Virus record (IMG/VR): IMGVR_UViG_3300044568_006268
Coordinates: 1 to 64,000 of that record
Origin: an uncultured virus (IMG/VR IMGVR_UViG_3300044568_006268)
Lineage: Duplodnaviria > Heunggongvirae > Uroviricota > Caudoviricetes
Reading direction: 5' to 3' (one strand)
Length of the DNA stretch: 64,000 nt
This document shows, piece after piece, positions 1 to 64,000 of this stretch. Every line of letters begins with the position of its first letter. Within the stretch, counting starts at the first letter, position 1. The notes below the pieces were generated by a model. The model saw only the letters and a program-made list of their open reading frames with translations, did not search any database and had not been told where the DNA came from. The position numbers were made by a program, and so were the translations under genes.

Positions 1-2976
1 ATAATTGATATTAGAATATTCTGATCTATCTTTTATGATTACTTTAGCTCCTCTAAATAAAGTTTCTGAGAAATTACCATCAGTACCATACTCAAATATT
101 GAATATTTGTAATCTCTAGGAATATCTATTCCATCAATAGTTTCTCGAGTAAAATATGACAAAAAATAATCTTCTTTGATCGATAATAAATTTGCAGTTC
201 CACCGGTTCCACCGGTTAAACCTAAAAAGATTTCACTGCTGCCTAAAGTACCAATCTGTGGGATATTAGGAAAGTACAAATCTTCGTCGAAATAAGAAAA
301 CGAATTTTTCTTTTCGGTAAAACTCATATATGGTGGATATTTCTGTAGGTAATACCATTCATGAGTATAGAATTTAGGATTTCTATTCATCTCATCAAAA
401 GATGGTGAAAAATTACTATACCCGAATGATTGATCGGTATTTAATCGATATCCATTCTCTCTAACGTCGACTGATTCATTATCATATACCCACTTATTAA
501 TAAAAGGAACGACTCTAGAAGACAAAGCAATATCAGACAAAATATTTTCTTTAAGTCTATCATATTCATTCGTAACTAAAATATTCTGATCTAAGAAATC
601 ATCAGATAAACCACTTAGATTAGTAAATCCATTAGCGATAGCGAATGAAGAATTCGGTCCTATTAATGAATCAATATATCCTCTAGAAATATTACCGGTT
701 GGAGCAACTCCAAATCCTATATAACTAAAGGTTGCAGTTGACCCATTAGGTCCTGTCATTCCTAAATACCAATTATATAATGTGTTATATGAGGAATCTG
801 CATTTTTTGCGTAATCAGTACTTAAGAAATCGAAATCAAAATCTCTAATAGGGAAAATCGACAAATAGCCATTACTATTCTTAGATGATTGATATATTGG
901 TATTTGATTAGATGAAGTGAATTCAATATTTTCATTAGTTTCTTGTATACAATAGCTTATGTATTTGTCCCAGTGAAGAAAATCTAAAATTTCACCAAAT
1001 TCGTTATAAACCGGCTCTTCTAAGTATATTGAATAATCACTAATTAAACCAAAACCTTTATTGGTTTTAGTGTAAATTGGATCTGCATCATCATATAATT
1101 CTTGGAAATCCTCAGCATCTATAATAAATCTAGCGTTTGGATTGTCACACCCATTTACAAAATGATATTCGTAGTACTTACCAAAAGTGTCGGTAGATAA
1201 AGATATTGGAGAAGGACGGTACATCTGTTCAATATAATTAACAAAAATATTAGGCTTAGTAAAAGGATATATGTCAGAAGTACTAAAGAAAGAAAATTTA
1301 GATCGATTCCAATTTTCTGAGCTCATACGACTATAAACAATAACCGTATCTCCTCTAGACATAGATTCAAAAGTTACGTGTTCTTTATCATACTCATTTA
1401 TATGATTAATTGCCTTAGATATTGAAGTAGCTATTTGCGAAAAATCGCCGTTGATACTAAACGAATTTCCATTATTTTGACCGGCAATAAGAGAATCATC
1501 GGCAACGATAGTAAAGAAATCTATTACTTGAGATTCAATTGGATTAGTCCAATCAACCTTATTAATTCTAATCTGGTCACCGACAGTAATATCACCAATT
1601 ACGCTAAAAGAAAAATTAGGTCTACCTTTAAATTGAGTAGGTGTTGCATGTATATATTTTAATGGATCTCCAAAACCGCTGAAATTTTTCCAATCGACAG
1701 TTTTATCTTTTATTCTTAGGAATTTTCCATCTGAAATTGAGGTACTACCACTAATAGAATAAGTAGAAGTCCAACCTATCGATGAATTAATTGAATAAAA
1801 ATTGTTCTTTATATCTTTTACGTAAGGAAATCTAGGATTTTGGGTTTCACTCCATGTTATTAATCTACCTTCATATATACCGGTTCCTCCTGCATTTAAC
1901 TTAGGATAAATTTTTATCCCTTTATTGTTAGTTTGTATTTGTGTTTCATCGTTAGCCGAATATCCGATGTTATCGTAGAATGGAGTAGGCAATTGCTCAT
2001 ATTCGAAATTTCTATCATTAAATAATCTACTACCGTCTATTTCGAATTTACCTAATTCGGCTTCAGATACGTACATACCAAAATATCTGCTAAATTTAAA
2101 ATCTTCTTGGTTTAAATCGTCAAATAAAAATTCTAAATTTAAAATATTAGGATGTACTACTCCATGATTTTGAAATCCTAAGGTTAGGAAATCATCGCTT
2201 TCAGTTACAGTCTTATCTACTAAAACATAATCTATATAAATATCCTGAGACATTTTGCAAAACCCTCCGTAATCATATGAAATTCCTTGCCAATACGACA
2301 AATCGTTTTTCTCTATTGACGCATAAATAGAAGATTCTGGAAATAAAGGATCTTGAACATGATTTCTGATATATCTACCAATATTAGTCTTATCTGTTAA
2401 ATCAAAAGTTTTAATTATTTTAGAATTTTTGATATAATTTTTAAAGAAATTAGCTGGATTTTTTACTAAGTCATCTAAATATTTAGAATTATCTAGATTG
2501 ATAGAAAGATTTGCTTGTAACTCAGCATCATAATCGATACTAACAGGTCCTTCTAATTTAAAAATCACAAAATAATCAGGGATATTATCTCTCTCAGCCC
2601 ATAAAGGCGAGAATATAGAAAACTCTTCGCTATATATACGAGAAACTTTAGGTTGCATACCCATACAATATGTAAAATCGTATTGGTCTTTGTATCGATC
2701 TTTAACTTGTAATGACAAGTCCTTTTCGTAGACAGTATATGCAATAGTTTTGGGTAATGGTGTAGATCCTTGATCGTAGAATCTTTTTATGTCATTTGAA
2801 TACGATCCACCAGTTACATTAAATCCTTTATATATCGATTTTGACAATAATGGATCTGCATCAATAGACTCTAAAAACACTTGGTTTTTAGAGTCAGCAA
2901 TGATTTTTATATTTGTAGTTAATTTAGGATTTGTTCTAATTAATCCAAACGAAGTTCTTTTAAGTATTTCTGACAT
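1..2976 (-). CDS. Very large virion structural protein, 3'-truncated by the window edge
   Basis: Not in the ORF track (no stop in window). ATG at 2976 reads MSEILKRTSFGLIRTNPKLTTNIK...HPNILNLEFLFDD...FSRYFGMY; segments I translated near the window start are also in this frame. Continues the structural operon. Confidence 0.8.
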   Translation of the reverse strand, partial: MSEILKRTSFGLIRTNPKLTTNIKIIADSKNQVFLESIDADPLLSKSIYKGFNVTGGSYSNDIKRFYDQGSTPLPKTIAYTVYEKDLSLQVKDRYKDQYDFTYCMGMQPKVSRIYSEEFSIFSPLWAERDNIPDYFVIFKLEGPVSIDYDAELQANLSINLDNSKYLDDLVKNPANFFKNYIKNSKIIKTFDLTDKTNIGRYIRNHVQDPLFPESSIYASIEKNDLSYWQGISYDYGGFCKMSQDIYIDYVLVDKTVTESDDFLTLGFQNHGVVHPNILNLEFLFDDLNQEDFKFSRYFGMYVSEAELGKFEIDGSRLFNDRNFEYEQLPTPFYDNIGYSANDETQIQTNNKGIKIYPKLNAGGTGIYEGRLITWSETQNPRFPYVKDIKNNFYSINSSIGWTSTYSISGSTSISDGKFLRIKDKTVDWKNFSGFGDPLKYIHATPTQFKGRPNFSFSVIGDITVGDQIRINKVDWTNPIESQVIDFFTIVADDSLIAGQNNGNSFSINGDFSQIATSISKAINHINEYDKEHVTFESMSRGDTVIVYSRMSSENWNRSKFSFFSTSDIYPFTKPNIFVNYIEQMYRPSPISLSTDTFGKYYEYHFVNGCDNPNARFIIDAEDFQELYDDADPIYTKTNKGFGLISDYSIYLEEPVYNEFGEILDFLHWDKYISYCIQETNENIEFTSSNQIPIYQSSKNSNGYLSIFPIRDFDFDFLSTDYAKNADSSYNTLYNWYLGMTGPNGSTATFSYIGFGVAPTGNISRGYIDSLIGPNSSFAIANGFTNLSGLSDDFLDQNILVTNEYDRLKENILSDIALSSRVVPFINKWVYDNESVDVRENGYRLNTDQSFGYSNFSPSFDEMNRNPKFYTHEWYYLQKYPPYMSFTEKKNSFSYFDEDLYFPNIPQIGTLGSSEIFLGLTGGTGGTANLLSIKEDYFLSYFTRETIDGIDIPRDYKYSIFEYGTDGNFSETLFRGAKVIIKDRSEYSNINY

Positions 2977-3036
2977 ATTAAGTTATTTATTCAATCCATT
3001 CTCGTAATACTCATCCTTCATAGGATATTTGTATTA

Positions 3037-6000
3037 TTATTTAGAAGTAGATGAACCGCTTCTAATAGTCTGGTCTCGTGAAGTTGTTGGTGTTACCACC
3101 TTTATTGTTTTCGTAAGGTCATCTAATGCAGTTTCGAAAGTTCTTGAAGGAATATCCTTAGTGATTACTGATTTAGAGTAATATCTAGCAGTAACTTCAA
3201 CATCAAACGAAAATCTTTCTTTATCTAGAGGATTAGGGTATATATCAATTCCAATAGTTTTAGTATATTCTAAATTTGTTCCACTATTAGAAGTTGGATC
3301 TCCTTTTACATTACCTAAACCTAAGTCACCAACTCCAAAATAATCTGTCATTCGATATTGGAAAGTTATTGGTATAGATATCGAATTAGTATTTCCGAAT
3401 TTAATGTCTTTGTAAGATATTGCATCATCTCCATTAACTCTCATATCAATATGAGAATTTGGATTGATGAATAAATAAGCACCAACTGATTTAGGTCCTA
3501 GTAAAAATTGGTCATTGACATCAAAACCAATTTTACAATTAATCAAGCTTGAAGGATCTTTGTAATATGCGTTTTGTGTATTTGAACCGGTAGAACCCTT
3601 AACGATATTACCTAATATAGAATTTCTTACTAATGAAGGTACCGTTGTACTATTTATAGTTAAAGGAGTAACTCCAGTTGCAATCCAATCTGCGATATCA
3701 GGATGTTTTACGTGTACTTGTATATTATTTATTAATGCAGATTGTACAGCTGCAAGAGAATATGATACTACATCACTTAGACCTGTTCCACCTTTCCATA
3801 TAAAATCAGTAGTTGGATTACCGTTGGCTAATCCAGTTAATGTAGATAAATTAGTAGTCCATTCAAGTTGAGTCGATGTAGAAACTAGATTACCGGATAA
3901 ATCTAATATTTGATATGATGAAGCAGCTCCATCAATAGCACTATATAAAGCTCGAGTTCCATCTACTGAAGTATATCTAGAATTAATAAATTGACCCATT
4001 ACTTGAGTAGATTGATATGGAGTATTTCTAATGAATCCATAATTTAAAACATCATTAGCATCTGGATTTGATAAACCTAAAGGAACATAATCATATCTTC
4101 TTAAGCGATTATAATCTACGTCACTATTACTATATGTTAAGTTTGTAGGTTCTAATGTATTACTTGAATTTACAACCGAGAATCTAGATCCATACATTCT
4201 AGAATACAATTCTAGAAATGATGCAGCTTCGTTAGAAATCTTAATAAAGTAATTTTTAGATATAATAACACCCTTTTTAATTGGTAATGATGCAACCTGA
4301 TCTCTATAATTACCGGCAAATAATCTAACGGTTGAATTCTTCTGAACTGAGTATTCTTGTCCAGCATCATCAACAATAATAACTGATATAGCACCTTTAG
4401 CATTTGCAATAAGACCTCTAAGATTTTGAATTTCTAAATCCATAGAGTTTAATTTATCAAATAGCGTTATAATATTGTTTTCTGGTGTTAAAAACCCTGA
4501 AGCAACGTGAATTGCATCGGTAGTAAAGAATTTTCCATTTTGAGTTAAAGTTTGTTGTGAAACTTTATCCAAATTCATATTAGTTAAATCAGATTTTACC
4601 TGAACTCTAATCTGATCCATTTTAGCTTGCTCAAGAATATCTTTAGTATCTGGTATCGATTCAAATTCGGCTGGAAAATCGATTCTAACTATTTCTGACC
4701 ATTCAGATTCAATAGTAGTTACTGGCCAACCGGCTTCAGATATAGATTTTACTCTAAACTCAATACTTTCTCCAGCTTGAATAGGAAAATCAATTTGATT
4801 GATATTTATTGCATCGGCATTTTCTACATCTTCTACTGCCCAATAAGCTTTTCTTGAAGTAGGATTAATGTCACGTTTTCTTACAGGAGATTTATATTCG
4901 TTCCAGGTTGAAAATGTTCCTCTTCTAACTACACCATTGTTATCTACAAATTGTAATTGTTGTGGTTGATTGGCTGATCCATCTTTCTTAACATATCGAT
5001 ATTGCGTAACAAATTGAATAACTTCTTGAGGTTCTGTTCTATCTGATTTTTGTGCAACTGGCATAGGAAAAAATCCTCTAACTCTATATTTAGGAGCAGT
5101 ATCAATCGATTTTACTGTAGATAGTTTTGTTATATCCTCAACGATAGATGCATGTAAAGAAGAGTTAGTACTTCTATCATCAACTAATTTAGATAATTTA
5201 CTATTGTCAGTATCTTGTAATTTTTGTGACGAATATTTAGTTGTTTGTACTTTAGTTTTAACTTCGGTGATAGATTTATCTAATGCAGTTAATTGAGATT
5301 GGATTCTCAATTTATCTGATTGTAAACTTTTAATTTTTATAGCATTACCACTAGAAGTAATATGATCGTTTATAGGAAGTACTTGAAAATTCCCAGTAGA
5401 AACTAAAGGTGGAGTAGGCTGAACTGCAAAAGTAGAAGGAGGAGTTTTATCCTTAACTGTTGAGTATAAGTATGCACCAAAATCTACAACTTCATTTTGA
5501 TAGAATGTAGATAAAGCCATAGAATTACCAGTTGCCGGATCTATGATTCTTAAACTATTTGTATAAAGACCAACACCAGGAGACCAATTAACTGATTGAA
5601 TTCTAGAATCTGGATCGATAGGTTTCACGAAAATTACACAATATTCGTTGAATCCGATAGACACATTAGCAAATACATCAGATTTATCTTCGCCATAAAA
5701 AGTAAGAACATCCTTACCGATAGTTATGTTATCAAAACCTTCAATTAATTTAACCGCAACAGTTCTCGTAGAAGCATCAACTTGTAATATTTCGAATCTA
5801 GTATTCTGTCTTCCGGAATTAATTACAAGAGAATCACCTATTTTTAAAGATTGAGTTCCTAAATATTTAGATTGATTATCATTGTATGTTAATTTATCTA
5901 ATTGTACTCTAAGTACTCTATTTTGAACGCTAGCTCCATTTATAATTGAAGTTAGTGTATCATCGAATACATTTGTTACTGTATATTTACCAGAATATCT

Positions 6001-6621
6001 TAATGTTCTAGGAGGCATATCTACTACATCTTTATCTAAAAAGAAAGTAATTCCATAATCAATCAAGATTTTAGAGAAATCTGCAAATTTGATATTTGAC
6101 TTAGCCGAAAATCTAGAGTTAAATAATTTAAGCTTTGCTGGAGTATCAAGATTCAATATGTATCTTGCAACTTCGATTTTTTCAGTTTCATATTTTACCT
6201 GTCCGGTAAGATTAAATGAAACATATAGCAAAGGATTTAAGAATGATTCAAAAAACCAATTTTCTTTCTTATTGAAAGTTGTAGGTACTGGCATAGTTTG
6301 AATATCTTCAGCTTCTTTTAATAAAGAAGAAACTAAGATTTTTCTAAATGAACCGTCAGATAATTGAACTGATGTAGATGAATCACCTACTGCAGTTAAA
6401 CTTTTGATATTGTTCTCCATTTGAACCATTTGATTCTTAAGAGCTCCGTATGAAGGAATGTATACTTTTTGTATAGTTCCTGTACTATCCATTACATCTA
6501 CTTCGACAGTATCTGAATTAGAAGAAACTACATCAGATAGCTTCGTAATAATTTGATATCCGTTGTTTTGTAACTTTAAAAGATTGTTTAGAAGTGTTGT
6601 TAATGAGTATTTCGTATCCAT
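3037..6621 (-). CDS. Large virion structural protein with coiled coil and Fn3-like segment
   Basis: 1194 aa; coiled coil near aa 430-500; EFRVKSISEAGWP...SEWSE Fn3-like motif; structural context. Confidence 0.6.
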   Translation of the reverse strand: MDTKYSLTTLLNNLLKLQNNGYQIITKLSDVVSSNSDTVEVDVMDSTGTIQKVYIPSYGALKNQMVQMENNIKSLTAVGDSSTSVQLSDGSFRKILVSSLLKEAEDIQTMPVPTTFNKKENWFFESFLNPLLYVSFNLTGQVKYETEKIEVARYILNLDTPAKLKLFNSRFSAKSNIKFADFSKILIDYGITFFLDKDVVDMPPRTLRYSGKYTVTNVFDDTLTSIINGASVQNRVLRVQLDKLTYNDNQSKYLGTQSLKIGDSLVINSGRQNTRFEILQVDASTRTVAVKLIEGFDNITIGKDVLTFYGEDKSDVFANVSIGFNEYCVIFVKPIDPDSRIQSVNWSPGVGLYTNSLRIIDPATGNSMALSTFYQNEVVDFGAYLYSTVKDKTPPSTFAVQPTPPLVSTGNFQVLPINDHITSSGNAIKIKSLQSDKLRIQSQLTALDKSITEVKTKVQTTKYSSQKLQDTDNSKLSKLVDDRSTNSSLHASIVEDITKLSTVKSIDTAPKYRVRGFFPMPVAQKSDRTEPQEVIQFVTQYRYVKKDGSANQPQQLQFVDNNGVVRRGTFSTWNEYKSPVRKRDINPTSRKAYWAVEDVENADAININQIDFPIQAGESIEFRVKSISEAGWPVTTIESEWSEIVRIDFPAEFESIPDTKDILEQAKMDQIRVQVKSDLTNMNLDKVSQQTLTQNGKFFTTDAIHVASGFLTPENNIITLFDKLNSMDLEIQNLRGLIANAKGAISVIIVDDAGQEYSVQKNSTVRLFAGNYRDQVASLPIKKGVIISKNYFIKISNEAASFLELYSRMYGSRFSVVNSSNTLEPTNLTYSNSDVDYNRLRRYDYVPLGLSNPDANDVLNYGFIRNTPYQSTQVMGQFINSRYTSVDGTRALYSAIDGAASSYQILDLSGNLVSTSTQLEWTTNLSTLTGLANGNPTTDFIWKGGTGLSDVVSYSLAAVQSALINNIQVHVKHPDIADWIATGVTPLTINSTTVPSLVRNSILGNIVKGSTGSNTQNAYYKDPSSLINCKIGFDVNDQFLLGPKSVGAYLFINPNSHIDMRVNGDDAISYKDIKFGNTNSISIPITFQYRMTDYFGVGDLGLGNVKGDPTSNSGTNLEYTKTIGIDIYPNPLDKERFSFDVEVTARYYSKSVITKDIPSRTFETALDDLTKTIKVVTPTTSRDQTIRSGSSTSK

Positions 6622-6623
6622 TT

Positions 6624-8693
6624 TTATCTTATTATGTCTATATTAAATGTGTATCGATTTCCATCAGTACACGTAATTTCTATTATTGGTTTGTTTGTTA
6701 TTTGCATTGATGCATCCATAGAACCTATTATTACTCCGTAAATTCCATTACCTAATCGATTTTTAGCATCGGTTCTAATGTATATAGTCTTACCTGCAAA
6801 ATCGACAGGATCTGCAAAAACTATCTTAAAAGTTTGACCCGTTTTCCAAAATATTGGATAATCTTGGATGTTGATTATTACACTATCTTGAAAAACTTCA
6901 ATTCCATTTACTATATTTGGATGAGATGTATTAAGTTGACGATAATAATTAGAAAACTCTCCTAAAGTTAATACGTTGTTTAAATATGTATCAGTTGGAT
7001 CTATTCCATTTGCATATGTTGTTCGTAAACTTCCTAATGGGTTTATTGTATTTATCGTATTTCTACATTGTGAAAATGTAGAAACTCCTTGAATTCTATT
7101 ACTTAATGTTATTTGATTAGGTACAGTTCTATCTAAAAATACTCCAGCTCCTTGTTTAAGAACGTCTGTATTATATGTTAAATTGACTGACAAATTACCG
7201 GAAAGTAACTTATTGATATTATCTGCATTTACGTTAATCAAATCTAGCAATGTTGTACTAGAAGAAAATGCAAGTTTAGCATTATTAAGACTAGATTCTA
7301 GTGCAGATAATCTTTGAGATAAAGTTGTAAGTTCTTCTTGAGTAAAATAGAAATTTTCTAGATTACGTAATCTATCTTTGATTGTAATGATTTCTAATTC
7401 TGAGTCGATAAACATTGCAGCAGCTTCTTGTAAACGAGTCGATGCATCAATGAATAAATCCATCGAGAAAGTATTGTAATCGTTTATGAGAGTTTCTACT
7501 CCTGCATTTTCTACAGTTGAATCGAATTTAATGTCAATTTTTAAACTATAACTATTACCATTAAGTTTAGTAATCTTATTTGGCTTATATTTATCAAATC
7601 TTTTGATGTAGCTATTACCAACTCCAGAGTTAACATAATCGTCTAAAATTAAAACTCCATATAAGTTAGTAGCCTTTTGACTTGAATTTGAAGCCGAATA
7701 TGAATCATAATAAACCAAAGCTGCGTTAAAAGAAAAATCAGGAGCAGCATCAGTACCGTTAAATTCGTCAATTGTAGATATTGTACCATCGTTAACAATA
7801 GGAGAATAGTTATTAGCGTCAAAATCTAAAATAATACCATCCATACGAGAAAGTAAAACTGGTTTAGATGATCCGGCAGCAGGTAATGCTACGAATCCTG
7901 ACCAATTTGCAGTTGACCCGAAAGTAGAATATGTATTATACGATAAACTTTGATCGTCATCGTAGTATGCTCTTAAATCTAAACCGCTAGGATGAACTGA
8001 TGATATATTTCTACCGGTGATATAAGTTTCACCATTAGTCCAAATTCTATTTGGAGCATAATTGTTATCTTCGTAAGTTTTCCATAAAACCACTGGAGTA
8101 CCTCCATGATTAGTAGGAATATTTATGTAAATTTCAGAATATGCATCACCACCTCTAGAAACGTTATTAACAATATCAATATCACCAATATATCTAACTA
8201 CTTTGTTATAATATTGAGTTGGATCTTCTTCCGTATATCGAAAATTGGTAGTAGATTCGGCAACCGATGCATCACGAAAACGCATTGCATTTAATTGAGT
8301 CATCCACTTCCAAAATATTCTTTCTGCTACGGTATAGGTTTGACTAGGATCGTAAGGTTTAACTATTGTATTAGTACCTTGACGTATTTCCTCTTCAAAA
8401 TTAAGTACATAATTTTGAAAAGACTCGGCTATATTTATGTTATTATCAACTGATAAAGCAGGTACAGAAGAAGTTCCTCCTGTCAATACACCACCAATAC
8501 CTTCCCAAACTACGTAATTTTCGTTGTTGCTTGAAGGAGTAGCTACATCCGGAATATTAAGAAGAGCAAATTTAGAGAAAACAAATCTTGCATCGTCATC
8601 AGTAAAAGTCTTTTGGATATCAGCTACTGCAGACGAAAATGTATAGAATGTCCCTCCAGATATTCTAAGAGGATTAATTAACGGTGTTGCCAT
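6624..8693 (-). CDS. Putative virion structural protein
   Basis: 689 aa, beta-rich with central coiled coil, coupled to neighbouring genes. Confidence 0.55.
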   Translation of the reverse strand: MATPLINPLRISGGTFYTFSSAVADIQKTFTDDDARFVFSKFALLNIPDVATPSSNNENYVVWEGIGGVLTGGTSSVPALSVDNNINIAESFQNYVLNFEEEIRQGTNTIVKPYDPSQTYTVAERIFWKWMTQLNAMRFRDASVAESTTNFRYTEEDPTQYYNKVVRYIGDIDIVNNVSRGGDAYSEIYINIPTNHGGTPVVLWKTYEDNNYAPNRIWTNGETYITGRNISSVHPSGLDLRAYYDDDQSLSYNTYSTFGSTANWSGFVALPAAGSSKPVLLSRMDGIILDFDANNYSPIVNDGTISTIDEFNGTDAAPDFSFNAALVYYDSYSASNSSQKATNLYGVLILDDYVNSGVGNSYIKRFDKYKPNKITKLNGNSYSLKIDIKFDSTVENAGVETLINDYNTFSMDLFIDASTRLQEAAAMFIDSELEIITIKDRLRNLENFYFTQEELTTLSQRLSALESSLNNAKLAFSSSTTLLDLINVNADNINKLLSGNLSVNLTYNTDVLKQGAGVFLDRTVPNQITLSNRIQGVSTFSQCRNTINTINPLGSLRTTYANGIDPTDTYLNNVLTLGEFSNYYRQLNTSHPNIVNGIEVFQDSVIINIQDYPIFWKTGQTFKIVFADPVDFAGKTIYIRTDAKNRLGNGIYGVIIGSMDASMQITNKPIIEITCTDGNRYTFNIDIIR

Positions 8694-8709
8694 TTAAAAT
8701 TTTGTTTTA

Positions 8710-9282
8710 TTATAGAGTAGTTGCTCCAGTAGCAGAAATCTTATACCAAGTACCAGTTGCTCCAGCACCAGTAGTAGTTCCTACGCAATAAGCAAGAACA
8801 TTTTGAGTAGTATCATAAACTAATGAACCTAATTCTGGATTTTGAATAGTTCTAATGATTGCAGTAGTTTGTCTAGGTAGAATTGCAGCACTAAGATTAC
8901 CTGTTGCAGTACCACCAGTAGCACCAGCAAAATCTATGAAATATGTAGTAGCACCACCACCTAATTGTTTTAAGCTTCTTTTAATTCTACATCCAGAGTT
9001 TGGTCCAAATTCTAAGAATCCATTAGATCCAACTTTTAGATTACCTTGATAAGCAACGATATCTCCAGTCGTAGATGAAATTTCACCAAGAGTAGTTATG
9101 GATCCAGTGTTGATTTTAGGATTAGATCCAAATGTTGCATTGTCAAAATATCCAGTAGATATGTTAACCATTTGAAGTACGGAATTCAATGCATCGCTTA
9201 AAGTAGAGAAATTATCATTGATTGTAATTCTGGTAGCTGCGATTGAATCAGTACCATTGATTGTTGTTAATTGTATTGCCAT
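8710..9282 (-). CDS. Short fibre/baseplate-associated protein
   Basis: N-terminal DSIAATRITINDNF motif typical of T4-like gp9/gp10/fibre N-termini; GSLVYDTT fibre motif. Confidence 0.55.
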   Translation of the reverse strand: MAIQLTTINGTDSIAATRITINDNFSTLSDALNSVLQMVNISTGYFDNATFGSNPKINTGSITTLGEISSTTGDIVAYQGNLKVGSNGFLEFGPNSGCRIKRSLKQLGGGATTYFIDFAGATGGTATGNLSAAILPRQTTAIIRTIQNPELGSLVYDTTQNVLAYCVGTTTGAGATGTWYKISATGATTL

Positions 9283-9285
9283 TGT

Positions 9286-12200
9286 TTAGACGATTTTTAT
9301 TAGTTCTTGTTTTTTAATTGTTTTCTTATTACCATTAGAATCCTCAATAGTTAAAGATAATGAATAACTACCTCGTAATGTAAACATATATGAGAAATAT
9401 GGATTATTGTAATATATATCCTCAAACGAAGTATCATCATCCTTTTGTAGCAACCAAGTGAAATTAGTTTTACCTACCATCTTAGATGAATCATATGTAA
9501 AGTTAACTGAAGTTAATATTGGTAATTCTTGTTGATATTTTAAAATTCTAATGTCATTCCATGAAGGATTTTTAATAAGTGATCGACCCATCCAAGTACC
9601 TTTTACTCCGGTTCCATATGTAGTATTAATAGTTTGAGGTTCAGTAAATCTTTTAGCAACTCCTTGAATTTTAACTTCAGAAAACGAGCTAGGTCCTGTA
9701 CCACCGGTCCAACCAGCAGCACCATAAACCATATTATAAACAAAATCACCTATTACCGGTAAAGCCTGAGCAGTTGCACCATTTAATTCTTTAACTAATT
9801 TACTTAAAGAAGTAGCACCAATTACGTACTCGTAAGAGGCAGTAGCACCTTCGTTGTATTGTACCGTAAATGTAGCTCCTGTACTTCCTGAAGGAATTTG
9901 ATATATTTCAAAATGAGTAGGAATATCTCCTAAATATCCAAAATATTGAGTATCATAAGAATTAGTTTCACCTATTAAATTATTGTAACCTATTCTATGT
10001 CTACCATATTTATCAAATCCCACTGATGCAGCTTTAACATATGGAATTAATGCATTTGTTGCATCATATTCTTCGTTATAGTAATATATGAAGTCTTTGA
10101 ATAACTTACTAGTAGGAGCAAATGTATTTAACGCATCTACGATCGATATCATATTATCTTTGTCGTTTCCACCAATTGGAAAGTTTACTTTTACTACTTC
10201 TAATTCATCCGATACTAAATTCCAAAGGGTTCCATCATTAACAAAAGTAGTATCTAAAGAAGCTACATATGCTATATCACCAGTTGTACCAGCTATCGTT
10301 GTACTAGTAGGTCCAGTCCATCCAGTAGGTCCTACTTCATAATATTTATTGTTACTTAAGTTTAATGTCGAGTTAGCCCTAGTCATCCATATCGTACCAC
10401 TAGTTGCACCTATTCCAGTTGTACCAGTTATCTTCCATTCAGTTATTCGTGTTCCTGTATTGTCCCACCATAAATGATATGCATCGTCCCAAGTAGGAAT
10501 ATTTCCTATTAGATTAAATCGATAAGGATAACGATCAACTAAAGGATTGTCTATTGGATTAATCATTGTTTGATAGAATTCAATTGAATCTAAAGAATTA
10601 CCTGTAATTTCTGCCATTTCGATAGCTTCATTAGGTTGTAAAGGTAAATCCCAATTAGATGCATATTCATCCCATGTAAGAAATTGATTAGGTGTTGGAA
10701 TTTGCCACTGACTGCCTGAACCTACTTTGTTAGTAGCTTCTATATTTTGAACTTGACGTCTAATATCATCAAATGTATAATCTAATTCTCTTTTTGTGTA
10801 CCATCCTATGAAATCAGCTTCTTTAGCTTCAACTTCTATTTGTTGCATGTTAGATGTATATGCTTGGTTATTAAATAAATCCCATAGCCTAAGCTCTACA
10901 TCATATTTACCAACATAAGGCAAATTTGTTGCAAATTCATTTATTTCATATATAGTCTTTGGTCCAGTATCTAATCGATAAGCCGGTGTTTCATCTTCAG
11001 ATTTACTAATAATCCATTGCATTTCATGGTAACCCATATATCCTATATTTTCCCATGAATATGTAAATTGATGAGGATAATTATTAGAAGGAAATCCAGT
11101 TACTCCAATCGTTATAGGATTAATAATACTCGTCGAACCAGTCCAACCTATTACTTCAAATGAATTGTTAAATTGAGAATATAGAGTAGAGAATGTCGAG
11201 CCTATTGAATCTACTTGATTAAAATTTGCATCTGCATTATCCCATGTAATATCGAAAGTTTTATTTTTTAATATGACCGGAAATCCAATAGGAATATTAG
11301 CATCATCGGAAAGACCACTAACTGGTAAATTCATATCTTCAAAAAATCCTACATACGCAGTATTGTATAAAGACACAGGTGGACCTGCAGCACCATAAGT
11401 TCCAGTTGCACTTGATATTATTGCCGGAATATTTAATTGACTACTAGGATATGTTGAAGGGAATCCAGTTAAAACGCTACATACGAAACTTATTTCAGGT
11501 GCAGTAGCAGAAGTTGCTCCAGGAACAGGACCTCTAGAAACTATTCGAACCCATCCAGGATTATCTAATTCTGGATACGCATATACATTAGCCTGTATAA
11601 ACTCTATATCTTGTTGATTATTATAAACGCTATATGTTGGATTATTTATGGATTTAGCTAATCTAGCGCAAATTTCCTCTTCAGAGATATCGTTTGTACT
11701 TCTTCGTGGATCGTGAAAATAAAAATCATATCCACCAACATATGAATTAGATCCGACAGTATATACTATCTCAGTAGATATTGCCTGATTTGCATTTGTT
11801 ATAATATTTGAGTTTACATGAAATCTCCAAACTAAATAGTTAGAATAACCAGCAGCACTCACATCAGGACCTATTGGTGCTCCTAAAAATTGAAGAGCAC
11901 GTAGGTCTTGAATATAACCTTTTTCGCTAGGATATACCTCATATTTAGGATGAATTCCCATAGAAATCGAATCAATTCGATTTCGAGATATAACATTGTT
12001 AATTTTATATTGTGCAAAGAATATAGCTTCTCCGGTTATATCTACAATTTGAGTATTTATTGGTAAGAAGTATTGTATTAATTTCTTTTTTAGGGCAAAT
12101 ATTTTAGTAAGAACTTCTTCAGGAGTAAATGTATAAACTTCTTCAACTATAGGAAGACCGTCATCATCATATTCCCCAGATTCTACAGTTATATCATAAA

Positions 12201-13107
12201 ACAATCCAAATTTACCAGTTTTTCGATATATTTTACTCGGTAATAAATTAGATATTTGTGGATCCGGTGCGGTAGAAAAAATATCGGTAATATCAGTTTG
12301 TCTGTACTTACCGAAATTAGGTGCAGTTGCATCTACGTTTTTCCAATATTCTTTAAGTCTAACGTTTTGATATCCATAAAATTTAAGAATATTGATTATC
12401 GCTTTATATGAACCTACATAAGGAAATATATTGTGATATTCAAGTAGAAGTTCTTTTCGTTTTCGATTAATCAATCGCCAATCTGTTCCTTCTTCTTTTA
12501 CTTCAGAAGCATCAAATATAATAGAATCAGAAGGAAGTATATCGTTCCCTAAAGACATTAATAAAGATTTTAACCTTTCGTCTTCGGACTCTCCTTCACC
12601 GTATATTTCTATTTCAGCGAATATTAAATTATTTTCGTCTCTAATATACATGATAGAAGAGAATCCATCTTCTCTACTAGGTTGAAATGCAATATTAATT
12701 TGTAAAGCTTTAGAATTAATCACCGACAAAGATTTCATATCATTAGGCAAGATTGTCATTGATGGATCGTAGTCTAGCTTACCCAAATTTTTATTTTGAA
12801 AATGAACAAATTCAGTATCAGTTATATCGTATATAAAAATTTCTGGTACCGGTAACTTAGGATTGAATCCGGCAGTAATACCTTGATTTCTGAGAGTTGA
12901 ACCATAATTACTATAAGGATATCCGTATTGAGGATATCCAGTGGCAGAATCTACTAACTCTTCTAAAATATATAGCTGTTGATTTTCTATCAGTCCCTCC
13001 GATATAGTGTGCATGTCAATTCGACCTGTCCATTTATCTAAGGTTGGATTATAATCGAAATTGCAATATTCTCCCTTTTTATTAAAAAATTTTAAGTGTT
13101 GGTACAT
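9286..13107 (-). CDS. Large baseplate wedge-like protein
   Basis: 1273 aa; GSYKAIINILKFYGY wedge-type motif; PKD/Ig-like repeats (GKYDVELRLWD, GSYSLSLTIED). Confidence 0.55.
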   Translation of the reverse strand: MYQHLKFFNKKGEYCNFDYNPTLDKWTGRIDMHTISEGLIENQQLYILEELVDSATGYPQYGYPYSNYGSTLRNQGITAGFNPKLPVPEIFIYDITDTEFVHFQNKNLGKLDYDPSMTILPNDMKSLSVINSKALQINIAFQPSREDGFSSIMYIRDENNLIFAEIEIYGEGESEDERLKSLLMSLGNDILPSDSIIFDASEVKEEGTDWRLINRKRKELLLEYHNIFPYVGSYKAIINILKFYGYQNVRLKEYWKNVDATAPNFGKYRQTDITDIFSTAPDPQISNLLPSKIYRKTGKFGLFYDITVESGEYDDDGLPIVEEVYTFTPEEVLTKIFALKKKLIQYFLPINTQIVDITGEAIFFAQYKINNVISRNRIDSISMGIHPKYEVYPSEKGYIQDLRALQFLGAPIGPDVSAAGYSNYLVWRFHVNSNIITNANQAISTEIVYTVGSNSYVGGYDFYFHDPRRSTNDISEEEICARLAKSINNPTYSVYNNQQDIEFIQANVYAYPELDNPGWVRIVSRGPVPGATSATAPEISFVCSVLTGFPSTYPSSQLNIPAIISSATGTYGAAGPPVSLYNTAYVGFFEDMNLPVSGLSDDANIPIGFPVILKNKTFDITWDNADANFNQVDSIGSTFSTLYSQFNNSFEVIGWTGSTSIINPITIGVTGFPSNNYPHQFTYSWENIGYMGYHEMQWIISKSEDETPAYRLDTGPKTIYEINEFATNLPYVGKYDVELRLWDLFNNQAYTSNMQQIEVEAKEADFIGWYTKRELDYTFDDIRRQVQNIEATNKVGSGSQWQIPTPNQFLTWDEYASNWDLPLQPNEAIEMAEITGNSLDSIEFYQTMINPIDNPLVDRYPYRFNLIGNIPTWDDAYHLWWDNTGTRITEWKITGTTGIGATSGTIWMTRANSTLNLSNNKYYEVGPTGWTGPTSTTIAGTTGDIAYVASLDTTFVNDGTLWNLVSDELEVVKVNFPIGGNDKDNMISIVDALNTFAPTSKLFKDFIYYYNEEYDATNALIPYVKAASVGFDKYGRHRIGYNNLIGETNSYDTQYFGYLGDIPTHFEIYQIPSGSTGATFTVQYNEGATASYEYVIGATSLSKLVKELNGATAQALPVIGDFVYNMVYGAAGWTGGTGPSSFSEVKIQGVAKRFTEPQTINTTYGTGVKGTWMGRSLIKNPSWNDIRILKYQQELPILTSVNFTYDSSKMVGKTNFTWLLQKDDDTSFEDIYYNNPYFSYMFTLRGSYSLSLTIEDSNGNKKTIKKQELIKIV

Positions 13108-13355
13108 TATAGGTTATATCTTCTATCGTTTTTATCGATGGTGTAATTAAAAAAGAATTGAATTTGTTTTACCGAATCAGTTAATTCTATTAATAACGGA
13201 TCAGTCATTTCCAAGAATTTTGCAATTCTAGGATTGCCATATAGAGCCGGAGAAAGAAATCTAGAAAGTAGACCATTTTTTGCATAGTCATATCCATTAC
13301 CTTCTCGATTCTCTGAGTCTTGAACTATTTTATTATATATCGAATCTTTATACAT
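13107..13355 (-). CDS. Small baseplate-region protein
   Basis: 82 aa, TAATG-coupled on both sides. Confidence 0.55.
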   Translation of the reverse strand: MYKDSIYNKIVQDSENREGNGYDYAKNGLLSRFLSPALYGNPRIAKFLEMTDPLLIELTDSVKQIQFFFNYTIDKNDRRYNL

Positions 13356-15118
13356 TACTTAAGCGCAGATTTATTTGAGTTCATCATTCGGATCGGTAAT
13401 GATTCTCTGATAACTTCTTTGACCACTAGATTGACGGATGAATATTGATTATAAGATATACCATCTTCGTAATAATTTCCAAAGCGATCATACCAACCTC
13501 CTCTTATTATAGGTTGTTCGTTTAATCCAATCTTAACGTCACCGAAATCATCTAATCCTAAATTTGGATCGTCTCCAGAATTTAGCATTATTTGATTATC
13601 CGTAACAATGGTAATACCTCTAACTTTATCAATTGATGTAACCTTTTGTATATAATATCCATCTATTATAGCTCTTTCGTTAGCTTCAGATACAAAAGAT
13701 AGATTAACCGAATCTACTCCTTTAATGTTTTCAATCAAAGCAATTATATCAGATTTTGGAATTTTATCTCTTCGTTTCACTTTAAGTAAGTAATCTGTTA
13801 ATTTTGTGAGAATTTCTCCTTTTAATGTATTCTGATCTACCGTATCATATATCCTTAAATAAATATTTGTTACGTATTTAGTAATGATCGGATCTACTAT
13901 TTGTAATTCCGTACCCATAATTTGTCTACCGCTCATATCAATAAATTCTATCAGAGCTTGTTTTTCATCGGAGTCTAAATAAAAATTTTGTAGATTTGTA
14001 GTAAAATAATCAGTGTTGTTTGTTAATCTTTTAGCAATATCAGGTATCAAAAATAAATAGACTACATTATCATCTGCAATATAATCGTCATCAAATGTAT
14101 TGTATGCATCAACATATGCATAATTAAATCTTGATAGATAATTGATGTAGTTGTCAGCATTTGCTAATATAAAAGACCTACTCATCTTAGGTGCAATTAA
14201 TTTTGTCAACTCAGGATTTTCTGAATCAGCACCTAAAATTATAGGTTTTTCAATAGATACATTTAATATCGTATTCAAATCAACCTCTTCTCCGGTATTG
14301 CTATATCCTGGATCGTCAAATTTGAATTGTATGTCTGAAGATTTAGAATATATATTGCCTTCAAATCCATCAGTTTTAACATATTGCACATTTATCACAG
14401 AACCTAAAGCTGGTATAGTTCCAAAATCTTCATTTCCAAAATATATGTCTATTCCGCCAGAAATTCCAGTTTTAACTAAGCATTTTTTATCTCCTTTATT
14501 CATATCATATAATGAATCTATGATATCATAAGCTTCACCATTAACCGTGATATAAATTAAATCATTTTCTATCGTACTTTTAGAAATAACAGTAAAAGAT
14601 TGTAATGCTTTACCGGTACCTGTTAAGGTTTGATTTTCTAATTCTCCTTGTATAATTTTTAACGGAGTTATTTCCGTAGAATTTAATGGAATTCTTAAAT
14701 TACCATTTACATTACCTAATTGAACGAAATATTTTTTATTGTTATTAATACAGGTAATCTTAGTTTTATCTAAAATTAGGATATAACTTGCATTTATAGG
14801 TGCATCAGCACCAGGAGCTATTTTAACGTTTATTGTTCCTTGAGAAGAAATAGATCTAGTAGGATTATGTCCAGTCAATCTAGCCCAACCATATATAGAT
14901 CTTTGTTTCGTTGCTGTGTAAATATTTAACTCTACTAAAGAATCTTCTATATAGTAAAATATCAATTGTCCAAATTCTTGGATTACTGCAATAATTTGAC
15001 CAAATGGCGAAGATTTCGATAACACTGAGCCTGCTTGATTGTATGTATCAATCAACCAATTTCTGATCTTTAATTGTATATCATTAAAGGATATTTTATT
15101 TGTTTCTAAAAATTTCAT
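13355..15118 (-). CDS. Baseplate wedge subunit (T4 gp6 / baseplate J-like)
   Basis: ARLTGHNP, IYFGN..FG..P, YVKTDGFEGN motifs of gp6-like proteins; likely ATG at 15118 (MKFLETNK), not the track start. Confidence 0.75.
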   Translation of the reverse strand: MKFLETNKISFNDIQLKIRNWLIDTYNQAGSVLSKSSPFGQIIAVIQEFGQLIFYYIEDSLVELNIYTATKQRSIYGWARLTGHNPTRSISSQGTINVKIAPGADAPINASYILILDKTKITCINNNKKYFVQLGNVNGNLRIPLNSTEITPLKIIQGELENQTLTGTGKALQSFTVISKSTIENDLIYITVNGEAYDIIDSLYDMNKGDKKCLVKTGISGGIDIYFGNEDFGTIPALGSVINVQYVKTDGFEGNIYSKSSDIQFKFDDPGYSNTGEEVDLNTILNVSIEKPIILGADSENPELTKLIAPKMSRSFILANADNYINYLSRFNYAYVDAYNTFDDDYIADDNVVYLFLIPDIAKRLTNNTDYFTTNLQNFYLDSDEKQALIEFIDMSGRQIMGTELQIVDPIITKYVTNIYLRIYDTVDQNTLKGEILTKLTDYLLKVKRRDKIPKSDIIALIENIKGVDSVNLSFVSEANERAIIDGYYIQKVTSIDKVRGITIVTDNQIMLNSGDDPNLGLDDFGDVKIGLNEQPIIRGGWYDRFGNYYEDGISYNQYSSVNLVVKEVIRESLPIRMMNSNKSALK

Positions 15119-15131
15119 TGTTTGTTTTTCT

Positions 15132-15503
15132 TTATGGTTCGACTGCGTAACCAGCAACTTTTGTTCCGTCTATTAATATGTCTAAAATTATAGTGTCCCA
15201 TACTTCTCCTTTTAAGAAGTTAACGTCGACATCTAAATTAATGCCTTTAAATGTTTCTTGATCGATATATTTTAAAAACTGAGTCATCGCATCTTGTTTA
15301 ATATGCGAAGATCCTTTTGATGTCGACCAAATATATGCATCTAAAGATAATCCAAAATCAGGATCGCCTAAAACACTCCCTTTAGGAGTAGTCAAAATCA
15401 TTTCTACTTCCTGCAAAAACATTTCCATTCGATTATTAGTTTCAATTTCATCGGCATCATAATAAGGATATGTGTCCATTTTGAAATATAGGTCTATAGC
15501 CAT
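15132..15503 (-). CDS. Baseplate wedge gp25-like protein
   Basis: ILTTPKGSVLGDPDFG signature of the gp25/GPW family. Confidence 0.8.
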   Translation of the reverse strand: MAIDLYFKMDTYPYYDADEIETNNRMEMFLQEVEMILTTPKGSVLGDPDFGLSLDAYIWSTSKGSSHIKQDAMTQFLKYIDQETFKGINLDVDVNFLKGEVWDTIILDILIDGTKVAGYAVEP

Positions 15504-15519
15504 ATTAGTAGTTTATTTA

Positions 15520-16266
15520 TTAAGAACCTCCAGAAGTAAAGAAAAAATCCATTCCTTCTTCTTCTTTTACTTCAGTTTCGATTTTTTCGATTTCTTCTTT
15601 ACCTTCGTCTCGAATCAAATCATAATTAATTTTAATTCCACCGGGTAAATTGAAGTCGAAAGTTCCAAGAATACGAGAAAGTTGAACTTTACATTTAGCA
15701 ACTACATATCGGTAGAATATTTCGTCGTTCATCAAATGTTCTAAAGGTATTTTTGCGTAGCACATTGCAACACAATCTCTATTAGGAGTTTCTCCACCAA
15801 TAAATAGTCTATGCGAGTTTCTATTGTAATTAAAACTAATAGTGTGATTAATTATGTGTGATGCAACATCCATCCAATACATATTTAATGTATAGTACAT
15901 TAAGTTTTCAGTACCTTGTCCTAATGATACAGAATCAGAAAGAAACAATCTTTCAATACCAAAATCCGCAGTACCATCAAAAGACATAGATCTAGCAAAA
16001 TCTTCTTTTAATTTTTTAAGTTGCCAAACCGAAAATACACAATCTGGCATAGTAACAGTTCTATCTGTTTTAAATTGAGTTTGTTTAAATAACTCAGTCG
16101 TAATAAAATAATATCTTTCTTCGACTGCATCTTCGTATTTTTTATAAAACCAATCAGCTGAATATTTTATGATTCTATTTATTTCCGGAATAGGAACCGT
16201 AAATGGTAATGCACAAGCAACAGAAAGTTCTTGTTGTACGTTTGCTATGAATTCATCGTTCGTCAC
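15520..16266 (-). CDS. Neck/head-tail adaptor (T4 gp13-like)
   Basis: C-terminal LPGGIKINYD..I..EG..E motif typical of gp13-like neck proteins. Confidence 0.7.
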   Translation of the reverse strand: MTNDEFIANVQQELSVACALPFTVPIPEINRIIKYSADWFYKKYEDAVEERYYFITTELFKQTQFKTDRTVTMPDCVFSVWQLKKLKEDFARSMSFDGTADFGIERLFLSDSVSLGQGTENLMYYTLNMYWMDVASHIINHTISFNYNRNSHRLFIGGETPNRDCVAMCYAKIPLEHLMNDEIFYRYVVAKCKVQLSRILGTFDFNLPGGIKINYDLIRDEGKEEIEKIETEVKEEEGMDFFFTSGGS

Positions 16267-17627
16267 AGTTGGTTAAATTTTTTTGTAGGTATAATGATTT
16301 GGTCTCCGGCAACAACATAACCAGATTTTAGTGGCTGATATTGTATAACTTTTGTATCTTTCGATACATCAGCAAATAAACCTATTTTTCCTTTTTTGAA
16401 AATACCTTTAGTCATTTTGCCATTTAGTACTCCATTCATTCCATCGAACTCGCAATCTATTAAATTAGTAGTTCGATTAGAGAAAGAATTCATTAAATTG
16501 CAATTCGTAACAATAGAATCTAGATATACGTTTGATTGTATAATTGTTGCATTAACAATTTTACAGTCGTAGAAATCCGATCTATGGAAGATACCATTTT
16601 CAATTTCACAACTGATAAATTCAAGACCTTCTATTTCTTTACATTTAATTTTTGCATCTCTAATCTGTATTACTGAAAGTGTTGAATCGTAGTTAATTTC
16701 GAATTCGTTATTAGAAAATTGGCAATTAGTAAATATTGTAAAAAGACGATCTCGGAGTATATTGTAATAAGATTCAAGTACTTTTTGATCTGAAACTAAA
16801 TCTGCGGTAAATTTAACTTTAGGAAAGTTTTTCTTAAACAGAGCATAGTCTAAATAAGATTGTCTAATCTTTTCTTTTACGGAAATAGCCTTTTCAAAAG
16901 CCTTAAGATTTTCTTTTGTAAATGATTTATTTATTACGCAATCCCATGAAGTAACAATAAATTGATTGATAGTATCTAGAACAAGACCTACTTTAGATTG
17001 ATAACCGGAACCTCCAATATATTGCATTCTCAAAAATCCTTGATTAAGGGTTTCGAAATTAATGCCACAATTTTGAGTAGATGGAATATCATAAACTCTT
17101 GGATCTACGGCTTCTGCCTCTCTCGGTATAAATTTTTGGGTTGGTTCGAATCTTATTATTGATTGCGAATTAAACGAATCCTTCCTAGAAGGAAACGCTT
17201 TATAGACTTTCTCTTCGTCAAACTCTAATATAAATTTAAGTTTGTCAATATTGTCTATTTTTGTAGCAGTTGAAAAAAGAGTTCCTTTAAAAGGTCCTTT
17301 CTCTTCGTCTAAAAATTTTAGATCTACGAAGAAATTGTCGTTTCTTCCAGTAGAACCATTTCGTTCAATCCATTTTAATAAATCGATAGTAATTAATCTA
17401 GCATCTCTACATAACATAAAGCTAGTAGAAAAATGATACACACCATCTTCTGATCTTTTTAATTGGAAATTATACGAAGAAGCTTCATTTGGAGAAATCT
17501 TCGTCTTAAGTAATTTAGACAATTCGGAAACTGCTGATTTAGGCTCTTTAGTAGATTCAAAATCAGCAGTTATGCGAATTAAAGATTTTTCAAATAAAGC
17601 TGTTAAATTGTAGGAGTTGAAATTCAT
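16263..17627 (-). CDS. Amidoligase-fold protein (apparently degenerate) with C-terminal beta-helix
   Basis: LKWIERNGST, KLKFILEFDE, GINF, YIGG layout resembles phage putative amidoligases; pentapeptide-like C-terminus. Confidence 0.45.
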   Translation of the reverse strand: MNFNSYNLTALFEKSLIRITADFESTKEPKSAVSELSKLLKTKISPNEASSYNFQLKRSEDGVYHFSTSFMLCRDARLITIDLLKWIERNGSTGRNDNFFVDLKFLDEEKGPFKGTLFSTATKIDNIDKLKFILEFDEEKVYKAFPSRKDSFNSQSIIRFEPTQKFIPREAEAVDPRVYDIPSTQNCGINFETLNQGFLRMQYIGGSGYQSKVGLVLDTINQFIVTSWDCVINKSFTKENLKAFEKAISVKEKIRQSYLDYALFKKNFPKVKFTADLVSDQKVLESYYNILRDRLFTIFTNCQFSNNEFEINYDSTLSVIQIRDAKIKCKEIEGLEFISCEIENGIFHRSDFYDCKIVNATIIQSNVYLDSIVTNCNLMNSFSNRTTNLIDCEFDGMNGVLNGKMTKGIFKKGKIGLFADVSKDTKVIQYQPLKSGYVVAGDQIIIPTKKFNQL

Positions 17628-17660
17628 CTATAGCTTTCTTTTATTATATATTCCAGAAGG

Positions 17661-18824
17661 CTACATAGCAAAATCAACTTTTTTAGATTCTTTATCGATT
17701 CTAGTTATTTTAACGTCAATTTCTTGACCTACTTCTAATTCAATATCTTCTCTTAAATAAGTTTTGTGAAGTAGACCAACTATTTTAGGTTCAATCTCTA
17801 CGAAAGCACCATATCTAACGATCTTTTTAACTCTACCTGTAACTGTTGATGGAACTTTATATCTATCTTCGATATCGTCCCAAGCAGATGGTTGAACTTC
17901 AATAACTTTCTGTGAAAGTACAATTTTATCGTTATCAATAATTTCTTTGATGTAGAATTCAATTGCATCACCTGGTTTAATTTTTTGAGCATCGAAATTA
18001 TCAACATTTTCAGGAAGAATATCGTTTCTACCAATAAGACCAGTTAAGCAACCGTTGAATTCCGCAAATATACCATGACGTGAACATCCAGTTACAAATC
18101 CTTTGTATAAAATACCCATTTGTAACTCTGATATCGTTTGTGGTACTAAAGCCTTTAGATATTCTCTATGAGATACAACAATATAATCTTTCTCTTTTGA
18201 GTAGTTTATAGCAGTAACATAAAGAGATTTACCAATAAGGGCATCAAAATCGATTAATTTGTTCATTCCACCAAGAGAACCTGGCATGAAACATTGAACT
18301 CCGGCGATATTTACAAAATAACCTCCATGGATTAATTCAGTCACAATTCCAAGATAAGCCATTGGTTTTCCTATTGCATCTAATAACTCATCACGTTTCT
18401 TCGAGATAATGTTCTTAGAATAAGAAGCTTGAATGTTATAAACTGAATTAGTGTGGGTTGTACCAACTCGATCAATAATTACTTCAATAGGAAATCCTAC
18501 TTGAATGTATTTAAGGTATTCTGGATTTTCTTTTCTTAGCTCGATCATTGCATCTTCTCTCCAATTGATGTCAATAATTGCATGATCTGCATTAATAGAA
18601 ACTACTGTTCCTTGTACTACTGAACCAGTTTTAGGTTCAACGAAATTAGTAAGAGAACCTTCATAAAGCTCGTATAATTCTTGAGCATAAGGTGCTGAAC
18701 AATAAATTTTAGAAGAATCTCCTGTATGTTTTTTGATTCGTTTATTTATTGTAAGTTTTGTAGGATTTTCAGATTCAAAAGAATCCCAATCAAATTCGCC
18801 ATTTGGCGTTTTTAGTTCTTGCAT
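17661..18824 (-). CDS. rpsA: Ribosomal protein bS1 homolog (about 4 S1 domains)
   Basis: S1 repeats: GSVVQGTVV, FMPGS, VVSHR, YGAFVEIEPKIVGLLH, VGQEIDVKITRID. Confidence 0.85.
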   Translation of the reverse strand: MQELKTPNGEFDWDSFESENPTKLTINKRIKKHTGDSSKIYCSAPYAQELYELYEGSLTNFVEPKTGSVVQGTVVSINADHAIIDINWREDAMIELRKENPEYLKYIQVGFPIEVIIDRVGTTHTNSVYNIQASYSKNIISKKRDELLDAIGKPMAYLGIVTELIHGGYFVNIAGVQCFMPGSLGGMNKLIDFDALIGKSLYVTAINYSKEKDYIVVSHREYLKALVPQTISELQMGILYKGFVTGCSRHGIFAEFNGCLTGLIGRNDILPENVDNFDAQKIKPGDAIEFYIKEIIDNDKIVLSQKVIEVQPSAWDDIEDRYKVPSTVTGRVKKIVRYGAFVEIEPKIVGLLHKTYLREDIELEVGQEIDVKITRIDKESKKVDFAM

Positions 18825-18883
18825 TTTTTAAATGTTAGAAGGTTAAAGATTATTGTAGTATTTTATTATATATCCAAGGCATC

Positions 18884-19297
18884 TTATGAAATTTTGGCCT
18901 TAGGTGAATCTTCAGTAGATTCTCCGGTGTATTCAGTCGAATTTATTTGACTTGCTATGTCTGAAGCAGTAAGAACTGCAGCTGCTGGAGTAGCAGTAGC
19001 AGTAGTATCTGTGGCTGGAGTCGGAGCAGATGGACCTTCAGCAGCAACAGAATTAGCGTTTACTCCTACTTTGATTCCTTGTGGAATCACGATATCTGCT
19101 GATTTTATATAAGCATCAATTGCATCGGCTACTTGATTAGCAAATACTGTAGCTGCTTGTTCTATTGCAACTGGTTGAGGCTTTTCTACGGGATTTTCGG
19201 AAGCCGCATTATTATCTAAAACTGCGATAAATGTTTTCCATCCATCAGCATAAGCTTTTTGAATTTGTTGATTGAACGTTGGTTTGTCTAATGCCAT
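18884..19297 (-). CDS. Hypothetical baseplate-associated protein
   Basis: ADAIDAYIKSA motif; directly downstream of the gp5-like gene. Confidence 0.5.
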   Translation of the reverse strand: MALDKPTFNQQIQKAYADGWKTFIAVLDNNAASENPVEKPQPVAIEQAATVFANQVADAIDAYIKSADIVIPQGIKVGVNANSVAAEGPSAPTPATDTTATATPAAAVLTASDIASQINSTEYTGESTEDSPKAKIS

Positions 19298-20166
19298 TAT
19301 AAAGTTTTTACGGATTTTTGTGATAATTCTCCTGGAGTCATTTTTTGATTAGGAGGAGATGTAGGAGAACCTAAGTTACCTGTATGTGTATGCTTATTAA
19401 AGAGTGCCATAAATTTTTCACCTAAAACTAAACTTTGAGCAGCACCAGCACCTAATGATATAGATGATGCATGATTGATCGTAACAGAAGCTCCAGATTT
19501 AATGGTTATAGCTCCACCGGATTCGATATCGGTAGTGGCAGATGTCTTCACTAAAGTTTTACCGGAAGTAGTAACTGTAGTATCTCCGGTTATTGTAACA
19601 TTCAATTTAGCATCGCCAATTATATTGATGTTATTTTTATGATAGATGTTCATTGTACCATCATCTAACATTTCTACGATACTTTTTCGCGAATCCGTAT
19701 GTAAAATGATAGATTTATCCGGTCGTATATTAATTTGACTATTCTTATAATCTAACATCAATCCTTTTTGTTCAGTAAAGTAAACCTTTACAAATCCTTC
19801 GGTTATCGTGTCGTAAAGTAAAGAGTGAGCATTTGTATATGAGCCTTTGATTTCGTCTCGAAGTTGATCTGATATATTCTGTAAGAAAAAATACTCAGGA
19901 TGTCCAGTATTTCCACAATCAAATTTAATAGAAACTAAAGAACCTACTTTAGGTACAGAATAAAAACCACCACCAGTATCTGATCCACCAGTATGATTAT
20001 TTCCTGGATATGCCCACGGTATATCGGCAGTTGGAATTTCATCAAATTTCCCAAAAACTTTAACTTTAATTCGACCCATTTTCTGTGGATCTGCCACATC
20101 CATAACTTCTCCTAACCACGTAGTAGATAGTAAGTCATCAGCGTATGCATTTTGGTCATTTATCAT
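19297..20166 (-). CDS. Baseplate central spike (gp5/VgrG-like OB fold + beta helix)
   Basis: DPQKMGRIKVKVFG...IPWA...VPKVGSLV OB fold; C-terminal HTH metal-binding tip (HTHTGN). Confidence 0.85.
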   Translation of the reverse strand: MINDQNAYADDLLSTTWLGEVMDVADPQKMGRIKVKVFGKFDEIPTADIPWAYPGNNHTGGSDTGGGFYSVPKVGSLVSIKFDCGNTGHPEYFFLQNISDQLRDEIKGSYTNAHSLLYDTITEGFVKVYFTEQKGLMLDYKNSQINIRPDKSIILHTDSRKSIVEMLDDGTMNIYHKNNINIIGDAKLNVTITGDTTVTTSGKTLVKTSATTDIESGGAITIKSGASVTINHASSISLGAGAAQSLVLGEKFMALFNKHTHTGNLGSPTSPPNQKMTPGELSQKSVKTL

Positions 20167-20199
20167 ATCTTATTATATGAGGTTTAAATTGTTTTGTTT

Positions 20200-21600
20200 T
20201 TATCCGTAAATATTACCTAAACTTGCTCTATCATCTGTATCATTTCGTAAAGATTTACTAGGTCCGGAATTTAATATAGCAGAAGCAGCATTGACTATTG
20301 CCGTTGGATCTCCGGTTAATGCTCCAGCGGCTAAACCTCCAGCAGTAGTAGCAGAAAATCCATATATGTTACCCATTAATAATTTACCAATTGATGAACT
20401 AATAAGTCTTTCTATTTTATCAGCGGCTAAAGAAGCAAAAGGCAATATTGCGTTATATTTTGGATTTAATACTGAAGATAATCCATAAGACATTTTAGTT
20501 GGATCGTCTCCGCTTTGTAATTGTCCAAAGGTCGATGTATTATCTTTACCACTAGCTTGAGACGATGATAGAGATGCATTATCTACTGCAGCACCATCTA
20601 ATAGGTTTATAATTGTATCTTGTATAAATTGATCGTTCGAATAAATGTTGTATAAATTTACTTCTTCTACCGATTTATAATTAAATACTATTTTTTGAGT
20701 AGCTTCTGCATCAGCTGAAGCAGAAGATATTTTAGTAAGATGAACGTTAGATTCGTCAGGTAGCCATTCACAGCTATCAAATTTGAATAAAAATCTATTG
20801 ATATATGGATTTATTGTATTTGCAGATTCGTTACCGTCGGATGGTGAGATTGCATCTTTAATACCTTTAATAGGATCTTTTTTAAATTCCTGAATTTTAT
20901 CTTTTATTTGACTTGTTGGTGATTTTTTAGAATCATTACCATACGGATCCTTACCTAAAAGTGTTTCATTTTGTTTTTGTTGTTCTGCATTAATATCAGG
21001 AATACCTGCCATCCTAGAAAGATCTAATAATCCACTAGGAGAAGGTTTTCCTTCTCTATTGATAGTTCTAAGTTCATATACGTAAATATAAACAGTAAAA
21101 GTTCGTAAATTATAAGGAACAATTTCTCTACGATATTGATAATCAAAACACGATTTTCTATAAAGGTCCATCAACGCCGACATTCTTAAGTCAATAGATT
21201 CTAAACAATCGATTGATATTTTTCTATCTTCTGGAAGTTTAGATATAAACTCCTCTTCATGAAATCCTCTTTTCCATGCATCAGCTAACCCATCGATTGA
21301 TTGAAAGAACCACGGAGTTGTTTTATTTATTAATTCTAAATGAGATACAAATTTCTTAAGATATTTAGCTCTCGCTAAATCTCCAATATTATTGAGATAA
21401 TTTAACGCGGTATTAGGCATTTCATCATTATAACATAATAATTTACCTTCTGGTTGATTAAAAAAGAAAAGTAATTTAAACCCAAGATATGTTGGATCTT
21501 GATAAAGCAAATATGGGTTCGTTGCAAAATGAAGATTAGTCTTTTTAAATTTATTAAGACCAGGATCTGTATATTTTGAACTTTTTAACGATAATGGCAT
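20200..21600 (-). CDS. Tail tube initiator/baseplate protein (putative)
   Basis: 466 aa between hub and spike genes. Confidence 0.45.
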   Translation of the reverse strand: MPLSLKSSKYTDPGLNKFKKTNLHFATNPYLLYQDPTYLGFKLLFFFNQPEGKLLCYNDEMPNTALNYLNNIGDLARAKYLKKFVSHLELINKTTPWFFQSIDGLADAWKRGFHEEEFISKLPEDRKISIDCLESIDLRMSALMDLYRKSCFDYQYRREIVPYNLRTFTVYIYVYELRTINREGKPSPSGLLDLSRMAGIPDINAEQQKQNETLLGKDPYGNDSKKSPTSQIKDKIQEFKKDPIKGIKDAISPSDGNESANTINPYINRFLFKFDSCEWLPDESNVHLTKISSASADAEATQKIVFNYKSVEEVNLYNIYSNDQFIQDTIINLLDGAAVDNASLSSSQASGKDNTSTFGQLQSGDDPTKMSYGLSSVLNPKYNAILPFASLAADKIERLISSSIGKLLMGNIYGFSATTAGGLAAGALTGDPTAIVNAASAILNSGPSKSLRNDTDDRASLGNIYG

Positions 21601-23162
21601 TAGTAGTTTTTATTTTTAGAAGGGATATTCCATTCTCTTCTTATTAAATTCAATTTCATCTTCACTGGTCCAGGTGATGAATAAGTATATTTTATAGTGT
21701 TGATAACGTAATATCCACTAATATGTTCGTTCTTAATCTGATCTCTAGGATCCGTGCCAGATTTTTCTTTTGTAGTAGGGTCGGCATCTCCTGAACCACT
21801 TTCACTACTTCTTCCTCCAGTAGCATCTGCACTAGGATCAGGTGCTTTATCATATCCACCATCTTCTCCTAAAGCAGTATCTCGATCTTTCATTTTTTCC
21901 ATTCTAGTAGGATCCTTAGCAGAACCTTCATATATCAAAATAGGAATTCTCATATATCGATACAAATAGAAATTCATACCAGCTAATTCAACATCGATAC
22001 TAGTTTTATTAATTTCTTGTAGATTTTGGAAATTAAGTAAACCAGAAAATATATAGCTAGGATGTACGTTATCTGCCGATTGCTTTCCTAACCACTTATA
22101 TTTTACTTGGGATTTATAAGAATCATCACCCTTACGTCCTTTAGGTAGTATTGATTCTGTTTCTGATCCAGGAGTAGTTAAAGGATCTACAAACGTACTA
22201 ATATATTCTGGTTTACCGGCACTGTCAATATCTAAGTATTGAGAATATCTCTTATATCCATTTTTAATCCAAACAGCAGCACTATTATTATTTGGTGCCC
22301 AATTTTCAATAAATACATTAGTTCCTGTTCTATCAGCTCTATTTGTTAGTACTAATGTACCTTTAATAGAATCCTTTACGTCTTGTTGATTATATCCACC
22401 ACTGGCAGGAGATGCCATACTTATATTAACGGTCTCAGTTTTATCTTCTAAATCAAATTGCTTATTGACATTAACTAAACATAAATAATAATATGGGTCA
22501 ATATACCAAGTAAAAAATGAATCATCATCTTTATAAACATTACATAAAGTGTCTTTTACGAAATGTTCGTATGTATCAAATGCACATATACGAGTCATTG
22601 AATCATCGGTTGAAGTTTCATTAGATGCAAAACCTAATTTAACGTCTTCGCATACCGTTTGTAATTGATCGAATGAATTAGCGCTAGGAAATGATTTGCA
22701 TCTTTCTGCTAAAAATCCTGGTATTTTCATTATACCTCTAAAAGAATATGATTGAGTTGCAGGACTACCGGAAATATCCATTATATCAAAATCTATTCTT
22801 ATAGGTTTTTGATTATCTTCATCTGGTGGTTTTAAATATAAAGATATAACATCTCCATCAGTAGGAGCATCTAAAGATAATTTACCTTCACTGTCATTAA
22901 TTGCTAAGTCAAGAGTAGGTATATGGCTAGTCAAATCTAACGCCATATTAGTTATTTGGTCTTGATCGAATCGTGAAGAATTTACCATAATCAAAGGCAT
23001 ATAAGCACCCCATCTCGAAGTATTCTTCGTATTTACTGCTGGATCGATGGTTTCGGCAGCTTCGTCTCTGGCTTCTTTTGATTCTGTGTCTTGTTGAGTA
23101 ATCAGATCGACTTTAATCTTTGGATCTATTATTGATACAATACTTCTTGATATAGTACTCAT
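21600..23162 (-). CDS. Baseplate hub protein (gp27-like, putative)
   Basis: C-terminal SGYYVINTIKY..LIRRE hub motif. Confidence 0.6.
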   Translation of the reverse strand: MSTISRSIVSIIDPKIKVDLITQQDTESKEARDEAAETIDPAVNTKNTSRWGAYMPLIMVNSSRFDQDQITNMALDLTSHIPTLDLAINDSEGKLSLDAPTDGDVISLYLKPPDEDNQKPIRIDFDIMDISGSPATQSYSFRGIMKIPGFLAERCKSFPSANSFDQLQTVCEDVKLGFASNETSTDDSMTRICAFDTYEHFVKDTLCNVYKDDDSFFTWYIDPYYYLCLVNVNKQFDLEDKTETVNISMASPASGGYNQQDVKDSIKGTLVLTNRADRTGTNVFIENWAPNNNSAAVWIKNGYKRYSQYLDIDSAGKPEYISTFVDPLTTPGSETESILPKGRKGDDSYKSQVKYKWLGKQSADNVHPSYIFSGLLNFQNLQEINKTSIDVELAGMNFYLYRYMRIPILIYEGSAKDPTRMEKMKDRDTALGEDGGYDKAPDPSADATGGRSSESGSGDADPTTKEKSGTDPRDQIKNEHISGYYVINTIKYTYSSPGPVKMKLNLIRREWNIPSKNKNY

Positions 23163-23719
23163 TAATTAGTTGTTTGAGTGAATTTTCCAGTTGATGACAT
23201 CGAAGGAGCAAATAAGATATTCTCTCCGTCTGTTTTATATGGTACTTCTCCATTTCTAAGGAGATTTGTTGGTTTTATTTCGGTTGCTCCATTAACTCTT
23301 TTATTTGCTATTTTTTGCAATTGAGCTATTCTAGCAATATCTTTCTGGCTAGCCTTAGTTGGATCTAAAAATAAAGCTTTTGTATCTATTATTGCCTGTG
23401 TTTGCGTTAGTTTTTCTTGTCGATAAAATTTAAGACCAGAAGCTAAAGTAGGAATTACTATAAAATCATATAATTCCATAGAAAATGGATTAGATATTTG
23501 ATTAAATTTTAAAATCATATCCACATAATCAATCGAATTATATGAATCATAAGAAATTAAATCCGGTCTACATATATGTCGATCTTCAATTAACATAACC
23601 TTAGCAATCTGTAAATTAGGATCAGAATAAGATATTTTAAAATTGTTCTCAAGAAAATCCATCACCATGATTCCCTCTCGTTTCATTTCAGATTTTAAGT
23701 CAAATAAGTGAATTTGCAT
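23162..23719 (-). CDS. Baseplate wedge gp53-like protein
   Basis: RPDLISYDSY...ILKFNQISNPF LysM-like gp53 motif. Confidence 0.7.
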   Translation of the reverse strand: MQIHLFDLKSEMKREGIMVMDFLENNFKISYSDPNLQIAKVMLIEDRHICRPDLISYDSYNSIDYVDMILKFNQISNPFSMELYDFIVIPTLASGLKFYRQEKLTQTQAIIDTKALFLDPTKASQKDIARIAQLQKIANKRVNGATEIKPTNLLRNGEVPYKTDGENILFAPSMSSTGKFTQTTN

Positions 23720-23722
23720 TTG

Positions 23723-25426
23723 TTATCTTATTGTTTTTGCTGATTGGGTAACCTGTTCTGGTGTGTGATTAGGGAATCTAGAAGTAACAAAATCATGAGG
23801 TATTTGACTAAAATCTTGAGTTTTGAGCGAATCTGCTTTAGATTGACCTCTAGGCGTTACACCACCATTCTGTCCGCCATTTCTTCTATTACCTGCATAT
23901 TTAGTTTCTTGTGAAGGAGAAGTCAAATAAGTTCTACCGTTTCTAGAAAACATACCTAATATTTCAGTTCTATCTCTAGGTCTTGCTGGTGCTAATTTAC
24001 ATGTTACTCTTACCTTTGAAGGAAAATCGTCAAAACCTAAAGCTCCATATACCTCTACGTCAGTTTCAGTCAATACTAAGTTACCAATAGATATTATTGG
24101 ATTTGCTGGGTTTCCTACCATTAGGTGCCATTCTCCAGTAGATTCTCCGGAAAGTAAAGCATTAAGTGCTTGTACACCAGGTCTACCCATTTTATCTAAA
24201 GCTCCACCTGCTATCTGAGACATTAAATTACCTCCCATAGTTTTTGCAGCATTCTTAATTCCTTCCCATGATAAACCTTTACCTCCAGAAAGACCGTTAA
24301 GTTTTCCAGAAATACCAGAAACTAGAGAATCAAAATATCCACTATAATCACCAGCTGCTAATTTATCCGGATCACCAATAGGCTTCATTTGACGAGGATT
24401 TCCTCCATAATACCTAACATCACCTCCCCAGAAAGTACCTCTATTCATCGTACATATCATTATATTTGATAGTAAATCTAACATAGCAACTCTAGGATTT
24501 ACTCCATCGATACTTCTAAGTTCATATTCAAATACGACTGTCATATCTTGCTTAAATTCTAGCCCAGTATCTCTAATTTGCATAGTTTTGATAACATCGA
24601 TAGGACCAAATACTACATTTTCATTTTCGTATGGATTGAAACTATTAGTTGCAGGATTATTTGTTCGAGCAGCAGTTGATGCAGCGGTATCTGTAATAGA
24701 CATTAAAGATTTAATCAATCCACCACCTGGAAGTCCTTCCATTGCACCGGCCTCATTACCGTATCCAGGCTGAGATTCTTTAGTTTGTAATTCTGCAGTT
24801 AATTGCTTAAAATTTAATTTATGATTCCATTTAAGACCTACACTTTCCCATTTATTAGTATCTCCATCTACCCACGTAATTAAACGTGCTATATCCGGAT
24901 TCATATTCTTTTCTTTTGAAAATAAATCATCTTCAGGAGGCAGTTTAAATCTTCTAAGAGTTACCATATAATTATTAGGAACTCTACCATAATTTCTACA
25001 CCAAAGGAAATCTTCCCATGCATATTCAACCGCATTAGATTTTCCTTCTCTACTCCAAGCTATAATATTCGAAGACGTAGGATTAGTTCGTAATTTTTGT
25101 AATGCTTCATCCTTAATACGGTTTGGTGAGTCTAAATAATCTTCTGGAGCGATAGCTACGGAATTCTGTTGATTAACAAAGAAAATCGAGTATCTGTTAA
25201 AAATAGCAGGCTTTCCTTTTTTATCGTAAGTTAGGTATTTTTTACCTGTACCTTTACCGTCTTTACCCTTTATTTCTACACTAGATGGACCAGGAAAATC
25301 TTGGTCTTCAGTAGTGTAATATGTACCAATTCTCATTCCAGTGTTTGGCGGTTTTGGTGGTTCGTTTTCTGGACCGATAGCATTATTGGTATTGCCTGAC
25401 AGAATTGACGGTATGGGTGCAGCCAT
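23723..25426 (-). CDS. Tail tube/baseplate junction protein (putative)
   Basis: 567 aa, first gene of the structural operon, preceded by the GATATATAA motif. Confidence 0.5.
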   Translation of the reverse strand: MAAPIPSILSGNTNNAIGPENEPPKPPNTGMRIGTYYTTEDQDFPGPSSVEIKGKDGKGTGKKYLTYDKKGKPAIFNRYSIFFVNQQNSVAIAPEDYLDSPNRIKDEALQKLRTNPTSSNIIAWSREGKSNAVEYAWEDFLWCRNYGRVPNNYMVTLRRFKLPPEDDLFSKEKNMNPDIARLITWVDGDTNKWESVGLKWNHKLNFKQLTAELQTKESQPGYGNEAGAMEGLPGGGLIKSLMSITDTAASTAARTNNPATNSFNPYENENVVFGPIDVIKTMQIRDTGLEFKQDMTVVFEYELRSIDGVNPRVAMLDLLSNIMICTMNRGTFWGGDVRYYGGNPRQMKPIGDPDKLAAGDYSGYFDSLVSGISGKLNGLSGGKGLSWEGIKNAAKTMGGNLMSQIAGGALDKMGRPGVQALNALLSGESTGEWHLMVGNPANPIISIGNLVLTETDVEVYGALGFDDFPSKVRVTCKLAPARPRDRTEILGMFSRNGRTYLTSPSQETKYAGNRRNGGQNGGVTPRGQSKADSLKTQDFSQIPHDFVTSRFPNHTPEQVTQSAKTIR

Positions 25427-25453
25427 GGTATAAAAGACTATTTTATTATATAT

Positions 25454-26005
25454 CTACCCTATATTCTCGATGAATTTTTTAGCTTCATCCGAGGTTGCGA
25501 ATAAGTCAGAAAATGCTCGTTCGATTCTAATCGAATATTCTGCAGTAGAGTTTAATTTTAAAGGTCCATCATAAGGAGTTCTGAGAACTATTTTACGAAT
25601 TGCCCTTAATTTTTGAAGTAAGAGATATTCACCTATTCGATTAAATAATTCCATCATCTCATTTTTTGTTTTCACAACTAAATTTGATTCGATGCAAAAT
25701 CGATATTTAGAAGATTCCCCTAACCAATTCTCCATTTCAGTAATGGTCTTAATTTCTTTTGGTATTTGTATCGGTTTTGGTTTTCCTTTATAATTAGTAA
25801 GGAAAGATTTCCCTATAAAATTAGATTTAAGGAAATGAATATTATCATAGAATTTGATAATTCGTATAGAATATACTGGGATGTTTTCTTCGAAGTAAAC
25901 TTCTTCAATAATTCCTTTTATAGGAATCATTACTTCTGGGTCGTAAGTTGAAGTTAATAATGCATGGCAAATACTTCTTTTATCAAGGATTTGGGTTTTT
26001 ATCAT
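25454..26005 (-). CDS. Hypothetical protein
   Basis: ORF; likely ATG at 26005 (MIKTQILD). Confidence 0.6.
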   Translation of the reverse strand: MIKTQILDKRSICHALLTSTYDPEVMIPIKGIIEEVYFEENIPVYSIRIIKFYDNIHFLKSNFIGKSFLTNYKGKPKPIQIPKEIKTITEMENWLGESSKYRFCIESNLVVKTKNEMMELFNRIGEYLLLQKLRAIRKIVLRTPYDGPLKLNSTAEYSIRIERAFSDLFATSDEAKKFIENIG

Positions 26006-26387
26006 ATTCGATTTGTGTTGCGGAATCAAATTCCGATAAGAGCAATTCGTCTTCTATATTTGTATCTATCAACAGATGATAGTATACTGGAACGTAACAC
26101 CCTACAAAAAATCCTTTTAATCGATCGATGAATTCTGCGTCTATACTTTCACTAAGCATATAAACAAAATCTGTTTTTCTACACAATCTAAATTTGTTTA
26201 GTTTTTTAACTATTTGAAAATTCACTATATCATCAGACGGCGGTATTTTAGAAGAATCATTGTTGGTCAGTTTTTGGTGTATTTCATAAAAATTAATTAC
26301 ATCGGAATTTTTCTTCCTTACAAAACTGCGCTCAAATGAATCTCTACCACATTTAACAATAAAAACATTTTTAGACATTATTGGCAT
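25983..26387 (-). CDS. Hypothetical protein
   Basis: 134 aa ORF in operon. Confidence 0.6.
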   Translation of the reverse strand: MPIMSKNVFIVKCGRDSFERSFVRKKNSDVINFYEIHQKLTNNDSSKIPPSDDIVNFQIVKKLNKFRLCRKTDFVYMLSESIDAEFIDRLKGFFVGCYVPVYYHLLIDTNIEDELLLSEFDSATQIEYDKNPNP

Positions 26388-26721
26388 TTTCTATTAAGAC
26401 CTTTTTTAGAACTTTTAGATTTTTAATCTCTGAATTTAGCTCTTTGATTCTATCATCTATTTCTTCTACTTTAGGTTGATATTTTTCTCCCCAATCAACA
26501 TAAAAATCAATTTGCTCAGCATCAAAATCCGAACCCAATTCCAACCCTAAATCGTTTGAAATATCTTGAAGCAAATCAATGATATCATCGAATGAATTAG
26601 GATTAGTTTCGTTGTCGGTCTTATAAACTTTAAGCTCTTCAGTTTTTTCTTGATTAGATCGAGTATCTGTTACGGTTCGGATTACTCCGTTTGACGAATT
26701 AATTAACTCAATTTTTATCAT
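26371..26721 (-). CDS. Hypothetical protein
   Basis: 116 aa, C-terminal coiled coil. Confidence 0.6.
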   Translation of the reverse strand: MIKIELINSSNGVIRTVTDTRSNQEKTEELKVYKTDNETNPNSFDDIIDLLQDISNDLGLELGSDFDAEQIDFYVDWGEKYQPKVEEIDDRIKELNSEIKNLKVLKKVLIENANNV

Positions 26722-26732
26722 GGAATTTACAT

Positions 26733-27062
26733 TTAAGCTTTTTGAGCCTTTTTAATTTCGGCTAATTTGAGTGGTTTTTCAGATGAGCCCCAAACTTTTA
26801 TAGTTTTAACCCAATCTTCTATATACTCATCAATTTCTTCTGAAGTCTTACCGTCAGCTTTCATTGCTTGTATAATTTTAGTTTGTTTATCTTCATAATA
26901 AGCTTCTTCAGATTCAGCAACCGCTGATGCCATAGCATTATTAAGTTTTGCTCCTCTTTCAATAACACCAGACTTATATTCAGCGTATTTGGCAGGATCA
27001 GTTTTCTTTAACATTTTCTCATATGCTCTTCTTTGAGCACGTGATTGTGACATACCTTTCAT
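26733..27062 (-). CDS. Hypothetical protein
   Basis: 109 aa, SRAQRR N-terminal motif. Confidence 0.6.
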   Translation of the reverse strand: MKGMSQSRAQRRAYEKMLKKTDPAKYAEYKSGVIERGAKLNNAMASAVAESEEAYYEDKQTKIIQAMKADGKTSEEIDEYIEDWVKTIKVWGSSEKPLKLAEIKKAQKA

Positions 27063-27265
27063 TTTTTGTCGGGTTTAGCGTTAGTTTTCTTTGTTGTTAT
27101 TTTATATATCAGTGGTGGAAGTTCCTCTCCGTCAGTCTCACATAATTTGTAATACTTAATCATCGAAGTTAAACTGTTTCGGAATTCTTCCAATTCTAAA
27201 AGTGAATCGAATTCTATTTGAAAATTTTTGTCGGCATAGGGATTATCGACTAGTCGGCTTTTCAT
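27059..27265 (-). CDS. Hypothetical protein
   Basis: 68 aa, ATGA overlap. Confidence 0.55.
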   Translation of the reverse strand: MKSRLVDNPYADKNFQIEFDSLLELEEFRNSLTSMIKYYKLCETDGEELPPLIYKITTKKTNAKPDKK

Positions 27266-27827
27266 TTTTTATGTCATCTTTTTCGACCTCTTCTTCAAAA
27301 TACGAAGAGATTTTTTCCTTAATTGAAGTTTTGACTGCTTCAGTTATGGATTCTATGTTTATTTTTTCGGTAGAAGACTTTATGATTTCATCGATGACTT
27401 CTTCTCTATCAAACATCAGATCTAATAATTCAAGTACTTTCTTTGTTGGTATTTCAAAATCGAAATCTACTAAAAGGGTGACTGTTTCTTTTTTCTTTTG
27501 TTTGTCGAGTATGATTTTTATAGGGTTCTGTTCTACTACCTGTGCAATATGTTGTGCTGGCTGAGGTTCGTTTCCTAAAAGTTTTTCCATTTCTATGAAA
27601 TGGTCTACGGTTTTTGGAGATTCGATCTCGGGTTGTTGACTGTTTTTATAATTGAAAGTTTCTTCGTCAATTTCCTTCAATAGATTTTGAATGTCCGAAG
27701 TAGGCACGACTCTTCCACTTTCAAAATATGTATTATTACTTTCGTCTTCTGCTAAATAAGTTTCAACTCTTCCTAAACGTGAAGTTGAAATCCATTCATA
27801 TCTTTTTTTAACTTCTCCTGGTTCCAT
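27243..27827 (-). CDS. Hypothetical protein
   Basis: 194 aa acidic ORF. Confidence 0.6.
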   Translation of the reverse strand: MEPGEVKKRYEWISTSRLGRVETYLAEDESNNTYFESGRVVPTSDIQNLLKEIDEETFNYKNSQQPEIESPKTVDHFIEMEKLLGNEPQPAQHIAQVVEQNPIKIILDKQKKKETVTLLVDFDFEIPTKKVLELLDLMFDREEVIDEIIKSSTEKINIESITEAVKTSIKEKISSYFEEEVEKDDIKNEKPTSR

Positions 27828-27894
27828 AAAATTAGTTCTATTTAATTTTTATTTTATGAACTAAATATAAAACTGTTTCTATCATAAATTCTGA

Positions 27895-30854
<2,960 letters not shown>

Positions 30855-30855
<1 letters not shown>

Positions 30856-31400
30856 TATATAATGCTATTAATTTGTAGATCTACTCTAGGGTTATATTTA
30901 GTAATGTTGCTCTCAACATATTTTTCATCAACATAGCATGGATCCATATAAGAATTAAGTCTAACTGTTATAGTACTATTAATATTTCTTGAGTAATTAT
31001 TGAATAAAGTATTTAATAGGTTTTCATATCTAATCACTTCGCTATCTCGAAATTCCTTTCGAAAAGAATCGTATTGTATACTTTTTACGAAATATCGATT
31101 TTCACTAATGTTGTAGAACTTGTAATTATTGATAAAACCGATATTTTGATTTTCTAATTCGAGGTTTTCGATAATAGGGAAATCTCCAGCCGAACATAGA
31201 TATTTAGGCGAATTTAAAATACTAGCAAAAAAAGATGTAAAACTTTCTATTGTATTGAAATTTCTATATCGATGACCTTTCTTACCAACATCCCTAATTA
31301 AAAAACGAACTTTAATACTTTTGATTTTAATTCCTCGTTTTTGTAGATCTACGACAAAGTCGTTATTTCTTTTGATTAATAATCCGTCCACGTAGTACAC
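30855..31400 (-). CDS. Hypothetical protein
   Basis: 181 aa, GTG start, coupled to fibre A. Confidence 0.55.
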
Positions 31401-31419
31401 TTTATTTTATATATCCTAC

Positions 31420-31443
31420 AAAAAAAGCTTCCAAGCGGAAGCT
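31420..31443 (-). terminator. Intrinsic terminator
   Basis: AGCTTCC-GCTT-GGAAGCT followed by a T run on the minus strand after ndk. Confidence 0.75.
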
Positions 31444-31470
31444 AATGAATATCTAAAACGATAGATTATT

Positions 31471-31899
31471 TTATTGAATTCTTTTAGTTTTGTCTATTAA
31501 TTCAGGAAAAAAGAAGGACACTTCAGTAAGTGCATTTTCATCTGAATCAGAACCATGTATTGCATTCGAGGCTATAGACGAGCCATACATACTACGGATA
31601 GTTCCTGGATTAGCTAATTTAGGGTCAGTATCACCTATCAAAGTTCTAAAATCTTCGATTGCATTTGTTTTTTGTAGTGCAATTGCAACAATCGGTCCAG
31701 AAGTCATGAATTTTATTAGGTCATCGTAGAAATCCTTAGATTTATGAACTGAATAAAATTCCGCAGCTTTATCAGGAGTCAGCATAGTAACTTTCATTCC
31801 TACGGTTTTGAAACCTTCAAAGCTAATTCGTTGTATTAATTGATCTGCCGATGCAAATACATCCGGCTTAATCATGGTCAATGTGTATGTTCCTATCAT
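31471..31899 (-). CDS. ndk: Nucleoside diphosphate kinase
   Basis: MIKPD, FMTSGP, PGTIR, NAIHGSDS motifs. Confidence 0.97.
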   Translation of the reverse strand: MIGTYTLTMIKPDVFASADQLIQRISFEGFKTVGMKVTMLTPDKAAEFYSVHKSKDFYDDLIKFMTSGPIVAIALQKTNAIEDFRTLIGDTDPKLANPGTIRSMYGSSIASNAIHGSDSDENALTEVSFFFPELIDKTKRIQ

Positions 31900-31902
31900 G
31901 AA

Positions 31903-32394
31903 TTATTTATCTTCGGAAAGATAAATCTTGCTGTACCAATCGAGTTTTAATTTTTCAATGTTACCATATTTGATTCCACATTCGTCAAAGATGTGAAGAT
32001 GTCCTTGTTCTCGGTAATCTTCTATCCAATAAACATATTTGAATCCCGAATTAACTAAGATTTTTGTACACATCTTACATGGAGAAAGAGTTAAGAGGAT
32101 GATGTAATTCTTTGGATCGAATTCTCGGAACTTAGCAATCATATTAACTTCGGCATGAATGAATCCGCTTTCACCTGGAATTAGGGAATCCTCTTCAGTT
32201 CCTGTTACTTCATTTATTGGTGCACCTTTGTAGGAGCCATTATAGCCAAAAGAAGCTATTTTTGTAAAGTTTTTGTGCAATGCCATACATGCAACTTTTT
32301 TAGTTGATGCATTAGATAATGTAGCTATTTGCTGAATCATACCAGCAAAGGTATCAATTTTAAAGTCTATTCTTTCTTGTGTCATTATTTCCAA
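31903..32394 (-). CDS. dCMP deaminase family protein
   Basis: GYNG, HAE, SPCKMC zinc deaminase motifs. Confidence 0.88.
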   Translation of the reverse strand: MEIMTQERIDFKIDTFAGMIQQIATLSNASTKKVACMALHKNFTKIASFGYNGSYKGAPINEVTGTEEDSLIPGESGFIHAEVNMIAKFREFDPKNYIILLTLSPCKMCTKILVNSGFKYVYWIEDYREQGHLHIFDECGIKYGNIEKLKLDWYSKIYLSEDK

Positions 32395-32978
32395 TCTGAA
32401 TTTACGAGTCGAGTCTTAATACTAATTCCTTTTATTTCTTTGCCTAAAGCATCGGCAATCTTAATGTTTTCTCTATCATCGTCATAGAAAATAAAATCTC
32501 TAAAACCTATTTTAATAAGTTCCATAAAAGCTTGTTTCTTTCTATCGGCAATTGAACCATCAAATCCATTGTTAGGATCAGAAACTGCAAAGATATATTT
32601 CGGATTGACGTCTACTCCATGATGAGATAGGAATTGATAAATTAAATCTTTGTCGTCTCTAGCAGTAATGATACCTACACGCCTTCCTCTTTGCATTGTT
32701 TTCTTAAGTACATTGAAAACTCGTTCTATTAACTTACCGGCTTTTAAGATTTCTAAATTTTTAAAATCGGAAAAATCCATTTCATGATGAGCGTGCTTTT
32801 CAAATTCATTGAATTCTGCAGGTGACAAGGTAAAAGTTTCACCGGTTTGACTATCATTAACTTTGATTTGTGAATTGGTAATTACCAATGTATCATCAAC
32901 GTCAAATATAGTAATCGCTTCGAATTTTTCTTTACGAGTCGGATCTACAAAATCCTGATATTTTAAAAATTTATTCAT
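32385..32978 (-). CDS. HAD-superfamily phosphatase with leader peptide
   Basis: FDVDDTL motif I, ITAR motif II, K, FYDDD motif IV. Confidence 0.8.
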   Translation of the reverse strand: MNKFLKYQDFVDPTRKEKFEAITIFDVDDTLVITNSQIKVNDSQTGETFTLSPAEFNEFEKHAHHEMDFSDFKNLEILKAGKLIERVFNVLKKTMQRGRRVGIITARDDKDLIYQFLSHHGVDVNPKYIFAVSDPNNGFDGSIADRKKQAFMELIKIGFRDFIFYDDDRENIKIADALGKEIKGISIKTRLVNSDWK

Positions 32979-33000
32979 AAGTGTTCATTTAGTTATAAGA

Positions 33001-33057
33001 CAAATATAACAAAAAAGCTCAACATAATGAAATATTGAGCTTAAAAGTTATTAACAA
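33001..33057 (-). promoter_or_regulatory. Promoter unit: GTTAWTAAC palindrome + terminator hairpin + TATATTTG -7 box
   Basis: One of 8 similar units (others start at 36721, 45386, 49477, 50562, 52249, 57481, 63445). Confidence 0.75.
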
Positions 33058-33065
33058 TTTATTAT

Positions 33066-33599
33066 TTAGTAATCGTTTTCGAAATCAGCTTCGGTCATGT
33101 TGTCATTAACCCATTTTTCTAATTTCTTAGCATCTTTAGTAAGACAAGCAACATGTTGGAAAGATGAATATTCATCACCTTCTTCCCATACTGCAACATC
33201 CACGTTTATATCTTTAATGTTGTAGATATAACCTGATAAATTAGAACCACCAAAAGGAGCTTCTCCACCAATACCTTTAAGTTCTTTAATGTTAAGATCC
33301 TTTTCTTCTACTCTGTGAGCTAATCCATAATATAAAGCTACTACGAATCGATAATCATCGTCTTCTGACATTGCATAAGTAACCGAATTGATATTTCCTT
33401 TCAATTGTTTAGCGATAGTTTCGAAGTTAGTTTTCATCTTAGCCAGCATATCATCATCTACCTCACCAGTTTCTTGTTGCATTTTAATCTGTGATGCTAA
33501 AGTAGTCTTAGTTTCAAAAGGGAATCCTGTATTATAATCGTATTTTTCGTTAATAAAATTCTCATTAACGAATTCTTGAAATGTTTGTAAATTTTTCAT
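33066..33599 (-). CDS. Putative capsid-internal protein (MKNLQTFQEFVNE leader)
   Basis: T4 CTS-like N-terminus. Confidence 0.65.
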   Translation of the reverse strand: MKNLQTFQEFVNENFINEKYDYNTGFPFETKTTLASQIKMQQETGEVDDDMLAKMKTNFETIAKQLKGNINSVTYAMSEDDDYRFVVALYYGLAHRVEEKDLNIKELKGIGGEAPFGGSNLSGYIYNIKDINVDVAVWEEGDEYSSFQHVACLTKDAKKLEKWVNDNMTEADFENDY

Positions 33600-33611
33600 T
33601 TGTTTATTTGT

Positions 33612-34115
33612 TTAATATCTGTCGTCTTCTTCCCATTCATCATCGCTTCCATAATCATCGTCATCATCATATTCTTCTTCTTGGTACCATGATTGGTTAG
33701 GGTCGTTGTCAGGTTGTTCTGTAAAATCGTGACGATCTGCGTTAAAACGTCTTGGATCTTCTACTAAAGCAGGAAAAAGCACTTTACCACCTTTTACTCT
33801 AGTTTTTGCATGACCAAAAGCTAAATCAATACCTACGTTTCTTAATTCTTTACCAGGTTTTTTATCAGATTCGGTATAACCATTCATTTGGGCTAATAAC
33901 TCATAATAGTCTTTACCTCCAAATACTCCGTAACCTTCGTAACTATTTTCTTCGTATCTAGTACCTTTATCATCAAACATGTAAACGGTAATAGTATTTT
34001 GTCTTTCTGAACCAATTTGTCTTCCAGAATCTTGGGTCATCCATGAAAATTGACCTTCATTTAAAGGTTTAGAATTTTCATTAACAAACTCGCTGAAGGT
34101 TTTTAAATTTTTCAT
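33612..34115 (-). CDS. Putative capsid-internal protein (MKNLKTFSEFVNE leader)
   Basis: Leader + YEGYGVFGGKDYYELL domain + acidic tail. Confidence 0.65.
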   Translation of the reverse strand: MKNLKTFSEFVNENSKPLNEGQFSWMTQDSGRQIGSERQNTITVYMFDDKGTRYEENSYEGYGVFGGKDYYELLAQMNGYTESDKKPGKELRNVGIDLAFGHAKTRVKGGKVLFPALVEDPRRFNADRHDFTEQPDNDPNQSWYQEEEYDDDDDYGSDDEWEEDDRY

Positions 34116-34116
34116 A

Positions 34117-34509
34117 TTATTTACCTAATCCTGAAGTTATTTTACCAACTGCAGCACCCCAATCGTCACCTTTAACGTCTTTAGAAATACCAGCAATTAC
34201 TTTGTCAGCAATTTTTTGATCGTATTTATCTCCGTGAGCTTTTTTCAAAAGCGTTTCTGCGTATTCTTTAAAGTCTTTTTCGTTTTTAATGTCAGCTTCA
34301 TTTACTTTACCTTCATTAACTATCGAAATACTTTTTATGTAATCGAAAAATTCCGCAGATTGCTCTTCATTTAATTCGATAGGTGAAGTAACACCAAATT
34401 GTTTAAGTTTGTTTTCGTATAGTTCATTGAACTTATGTGCTTGGTCTTCTTTAGTTTTTGCAACTTTTTGAAGTTTCTGCTCATTAACGAATTCTGAAAA
34501 TTTTTGCAT
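34117..34509 (-). CDS. Putative capsid-internal protein (MQKFSEFVNE leader)
   Basis: Leader and repeated VNE sites. Confidence 0.6.
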   Translation of the reverse strand: MQKFSEFVNEQKLQKVAKTKEDQAHKFNELYENKLKQFGVTSPIELNEEQSAEFFDYIKSISIVNEGKVNEADIKNEKDFKEYAETLLKKAHGDKYDQKIADKVIAGISKDVKGDDWGAAVGKITSGLGK

Positions 34510-34528
34510 TGTTTTATGTTTGTTTATT

Positions 34529-35071
34529 TTATCCGAAATATTCGTTTTCGAAGTATAACAACTCGAAGTTGTTTTCTGGGTTTATTAATTGTAGTGCATT
34601 TAAGAATCCTGCATACTCAGCAGTAGAAGATGTATTTTGCTTAACATAGTCTTGTAAGAATACGAAAGTAGCCATATCATTTAATCCAAAAATAGTTTTA
34701 GAATTTTCAGAATATGATTGAAGTAAACCATATTCCATGTCGTAAGCTTTTACGATGATGTCAGCCAAATTGTCGAAATTCATATCAGTCGTAACTGTAG
34801 GAATTGTAGGTTTAACATCCCAATCGGTCATATATTTTTGTAGACCTTGAGCATGAATTAGTTCATCTGTAGCTTCATTGTCAAAGAAAACAGCAGCTTT
34901 CTTATATTCCATGTTGTGGCACCAGTTAGCAGCACTACGATAGAAATAATGAGCAGTATATTCATCACCTATTCGTTGATTGATAAGTTTAACAACTTCA
35001 CTCCTAAGAGTATTAGGCTTTTTAACGATAGTTGGATCTACCGATTTAATTGATTCGTTTATGATATTCAT
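34529..35071 (-). CDS. Ferritin-like protein
   Basis: E..A..Y, DE..H, E helix pattern of non-heme ferritin. Confidence 0.85.
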   Translation of the reverse strand: MNIINESIKSVDPTIVKKPNTLRSEVVKLINQRIGDEYTAHYFYRSAANWCHNMEYKKAAVFFDNEATDELIHAQGLQKYMTDWDVKPTIPTVTTDMNFDNLADIIVKAYDMEYGLLQSYSENSKTIFGLNDMATFVFLQDYVKQNTSSTAEYAGFLNALQLINPENNFELLYFENEYFG

Positions 35072-35104
35072 ATAATAGTTTTAGTTCTTTTATATATCCA
35101 ACAA

Positions 35105-35665
35105 TTACATGTTGGCGTCTAGAACTTTTTTGAATGATTTAGCATCAGTAACTTCTTCTCCGTGCAATTCAATAGTTTCTCTATCCAAATTGATGTAGAT
35201 TTCTGAACCTTGATATTTCATATCTAAGATAATAGTGCTGTAGTTTTTTCCAATAGCTGTACCACCACTAATTCTTTTGCCTGCCTTTTCTGCCCATGTA
35301 GCAGCCTTTTTAACTAATGCAGTTGCATAGGAACCTTTACGTTTAGCAAATTCCATGATATTAGAAGGTACAGATGCAGCTTCATTAATTACAGATTCTT
35401 CTACTTTAAAAGTTTTGTTTCCTACTTTAACGGTTTTACCTATCAGATCATCAACACCATAAGGTTTTCCTAATTTGTCTTCGAAAGTTTGATCGTCTGA
35501 CCAATCATCAGGAGTTTGTAAAAGTTTTGCAATCACATCGGCTTTAGAAGACGATTCAGTTCTACCCCAGTTGTCGATAACCTCAGAGTAATAAACTATT
35601 TCGATTGCTCCTTCATTAACTGAAGATTCGTTAATGAATTCGTTGAATGTTTGTAAGTTTTTCAT
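35105..35665 (-). CDS. Putative capsid-internal protein (MKNLQTFNEFINE leader), two domains joined by VINE
   Basis: Leader and internal INE site. Confidence 0.65.
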   Translation of the reverse strand: MKNLQTFNEFINESSVNEGAIEIVYYSEVIDNWGRTESSSKADVIAKLLQTPDDWSDDQTFEDKLGKPYGVDDLIGKTVKVGNKTFKVEESVINEAASVPSNIMEFAKRKGSYATALVKKAATWAEKAGKRISGGTAIGKNYSTIILDMKYQGSEIYINLDRETIELHGEEVTDAKSFKKVLDANM

Positions 35666-36054
35666 TATTGATCGATGAATTCTCCATTTAGGAATCTAAG
35701 TAGAATTTTATCAGTGGGTTGTACATTTAAGTTTCCGTTGATAAAAATCTCATAAGAATCATCAGCATATTTGCCGATGCCATAAAGCTCATTGGCTTTA
35801 GAGAATTTTTTATTTATATATTCATATGAGAACTTAATAATTCGCTGAGTTCTGACGTTATAAAATCCTAGAGTTCGGATATGTTCTCGGATTTCATTTT
35901 CATCGGCATTAAGAACCGATTGTGGACTAGGCCATTTGTCAAAAAATGAGTAAATTACCTTTCTAACATTTTTGTTGCCTGTTTGATTTAACATAATGCA
36001 ACCAATAAGCATTTTCCAGGGATCGTGTTGAAATTCTTGTTGAATAATTGCCAT
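35665..36054 (-). CDS. HhH-GPD DNA glycosylase, MBD4-like
   Basis: HDPWKMLI..MLNQT, LYGIGKYADDSY.IF, QPTD match the MBD4 glycosylase domain. Confidence 0.85.
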   Translation of the reverse strand: MAIIQQEFQHDPWKMLIGCIMLNQTGNKNVRKVIYSFFDKWPSPQSVLNADENEIREHIRTLGFYNVRTQRIIKFSYEYINKKFSKANELYGIGKYADDSYEIFINGNLNVQPTDKILLRFLNGEFIDQ

Positions 36055-36061
36055 ATCTATT

Positions 36062-36700
36062 TTATGCTGATTTTTTTAATTTGATTTTCTTTTCAGGTAC
36101 CGGATTAGGTACATATTGAGAAACTGCTGAATTTACAAACTCCGAAGTCCACCATTCAGGTTGATTATTTAATTTGTTCCAGGAGACATTCATGTACGTC
36201 GTCTTGAACGCATAGTATTTTTTATAAGATATTACAGCATCACTAGATTGATAACAGATTGGCATCGCAGTGGCAAAAGGAGTAAGGCCTTTTGATATAA
36301 TGTTTGGTGGATTTAATTTCATCCAATCAATAATTAATTTAACCGAGTGTGGATTGTTTTTCCATCGATTAAGAAATTCTTGACAAAGTTCTTCTGTGCA
36401 TTCAATTAGCCAATTGAAATTTTCTTTAGATTCTCGAGTCCATATAGTGCATGGATGATTAACGTGACTGATTGCATATGGATGATCTGTGCCATCTGGA
36501 TGCTTTCTAGGCCAGCCTTTAAATATTTTACTAACTGCATCTTGATTTTCTGCAATTTCTTTCTTTTTGGAAATTCCTAACGTATGATAGTATGCAGCTG
36601 CTAACATTTGTGTGTGTTCGATTATCATTTTTGAAATGTGTTTATCGCAATGCATCTGTGCCGCAATTCTAGGATTTTCATCCAATACAAATATGTTCAT
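36062..36700 (-). CDS. Pyrimidine dimer DNA glycosylase / endonuclease V family protein
   Basis: MNIFVLD..P..AA..HCDKH..KM..E..QML, HxNHPC..W; real start at 36700. Confidence 0.8.
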   Translation of the reverse strand: MNIFVLDENPRIAAQMHCDKHISKMIIEHTQMLAAAYYHTLGISKKKEIAENQDAVSKIFKGWPRKHPDGTDHPYAISHVNHPCTIWTRESKENFNWLIECTEELCQEFLNRWKNNPHSVKLIIDWMKLNPPNIISKGLTPFATAMPICYQSSDAVISYKKYYAFKTTYMNVSWNKLNNQPEWWTSEFVNSAVSQYVPNPVPEKKIKLKKSA

Positions 36701-36720
36701 TGTAGTTAATTTATTTAAAG

Positions 36721-36777
36721 TAAAAATAATCAAATTAATTGACAAGAAAAAATAAAGTGAGTAGAAGTTATTAACAA
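36721..36777 (-). promoter_or_regulatory. Promoter unit with GTTATTAAC palindrome
   Basis: Palindrome 36767-36775, 46 bp from the TTATTTTTAC box. Confidence 0.7.
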
Positions 36778-36801
36778 AAAAGGAACTCAATAGAGTTCCT
36801 T
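36776..36801 (-). terminator. Intrinsic terminator
   Basis: AAGGAACTC-TATT-GAGTTCCTT + T run. Confidence 0.8.
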
Positions 36802-36829
36802 AATGTGTGCTTCGATTTGTGTTTGTTAT

Positions 36830-37198
36830 TTAGCTATTTAGCTGTTGGTATTCTCCGGTTGTATCATTTACTTTAGCCAATGAATCAGCATAAAATTTTT
36901 GATATAATTTATCGAATCTTCTATCTATCTCAGATTTGAGATTGTCGATATTATTTTCTGTCGCTAAAGTATATTCTTCGATTCGTCTTCCTCGTTCATC
37001 GATATTAGATATTAAGCTTTCTTCAACTTCATCAATTTTACGTTGAGTGTCGTCGTGTAAGTGGTGCAAATCTAAAATTTGCTTTTCGTGAGTTATGTCG
37101 TTTTTTTGTGCCTTACGTATTCCTCTAACCATCCATATTTGCAGAATGACCAAAAGAGTTGCTAGTACGCTCAACACCGATATTAAAATTGGTTCCAT
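36830..37198 (-). CDS. Single-TM coiled-coil membrane protein
   Basis: Hydrophobic N-terminal helix then heptad-rich region; flanked by 12-bp inverted repeats. Confidence 0.65.
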   Translation of the reverse strand: MEPILISVLSVLATLLVILQIWMVRGIRKAQKNDITHEKQILDLHHLHDDTQRKIDEVEESLISNIDERGRRIEEYTLATENNIDNLKSEIDRRFDKLYQKFYADSLAKVNDTTGEYQQLNS

Positions 37199-37233
37199 GT
37201 GTTTGTGTTTTATTTTTAAATCGAAGCACCAAT

Positions 37234-38379
37234 TTATTTTTTATTCATTTCAAAATCGATCATTTGTTTGATGGTTTCGTGTAATGATATTGTAATTCCT
37301 TTCCATTCTGGATAATCAGTTTTAAATTTAGTCAAATCTGAAATATACCAAATATGGTCACCAATTCGATTGTCTTCTAGAACTGTGAAGTCGTTCCAAT
37401 CTTTATGTTCTGGATTTATTTCTCTTAAGATAGAATTTGCCGAATCGATTGCTTCTAGAATCGAAGTTGAATTTTCTCTACCACCACCTGCATTATAGAC
37501 TGCACCAGGTATAGGGTTGTTATGATATTCTAAGAACATACTTACTAAGTCATCGGAATGGATATTATCTCTAACTTGTTTTCCTTTATAACCAAAGATG
37601 TTGTAATGTTTGTTGTTGACAATACACTTAATCAAATAAGCAAGAAATCCATGAAGTTCTGCACCTTGATGATTTGGTCCGGTTAAACAACCACCTCGAA
37701 ATACAACCGTATTCATACCAAAATATCTGCCATATTCTTGAACCATAATATCAGCAGCTACTTTAGAAGCACCAAAGATTGAATGTTTTGTATGGTCAAT
37801 CGACATAGTTTCGTCTACTTCTATTTGACGAGCAGATAGATTCGAAAGAGCTTCATAACGAGTTTCTTGTTCAACGATGTTTAATCGATTAGGAGTATCA
37901 CCATAAACTTTATTAGTTGATGTGAATATGAATGTAGCAGTTGGACAATATAAACGAGTAAGTTCTAACAGGTTCATTGTACCTATTGCATTTACTGAGA
38001 AGTCAGTCAAAGGTTCTTTTGCTGCCCAATCATGTGAAGGTTGTGCTGCAGTATGTACGATCATTTGAATATCATAAACTTCATGAGATTTGCCGAATAT
38101 TGTAAGTTCGCTATCTTCTAAAGTAAGGCCTTTGAAAATTGTTTCTAATGTTGCATAATCTCGAATATCGATAGACAATGGATTAAAGTTTGTTCCATAA
38201 TCTAATTTCATTTTATTTTCTGATTCTTTCGTAGAAGCATCTTCACCAAAGAAATAAGCTCGCATATCATTATCGATACCAACAACATAATAACCTTCAT
38301 TAATAAGACGTTTAACAGTTTGAGAACCTATCAAACCTGAAGATCCTGTAACAATTGCAGTTTTAACTTTATTTTGCAT
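37234..38379 (-). CDS. NAD-dependent NDP-sugar epimerase (CDP-paratose 2-epimerase-like SDR)
   Basis: TGSSGLIG, HTAAQPSHD, STNKVYGD, FGASK, GKQVRDNIH, RIGDHIWYISD. Confidence 0.9.
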   Translation of the reverse strand: MQNKVKTAIVTGSSGLIGSQTVKRLINEGYYVVGIDNDMRAYFFGEDASTKESENKMKLDYGTNFNPLSIDIRDYATLETIFKGLTLEDSELTIFGKSHEVYDIQMIVHTAAQPSHDWAAKEPLTDFSVNAIGTMNLLELTRLYCPTATFIFTSTNKVYGDTPNRLNIVEQETRYEALSNLSARQIEVDETMSIDHTKHSIFGASKVAADIMVQEYGRYFGMNTVVFRGGCLTGPNHQGAELHGFLAYLIKCIVNNKHYNIFGYKGKQVRDNIHSDDLVSMFLEYHNNPIPGAVYNAGGGRENSTSILEAIDSANSILREINPEHKDWNDFTVLEDNRIGDHIWYISDLTKFKTDYPEWKGITISLHETIKQMIDFEMNKK

Positions 38380-38941
38380 TTTTTATAATTGAGTTTTTAA
38401 TTAAGAGTTTTTCGATTTCTACTATTGATTGTTCAATAGATTTTACAGATGAATCAATTTCGATAAATCGATTTTTCCATTTACCAGAATCCGAATGATT
38501 TTTGTAATAGTCATAATACCAATCGAACGAATCTTTTTGTTTAATAAAGTCGTTTTGAGAATAGATGATTCGATCTTTTGGTTTTCGTTCTACGTATTTT
38601 TCGTATGTAGTTGAAAGATAAATTATGGCAAAATTATTATCAAGGAGTAAATCACTTAATGAATCATCTTCTTTGATTAGAGATTTTCTTTCAAAGAATT
38701 TTGAGTAAACTAATTCAGAAAGAAAAGAACGATCTAAGATGAAAGTTTCTTCAGGAAATGCAGAGTACATCATATTAGCCATCACATGAATTCCGTGATA
38801 GAATTCATGTAAGTTTTCAATACATTCAGGCATTTTGTCTTTTACTGACATTTGACGGAATCCGTATTTTTTAGAAAGTATTTCTGCAATCGAAGATTTT
38901 CCTGTTCGAGAAAGTCCTTCAAGTATAATTAGTTTTGCCAT
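38369..38941 (-). CDS. dNMP kinase (thymidylate kinase-like)
   Basis: IILEGLSRTGKS P-loop; LDRSFLSELVY. Confidence 0.85.
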   Translation of the reverse strand: MAKLIILEGLSRTGKSSIAEILSKKYGFRQMSVKDKMPECIENLHEFYHGIHVMANMMYSAFPEETFILDRSFLSELVYSKFFERKSLIKEDDSLSDLLLDNNFAIIYLSTTYEKYVERKPKDRIIYSQNDFIKQKDSFDWYYDYYKNHSDSGKWKNRFIEIDSSVKSIEQSIVEIEKLLIKNSIIKNAK

Positions 38942-38963
38942 AATTGTTATATGATGAAATCGA

Positions 38964-40253
38964 TTATTTGGTTAAGCAAGTGCGAATATCATTTACAATT
39001 CTATCACATGCAGACTCATATGATTCGTGGTCATATCCTACTTTGTGACATAATTCTCGCATTTGAGTTTCGCCGATAGTGCCAATCGTATGTAATGCAG
39101 TTCTTAATTGATATGCAACATCTTTTACGTCGGGTTTGTGAGTATTAACAGAATCAATTTTCGTGAAGTAAGGATATTCAGCATGACCAGCTTTTATCAT
39201 TTTGTGCAGGTAGTTATTTACTCGAGGAAATACTAAAATGTTTTTTGCCATCATAGCTTCGCAATGAGTTACACCACCATGAACTTCAGTAACAAATAAA
39301 TTACAAGCAATATGGGTTTTGTTGATAAACCTTAAATAATCTTCTCGAGTAAATTTTTCGTTATTTGGCATTACTTCGACGTGACCTTTTGATAAATCAT
39401 TAATCAATTGTAATTGTTCATCAGTTACTTTACGAGTAGGATTTAACATTACAGCTCTGAAAGGTTTGTCGGTGATAGTAGATAAAATTCCAATTGCTTC
39501 GGCAAATGAATCGTAATTAGTGTAACGATTTGCAGTATCTGAAATTCGATTACCAAAGTAAATTGTAGGAATTTCAAATTTTTCATCGTTATGGTATTTT
39601 GCAATTTCTGCATAATGAGCACCTACACCCCATACTGACTGAGGAGCAAGTATTTCTCGAGTTTTAAATAGAATATCATAAGCTTCCATTGCTTCTACTC
39701 TACCAGCTTCACATTGAAATGCAGCAATATCAGATGCAATAAAAGATTCCATTTGTCTTTCGTAATAACGAATTTTCTGCGGAACTTTATTTGCAATAGG
39801 AGAATCTAAGAAATAATTTGTAGAAATGATTTTCACTTCTTTGTTTCCAATAGTTTCAAATGCAACTCGCCAATTTTTTGTTAATGTGTTTTCGTCATTA
39901 ATCATTACATCGACATGAGGAAATCTTACAAGATTTGTTTGATGGTAATCGAAGTTGAAATTGTAACGAGAGGTCACAGGAGAAATAGGAATAATGTCTT
40001 CGTAAATTTGAATTGATGAATGATATTTCTCATCAAATAATTCGTAAATGTCGATCACATCATCGCAATGACCTGCAGGTGGTAATTTTACAATGAAATG
40101 GAATTCGTTAGGATTTTGTTCTAATATGGTTGAAATTATACCAACCGCAATATTAGTACATGCATCGTTTCTTAATAACCATTGAGGATAACCATTTCGA
40201 TTAGTGAAATTAGAAACTTGAATTGCATAAAAGATTGTTGTTTTTTTATTCAT
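38964..40253 (-). CDS. GT-B fold glycosyltransferase
   Basis: IYFGNRIS, REDYLRFI, GGVTHCEAM...P C-terminal GT-B motifs; likely ATG at 40253 (MNKKTTIFY). Confidence 0.7.
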   Translation of the reverse strand: MNKKTTIFYAIQVSNFTNRNGYPQWLLRNDACTNIAVGIISTILEQNPNEFHFIVKLPPAGHCDDVIDIYELFDEKYHSSIQIYEDIIPISPVTSRYNFNFDYHQTNLVRFPHVDVMINDENTLTKNWRVAFETIGNKEVKIISTNYFLDSPIANKVPQKIRYYERQMESFIASDIAAFQCEAGRVEAMEAYDILFKTREILAPQSVWGVGAHYAEIAKYHNDEKFEIPTIYFGNRISDTANRYTNYDSFAEAIGILSTITDKPFRAVMLNPTRKVTDEQLQLINDLSKGHVEVMPNNEKFTREDYLRFINKTHIACNLFVTEVHGGVTHCEAMMAKNILVFPRVNNYLHKMIKAGHAEYPYFTKIDSVNTHKPDVKDVAYQLRTALHTIGTIGETQMRELCHKVGYDHESYESACDRIVNDIRTCLTK

Positions 40254-40257
40254 TAAA

Positions 40258-40983
40258 TTACATTTTAGAATAGTTAATAGTAGAGTGTGGTAGGTTTTGT
40301 ATGTAATCAAAATCCTTTTTGAAAACGTGAGCAGAAACTACAGACGAAGAAAATTTACCTGGTTCAACTTCTAGTTTTTCTGCTAATTCGCAAGTAAATC
40401 GACCCCATAAGTACATATCAAGCTTAAGGACTTGTGCCATATTTTGAGATCGCATATGAACATGAACATTTAGCTTTTCATCTCGGATAAAGAAAGTAGC
40501 AGAATCGGTACATGGAAATTCTAAAGATTCGTTTTTATCTAAAAGATTAAGGTCATCTTTATCGAGAATCATAATGACTGCTCTTCGAGTATCAGGTTTA
40601 TCTCGCAATTCCTTTTCGATTGTAGGTAATTGTGATAAAATACGAGGACCATAGAAGGTATTGAAGTTTTCTGGAAGTTGGTCAGACTTTGGCTTTTCCA
40701 TAAACTTAGTGACGTTTGGATATTTGTCGATAATTTCGGTTGAGTCTGTGCAACCGTTCATCATCCAACGATAAAAGGTATCAGCATAATCATAGTCTAA
40801 TTTACCAATCAACTCGTTCGTAAATTGATAACTGGTTAAATCGAGTACATCATAACTCAATCCTGTAATTTCATGTACTTCACCAATGCGAGAAGTAGTT
40901 TGAAATTCAGGATTGTCTATAATATGCTGAGAAGTTTGTAAGAAAGCTTCTTCAAAAGTTTCAAATGTAGAATATTTGTGCAT
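40258..40983 (-). CDS. Thymidylate-synthase-fold pyrimidine C5-modifying enzyme (dCMP-type, atypical)
   Basis: YGPR, DTRRA, FPCT, MRSQN, SAHVF motifs. Confidence 0.85.
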   Translation of the reverse strand: MHKYSTFETFEEAFLQTSQHIIDNPEFQTTSRIGEVHEITGLSYDVLDLTSYQFTNELIGKLDYDYADTFYRWMMNGCTDSTEIIDKYPNVTKFMEKPKSDQLPENFNTFYGPRILSQLPTIEKELRDKPDTRRAVIMILDKDDLNLLDKNESLEFPCTDSATFFIRDEKLNVHVHMRSQNMAQVLKLDMYLWGRFTCELAEKLEVEPGKFSSSVVSAHVFKKDFDYIQNLPHSTINYSKM

Positions 40984-41015
40984 AAAAAATAGTTTTAAAT
41001 CTTATGCAAAATTTG

Positions 41016-41369
41016 CTATTTTGTATCAAGTAATTTTACTTTAGCAACACAAAGTTTTTCTTTGATTTTATCAGTTTTGATTTTACCAAATCTAGAGAAG
41101 ACCATTCGGGTCATATTAGGATTGATTCTATCCTTAATGATATTATCTAGTTCCTCACCTTTAATATTTGAATAAGTTCTCAATTCAAATCGATCTTCTT
41201 CAATGTGAGTTAACATAATTGAACCGTTCATAAAGAAAAGCCTTTTTGCAGTTTCGAAATCTTGCTTCAAAATGAAGTCGTTCATAAACTCGTTTTTCAT
41301 AGTCTTATTTAGTGTTAAGACTACCAATGATTCGTTAATGAACTCATCGTATTTTTTAAATGTGCTCAT
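41016..41369 (-). CDS. Putative capsid-internal protein (MSTFKKYDEFINE leader)
   Basis: CTS-like leader. Confidence 0.6.
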   Translation of the reverse strand: MSTFKKYDEFINESLVVLTLNKTMKNEFMNDFILKQDFETAKRLFFMNGSIMLTHIEEDRFELRTYSNIKGEELDNIIKDRINPNMTRMVFSRFGKIKTDKIKEKLCVAKVKLLDTK

Positions 41370-41854
41370 TACTTATTTAATTTTACCTCTATGATATTTT
41401 TAGGTCCTTTAGAAATAGTGGCCTTAGGGAATTCATGTTTAATATATTTAGAATAGAGATTAAGTCTAGCTATGTTTGTAGTTTCTCCTTTCTTTTTTGC
41501 TGGTGTAAATACGAGAATATCTACTTCGGGATGTGTACTTAAGTCTTTCTTAATTACATCTACGACGGTTGCCATTACTTTAAATAGTTCTCCCTTATTT
41601 GTTACAATATCATCTCTTTCAATGTCTGGATCTTCATCATCCGGAACATAGAATCTCACAGATAAAACGTTGTTTGCACCTTCATAATCGTCTATGTCGT
41701 CGTATTGTAGTTCTACCGTATATGGATAGCTTGGTGTTTCAAATCCATATATTCTTGCATTGCCATAATCACCATAAAAATCAGGATGATATGCCTTTGA
41801 ACTGGAATCTCCTATTTCGTTTAAGAATTCGTCGTATGATGGTAAATTTTTCAC
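41369..41854 (-). CDS. Putative capsid-internal protein (MKNLPSYDEFLNE leader)
   Basis: CTS-like leader, GTG start. Confidence 0.6.
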   Translation of the reverse strand: MKNLPSYDEFLNEIGDSSSKAYHPDFYGDYGNARIYGFETPSYPYTVELQYDDIDDYEGANNVLSVRFYVPDDEDPDIERDDIVTNKGELFKVMATVVDVIKKDLSTHPEVDILVFTPAKKKGETTNIARLNLYSKYIKHEFPKATISKGPKNIIEVKLNK

Positions 41855-42216
41855 TAGTCTTGTTTTGGTTTTTCGCCTTTACCTTTTAACCAATCGGCAA
41901 CATCAGAATCCGTAGTTTCGTATCCTTTAGTTTTTCTAATGAAAGCATTTAAACGAGCATAACCCCATGCAGTATATGCTGCAGGACCTCTACCAATTTT
42001 TTGAATGTTAGGATTAACAGCACCCCAATTAGTTTCAGCTGCACCATAACCTCTTTTAAAGAGCATAGTTAATGCATCTTCGATTTGAGCAGGAGATCCA
42101 CCAATAGCTTTTTTAGTTTTTGGATCGTTTGCAAGTTCCTTTATTCTATCATCTACTTTGCTATCTTCATTTAATGCAAAATCGACGAATTCGTCGTAAG
42201 TTATTAGATTTTTCAC
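41854..42216 (-). CDS. Putative capsid-internal protein (MKNLITYDEFV..LNE leader)
   Basis: Leader + RGxGA...WxxARxNAF phage domain; GTG start. Confidence 0.6.
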   Translation of the reverse strand: MKNLITYDEFVDFALNEDSKVDDRIKELANDPKTKKAIGGSPAQIEDALTMLFKRGYGAAETNWGAVNPNIQKIGRGPAAYTAWGYARLNAFIRKTKGYETTDSDVADWLKGKGEKPKQD

Positions 42217-42224
42217 TTATTGAA

Positions 42225-43034
42225 TTATTTTGGTGTCCAAATCTTTTGAACTTTTTTATTTATATATTCAATGAGTTCGCTGAAATTAGGATCTAACGCC
42301 TGAGAGTCGAATGATTCTTTATTTGTAGAAAACGAAATCTTACCGTAAACTTCTCGAGTATCTAAATATTGAGATATTCCAGCTTTTCGCAAAGAATCTG
42401 AAAATATAACATACTCATATCTACCAGAATTATCGTCATATATAATATTAGGTAAAACTTCGTTCTTAACAAAGTATGTACAATGTACTACTGGAACTTG
42501 GATTAGTCCTTTATATTTTTGATATAATAATGTAGAGTACATATCATCATTTTCGAAATATCCATTGGTATCTATTGATGAATGGAAATTTGAGTACATA
42601 GAGTTAGAATCTACTGAATGCAATAAAGGTGCTACTACTGGTAAATTAGTGGCCATTAGAGAATTGATAGTATGAGGTTTGATTATATTATCACAATCTG
42701 CGATAAAATAATCTGCCTTTTCGCTCATGGCAAATTGAATAGAGTCTTGTCTAATTGCTCCTAATATTTTAAATCGATGAGTATTCCAATCGTGATTTTC
42801 TACTAACTTTAGGCTTTCATCTATCGATGAATCATCAAATACCATTTTCCATTTCCATTTCCACTTATTGTACCAATCAAATAAAACATTAGCAGTATCG
42901 TCGTTATTGTCGTTTGTTCGAATATAAAATACCGAGTCCCATCCAAGAGCAGTCTGAGCTAACATACTATCTAAATACAATGGTAGTATATGGGCTTTTG
43001 ATTTTGCGATAATAGGAATTACTAATCTACTCAT
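42225..43034 (-). CDS. GT-A glycosyltransferase resembling the COLGALT1 N-terminal domain
   Basis: DCD motif; VVAPLL, YSNF, VPVVHCTY. Confidence 0.8.
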   Translation of the reverse strand: MSRLVIPIIAKSKAHILPLYLDSMLAQTALGWDSVFYIRTNDNNDDTANVLFDWYNKWKWKWKMVFDDSSIDESLKLVENHDWNTHRFKILGAIRQDSIQFAMSEKADYFIADCDNIIKPHTINSLMATNLPVVAPLLHSVDSNSMYSNFHSSIDTNGYFENDDMYSTLLYQKYKGLIQVPVVHCTYFVKNEVLPNIIYDDNSGRYEYVIFSDSLRKAGISQYLDTREVYGKISFSTNKESFDSQALDPNFSELIEYINKKVQKIWTPK

Positions 43035-43450
43035 ATATGTTCTAGAATTTCAAGGTGAGCTTTAATCATTCTAGGTCTAGCCATTTCAAACGGCATAAAA
43101 CCAGCCCAATCAACTTCTGCAGCTTGTAATTGAGACTTAGGTATGATTTCGGATTGTAAACCTATTTGGTCTAATGATTTAATAGGTACAATATAATAAG
43201 TTAACTTCTTCCAGGGTTTTCCTGTTTTAGTTTTGATATAAAATAGCTCCATTTCTGGACCAATCAAATTTCGAGGAACATCAATACCAATTTCCTCTTT
43301 AGTTTCTCTGATTGCTGCTTCTATATTAGTTTCACCGGCATCAACATGACCTTTAGGGATCGAATAGGTTCCATACCATCTTCCATTAGTTGGATGAACT
43401 AATAAAATTTGGTCTTTATAGATTATTGCTAATCCTGACGAATGTTCCAT
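43031..43450 (-). CDS. NUDIX hydrolase
   Basis: GHVDAGETNIEAAIRETKEEIG Nudix box. Confidence 0.93.
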   Translation of the reverse strand: MEHSSGLAIIYKDQILLVHPTNGRWYGTYSIPKGHVDAGETNIEAAIRETKEEIGIDVPRNLIGPEMELFYIKTKTGKPWKKLTYYIVPIKSLDQIGLQSEIIPKSQLQAAEVDWAGFMPFEMARPRMIKAHLEILEHI

Positions 43451-45366
43451 TATTGTTTGATTAAATTTACGATGTCACCATAAGTAACAATTTTAACTCC
43501 TAGCTTTTTAGCTTTTGCAGTTTTAGAAGTAGCAGAATCGATATCGTCAGTAATTAGATATGTTGAATCGGCAGATAAAGAAGTTTGAACATAACCATGA
43601 GGAGCAATTAATTTAACGAATTCCTCTTTAGTTTTAAATCCAAATTCTTTAGGAGAACCAGTCATTTCGAATTTAATTGAATTAGCATCGATTACTGTTT
43701 TAACTTCAGTTTCTATTATATATCCGTTAGCTTTTATCAGGTCGATTAAACGAATTACGGATTGATATTCAGGAGATGATTGATTATAGAAAGGTGCATA
43801 TGCCTCTCTAGATTTTCCTGAGAAATCTGGAGTTCCACCATCGAATAGTTTAGCAATTTGTTCGGATGTAGAGAATCCTACATTTTTAAAAGCTAATGAA
43901 GCAATGATTCGAGGCATTGTAATTGCTTTACGTTTTTCAAATGATTGTAAAATAATTTCTAATGCTCGACCTTTCTTAAAGTAACCTGACTTAATAAGAT
44001 TAGCTTCGTTGAATTTTGTTTTGTCGAATAAATCAAACATGGTTTTAATACCTGCATTATAGAGATTTTCAATAGTAGCACCACCAACATTATCTAATTC
44101 GAATGTACCAATTCCTACTGATAATCGACTAATCAATTGTTCTTTACAATTTGGATTTGTACAAAGTAAATGAACACCATCAATTTCAATTTTACATTCT
44201 AGAGTAGAACATTGAGCAGGTATGTGATCGTTAATGTCTTTAACAAATACTGGAGTGATTACGTGTCTTACGATAGGTATAATATCACCTGATTTTACGA
44301 TTACAACCTTAGCACCAGGAAATAATCCTTTGGTTTGAATATTTCCAAGATTATGTAATGCAACTCTAGAAACAGTAGTTCCATCTAAATCGATAGGTTC
44401 AAGTATACCAACTGGTTTGAATTCACCGGATTGTCCTAAGTTCCATTCGATTCTATTGATATATGTTACTGCTTCGGTTGGTGGAAATTTGATAGCCATT
44501 GCCCATTTAGGGTGATGGTCAGTTTCACCAATTTTGTTTCTTAATTCATGAGGAAATTTAATTACAAAACCATCAAGTCCATATTCACAATCATGAATTC
44601 GGTAATAATGAAACATATTGAAAATAGTTTCGAATTGAGAAGGAAAGAATGTATGAACAAAATCTGGAATAAGAAATCCATTACGTTTAAGTATTTCGAA
44701 TTGTTTAGTCCCATGTTCATAAGCATTATTTTCGTGGATTCGATATTCAAAAGCAATAAAATCAAAATCATTGATTACGCTTAAGTCTTTAATTTCATCT
44801 CGACCTAAGATACCGGCAACAAAGTTACGAGGATTTTTGTAATCCATCGAATATTTTTCGTTGAATAATTTGGTTTTGATAATTACTTCACCACGAATTT
44901 CGATTAAACCTGGAATGTTGATTTCGTTAGGAACGATATGCATTATTTTAGAAGTAATATCAGTTCCATGAGTTCCATTACCTCGAGTAGATGCAGTAAT
45001 TAGCTTACCGTTTTTGTAAGTTAAGTTACATGAAGAACCATCAAATTTAGGTTCAGCTTCTAATTGTAAAGTTTTTTGTAATAATGTACCAGCTGAATTT
45101 GTAGATTTTTCGATCCAATCGTTGAATTTTTGAATCGGTAAAGATTTATCTTCTAAATCGTTTACTTGTGTTTTTTGTAAAGATAACATTGGAGATAGGT
45201 GCTGATTTTCTTTTGAAGTATCATCAGATCCTACTATGTTGATTACGTTTGAACCTTCAGCTCTTAGTAAATCTTCTAATCTATCGAATGCGGTATCGGT
45301 CATTAAAGGATTACCATCGTAGTAAGCTTTCTTAGCGTCTAAATAAAGTTTTTCGTTTGTGTTCAT
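43450..45366 (-). CDS. ligA: NAD-dependent DNA ligase
   Basis: EPKFDG motif I, EIRGE, DGFVIK, AIKF, SGDIIP, Zn finger, C-terminal BRCT. Confidence 0.95.
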   Translation of the reverse strand: MNTNEKLYLDAKKAYYDGNPLMTDTAFDRLEDLLRAEGSNVINIVGSDDTSKENQHLSPMLSLQKTQVNDLEDKSLPIQKFNDWIEKSTNSAGTLLQKTLQLEAEPKFDGSSCNLTYKNGKLITASTRGNGTHGTDITSKIMHIVPNEINIPGLIEIRGEVIIKTKLFNEKYSMDYKNPRNFVAGILGRDEIKDLSVINDFDFIAFEYRIHENNAYEHGTKQFEILKRNGFLIPDFVHTFFPSQFETIFNMFHYYRIHDCEYGLDGFVIKFPHELRNKIGETDHHPKWAMAIKFPPTEAVTYINRIEWNLGQSGEFKPVGILEPIDLDGTTVSRVALHNLGNIQTKGLFPGAKVVIVKSGDIIPIVRHVITPVFVKDINDHIPAQCSTLECKIEIDGVHLLCTNPNCKEQLISRLSVGIGTFELDNVGGATIENLYNAGIKTMFDLFDKTKFNEANLIKSGYFKKGRALEIILQSFEKRKAITMPRIIASLAFKNVGFSTSEQIAKLFDGGTPDFSGKSREAYAPFYNQSSPEYQSVIRLIDLIKANGYIIETEVKTVIDANSIKFEMTGSPKEFGFKTKEEFVKLIAPHGYVQTSLSADSTYLITDDIDSATSKTAKAKKLGVKIVTYGDIVNLIKQ

Positions 45367-45385
45367 ATCGTTTTTAATTATAGAG

Positions 45386-45451
45386 TAAATTTAATCAATT
45401 TTTCCGATACTAGGAAATGTTTTGACAATTATTTACAAAACTTGTTAACAA
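45386..45451 (-). promoter_or_regulatory. Promoter unit (variant palindrome CTTGTTAAC) upstream of ligA
   Basis: TTGATTAAATTTAC box; 55-bp spacing. Confidence 0.6.
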
Positions 45452-45895
45452 TTACTCGTTTCTTGCTATGTCTCTTGACACATCTCTAGATTTAATTGTT
45501 TCTCGTTTATCATATTCTTTTTTACCTTTAGCTAGAAAGATTTCCATTTTGAAAAGTCCTCTTTCATTTTGAAATATTTTATAAGGTACAATTGAGTGGC
45601 CTTTGATGAGGTCCTTTTGTAGCTTTTTAAGTTCTTGTTTTCGCAGCAACAATTTGCGGTTGCAATCCGGTTCGTGACTATTAGGCGAATTCTTTGCAAC
45701 TGGAATATGAAGGCCTCTGACGTAAAGCTCATCATTCTCAAAAATACAATAAGTATCAGTAAGTCCAGCTAATCCTAGTCGAATAGATTTTACTTCACTG
45801 CCTTTTAATTGTATACCTGCAATTTCTGACCTCAATAAGTGATAATCAAATTTAGCTTTTCGATTGATGACGTTTACGTCTTTGACTTTTTTCAT
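45452..45895 (-). CDS. smpB: SsrA-binding protein SmpB
   Basis: NRKAKFDY, AGIQLKGSEVKSIR, RKLLL, AKGKKEYDKRETIK. Confidence 0.96.
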   Translation of the reverse strand: MKKVKDVNVINRKAKFDYHLLRSEIAGIQLKGSEVKSIRLGLAGLTDTYCIFENDELYVRGLHIPVAKNSPNSHEPDCNRKLLLRKQELKKLQKDLIKGHSIVPYKIFQNERGLFKMEIFLAKGKKEYDKRETIKSRDVSRDIARNE

Positions 45896-46368
45896 TATTT
45901 TAAAAATTTTCTAATTGATGAATTTAATCTCTCTAGATGTTCTTCATTTTGCAAACCAGCAAATTTCGTAACATTATCAGATATAAAAGGAATACAAATC
46001 TTTTTATTAAATACTTCTGCACCTATCCATTCAAGAATAGTGTCTAATTGAGTTATTCCTAAAATATTACCAAATGAGGTATTTGATGTACCTATTAGCA
46101 ATATGTTGGTTCCTTTAAGTGTTGATGGATATCCGGAATTATCTATCAATTGCTTAAACATATAAGGAAATGATCCGTTCCATTCAGGAACTATCATAAT
46201 GATATGTGTGAAATCTTTCATGTTAGGAATATCATCAGTAGCATTTGCTAAAGTAATAATACTTGTCGCACCTTTAAATATTTCGTATTGTATGAAAGAC
46301 TCACAACCTAAGGACAGCTTATAATTTAAGCCGTCCTTTGATGATTGTGTGAGTATGAGTATTTTCAT
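45895..46368 (-). CDS. NADPH-dependent FMN reductase (flavodoxin fold)
   Basis: PEWNGSFPYMFKQLID motif. Confidence 0.85.
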   Translation of the reverse strand: MKILILTQSSKDGLNYKLSLGCESFIQYEIFKGATSIITLANATDDIPNMKDFTHIIMIVPEWNGSFPYMFKQLIDNSGYPSTLKGTNILLIGTSNTSFGNILGITQLDTILEWIGAEVFNKKICIPFISDNVTKFAGLQNEEHLERLNSSIRKFLK

Positions 46369-47378
46369 TATTTTTTATCAGCACCACCGATGTTCATCAT
46401 AACGGATTGTCCACTACCCATCATATAAGTAGGTAAGGCACCATCCCATTTTTGAATCCATTCTAATTGAATAATCTTAGGATTAGTCGAGATAGAGTTA
46501 CCTTTGATTTGTAACGCTTTAGCTTCACCTTCAGCTTTTTCGATTGCAATGTTTTTATCGATTTGAGCTTGTTTTAAGGCTTCATCTTTTTGACGAGTAA
46601 TTTGTACCATTGTAAGTACTTTTTGCTCTTCTAATTTCTTTTGATTAATGGAAGCTTCATATTGTTTGTTGTAGAATACCTCTCTAATTTGAGCAACATC
46701 AACAATTATACGATTAGCCGCTAATTCTTTTTGTAGAGCTGCTTGCATTTTCGCTTGAATTTCTGCTCTTTTATCAGAGTAACAATCAATTGGTGTATAT
46801 CGAGAAACCGTTAATGGCATAATAGATTTGATAGCCGGTCTAATGATATTTTCTTCAATCCAATGATATTTACCGGTAGCATCATCTGTACCAGAAGAAA
46901 TATTTGAATAAATCCAAGAAGCTTCTTTAGGATCGATATGCCAGTTAATAGAAACATCGAATCCCATTTTGATACCATCAGAGGTTGGAGCCCAAATAGC
47001 ATCATCAGCCTGTTTAGCACCTTCTCCTTCAGTACCTGATAATGTATATACCCAAACAGTTTTGTCCATCAATTGAACTTGATTATAAGGAGCTACTAAG
47101 TGCCAACCAGTAGTTAGCTCATCTGGATCTACTCCAGCAGGTGTAACTACAACTCCTACTTCTTGTGCATCAATTTTGTATAATGTCATAGACAATAATA
47201 CTGAAACTGCGAAAACGATTGTACTAATTAATAGTGTAAGTTTTCCTGCAGGAAATTGCATGACTTCGTCATAATTTTTAGGATCAGCCTCATGTTTGGC
47301 GTTGATTCTAGATTGGATCGTTCCAATAATTCCATAAATAAGTCCTAATGCGGACGCAATAATTAAAAATGTTAACAT
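46368..47378 (-). CDS. SPFH/prohibitin family membrane protein
   Basis: Two TM helices, EVGVVV, AEGEAKA, WDGALP. Confidence 0.9.
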   Translation of the reverse strand: MLTFLIIASALGLIYGIIGTIQSRINAKHEADPKNYDEVMQFPAGKLTLLISTIVFAVSVLLSMTLYKIDAQEVGVVVTPAGVDPDELTTGWHLVAPYNQVQLMDKTVWVYTLSGTEGEGAKQADDAIWAPTSDGIKMGFDVSINWHIDPKEASWIYSNISSGTDDATGKYHWIEENIIRPAIKSIMPLTVSRYTPIDCYSDKRAEIQAKMQAALQKELAANRIIVDVAQIREVFYNKQYEASINQKKLEEQKVLTMVQITRQKDEALKQAQIDKNIAIEKAEGEAKALQIKGNSISTNPKIIQLEWIQKWDGALPTYMMGSGQSVMMNIGGADKK

Positions 47379-47401
47379 AGTTTTTGTTTAAAGTGTTTGT
47401 A

Positions 47402-47851
47402 TTAATATTCAGATTTTAATTGTTCTCTTATTCTAGCCTCGTACTTTTGTTGGTCTTCGACGGCTTTCGCAACTTTTTGATTGCATGCTTCAATAAATGC
47501 CGGATCTAACAGAGCTTCTAGCTTTCTATCAGTGGTTTCCATTACCATTACTGCATAATCTAAAGCAGATTTTAAATCGTAAAAGGTTTGTAATCCTTGA
47601 GGTTCAACATGATTTCCTGCTCTTACTGTAAATTTGTCAGTTTTCCCTGGTCGTTCGATTTGATAAAATATCACATAGAATTTAGACAATTCTGCTTTGT
47701 GGTGAATTTTACCGTAACGAATAAATGTAACATATTTATTATCACACGAATCCATTTGAGTTTCGATCCTCCATTCAGGTGGTAATTCTGGTTTTAAAAT
47801 TTCAGCTCTCCAAATAGGTGCTAAATTTGAAATTTCTTTTTCTGTTTTCAT
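47402..47851 (-). CDS. Hypothetical protein
   Basis: 149 aa ORF. Confidence 0.6.
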   Translation of the reverse strand: MKTEKEISNLAPIWRAEILKPELPPEWRIETQMDSCDNKYVTFIRYGKIHHKAELSKFYVIFYQIERPGKTDKFTVRAGNHVEPQGLQTFYDLKSALDYAVMVMETTDRKLEALLDPAFIEACNQKVAKAVEDQQKYEARIREQLKSEY

Positions 47852-47860
47852 TTTGTTTGT

Positions 47861-48349
47861 TTAAAAGTTATGGTCTGTTAATCGAACGTCAAAATCTGTA
47901 AAATTTGCAAAGTCCTTTTCATCGGCTTCTAATCTTCGTTCTACTGTATCAGCATCACTTCGTAATGCTAATCTATCTTTTCGGATATCAAGTGCAATAT
48001 CGATGTAAATGATGAACGAATTTTTTCGATCAGCTGCATGTAATTTACTAATTCCGGAAGGCGTCATGATAAACACGTCATCAGTTAAGTGGAATTGTGA
48101 ATTTGAAGTTCCATAATTCCAACCATTAAATGAAACATGTTCATAGAAGAACTTTTGTTCAATCATCGTTTGGAACTCATTATCTTCTAAGAAGTAATAA
48201 TCTCTGCCATCAACTTCACCATCTCTTGGAGGTCGAGTTGTATAAGAAACTCCATAACGATAACCTCTGCCTTCTAGGATTTTTCGCAAATGGTCTTTGC
48301 CGGATGCGGCTTTACCGCAAAGTATAATTCTGGATTTTGTACCTGTCAT
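47861..48349 (-). CDS. gmk: Guanylate kinase
   Basis: GKAASGK, SYTTRPPRDGEVDGRDYYF, YGT. Confidence 0.92.
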   Translation of the reverse strand: MTGTKSRIILCGKAASGKDHLRKILEGRGYRYGVSYTTRPPRDGEVDGRDYYFLEDNEFQTMIEQKFFYEHVSFNGWNYGTSNSQFHLTDDVFIMTPSGISKLHAADRKNSFIIYIDIALDIRKDRLALRSDADTVERRLEADEKDFANFTDFDVRLTDHNF

Positions 48350-48606
48350 AATAGGTTATTTAATTTTTGTATGTTTTCCTTTAGAGTTTCTCTCGTTCCT
48401 AAATCAAATGCATGCATTTCATCGGTCGACGAACTTTCTAGATGAAGACCTAATTGAAAAGGACTCATCAAATAAAATTCACGTTTTTCTTTAGGAATAG
48501 ATTGGAGATTGATACGGTCTTTGATGCATTGTTCAATTAGATGAAGTTCTTCTAATTGTTCTTCGATGAGCTTTTTAATTGCTTCGGATAGTGAACCGTT
48601 TTTCAT
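48346..48606 (-). CDS. Hypothetical protein
   Basis: 86 aa ORF. Confidence 0.55.
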   Translation of the reverse strand: MKNGSLSEAIKKLIEEQLEELHLIEQCIKDRINLQSIPKEKREFYLMSPFQLGLHLESSSTDEMHAFDLGTRETLKENIQKLNNLL

Positions 48607-48645
48607 ATTGTGTTTTATATTATATGCTGATTTCTAATTTTGTAT

Positions 48646-48927
48646 TTATAAAGATACTGGCATATTGTACATCATCATGCAATAGAATTTTAATGCATGA
48701 ATATTAGTACCATCGGCATTCGCAATAGCACCTTTTAAATCGTTGTTTACGACGGATTGTACGAAAGAACCACCAGCATAACCTATTTCATGGCGAGTAC
48801 AAATAATAGATGTACCTATATTTACAATGTGTTGTTTATCTTCGTTGCTTAAATTTGCAAAGTTAAGAATGTAATTGTTGGCATATTTATCGAAGTATGC
48901 TTGAACTTGTTTTTTGATGTTTTCCAT
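48646..48927 (-). CDS. Hypothetical protein
   Basis: GSFVQSVVNNDL..A..AD phage motif. Confidence 0.6.
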   Translation of the reverse strand: MENIKKQVQAYFDKYANNYILNFANLSNEDKQHIVNIGTSIICTRHEIGYAGGSFVQSVVNNDLKGAIANADGTNIHALKFYCMMMYNMPVSL

Positions 48928-48929
48928 GA

Positions 48930-49454
48930 TTAAAATATTCTTGAGTTTTCGTTAATATAAGCAGTTGGGTCGTAAGATACAAATTGAATTCTAGCAATAT
49001 CTTTACAGTGGTTATCTCGAATACCACCAGTATCATGTGAGAATGCTTCGGCTATTTCCATTTCGATTTGTTTGTAGGTTTCAGGAGTTGCTTTTGATTT
49101 GATTACAACTTTTAAACCTTTACCTGAAGGAGTAATAAATGTTGCATGAACATAGTTTAACTTTTCGGCTTTAGCCTTTAATGTGATTACATCTTCGACA
49201 TTATCGATATCTAAACAAATTACACCATTGTATTCTTCTAATCCAGCAATTGAACGGTAGTTGAATTGACCGGTTGGCGTAAATACTGGCAGTTTGTCCT
49301 TTTTATGAGATTTTGAAGGATTTTCGTCTTGACGAATTTCTTCGATAATAGATTTGTACTTGTCACTACGAATTTCTTCGATGATAGTAGATAATGTAGA
49401 GACTTCCACCGGTTTGGTGTTTTTGACTGACTTGAAACGTGTGATTTTTAACAT
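48930..49454 (-). CDS. VirE N-terminal / BT4734-like primase-polymerase-related domain protein
   Basis: KDKLPVFTPTG, YNGVICLDID, FITPSGKGLK, CKDIARIQFVSYDP. Confidence 0.85.
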   Translation of the reverse strand: MLKITRFKSVKNTKPVEVSTLSTIIEEIRSDKYKSIIEEIRQDENPSKSHKKDKLPVFTPTGQFNYRSIAGLEEYNGVICLDIDNVEDVITLKAKAEKLNYVHATFITPSGKGLKVVIKSKATPETYKQIEMEIAEAFSHDTGGIRDNHCKDIARIQFVSYDPTAYINENSRIF

Positions 49455-49476
49455 AAGTTTGTTTTAATTAGATAAG

Positions 49477-49543
49477 TAAAACTAATCAATTTAGGTGACA
49501 TATGGAAATGTTTATTGATTTATTTTTTGAAAGTTATTAACAA
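49477..49543 (-). promoter_or_regulatory. Promoter unit with GTTATTAAC palindrome
   Basis: GATAAGTAAAACTAATCAATTT identical to the copy at 52243; 56-bp spacing. Confidence 0.7.
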
Positions 49544-49544
49544 T

Positions 49545-49844
49545 TTAGTAATTAATCCAAGTTGTTAATTTTGTAGTACCATCTTTCCAAGGCCAGGATT
49601 CCATAGCGGCAACCTCATCGCCATTACAGTATTTATGAATCCATAACCATTGTTCCCAATAATCGTCATCACCTAACACTGAATAGAAACCAAAACATAA
49701 CCATTCGATTTTTAACGAAGGCACAGATTCGCATCTAGGAGTATTGAACTTGTCTTTCCATCTTAATGATTGTTTTCGTACAATAGGAAGCCATGCAAAT
49801 TCGTAGTTCCAATAAAATTGAGATGTTCTTTTTGGTGATTTCAT
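49545..49844 (-). CDS. Hypothetical Trp-rich protein
   Basis: 99 aa, TAATG-coupled. Confidence 0.55.
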   Translation of the reverse strand: MKSPKRTSQFYWNYEFAWLPIVRKQSLRWKDKFNTPRCESVPSLKIEWLCFGFYSVLGDDDYWEQWLWIHKYCNGDEVAAMESWPWKDGTTKLTTWINY

Positions 49845-50062
49845 TATCTTTCAAGTATTACAAATGAACCAAAATAACCATCAAAAACCTGCAATAGATT
49901 TTCATAATCTCCTGACATCATTTCGTTTATAATTTTTTCTTTGTCTAATCCTAGTTGCTTAGCGAAATTAGAAGCATAACCCATTAGAGCAAATGCATTT
50001 CCATCAGGTCCAGTTAAGTCAATAACAATAGGTCCAGTTTTTTCTTTTTTCTCTCGTATCAT
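49844..50062 (-). CDS. Hypothetical protein
   Basis: LTGPDGNAF...SGDYENLL phage motif. Confidence 0.7.
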   Translation of the reverse strand: MIREKKEKTGPIVIDLTGPDGNAFALMGYASNFAKQLGLDKEKIINEMMSGDYENLLQVFDGYFGSFVILER

Positions 50063-50064
50063 AA

Positions 50065-50271
50065 TTAATTAAAAATGTAATTGTATAACATAGGTCCGTA
50101 AATAATTGCAGATGATATGAATCCGCAAAATGAAATAAATACTGAAGCGACCATAACTAAATCGTCATTCACTCGATCATTAGTTTTCCTAAACCAGAAT
50201 CCAGGATCGTTGTGATATAGTTGATAGCCAATGTTTCCAATCATAAAAATAATCCAAGGTAAGTGTATCAT
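50065..50271 (-). CDS. Small membrane protein
   Basis: Two hydrophobic segments. Confidence 0.5.
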   Translation of the reverse strand: MIHLPWIIFMIGNIGYQLYHNDPGFWFRKTNDRVNDDLVMVASVFISFCGFISSAIIYGPMLYNYIFN

Positions 50272-50273
50272 AA

Positions 50274-50537
50274 TTAAGCTTTATAAAAGTTAAGTTCGTA
50301 GTTTCCTGAATCCATTCGGTACAAAATGACAGTTAAACATTTTTTAGCAAGATTACCAGTTCGCTTTACTATTAGGTCCAAATGATAAAATACGGTTTGT
50401 CCATATGCTACATGTTCGGTCCATATGTTTTCCGGAAATTTGATTTCGTAATGATTTTCATCAATGATAGATTGATATGCATTTTGCAATGCTTCATTTT
50501 GAGTAGCGAAATAAGTAGTTGGTTGGTATTTTGACAT
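50274..50537 (-). CDS. Hypothetical protein
   Basis: YRMDSGNYEL C-terminal motif; own promoter. Confidence 0.65.
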   Translation of the reverse strand: MSKYQPTTYFATQNEALQNAYQSIIDENHYEIKFPENIWTEHVAYGQTVFYHLDLIVKRTGNLAKKCLTVILYRMDSGNYELNFYKA

Positions 50538-50561
50538 AATGAATTAGTTTAATTTGATATA

Positions 50562-50617
50562 CAAATATAACAAAAAAACTCGATATTAAAAAATATCGAG
50601 TTAAAAGTTATTAACAA
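50562..50617 (-). promoter_or_regulatory. Terminator hairpin + promoter unit downstream of tmRNA
   Basis: AACTCGATAT...ATATCGAGTT hairpin, TATATTTG box, palindrome 50607-50615. Confidence 0.75.
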
Positions 50618-50629
50618 AATAACCAGTAG

Positions 50630-51004
50630 TGGACCTAGTGGGAATCGAACCCACGTCTTGGAAAGATGTACAATGTATTCATTCACAGGCTTAGCAATAT
50701 TTTCTAACTTTGCAAAATATAAGGTTGGGTTAACACAGTTCCTTACCTTCAACTAACTGAGTGATATTATACTCCTGACACTAAGGAGTAATCGCTGTCG
50801 AATTTCTGTTCCTGAGTAATCGAGACTCGATTGCTTATGCAGCCATTAAGACTTCACCAGCACCAACGAATGCCATAGCATCTTCGAAGGTCATTGTTGA
50901 CTTGTTGTCATTTAAAAAGTTACATAGGTGATTTAAGAGTTTCCGATGCTAACTCTGCCTGCATATCAAAGAACTGGTCTACCAATCAAAGCCTGGTTAG
51001 GCCC
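50630..51004 (-). ncRNA. ssrA: tmRNA, 375 nt
   Basis: Acceptor GGGCCUA/UAGGUCC-A with G3:U70; T arm GUGGGUUCGAUUCCCAC; GCAGGC/GCCUGU helix; tag ORF 50909-50835 DNKSTMTFEDAMAFVGAGEVLMAA*; CCA not encoded. Confidence 0.93.
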
Positions 51005-51044
51005 ATTAGAACTTCGAGTCTAAATCAATAGACTCGAAATTAAA

Positions 51045-51242
51045 TTAATTAGCTGGTGTAGCAGCTGGAGTAGTTGTAGGAGTTACAACTTTTAATGAAT
51101 CAACTTTAGTTGAATCTACTTTTACTGAATCAACTTGAACTGCAGTTGAATCTGTTGAAGTTTCTGTTGTAGCAGTTGTTTGTTTACAAGATACTACTGT
51201 TAATGCAGCAATGATTGCTAGGCTTAAAATTACTTTTTTCAT
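51045..51242 (-). CDS. Small lipoprotein with Bacteroidota O-glycosylation sequons
   Basis: Signal peptide II VVS-C; DST, DSV, DST, DSL. Confidence 0.8.
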   Translation of the reverse strand: MKKVILSLAIIAALTVVSCKQTTATTETSTDSTAVQVDSVKVDSTKVDSLKVVTPTTTPAATPAN

Positions 51243-51300
51243 TTCGATTTGTTTTTATATTTATTTAAGTTCTGTCAACATCCATGACAGTTTGGATTAA

Positions 51301-51585
51301 TTATTCAGTGATTACTGGTTGGTATTCAAAGGTATCTAAATTCAGGTTGAATTCGCCGTATTTTGCAAATAAGACAGATCTAAATTCCTCTTCGTCTAAA
51401 CGAATTTGCTCGATTTGCTGAGACATTTCTGTAATTTTTTGAATTAGCTCAGTTTTTTCTCCTTCAATTTTATTTACTTCTTCGCTCATACTTTCAATAA
51501 GTTCGAACATTTCTGAATATCTTTTAATAAAGGATTTTAATTTTTCTATCTCGCTAGGAGCAAGTCTTTTTACTTCTTCTGACAT
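51301..51585 (-). CDS. Coiled-coil hypothetical protein
   Basis: 94 aa, KYG..NLDT C-terminus. Confidence 0.6.
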   Translation of the reverse strand: MSEEVKRLAPSEIEKLKSFIKRYSEMFELIESMSEEVNKIEGEKTELIQKITEMSQQIEQIRLDEEEFRSVLFAKYGEFNLNLDTFEYQPVITE

Positions 51586-51815
51586 TATGATTTTTCTATT
51601 TTTTCGAAAGGATATACCTTACTAATTGTTTTATTGAATTCAGCACCTACAGAATCTGACGTTGAAAATTTCACATAATCATCTTCAGTTACTCCATCAT
51701 AACGATACATTGCATCGCCTTTAAAAATTACATAAAGTGATTGTGATTTAAAATCATAACTTGAAGATTCGATTGTAGATGAATCATAAGTAACATTTTC
51801 GGTAGTTTTTCTCAT
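51585..51815 (-). CDS. KTSC domain protein
   Basis: SSTIESSSYD..LYVIFK..YRYDGV..SVG..FN. Confidence 0.88.
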   Translation of the reverse strand: MRKTTENVTYDSSTIESSSYDFKSQSLYVIFKGDAMYRYDGVTEDDYVKFSTSDSVGAEFNKTISKVYPFEKIEKS

Positions 51816-51830
51816 GTTTATTATATGTTA

Positions 51831-52097
51831 TTAGTTAGTTCTAGAATCAAATTTAAACTTAATTCCATTTGAAATTCCAAAAGATTTTCGATTTCCTAAA
51901 TGGTGAAGTTTTTGTGCAGTTTCTTGGTCAACAATTTCTATTTGCGAGTATTCGTTTTTCCCTGAAATTATTGTGTGACAGGCTACAGCCTTTGTATCTG
52001 AACATTTAACACAGGTAGTAGTAAAAGGTAGAATTTCTACTCGCTTAGGATGGATTTGTTCGCCACATCCTTTGCAATATTTCGTAGTTTCGCTCAT
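51831..52097 (-). CDS. TraR/DksA C4-type zinc finger protein
   Basis: CKGCGEQIHPKRVEILPFTTTCVKC. Confidence 0.8.
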   Translation of the reverse strand: MSETTKYCKGCGEQIHPKRVEILPFTTTCVKCSDTKAVACHTIISGKNEYSQIEIVDQETAQKLHHLGNRKSFGISNGIKFKFDSRTN

Positions 52098-52100
52098 AGT

Positions 52101-52223
52101 TTATTTATTTTCAGTTTCGAATTGATTAGCCGTTTCACTGAAACTAGGTGAGTAATTAGCCATTGATGCATAAGAATTACGAGATTCTTGTTGTTCTTTT
52201 AATTCGATTTGAATAGAGTCCAT
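52101..52223 (-). CDS. 40-aa small ORF
   Basis: MDSIQIELKEQQESRNSYASMANYSPSFSETANQFETENK directly after a promoter unit. Confidence 0.45.
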   Translation of the reverse strand: MDSIQIELKEQQESRNSYASMANYSPSFSETANQFETENK

Positions 52224-52248
52224 AATGTGATTGTTTAATTTTGATAAG

Positions 52249-52305
52249 TAAAACTAATCAATTTCTACAACATAGAGAAATTTTTCATCATAAAGTTATT
52301 AACAT
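52249..52305 (-). promoter_or_regulatory. Promoter unit with GTTATTAAC palindrome
   Basis: Palindrome 52295-52303, 46-bp spacing. Confidence 0.7.
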
Positions 52306-52372
52306 ATTATACATACTTTTGGGTATGATATATATTATAAGCAACACCTAGGGCTTAAAACAAATACTACTC

Positions 52373-55354
52373 ATGCCAACAGCAAATTACCCTAATAATC
52401 AAGATTATCGTTTAAATAAGACTCGTCCTCTTACATGGAAAGAAATGGACGATATGTTCAGAAAACCAAATATTTGGATTGGAGATTTTAGTTACGTTCA
52501 AGGAATGGTCGTGATGTGGGATGATTCAGTTCCACCAGTTAATAATGGAGATGATGGAACTTTATCTTTTTGGTTATGTGATTCCGATCACGTATCTTCC
52601 AATACTAATACTCCAGGAATATTAAATAGTCCATGGAGAAGAATAGGTGGATTAAGTGTTCCAGGACCTACAGGAGAATCGGGTGGTCCTATAGGACCTA
52701 CTGGAATGACCGGTGCTACTGGTAGAACTGGAATGACAGGTGCAACAGGTTCTACTGGAATGACTGGTGCGGTTGGACAAACTGGTGCTACTGGACAAAC
52801 TGGAATGACTGGTGCTGTTGGACCTACCGGAGTTGGTTTACCCGGATCTAAAGGTGATACTGGAAATATTGGTGCTACAGGAATGACTGGGTTAGTAGGA
52901 CCAACTGGAGCAGGAGTAACTGGTGCTACTGGACAAACTGGACAAACTGGACCTACCGGTTTCAACGGACAAACTGGTCCTACAGGAATGACTGGTGCAG
53001 GAGAAACCGGTGCTACAGGAATGACAGGAATGACAGGTGCTACTGGAATGACAGGACCTATAGGACCTACTGGTGCAAATGGAATCCCGATGGGTAAACC
53101 ATCTGATGCATTAGATATGTATTACGATGATGATCCGTCTTCACAAGGTTGTAATCCTGGTGATCCGCTCAAACTATCGTTTGATGTAGTACGAACTGGA
53201 GTTACTTCACTTGCATATGTAGTAGATAATTCCGGTATTTCGACTGCAGGAGGTACAAAAATATTAATACAAAAAGAAGGAAATTATTTTATATCGGTAA
53301 ATGTTAATATAAAAATTCTAACTCCGGTCGACGGTAGAGCCGAAGTTTCTTTAAATTTATATTATGATGATACCTCTGGAAGCTATACTAAATTCGACGG
53401 ATTTCAAGGAAATGTTATATTAGATGCAGAAGGTTTAACTCCAACTGGAACATTAAAAGATTCTATTATGATTCAAGGAATTTTTAATGTAGATGCTAGT
53501 TGGATTTCTTCAAACAGAAAAATATATGCCGTATTAGAAAATGCTGCAGCAGGAATTTCTCTTTCATCCATCGTCGTATCACCTATTTCTACTTCATTAT
53601 CTATCATCTCGTTAGAAGGTGGAATTGGTGCTACTGGAGCAGGAGTTGCTGGACAAACTGGTGCTACTGGTATGACTGGATTAGTTGGACCAACTGGAGC
53701 AGGTCAAACTGGTGCTACTGGACAAACTGGTGCTACCGGAGAAACTGGAATGACAGGTGCTACTGGAATGACTGGTCCTACTGGTGCTGGACAAACTGGT
53801 GCTACCGGAATGACTGGTCCTACTGGTCTAGGGTACGATCTTACTTCTTCAATATCTGCTACTGCTGGATTAGGGGTAAAAGTTTTTACCGTAAATAAAG
53901 ATGCATCTCTTTCTGCATTTTCCATTGGAAACCGAGTAAGAGTAAGTTCATCTTTCGTAATTTGGATGGAGGGAGAGATAACATCATATGCAGGAAATAC
54001 CTTAATTGTGAATGTTGATAAAGTAGTTGGTAGTGGTGCTTCTGCGAGTAGTTGGGATATCGACATTGCTGGACTTCCTGGACCTACTGGAATGACTGGA
54101 ATGACTGGTGCTACTGGAAGAACTGGTAGTACAGGAATGACTGGTGCTACTGGAAGAACTGGTAGTACAGGAATGACTGGAGCTCAAGGTCCTATCGGAC
54201 CAGCAGGACCATTTGGTGCTACTGGTATGACTGGATTAGTTGGACCAACTGGATCAGGCACTACATTTATTCATGAAACTGCTACTTTCGTAGATCCTAA
54301 CGGTAGCAACAGTACTGGTGCAGTAGGAGATAAACAAAAACCATTTTTGACGATAGAAGAAGCAATAGGTCAAGCTCGTTCACGAGCAAACGAACAAGGC
54401 GGACCATTTACTATCATCGTATATCCGGGTATTTATGAGGAAAACAAGCAATGGAATTTTGAAAACGACGAAGGAACTATTAAATTTATCGGTCAAGTTT
54501 ATATAGAATTTGATAACCCAAACCCGGTAGATTATTTTATCAAAATGAGTAATTCGTATATTAATTTCGTTGGAGATGACCGAGGGACGAATAATTTCCA
54601 AATTGGCGGTACTTGTAATACTGGAACATATTTAACCATATCTAGTAAATTCGGTACTAATGTGTATTTATTCGATGTTCGAAATACTAAACTTAAACTA
54701 TCAAATATTACAATAGATACAGGATTTTTAGGAAAATTTGGAGTAGATTGGAAATACCCCGGTGGTGGTAGTAAAGTAGATATTGATAATTGTAGAATGA
54801 GATCTATTATACATCCTAATATCGAGGTTTCTGCCGACGGCGCAGTTGATGGTCTTTCTAGATTACCAGATATATTAATTAGAGATTCAATTCTAGCATC
54901 GGCTTTTGGACCTAATATTGGATATTATGCATTTACTAATGGTTTAGAATCTGAAGCTACTTTATTGATTGATAATAGCACAATCTATCAAGATCCTACC
55001 TATGGAGGTTTAGGTAAATTAACACCTGGATTTCCAACTCCAGTAGGAGGAAAATTACCTCACGTAGACAGTTTCATATATTCAACGATGAATCTGGATA
55101 ACCAATTAAGGTTGATATTTTCTGGGACGAAATTCCATATGAACAAATGGTCTCCACCAGCAGAAGGAAGTGGTGGACCTGAAGCTTGCGTACATTTTGA
55201 TAATTCTGGAAATGATTTCAAACATGACACGATGTCAACTTACACTAATACTCGAAATTTTTTAGGAGCCAGCATCTGGACTCATGTAGTTGACCATATA
55301 ACGGAGTTAAAAGGTAGTACGAAATCTCCAATTGAATATATGAACATACTTTAA
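52373..55354 (+). CDS. Collagen-like fibre protein B (paralog of A) with C-terminal beta-helix domain
   Basis: Shared [24 protein letters not shown]-terminus; G-x-T tracts; FVDPNG..G...[17 protein letters not shown] pectin-lyase-like start. Confidence 0.85.
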
Positions 55355-55824
55355 CCTCTTCGTTTATTATTTCTCTTAATTAAATGGGCATACGACCAAA
55401 TACCTTCATTGGTAAAATTAGTTGGTGCCCATTTGTTCATATCTAATGAAATCCACTCTTCGGTGCCGTCTTTGTTATTTGCAATATACATATGGATTTC
55501 GTCAACTAAAGACTCGAATTGTTTAAATAGAGAGGTGCCACCTAAAACATAAATTGGTCCTTCTGTGTGCAAGTGTAAATCATCCGTATCATGAATTACG
55601 TTTACATTCATTCGCTTCCATTTTCTATTTCTGGTAATCACCCACGTATTACCACCTTTCCATTTAGTAATATCATAGGTTTTTCTTCCAATCAAACATA
55701 CCTCTTTCTTGAGTAAATCTCTAATCAAACATTCATGATGCCAAATCCTTAATCCAAGGTCTGGTACAGTATTTGATTGGTTATCTACTATTGCAACAAA
55801 TATGATTTTTTGATTGTGTAGCAT
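55351..55824 (-). CDS. Dihydrofolate reductase-like protein (divergent)
   Basis: [21 protein letters not shown] motifs. Confidence 0.75.
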
Positions 55825-56120
55825 TATTTAATCCATTCTAAATATCCAAAACGTAAAGCCATTGCCGGTGAAAGTGAAGAATTTTCTTGCATAGCTTTTA
55901 GAGCAAAAATAACAACTTCTACTTCTAATTCGTTTCCTATAGCTTCAGTTAACATTGTGCTAATCCACTTCATTTCGTCGTCAAGATCTTCTTCGTAATT
56001 GAATACTGAAAATCCTTCTTCTCTTAACTCATCTTCATCTAACGCATAAATATTGGTAGCCCAAATTAGCTCTCCGTTAGAAGGAGCTTCAAATCTTGCA
56101 GGTATTCTTTTATCGTTCAT
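55824..56120 (-). CDS. Hypothetical protein
   Basis: 98 aa ORF. Confidence 0.6.
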   Translation of the reverse strand: MNDKRIPARFEAPSNGELIWATNIYALDEDELREEGFSVFNYEEDLDDEMKWISTMLTEAIGNELEVEVVIFALKAMQENSSLSPAMALRFGYLEWIK

Positions 56121-56496
56121 CGTAGTGTCTTTTGAATTGTTGAATTAAGAATGGATTAGCCCATTCTTTAAAATCTGGTTTTGTTTCAATTGCAGTAATT
56201 TCTGATAATGAATTTTCATCACCTACTAAAACTAGAGTTTGCCTCATTGAGGTTCCATCTTCCATTATTTTAATAGCCTTATTTGCATCATCCCATCCTC
56301 GTTGAAAGACTCCATCTAACGTACCAATAGCCTTATTAGGTTCATACATTAAATTAGTTAGAGTAGCATTCAAAGTATCAGAGACTGCCTGTTGTCGCAT
56401 TTTGTCGACCTCTTCTTGCGGTACAACATAATCGGTTTTCTCATACCAATAGATTATACCTACTGCTCCTTCTTGGATTTCGTATAATGGATTCAT
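56110..56496 (-). CDS. Hypothetical protein
   Basis: 128 aa ORF. Confidence 0.6.
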   Translation of the reverse strand: MNPLYEIQEGAVGIIYWYEKTDYVVPQEEVDKMRQQAVSDTLNATLTNLMYEPNKAIGTLDGVFQRGWDDANKAIKIMEDGTSMRQTLVLVGDENSLSEITAIETKPDFKEWANPFLIQQFKRHYDER

Positions 56497-56503
56497 GAGT
56501 GTT

Positions 56504-57463
56504 CTATGATAGTATCAATTCAAAAGTTTCAACATAATCTGAAGGTTTTACACCTTCGTTCATGTAAGAAATAATTGATTTTTCTTTAAGTTTAGCTTCG
56601 ACCATAATCCAAGCACCAGTACCCCAATCGGTAATTTCTTCGTAAATCCAATCGGCATGAGCCCTTGCCATTTTTTCAGGTTGTTCGTGATTTATCGTAG
56701 ATGAAAAGTGAAAACCTGCTGGTATATTACCCCATGTTGATGCAGCAAGTTTAGCGGCTTCTTCATGAGTTAAATTACCACTACAAAATTTATGGTGATG
56801 TGAATCGAAAGTAATTGGAATTTTGATATCGGCATAGAGTAAGTCGTACAAATCTTTAACCGAATATTGAGAAGCTTTGTCGTCGTTTTCAATAACCAAA
56901 CGAGCTTTAGTAGTAGGATGTAGCTTTTTGAAGTTTTCAATAAATCGTTTAGCACATTCTTCTTTACCGCCTTGTGTAGTATTTAAGTGAATGTTGATTT
57001 GATTCCAATGAGAAGGTTCAAGACCCATAGCATCGAAAATTTGAGAGTGCTGATCTAATTCCTTGATGGTTTTCTTAACTACAAATTTACTTTGTGAGCC
57101 AAGAACATTGAAAGGTCCTGGATGGAATTCTAGACGTTGGCCATATCGAGTAGCTAATGTACCAGCTAATTGAAGATTCTTTTCGATCATTGACCAATCT
57201 GGTAAATCTTGCAATTCATATTCGGACATCCATGGAAACATATTAGAAGAGATACGAAAGAACTTTATTCCTTTACGTTCATTCCATTGTATGATTTTTA
57301 CAAGGTCTTTAACATTTTGCAGGGCTAAAGATGAGACTACTGCATTTGTTTCTCGTTGAGCTTCGAAAGTTTTCTTAATCATACTTCGATTAGTAAAAAT
57401 TCCTTCGCTTTCTTGTAATTCTAGGTTGATGCAGCAATAGCCGATTCTTTCGTGTATATTCAT
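56504..57463 (-). CDS. uvsE: UV damage endonuclease UvdE/UvsE
   Basis: RIGYCCIN, FFRISS, HPGPFNVL, ENDD, FDSHHH, AHAD, MVEAKLKE. Confidence 0.93.
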   Translation of the reverse strand: MNIHERIGYCCINLELQESEGIFTNRSMIKKTFEAQRETNAVVSSLALQNVKDLVKIIQWNERKGIKFFRISSNMFPWMSEYELQDLPDWSMIEKNLQLAGTLATRYGQRLEFHPGPFNVLGSQSKFVVKKTIKELDQHSQIFDAMGLEPSHWNQINIHLNTTQGGKEECAKRFIENFKKLHPTTKARLVIENDDKASQYSVKDLYDLLYADIKIPITFDSHHHKFCSGNLTHEEAAKLAASTWGNIPAGFHFSSTINHEQPEKMARAHADWIYEEITDWGTGAWIMVEAKLKEKSIISYMNEGVKPSDYVETFELILS

Positions 57464-57480
57464 AGTATATTTTTATAAGA

Positions 57481-57536
57481 CAAATATAACAAAAAACCTC
57501 GATAAAAGAAAATATCGAGGTGAAAGTTGTTAACAA
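57481..57536 (-). promoter_or_regulatory. Terminator hairpin + promoter unit upstream of uvsE
   Basis: CCTCGATA...TATCGAGG hairpin; TATATTTG; GTTGTTAAC variant. Confidence 0.75.
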
Positions 57537-58619
57537 TTATTTAGAACCAAATCCGATAGTTTTTCTATCGACTTGCATTTCTGAATAAACCTCTTCTTGA
57601 TTATATACTTCTGATACGGTCATTGGTTTATCGATTGTAGTGTTTTTACCTAAATGGTCAGATAACTTTTGAGCAGCTTTTTGGTCTAGCTTTTTAAATT
57701 CATGTTTTAAGATTAGACGACCTTTACGCAATAGAGCTTCATCGATAGTAGTAATGTCACTGTTGAACGTACAGATAATTTGAGTACCTAAGAAGTCTGA
57801 TATAATTCCATCTGATAGATTTAGCAGTTTATCTACAGTTGCACCACCTTGTTTACGAGATTTAATAGCTTCTTCTGCATCTTCGATAATCAAAACTGAA
57901 TTTGGGAAATCTGCCATTAGTGGTAAAAATCCAGGATCAGTTAATGAATTGATTAGTTGATTAGGTAGATAAATCATCGTTCTCGTTTCAGCTAACAAGG
58001 AAATCAGATATCGAATGTACATAGATTTTCCTGTTCCAGGGAGTCCATGTAAAAGAGCAATTCCTTTTTTGTTTTCTCGAGAAAGAGATTCCATTAAGTA
58101 ATCATGTTTAGTAGCCCATTCTTCACCATAATTCATTTCGATATCTAATTCGGGAATGTTGATGTCAAACGATCTTAAATCTAAGCCACCATCATCTTGA
58201 ATCACCATATACACTTTAGTTTTATCTACTTTGTATACTTGCATTTTCATTATATCTTTAATGAATTTTTGTGCAAGTTCTGCTTTATCAAGCGACCAGT
58301 AAAATTCAACTTCTAAGGTATATTCTTTCTTAGTTTCTAAATTGTATTTCACGTAAACAACTAAGTCCTTATCGCCGGTCTTTAATTTACCTCTAACATT
58401 TTTAGGAGCCATTAACTCTTTTTTGTTTTTGAATTTGTAATTGGCTGAAAAAACTTCAAAGTTTTCGTTGAACCATTTATCCCATTTACGTTTTGGGATT
58501 ACGATTCCATTTTCACTCCATTCGCTAGGACAAACATCATTATGCATCCACCAAAAGATGTCTTGATGATTGTAAGCTTGCGTAGTTTCTAGAGTTTTAA
58601 TGTGTTCAGATGGATTCAT
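57537..58619 (-). CDS. AAA+ ATPase (BCS1-like)
   Basis: GLPGTGKS, IIEDAE, LLNLSDG, DEALLRKGR; likely ATG at 58619. Confidence 0.88.
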   Translation of the reverse strand: MNPSEHIKTLETTQAYNHQDIFWWMHNDVCPSEWSENGIVIPKRKWDKWFNENFEVFSANYKFKNKKELMAPKNVRGKLKTGDKDLVVYVKYNLETKKEYTLEVEFYWSLDKAELAQKFIKDIMKMQVYKVDKTKVYMVIQDDGGLDLRSFDINIPELDIEMNYGEEWATKHDYLMESLSRENKKGIALLHGLPGTGKSMYIRYLISLLAETRTMIYLPNQLINSLTDPGFLPLMADFPNSVLIIEDAEEAIKSRKQGGATVDKLLNLSDGIISDFLGTQIICTFNSDITTIDEALLRKGRLILKHEFKKLDQKAAQKLSDHLGKNTTIDKPMTVSEVYNQEEVYSEMQVDRKTIGFGSK

Positions 58620-58644
58620 ATTTTCTTTTCTTTTTATATGCAAC

Positions 58645-58666
58645 AAAAGAGGGCAAAAGCCCTCTT
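58645..58666 (-). terminator. Intrinsic terminator
   Basis: AAGAGGGC-TTTT-GCCCTCTT + T run. Confidence 0.75.
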
Positions 58667-58687
58667 AATTGTATGGTTGTTAAAAAC

Positions 58688-59032
58688 TTATTTTGATAGG
58701 TCTCGTGTAGCTTTACCTAATTCCATATCGTTAGGAATTGAATTAACAAAATGATTAAACGAAACATGATATGGATCGATGTTATATTTTTCTTCGATAG
58801 CTTGGCTTCGTAGTAGTTCATGAGTAAATTCAGTAGAATCTCCGAATTCAACAATTACATGAAATTGGTCTTCCCATCCTGAATGGAAAATTGCTATACT
58901 AATAGGTTCGCCTTCTACCCATCCGATTTTAGCAAATCCAGTCTTTGTAGTAAATTCTGCTGGTTTATCATTTGGCAATAAGAATCTTTTACCTATAATT
59001 CTTTGCATTAATCTGTCGTCTATTTGTCTCAT
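58688..59032 (-). CDS. Hypothetical protein
   Basis: 114 aa, C-terminal PNDMELG motif. Confidence 0.6.
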   Translation of the reverse strand: MRQIDDRLMQRIIGKRFLLPNDKPAEFTTKTGFAKIGWVEGEPISIAIFHSGWEDQFHVIVEFGDSTEFTHELLRSQAIEEKYNIDPYHVSFNHFVNSIPNDMELGKATRDLSK

Positions 59033-59033
59033 A

Positions 59034-59810
59034 TTAAGAATCTTTTTTCATACTTGATAATTTTGAATAAATTCTTTGTGCAATCATTTTTGTATCAGAA
59101 GGCATTTCTGCTTTCTCATATATCCATCTTAAATATTCCTGATCTTCGGCAAATATAGCTTGAACTGTTTTGCCTGAATGTTTACCAAAAGTCAAAGTAA
59201 CTTCACCAGCTTCATTCTTTGCAAACTTACCAGAAAGGTCGAGTTTTTTGTCTAGTCCAGTAGTTTCATTATGAAGGTGGTCGAATTCAGTTTCATCAAA
59301 CCACATTTCCATTTGTTTGAAAAATATGCCAGCAGTTGCAGTTACATCAGCTTCTGCACTATGTGCATTTTGCAAATCAATTCCTAAGAAACGATTAACT
59401 GCGCCTTTAAGGTTACGGGTTTCATATTGAGTCCAGATTCTATATGAATCTAAAATTCTGCGCTTTCTATAATCAAAAAGCTTTTTAGCTCTCAAAAATT
59501 CCTCGAATATTAAAGGAATATCATAATGCAAAATGTTATAGCCACCTAAATCAGAATCACCTAAAAATTCTAAAATCGAATCGGCAATATCTGCAAATGT
59601 AGGAGAGTCCTTAACATCTTCGTTTGTAATTCCATGAACAGCCGAAACTTCTTCTGAAATATTAATGGTTGGATTTACTAAAGAATAGAATTTGTCAGTA
59701 GTTCCATCTGGATTGTACTTAATAATACAAATCTCGACGATTCGATCTTTTGTTGTGCTCAATCCTGTGGTTTCCACATCAAAGAACGATATTGGCTTTT
59801 GTAATGTCAT
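59034..59810 (-). CDS. DEDDh 3'-5' exonuclease (DnaQ/epsilon-like)
   Basis: FDVETTG, GYNI..YD, AHSAEAD; FGKH C-terminal domain. Confidence 0.92.
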   Translation of the reverse strand: MTLQKPISFFDVETTGLSTTKDRIVEICIIKYNPDGTTDKFYSLVNPTINISEEVSAVHGITNEDVKDSPTFADIADSILEFLGDSDLGGYNILHYDIPLIFEEFLRAKKLFDYRKRRILDSYRIWTQYETRNLKGAVNRFLGIDLQNAHSAEADVTATAGIFFKQMEMWFDETEFDHLHNETTGLDKKLDLSGKFAKNEAGEVTLTFGKHSGKTVQAIFAEDQEYLRWIYEKAEMPSDTKMIAQRIYSKLSSMKKDS

Positions 59811-59812
59811 AG

Positions 59813-60019
59813 TTATATTTCTCCTTTAATTATTTTCCATCTTATATTTCTTTGCTCTTCTTCAGTAGCAAACTCTAGCAATTCTAGTGTATTATCTGAC
59901 CATTCATCTTCAAATGTATAAACATCTGGATCGATCATCCACGAAATAAACGTTTCAAAATCTTGCTTTGCCTTTTCTCGAATATTTTCTTCGTTTAAAA
60001 CTCTAATAGTTATCGGCAT
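59813..60019 (-). CDS. Hypothetical protein
   Basis: 68 aa ORF. Confidence 0.5.
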   Translation of the reverse strand: MPITIRVLNEENIREKAKQDFETFISWMIDPDVYTFEDEWSDNTLELLEFATEEEQRNIRWKIIKGEI

Positions 60020-60020
60020 C

Positions 60021-60665
60021 TTATTTTGCTTTATGGTGGTCTAATATTGTCATTGGCTCGTTTCTTTCATTTAGGATTTGCATAATCTCTTCGATATGAT
60101 ATGGCCTAAATTCAGGAGAACCACATATACCTACATCCATTCGTTTACCACCTCCGAAACGATTATCTCCTTTAAGGTGTTGATGTCCATGTAACATATA
60201 AGCACCATAGTGCATTTTGTTCCAACTAATAATTGGATAGTGACATAAAGTAAAGTTAGAAACTTCAGATGCAGCATTTGTGATTTTTAATTCTTCATAA
60301 TGCGCAACATGAGAAAATAACTTTCGATACTCACCACCTAATTTATCTCGTTGGATATGATGATCGTGATTTCCTAAAATAAGAACAATGTTATGACAGT
60401 TAATTTTCTTACGAAGTTCTTTAACTTCAGCTTCACCACCAAAAGACCAATCACCTAAATGAATCAACCAATCTTTAGCACCTACATTATCGTTGATGTT
60501 TTTAATCATTGCCTCATTCATTTCTGTAGTAGTATCAAAGTCTCTAACGCTATCAATAGGAACATTACCATCGAAATCTCGCCAGTTAGTTTCACCTCTA
60601 ACAATATTAGAATGTGAGAAGTGAGTATCTGCAGTTATCCAGATATTTTTAGCCGTTAGTTTCAT
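60021..60665 (-). CDS. Calcineurin-like metallophosphoesterase
   Basis: DTH, LGD, GNHD, HGHQH. Confidence 0.92.
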   Translation of the reverse strand: MKLTAKNIWITADTHFSHSNIVRGETNWRDFDGNVPIDSVRDFDTTTEMNEAMIKNINDNVGAKDWLIHLGDWSFGGEAEVKELRKKINCHNIVLILGNHDHHIQRDKLGGEYRKLFSHVAHYEELKITNAASEVSNFTLCHYPIISWNKMHYGAYMLHGHQHLKGDNRFGGGKRMDVGICGSPEFRPYHIEEIMQILNERNEPMTILDHHKAK

Positions 60666-61248
60666 TTAAGTATTTTAGTATTTGTTCTTTGATTCCTAAT
60701 TGTTTTATGCCTTCGGTAGATTTTGGTGTGAGTACAAAATTCGATAAACCCCAAACTCTGGTAAAATTAACAGACCACCTCATAACTTCGATTGCCATAT
60801 CTAAATCATCAACAGCTACCCAATGAGTTACTTCAGGATGGTCTTTCAAGTATTGCATAATTTCTAAAGAACGTTCTTGCTCGTATTGTTGATGACGATC
60901 CCATTCAAATCCTTCAGGCTTTTCACAACCTATAAATGAAGGTGTAAATGCAATAGGTGCTTTTGAAATTCCTTGTGCCAAGTAATATGAACTCAATTCT
61001 TCTAGATTTGCATGTTTCTTCCAATCTGAAGAAACTACAATTTCAGCACCGGTTTCAGCTAATATTTGATTTAATACCTTTACCGCTTTTTTATCAAAAT
61101 CGTCAAAACGATATTCAATAGGAGCAGTCTTATACATTCGATCCCATTCAGGATTTGACTTAAGGTATTTTTTCATTTTATTAGCTCTGCCACCCCAATT
61201 GTTGGAAAGACAAATTACACCGTCGTTATCTAAAAATATTACTTTCAT
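60649..61248 (-). CDS. HAD domain protein (Swiss-army-knife RNA repair-like)
   Basis: FLDNDGV, VVSSDW, VAVDD; likely ATG at 61248. Confidence 0.85.
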   Translation of the reverse strand: MKVIFLDNDGVICLSNNWGGRANKMKKYLKSNPEWDRMYKTAPIEYRFDDFDKKAVKVLNQILAETGAEIVVSSDWKKHANLEELSSYYLAQGISKAPIAFTPSFIGCEKPEGFEWDRHQQYEQERSLEIMQYLKDHPEVTHWVAVDDLDMAIEVMRWSVNFTRVWGLSNFVLTPKSTEGIKQLGIKEQILKYLNETNG

Positions 61249-61273
61249 AATAGTTATATGCAATTATTTCTAT

Positions 61274-61603
61274 TTAGTATAAATCCTCTGAATAGAGGGT
61301 AGTTTTTAATTCTTTGGTTTGTTTAGCTGCAAAAGCGATTTCTCCACCTTCTTTTCGATTAACAAATCTATTTTTACTCGTTAGGAATCCTTGTTCATTT
61401 TCTCCAATACCATCTTCGGCATGAGTAACGGCTCGTAATCCAGTCAAACAACCGATAGTCCAAATGCATTGTCCATGTCGATGTCCAGTTACAACAATTC
61501 CTCGGTCACAATTTATAGGCAGAACTTGAGGGATGTCTTTCTTTAATGGAATTTCCTTACACCAAATTGCTGCACATAAAATGTATTCTGGATTATCGTA
61601 CAT
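61274..61603 (-). CDS. Hypothetical protein
   Basis: GHRH, QGFLTSKNRFVNR, LYSEDLY phage family motifs. Confidence 0.7.
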   Translation of the reverse strand: MYDNPEYILCAAIWCKEIPLKKDIPQVLPINCDRGIVVTGHRHGQCIWTIGCLTGLRAVTHAEDGIGENEQGFLTSKNRFVNRKEGGEIAFAAKQTKELKTTLYSEDLY

Positions 61604-61779
61604 TAGACCTTTACTATTTTTTCAACAATAGTTGCTCTTATTGGATAGCAACAAATTCGATCACCTTCTTTATTATAGAAGACATATGCTCCATTGTCGA
61701 TAACCATTCGTTGGGCTTCAACCGATTCAGTATACATACTGTTATTTCCGGGTAAAATTCTTAAGCGATAAACTTCCAT
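61603..61779 (-). CDS. 58-aa hypothetical protein
   Basis: MEVYRLRILPG...; fills the gap, TAATG-coupled. Confidence 0.55.
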   Translation of the reverse strand: MEVYRLRILPGNNSMYTESVEAQRMVIDNGAYVFYNKEGDRICCYPIRATIVEKIVKV

Positions 61780-61780
61780 A

Positions 61781-62269
61781 TTATTTTCTGTTTAAAATTC
61801 TAATTGCTTTGTTTGTGCATTCATTTGTTAGGCCATAACCTATGTCGATACAATCTGGATGATTGATGTTATTTGAACAACAAACAAAATTACCTAATTG
61901 ACTATCTAACATATCTTCGTCATCATCTAAAATAACATAATTGGTGATTTGATAATATTGGTCTAAGATTGCTTGGATCTCATCACCTCGTTGTAACTTT
62001 TCACGGAATTCCTCATCTTTTACGTTTCTCCAAAGATCTGGTGTAACTCCGATAAGTTCACCAGCTAATCCTCTCTTTTCCCACATTGCTTGCATTTTAG
62101 CAAGTCCAGCATGTCTCCATGAAGAACTCATTACAATCTTAGCTCCAGTTTCATCTACAATTCGTTTTAGATTGTCCATGAAATGTTGATGGAATATTTG
62201 ACCAAACTCATCGTGACCTTGTCCTATCACGTTAAGCACTCCGTCGATATCAAGAAATATTACTTTCAT
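61781..62269 (-). CDS. HAD domain protein (Swiss-army-knife RNA repair-like)
   Basis: FLDIDGVLN, MSSSWR, RGDEI, ILDD. Confidence 0.87.
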   Translation of the reverse strand: MKVIFLDIDGVLNVIGQGHDEFGQIFHQHFMDNLKRIVDETGAKIVMSSSWRHAGLAKMQAMWEKRGLAGELIGVTPDLWRNVKDEEFREKLQRGDEIQAILDQYYQITNYVILDDDEDMLDSQLGNFVCCSNNINHPDCIDIGYGLTNECTNKAIRILNRK

Positions 62270-62535
62270 AACTTAAAGTATTTGCCTACTTTATCTAGCA
62301 TTACCATATCTCGATTATCTTTAAAGGGCAGATCATCAATATCTTCGTATAAGTTTTGAACAAATACGTCTGCTTTATTTTTTGCAATGTAATTATTAAG
62401 TTCCTTACGTTTTAAAGCAATTACAATTTCTTTAAGTTCGTCGACAGATAAGCCATCCAAATCACCAGATCCATCACTATAAACTTTGATTTCTCGAGCA
62501 AGTGTAATAATAAAATTTGGTGATGATTTAACCAT
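62266..62535 (-). CDS. Hypothetical protein
   Basis: 89 aa ORF. Confidence 0.55.
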   Translation of the reverse strand: MVKSSPNFIITLAREIKVYSDGSGDLDGLSVDELKEIVIALKRKELNNYIAKNKADVFVQNLYEDIDDLPFKDNRDMVMLDKVGKYFKL

Positions 62536-62707
62536 TTGATTTGTTCATTACGATTCCTAATTTATTCATATCAGCAAGATTTCCTTTAACATACTTTTTA
62601 TTCCATTCTCCGTATGATAGGTTATAATTAATTTCCACCCAAAGATTAAAACCGCCAAACCATCTGCGAGTCCAAAAGTATTTTCCTGTTAGTCTTTTTT
62701 CGTTCAT
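62528..62707 (-). CDS. 59-aa hypothetical protein
   Basis: MNEKRLTGKYFW...; fills the gap with ATGA overlap. Confidence 0.5.
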   Translation of the reverse strand: MNEKRLTGKYFWTRRWFGGFNLWVEINYNLSYGEWNKKYVKGNLADMNKLGIVMNKSNG

Positions 62708-63000
62708 ATTAATTGGCCGTTTTCAATTTCTTCGGATCTCTTCAATAAACTAACTTCCTTTCTAATTTCACGTCTCCACCATTCCTTTGTAAGCTTAGGA
62801 TTATGAATGTCCTTATAAATAGTAAATGCTACTTTAGGTTTTGCAATTTCTATTTCTTCACCCCATAAAATCCATTTCTTACGTTTAGTAATTTCCATAC
62901 CATCGTAAAACTCGGTATATTCATAACTGTCGCATTCATTAGCTTCGCATTGAACGGCATATTGAAATTTTCTACCGTCGATTTCTATTTCTTTTAACAT
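62704..63000 (-). CDS. Hypothetical protein
   Basis: 98 aa ORF. Confidence 0.55.
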   Translation of the reverse strand: MLKEIEIDGRKFQYAVQCEANECDSYEYTEFYDGMEITKRKKWILWGEEIEIAKPKVAFTIYKDIHNPKLTKEWWRREIRKEVSLLKRSEEIENGQLI

Positions 63001-63191
63001 TATTCATTAGATATTAAGGCACCTAGCCAAGTTAATTCAAGTCCAACAACAAGTATTCTTCCACCGATAGAGTCAAATAACCACCAATGCATAGGATTAA
63101 AGTCCATAGCAACGAAAGAACCTACTACATAACATGATATATGCAATAGAATATAAAGCGCGAGTTTAAATAGATTTCTCTTCATTATCAA
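63000..63191 (-). CDS. Small membrane protein
   Basis: Two hydrophobic helices. Confidence 0.5.
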   Translation of the reverse strand: MIMKRNLFKLALYILLHISCYVVGSFVAMDFNPMHWWLFDSIGGRILVVGLELTWLGALISNE

Positions 63192-63411
63192 GTATTTGAT
63201 TTTGGGTAGTATTAACTGATGCCGGAAATAACATTCGAGTAAGTAACATCATTAAGAACATATCGTTATACGATACGAAAGGTCCATCAAAAATTCTTGG
63301 TACAGTAAGATTCCAAAGAATCATGGTTGGAAATGCAAATACGGCAATTACAATAGCAGCAAGAATAAAATACTGAAAAGTTGCACTTATTCCGAGTAAG
63401 ATTGTCTTCAT
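63166..63411 (-). CDS. Small membrane protein
   Basis: Hydrophobic, LWN..P..F motif. Confidence 0.6.
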   Translation of the reverse strand: MKTILLGISATFQYFILAAIVIAVFAFPTMILWNLTVPRIFDGPFVSYNDMFLMMLLTRMLFPASVNTTQNQILDNEEKSI

Positions 63412-63444
63412 AATAAATAGTTTATTGTTATATGTTTGAAAGAG

Positions 63445-63501
63445 TAAATATAATCAACATTATCTAAAAATGAAAACTTTAGAGCATTTAGTTATTAACA
63501 A
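63445..63501 (-). promoter_or_regulatory. Promoter unit with GTTATTAAC palindrome
   Basis: Palindrome 63491-63499, 46-bp spacing. Confidence 0.65.
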
Positions 63502-63592
63502 ATACAACAAAAGCTCAATCTTACGATTAAGCTTTATCGAAGGTATATTAGGCCATACCAATAACCAGGACCTTTTCCCTAGGGAAATGTCG

Positions 63593-63675
63593 TGACCAAA
63601 GAGGGACTCGAACCCTCACGCTCAAAGAGCACCAGCTTCTTAGACTGGCGTGTCTACCAATTCCACCACTCGGCC
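63593..63675 (-). tRNA. tRNA-Leu (anticodon AAG), long variable arm
   Basis: GGCCGAG..GGUAGACACG CCAGU CU-AAG-AA GCUGG, variable arm GCUC/GAGC, GGUUCGAGUCCC, A73. Confidence 0.85.
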
Positions 63676-63679
63676 GTAA

Positions 63680-63800
63680 TGAGCAATCCTATGGAATTAC
63701 TGCAGTTTATCCAAAGGTCGTATATAGCTTGCAGACTAAGATTCTGCTGGATTTTCACCTTCATAAAGCTGGATATCAACGACCCTTATCGCGATTCTCA
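63680..63800 (-). ncRNA. Unclassified structured RNA between two tRNAs
   Basis: Nested helices UGAG-AAUC/GAUU-G-CUCA, AAGGGUCGU/ACGACCUUU, AGCUU/AAGCU, GCAGA/UCUGC. Confidence 0.55.
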
Positions 63801-63803
63801 TTG

Positions 63804-63877
63804 TACCCGAGATGGGACTCGAACCCACACTGTACAGGGTTTAAGTCTGATGCCTCTTCCAATTGGGCTACCCGGGC
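63804..63877 (-). tRNA. tRNA-Leu (anticodon UAA), short variable loop
   Basis: GCCCGGG/CUCGGGU-A acceptor, CU-UAA-AC loop, GUGGGUUCGAGUCCCAU T arm. Confidence 0.8.
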
Positions 63878-63880
63878 AAA

Positions 63881-64000
63881 TTAAAGAAGTAAGAAAATGA
63901 ACTCCTTAACAGCTGAACGTTCAATAACTTTAAGAATCATTTTGCTTGTATCTCTAGGATTTGCAACTCCTATAAATTCACAAAATGCTTTTTGTTTATT
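63881..64000 (-). CDS. 3' end of a CDS entering from outside the window
   Basis: Open frame ...NKQKAFCEFIGVANPRDTSKMILKVIERSAVKEFIFLLL*. Confidence 0.45.
   Translation of the reverse strand, partial: NKQKAFCEFIGVANPRDTSKMILKVIERSAVKEFIFLLL

Follow-up and report, generated by a model that had tools for sequence, protein, structure and literature searches.

We predict that the open reading frame (ORF) at 40258..40983, on the minus strand of the window (the whole 64,000-nucleotide stretch of uncultured-virus DNA that was analyzed), encodes a flavin-dependent dCMP 5-hydroxylase (5hodCMP synthase) on a thymidylate synthase (TS) fold, and we put the probability of this assignment at roughly 0.85. 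The prediction draws on a Pfam match, matches to solved structures in the PDB, a residue signature and a phylogenetic tree. The protein belongs to an enzyme family that is already in print (2026), and what is new lies in its surroundings: a clade of jumbo phages that has no cultured member, another set of glycosyltransferase and sugar-donor genes, an FMN reductase gene in linkage, and a short-chain dehydrogenase (SDR) in which the catalytic Tyr is replaced by Phe. With this protein, the folate-to-flavin switch in the TS superfamily would extend to large uncultured phages, well outside the T4-like and Rhizobium groups.

The window corresponds to positions 1 to 64,000 of a 129,487-bp IMG/VR record (G000), and the same sequence is contained in a 294,034-bp record (G001) with a CheckV completeness of 91%. 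The source is a large uncultured phage, a jumbo phage of ~294 kb. The record of the window has a G+C content of ~33%, nearly all of its genes lie on the minus strand, and 35 tRNA genes are found between 63.6 and 71.3 kb of the record. No DNA near-identical to positions 36000-46000 was found among cultured phages.

Identification of the TS-fold protein

The ORF has an ATG start and codes for 241 aa, including the stretches ...LEFPCTDS..., ...HMRSQNMAQVLKLD... and ...MRSQNMAQVLKLD.... The protein is matched by Pfam Thymidylat_synt (PF00303) with an E value of 2.6e-10 (40.3 bits, cut-off 24.3) and by phrog_160, 'thymidylate synthase' (E 1.4e-34). All scores against the NCBIfam ThyA equivalogs were far under their cut-offs, and in the alignment the protein stops ~30 residues short of the ThyA C-terminus, the part of ThyA that holds the folate lid. 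The closest solved relatives are PDB entries 9iqu, 9iqc and 9ir2, which are labelled 'Thymidylate synthase' and match residues 3-230 with an E value of 1.4e-72; the sequence printed for them differs little from RB69 gp48 (ORF048c). Because of the strength of this match to solved chains the TS fold is not in doubt. The next solved relatives are MilA (E 5e-10), T4 gp42 (E 8.6e-7) and ThyA (E ~1e-4).

A tblastn search of cultured phages returned 624 matching records, all below 60% identity. The best of these are Dhakavirus, Mosigvirus and Acinetobacter T4-like phages at 47-52% identity, with values of 48.9% for RB69 ORF048c and 51.5% for Bp7. The type found in a Rhizobium phage, RHph_N34 gp135, is ~29% identical to the protein. 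In all, 328 relatives of the TS-fold protein pass an E value of 1e-3.

Residue signature of the active site

Residues were compared in a MAFFT alignment of the protein with 119 metagenomic relatives, each at least 65% identical, which together make up a query clade of 120 rows. RB69 ORF048c (gp48), Bp7 gp145, DLP1_078, RHph_N34 gp135 and the homologue from locus L008 were added as references, T4 gp42 and E. coli ThyA were also included, and the residue numbering follows E. coli ThyA. The nucleophile C146 corresponds to C158 in the protein, and the phosphate ligands R126/R127 and R166/S167 correspond to R133/R134 and R178/S179; all of them are present in 120/120 clade rows. The replacements of N177 by Asp (D189), of D169 by Asn (N181) and of L143 by Glu (E155) are likewise found in 120/120 rows. 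E58 has become F70, with Phe in 119 rows and Tyr in one, and W61 is kept as W73. At the W80 position the clade has Thr, Ala or Ser (T92 in the protein itself), and at W83 it has Met, Leu or Val (Met in the protein itself). Further ThyA positions that are changed in the clade include G173 (Val), H147 (Thr or Cys), Y209 (Phe) and R21 (Ser). The ThyA hallmarks N177, D169, E58, W80/W83 and H147 therefore read D, N, F, T/M and T in this protein.

At D169 (gp42 D171), E58 (gp42 E60) and W80, T4 gp42 retains D, E and W. When the protein is examined for a folate site of the gp42 type, as judged by retention of D169, E58 and W80, none of these residues is found. The combination of D169N, N177D, L143E and Cys146 is common to 51/51 rows of the 5-hydroxycytosine (5hoC) type, counting both loci and references.

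A conservative replacement of E58 by D68 is given by the HMMER pairwise alignment to MilA, which includes a two-residue gap. We rejected this placement, as position 68 is unconserved, being D in 78, N in 24, S in 9, E in 4 and K in 3 of the 120 clade rows and His in the Rhizobium-phage type. To judge from these alignments, a conserved carboxylate at the E58 site appears to be absent under either of them.

The initial annotation of this ORF had described an intact catalytic Cys and intact phosphate-binding RR/RS pairs, an Asp at the N177 position, an Asn at the D169 position and loss of the E58 equivalent. Each of these assignments holds across the clade, and the loss at the folate site proves to be wider than was described, extending to W80 and W83.

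Phylogeny of the TS-fold protein

A maximum-likelihood tree was calculated for 29 rows, most of the near-duplicate T4-like loci having been left out. The rows of the 5hoC type are split from gp42 and ThyA with a support of 99/96, the branches of gp42 and ThyA being long. The protein falls within a seven-row clade (support 98/96), which is sister to the clade of RB69 gp48 and DLP1 with the weaker support of 88/67. The Rhizobium-phage type lies outside both of these clades.

Relation to published 5hodCMP synthases

RB69 gp48 and DLP3 gp80 were reported to convert dCMP to 5-hydroxy-dCMP (Lee et al., NAR 2026, PMC13326640). According to that paper, the oxygen of the product derives from 18O2, and FMN co-purifies loosely with the synthase and is lost when RB69 gp48 is purified. 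The D169N replacement was proposed there as the diagnostic residue of 5hodCMP synthases, and 5hodC was formed in vivo with each of nine further D169N homologues, among them those of Shewanella phage Thanatos and Rhizobium phage RL38JI (PMC13326640). For the crystal structure of the flavin-bound HY126 enzyme and for reconstitution in vitro, the same paper refers to He et al. (Nat Chem Biol 2026). No IMGVR or UViG identifiers and no mention of a flavin or FMN reductase were found in the supplement of Lee et al.

The protein studied here resembles RB69 gp48 and DLP3 gp80 in its TS fold, in length (234-241 aa) and in sequence (~49-51% identity). It shares with them Cys146, N177D, D169N and L143E, together with the loss of E58, W80 and W83, and in each case the genes of a glycosyltransferase and a thymidylate-kinase-like (Tmk-like) kinase are adjacent. 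Unlike RB69 and DLP3, whose genomes are T4-like and of ~170 kb, the present phage has a genome of ~294 kb and belongs to a separate clade of uncultured phages. RHph_N34 gp135, which also has the residue signature, served as a stand-in for the 5hodCMP synthase of the Rhizobium phage RL38JI type (Pootjesviridae), in which the 5hoC of the DNA carries a hexosyl group (galactose/glucose).

The initial annotation had proposed that C5 of a dCMP substrate is activated by the Cys and that the group added there may have a source other than CH2-THF. The residue signature and the clustering with 5hodCMP synthases support this proposal at the level of sequence. Hydroxylation, which had been named first among the possible reactions, would match the formation of 5hodC by the homologues RB69 gp48 and DLP3 gp80. 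An NDP-sugar as the electrophile, also suggested at that time, is not needed; a separate glycosyltransferase gene comes after the TS gene. The case shows that the D169N signature finds 5hodCMP synthases from sequence alone.

Alternative functions

Several other functions were weighed against dCMP 5-hydroxylation. The one that survives best, although we regard it as unlikely, is that a flavin C5 hydroxylase of this same family acts on CMP, dCTP or cytosine within a nucleic acid, or that its product is destined for a use other than DNA, as with MilA. The next-best solved relative is indeed MilA, a CMP-specific TS homologue, and the sugar specificity of the nucleotide site is not readable from the sequence here. 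However, the phosphate-binding Arg residues are conserved, and the Tmk-like kinase, the nucleoside diphosphate kinase (NDK) and the glycosyltransferase are arranged as in phages whose virion DNA is described as having glycosyl-5hoC (PMC13326640).

We consider it very improbable that the protein is a folate-dependent dCMP hydroxymethylase of the T4 gp42 type, which would transfer a methylene group from CH2-THF and hydrate it to yield 5hmdCMP. The fold, the Cys nucleophile and the phosphate-binding Arg/Ser residues are common to the protein, gp42 and ThyA, and gp42 in addition has N177D and is acidic at position 143. Many database records do name homologues 'dCMP hydroxymethylase'. Yet D169, E58, W80 and W83, which gp42 keeps, are replaced in 120/120 clade rows. 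Where gp42 and ThyA add a one-carbon unit, this protein would add a hydroxyl. It also matches gp42 far less strongly than 9iqu, 9iqc and 9ir2 (E 8.6e-7 versus 1.4e-72), and homologues with the D169N signature yielded 5hodC and not 5hmdC in the published work (PMC13326640).

A DHFR encoded by the phage could be taken to favor folate chemistry. The window encodes, besides this DHFR, a dCMP deaminase, an NDK and collagen-repeat proteins. A canonical ThyA is present elsewhere in the genome, at 189746-190981 of G001 (Pfam positions 1-155 and 159-264), with a MazG gene close to it, and ThyX was not found in G001 or G002. Since the phage has this ThyA and no ThyX was found, ordinary dTMP synthesis is the role that we assign to both the DHFR and the dCMP deaminase; it accounts for the DHFR better than a partnership with the TS-fold hydroxylase. 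The DHFR had earlier been called compatible with a folate-independent reaction without being evidence for it; the canonical ThyA now accounts for it.

That the protein is a degenerate, non-catalytic TS homologue serving in nucleotide binding or in a dNTP-synthesis complex is hardly credible in spite of the loss of several residues essential in ThyA, as the substitutions are the same as in active hydroxylases, an alignment of 26 sequences (64-96% identity) has ~100 invariant positions, the Cys and every phosphate ligand among them, and the 328 relatives noted above speak against it as well.

FMN reductase linked to the TS gene

In two-component flavin monooxygenases, an oxygenase with a TIM-barrel or acyl-CoA-dehydrogenase fold works with an FMN reductase of the SsuE/MsuE type. 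The window encodes a small NAD(P)H:FMN reductase of 157 aa (45895..46368, minus strand), 4.9 kb upstream of the TS gene, which by its Pfam match, its fold and its linkage is a candidate supplier of reduced FMN to the hydroxylase. The match to Pfam FMN_red is just over the cut-off of 24, with 26.7 bits and an E value of 4.6e-6. The AF2 model has a pLDDT of 90.4, and a Foldseek search with it found FerB, ChrR, ArsH, SsuE and MsuE with E values of 2.5e-8 and weaker. No tblastn match to the reductase was found in 50,697 cultured-phage records.

The distribution of the gene was followed in a phmmer scan of 49 fetched loci, each consisting of a TS homologue with 10-kb flanks, in which the phage studied here is locus L019. 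In 8/8 query-clade loci (L019-L025 plus L059; L021 and L022 are near-duplicates) the TS homologue has a reductase homologue no more than 10 kb away, as against 0/41 of the other loci, and none of the T4-like loci has one. The spacing between the two genes is 2-6 kb, and in L024 they are adjacent and divergent. The linkage extends to L024 and L025, which carry arabinose genes instead of the glycosyltransferase described below. A reciprocal scan that started from the reductase gave five loci, four of them with a TS gene. One of these is L071, whose TS homologue is divergent and placed elsewhere in the tree than the query clade. In the fifth, L068, the TS gene is not on the contig, which is 15.7 kb long.

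The linkage is suggestive of a phage-borne two-component monooxygenase with a TS-fold hydroxylase; it may also merely reflect the shared ancestry of related phages. By analogy, the arrangement is like that of known two-component systems in having a small flavodoxin-fold FMN reductase encoded near a putative oxygenase that would hold its flavin loosely, and it differs from them in the TS fold of the oxygenase. The initial annotation had treated the reductase as compatible with its proposal and not as evidence. To this can be added the linkage with the TS homologue in all eight clade loci, which is a matter of co-occurrence only. The linked reductase bears on the source of reduced flavin for the hydroxylase, which published work leaves open, and a search with limited coverage of the literature from 2024 found no phage FMN reductase tied to the 5-hydroxycytosine pathway.

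Glycosyltransferase, kinase and SDR genes

In the order of transcription, the TS gene is followed on its 3' side by the genes of a 429-aa GT-B protein (GT429), a Tmk-like kinase and a 381-aa SDR (SDR381). Here, as in RB69, DLP1 and RHph_N34, genes for a glycosyltransferase and a Tmk-like kinase adjoin that of the TS homologue.

GT429 (38964..40253, minus strand) is, by its relatives, fold and gene position, the candidate for transfer of the first sugar onto 5-hydroxycytosine. The ORF list gives it a TTG start at 40310, which overlaps the TS gene; the ATG at 40253, 4 nt past the TS stop, is the likelier start. GT429 itself has no match in Pfam, NCBIfam or the sequences of the PDB, and its 448-aa ORF form gave no tblastn match in cultured phages. 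A representative library contains 102 relatives, and among the 70 that were aligned, 8 match Glycos_transf_1, 5 match QTMAN_N and 3 match Glyco_transf_4. The AF2 model has a pLDDT of 96.5. In a Foldseek search it resembles the retaining GT-B enzymes MshA, BshA, GlgM, sucrose-phosphate synthase and OtsA (E ~1e-12), and it also matches viral glycosyltransferases. Structural matches of the same kinds are reported for DLP3 gp79 and RB69 gp46:47 (PMC13326640). We name GT429 a glycosyltransferase only because of the matches of its relatives and its predicted fold. Its gene stands where the RB69, DLP1 and RHph_N34 loci have their first glycosyltransferase gene.

The nucleotide kinase (190 aa; 38369..38941, minus strand) is matched by phrog_761 (E 1.2e-16) and, under the cut-off, by Pfam Thymidylate_kin (E 3e-5). 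The loci of RB69, DLP1 and the Rhizobium phage likewise have a kinase of this type beside the TS homologue, and this position, together with the phrog_761 match, points to a 5hodCMP kinase. The last step to the triphosphate could be performed by the phage NDK (142 aa; 31471..31899, minus strand; Pfam NDK, E 1.9e-45).

SDR381 (37234..38379, minus strand) is an extended SDR similar to CDP-tyvelose/paratose 2-epimerases and may remodel the NDP-sugar donor. It is matched by Pfam Epimerase (E 3.3e-35) and by CDP-tyvelose 2-epimerase, PDB 1orr (E 4.2e-29), and its relatives carry the JGI name 'CDP-paratose 2-epimerase'. The catalytic Tyr is replaced by Phe, the motif YGxSK reading FGASK in 120/120 relatives and in 6/6 locus orthologues. 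Because of this replacement its role in the synthesis of a sugar donor is uncertain.

A further glycosyltransferase, GT25-like and of 269 aa, is encoded at 42225..43034 (minus strand) and matches procollagen galactosyltransferase 1 in the PDB (E 1.7e-19). It may be a second DNA sugar transferase, or a glycosyltransferase for the collagen-repeat proteins or fibre of the phage. In this phage and also in L023 and L025, homologues are encoded within the TS cluster or next to it.

Sugar chemistry across the loci

The pair of GT429 and SDR381 is found in six loci (L019, L020-L023 and L059), and the loci with arabinose genes, that is, homologues of RB69 ORF055c, 052c/053c and 051c, are the T4-like ones, L024 and L025. 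In L019, within 10 kb on either side of the TS gene, phmmer gave no match to RB69 ORF055c, 053c, 052c or 051c. Unlike the clusters of RB69 (gp45-55) and DLP3 (gp76-83), the present one has no arabinose-5-phosphate isomerase, bifunctional kinase/uridylyltransferase or HAD phosphatase nearby. It also differs from RB69 in the linked FMN reductase, in a glycosyltransferase without sequence match in cultured phages, and in lacking a neighbour of the U32 family (RB69 ORF050c type). Neither a sugar-1-phosphate nucleotidyltransferase (NTP_transferase) nor a further Glycos_transf_1 gene was found in the 294-kb record. These findings suggest that the sugar which is transferred comes from an NDP-sugar of the host after remodelling.

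The gene order of RHph_N34 is similar, a TS homologue being followed by an unnamed protein of ~340 aa and a kinase-like protein. The protein in the glycosyltransferase position does not, however, match GT429 by phmmer. Hexose rather than arabinose chemistry is plausible both here and in the Rhizobium phages of the RL38JI type, and in the comparison with that type no UDP-galactopyranose mutase was seen in the annotated parts of the present phage. The genes of the cluster point to a further, yet undescribed sugar on 5-hydroxycytosine.

Proposed pathway

The conserved residues suggest that Cys158 would add to C6 of dCMP and that Asp189 would select the cytosine base. By analogy with the homologues in the literature, the activated C5 would then be oxygenated by a reduced-flavin/O2 species at the site equivalent to the folate site of ThyA. 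The FMNH2 is probably supplied by the small FMN reductase, to judge from co-occurrence only, and the two proteins would then form a phage-borne two-component monooxygenase. The adjoining Tmk-like kinase and the phage NDK would phosphorylate the 5hodCMP, and the 5-hydroxycytosine nucleotide would be built into DNA instead of cytosine. From fold and gene order, the GT-B glycosyltransferase would put a sugar on the 5-hydroxyl, the donor being probably a host NDP-hexose remodelled by the adjoining SDR; the published arabinose route would not be used. The outcome, if this is true, is DNA that contains glycosyl-5-hydroxycytosine and resists host nucleases. Whether a given restriction, CRISPR or type IV system is evaded or triggered by a phage depends on hypermodification of this kind.

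Taken jointly, these elements could describe an abundant clade of uncultured jumbo phages that makes an undescribed glycosyl-5-hydroxycytosine, with an FMN reductase of its own feeding the TS-fold hydroxylase, a new family of GT-B DNA glycosyltransferases, a Tyr-less SDR, and a hexose or deoxyhexose that is possibly extended by the GT25-like enzyme. We offer this combined picture tentatively and rate its chances at somewhat less than even.

Next to the GT25-like gene the window encodes a NUDIX hydrolase of 139 aa (43031..43450, minus strand; Pfam NUDIX, E 5.1e-14). It weakly matches the NCBIfam model of pyrimidine (d)NTP diphosphatase (E 2.3e-4) and is a candidate (d)NTP pyrophosphatase that might feed dCMP to the pathway.

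Genes accompanying the TS homologue

Many T4-like phages carry a Peptidase_U32 gene of the RB69 ORF050c type directly upstream of their TS homologue, whereas the phage studied here has an FMN reductase instead, and no Peptidase_U32 gene of this type was found in it. RB69 ORF050c itself (L016, the RB69 locus, 5532–6701) is a member of the Peptidase_U32 family (E = 7.4e-11), with homologues in loci L029, L032–L041, L043, L048, L060, and L064. The family includes oxygen-independent C5 hydroxylases acting on rRNA and tRNA pyrimidines. A second and longer FMN_red-family protein of 247 aa (E = 3.8e-7) is encoded on the minus strand of G000, the record that begins with the window, at 112778–113521 (L004:9479–10222).

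The SDR beside the TS cluster (window 37234–38379, minus strand) has the sequence FGASK at the position of the catalytic YxxxK tyrosine of extended SDRs, and this motif was aligned with the corresponding motifs in CDP-tyvelose 2-epimerase (YGCSK) and GalE (YGKSK). The replacement of the catalytic Tyr by Phe is seen in 120/120 of the closest relatives and in all six locus orthologues, and a conserved K-H-S is located before the Phe. Two other loci of the TS clade, L020 and L059, have an additional SDR in which the Tyr is retained.

A GT25-like protein (window 42225–43034, minus strand) resembles procollagen galactosyltransferase 1 (E = 1.7e-19), and three collagen-repeat proteins are encoded by the same phage, at 27895–30855 (minus strand) and 52373–55354 (plus strand) of the window and at 95722–96879 of G000 (minus strand). 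By analogy with giant viruses, the GT25-like protein may glycosylate collagen-like fibers. Alternatively, its target may be DNA, which is considered because the TS clusters of L023 and L025 likewise contain a GT25-like protein.

A gene 1.2 kb beyond the modification cluster on its downstream side (window 35665–36054, minus strand) encodes a short protein of 129 aa that resembles HhH-GPD base-excision glycosylases (E = 5.7e-12) and could be relevant to telling modified from unmodified DNA.

Other genes and translation signals

The canonical ThyA is a single open frame of 434 aa on the minus strand of G001, the 294-kb record of the same phage (189746–190981; L010, L011), with an insert of about 64 residues between Pfam positions 155 and 159, right behind the catalytic-Cys region.

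SmpB is encoded at window 45452–45895 (minus strand, E = 4.7e-43), and no tmRNA was reported by ARAGORN within the 83 kb scanned of this phage. An array of 35 tRNA genes spans window 63592–63877 and G000 64044–71268. The sequences preceding the start codons of the TS gene (window 40984–41015) and the glycosyltransferase gene (window 40254–40257) show no purine run resembling a Shine-Dalgarno site and are A/T-rich, a pattern common in phages of Bacteroidota.

G000 also encodes a GAF-PAS-PAS histidine kinase of 641 aa (99517–101886, minus strand; L003:16058–18427), which is followed by a response-regulator receiver protein.
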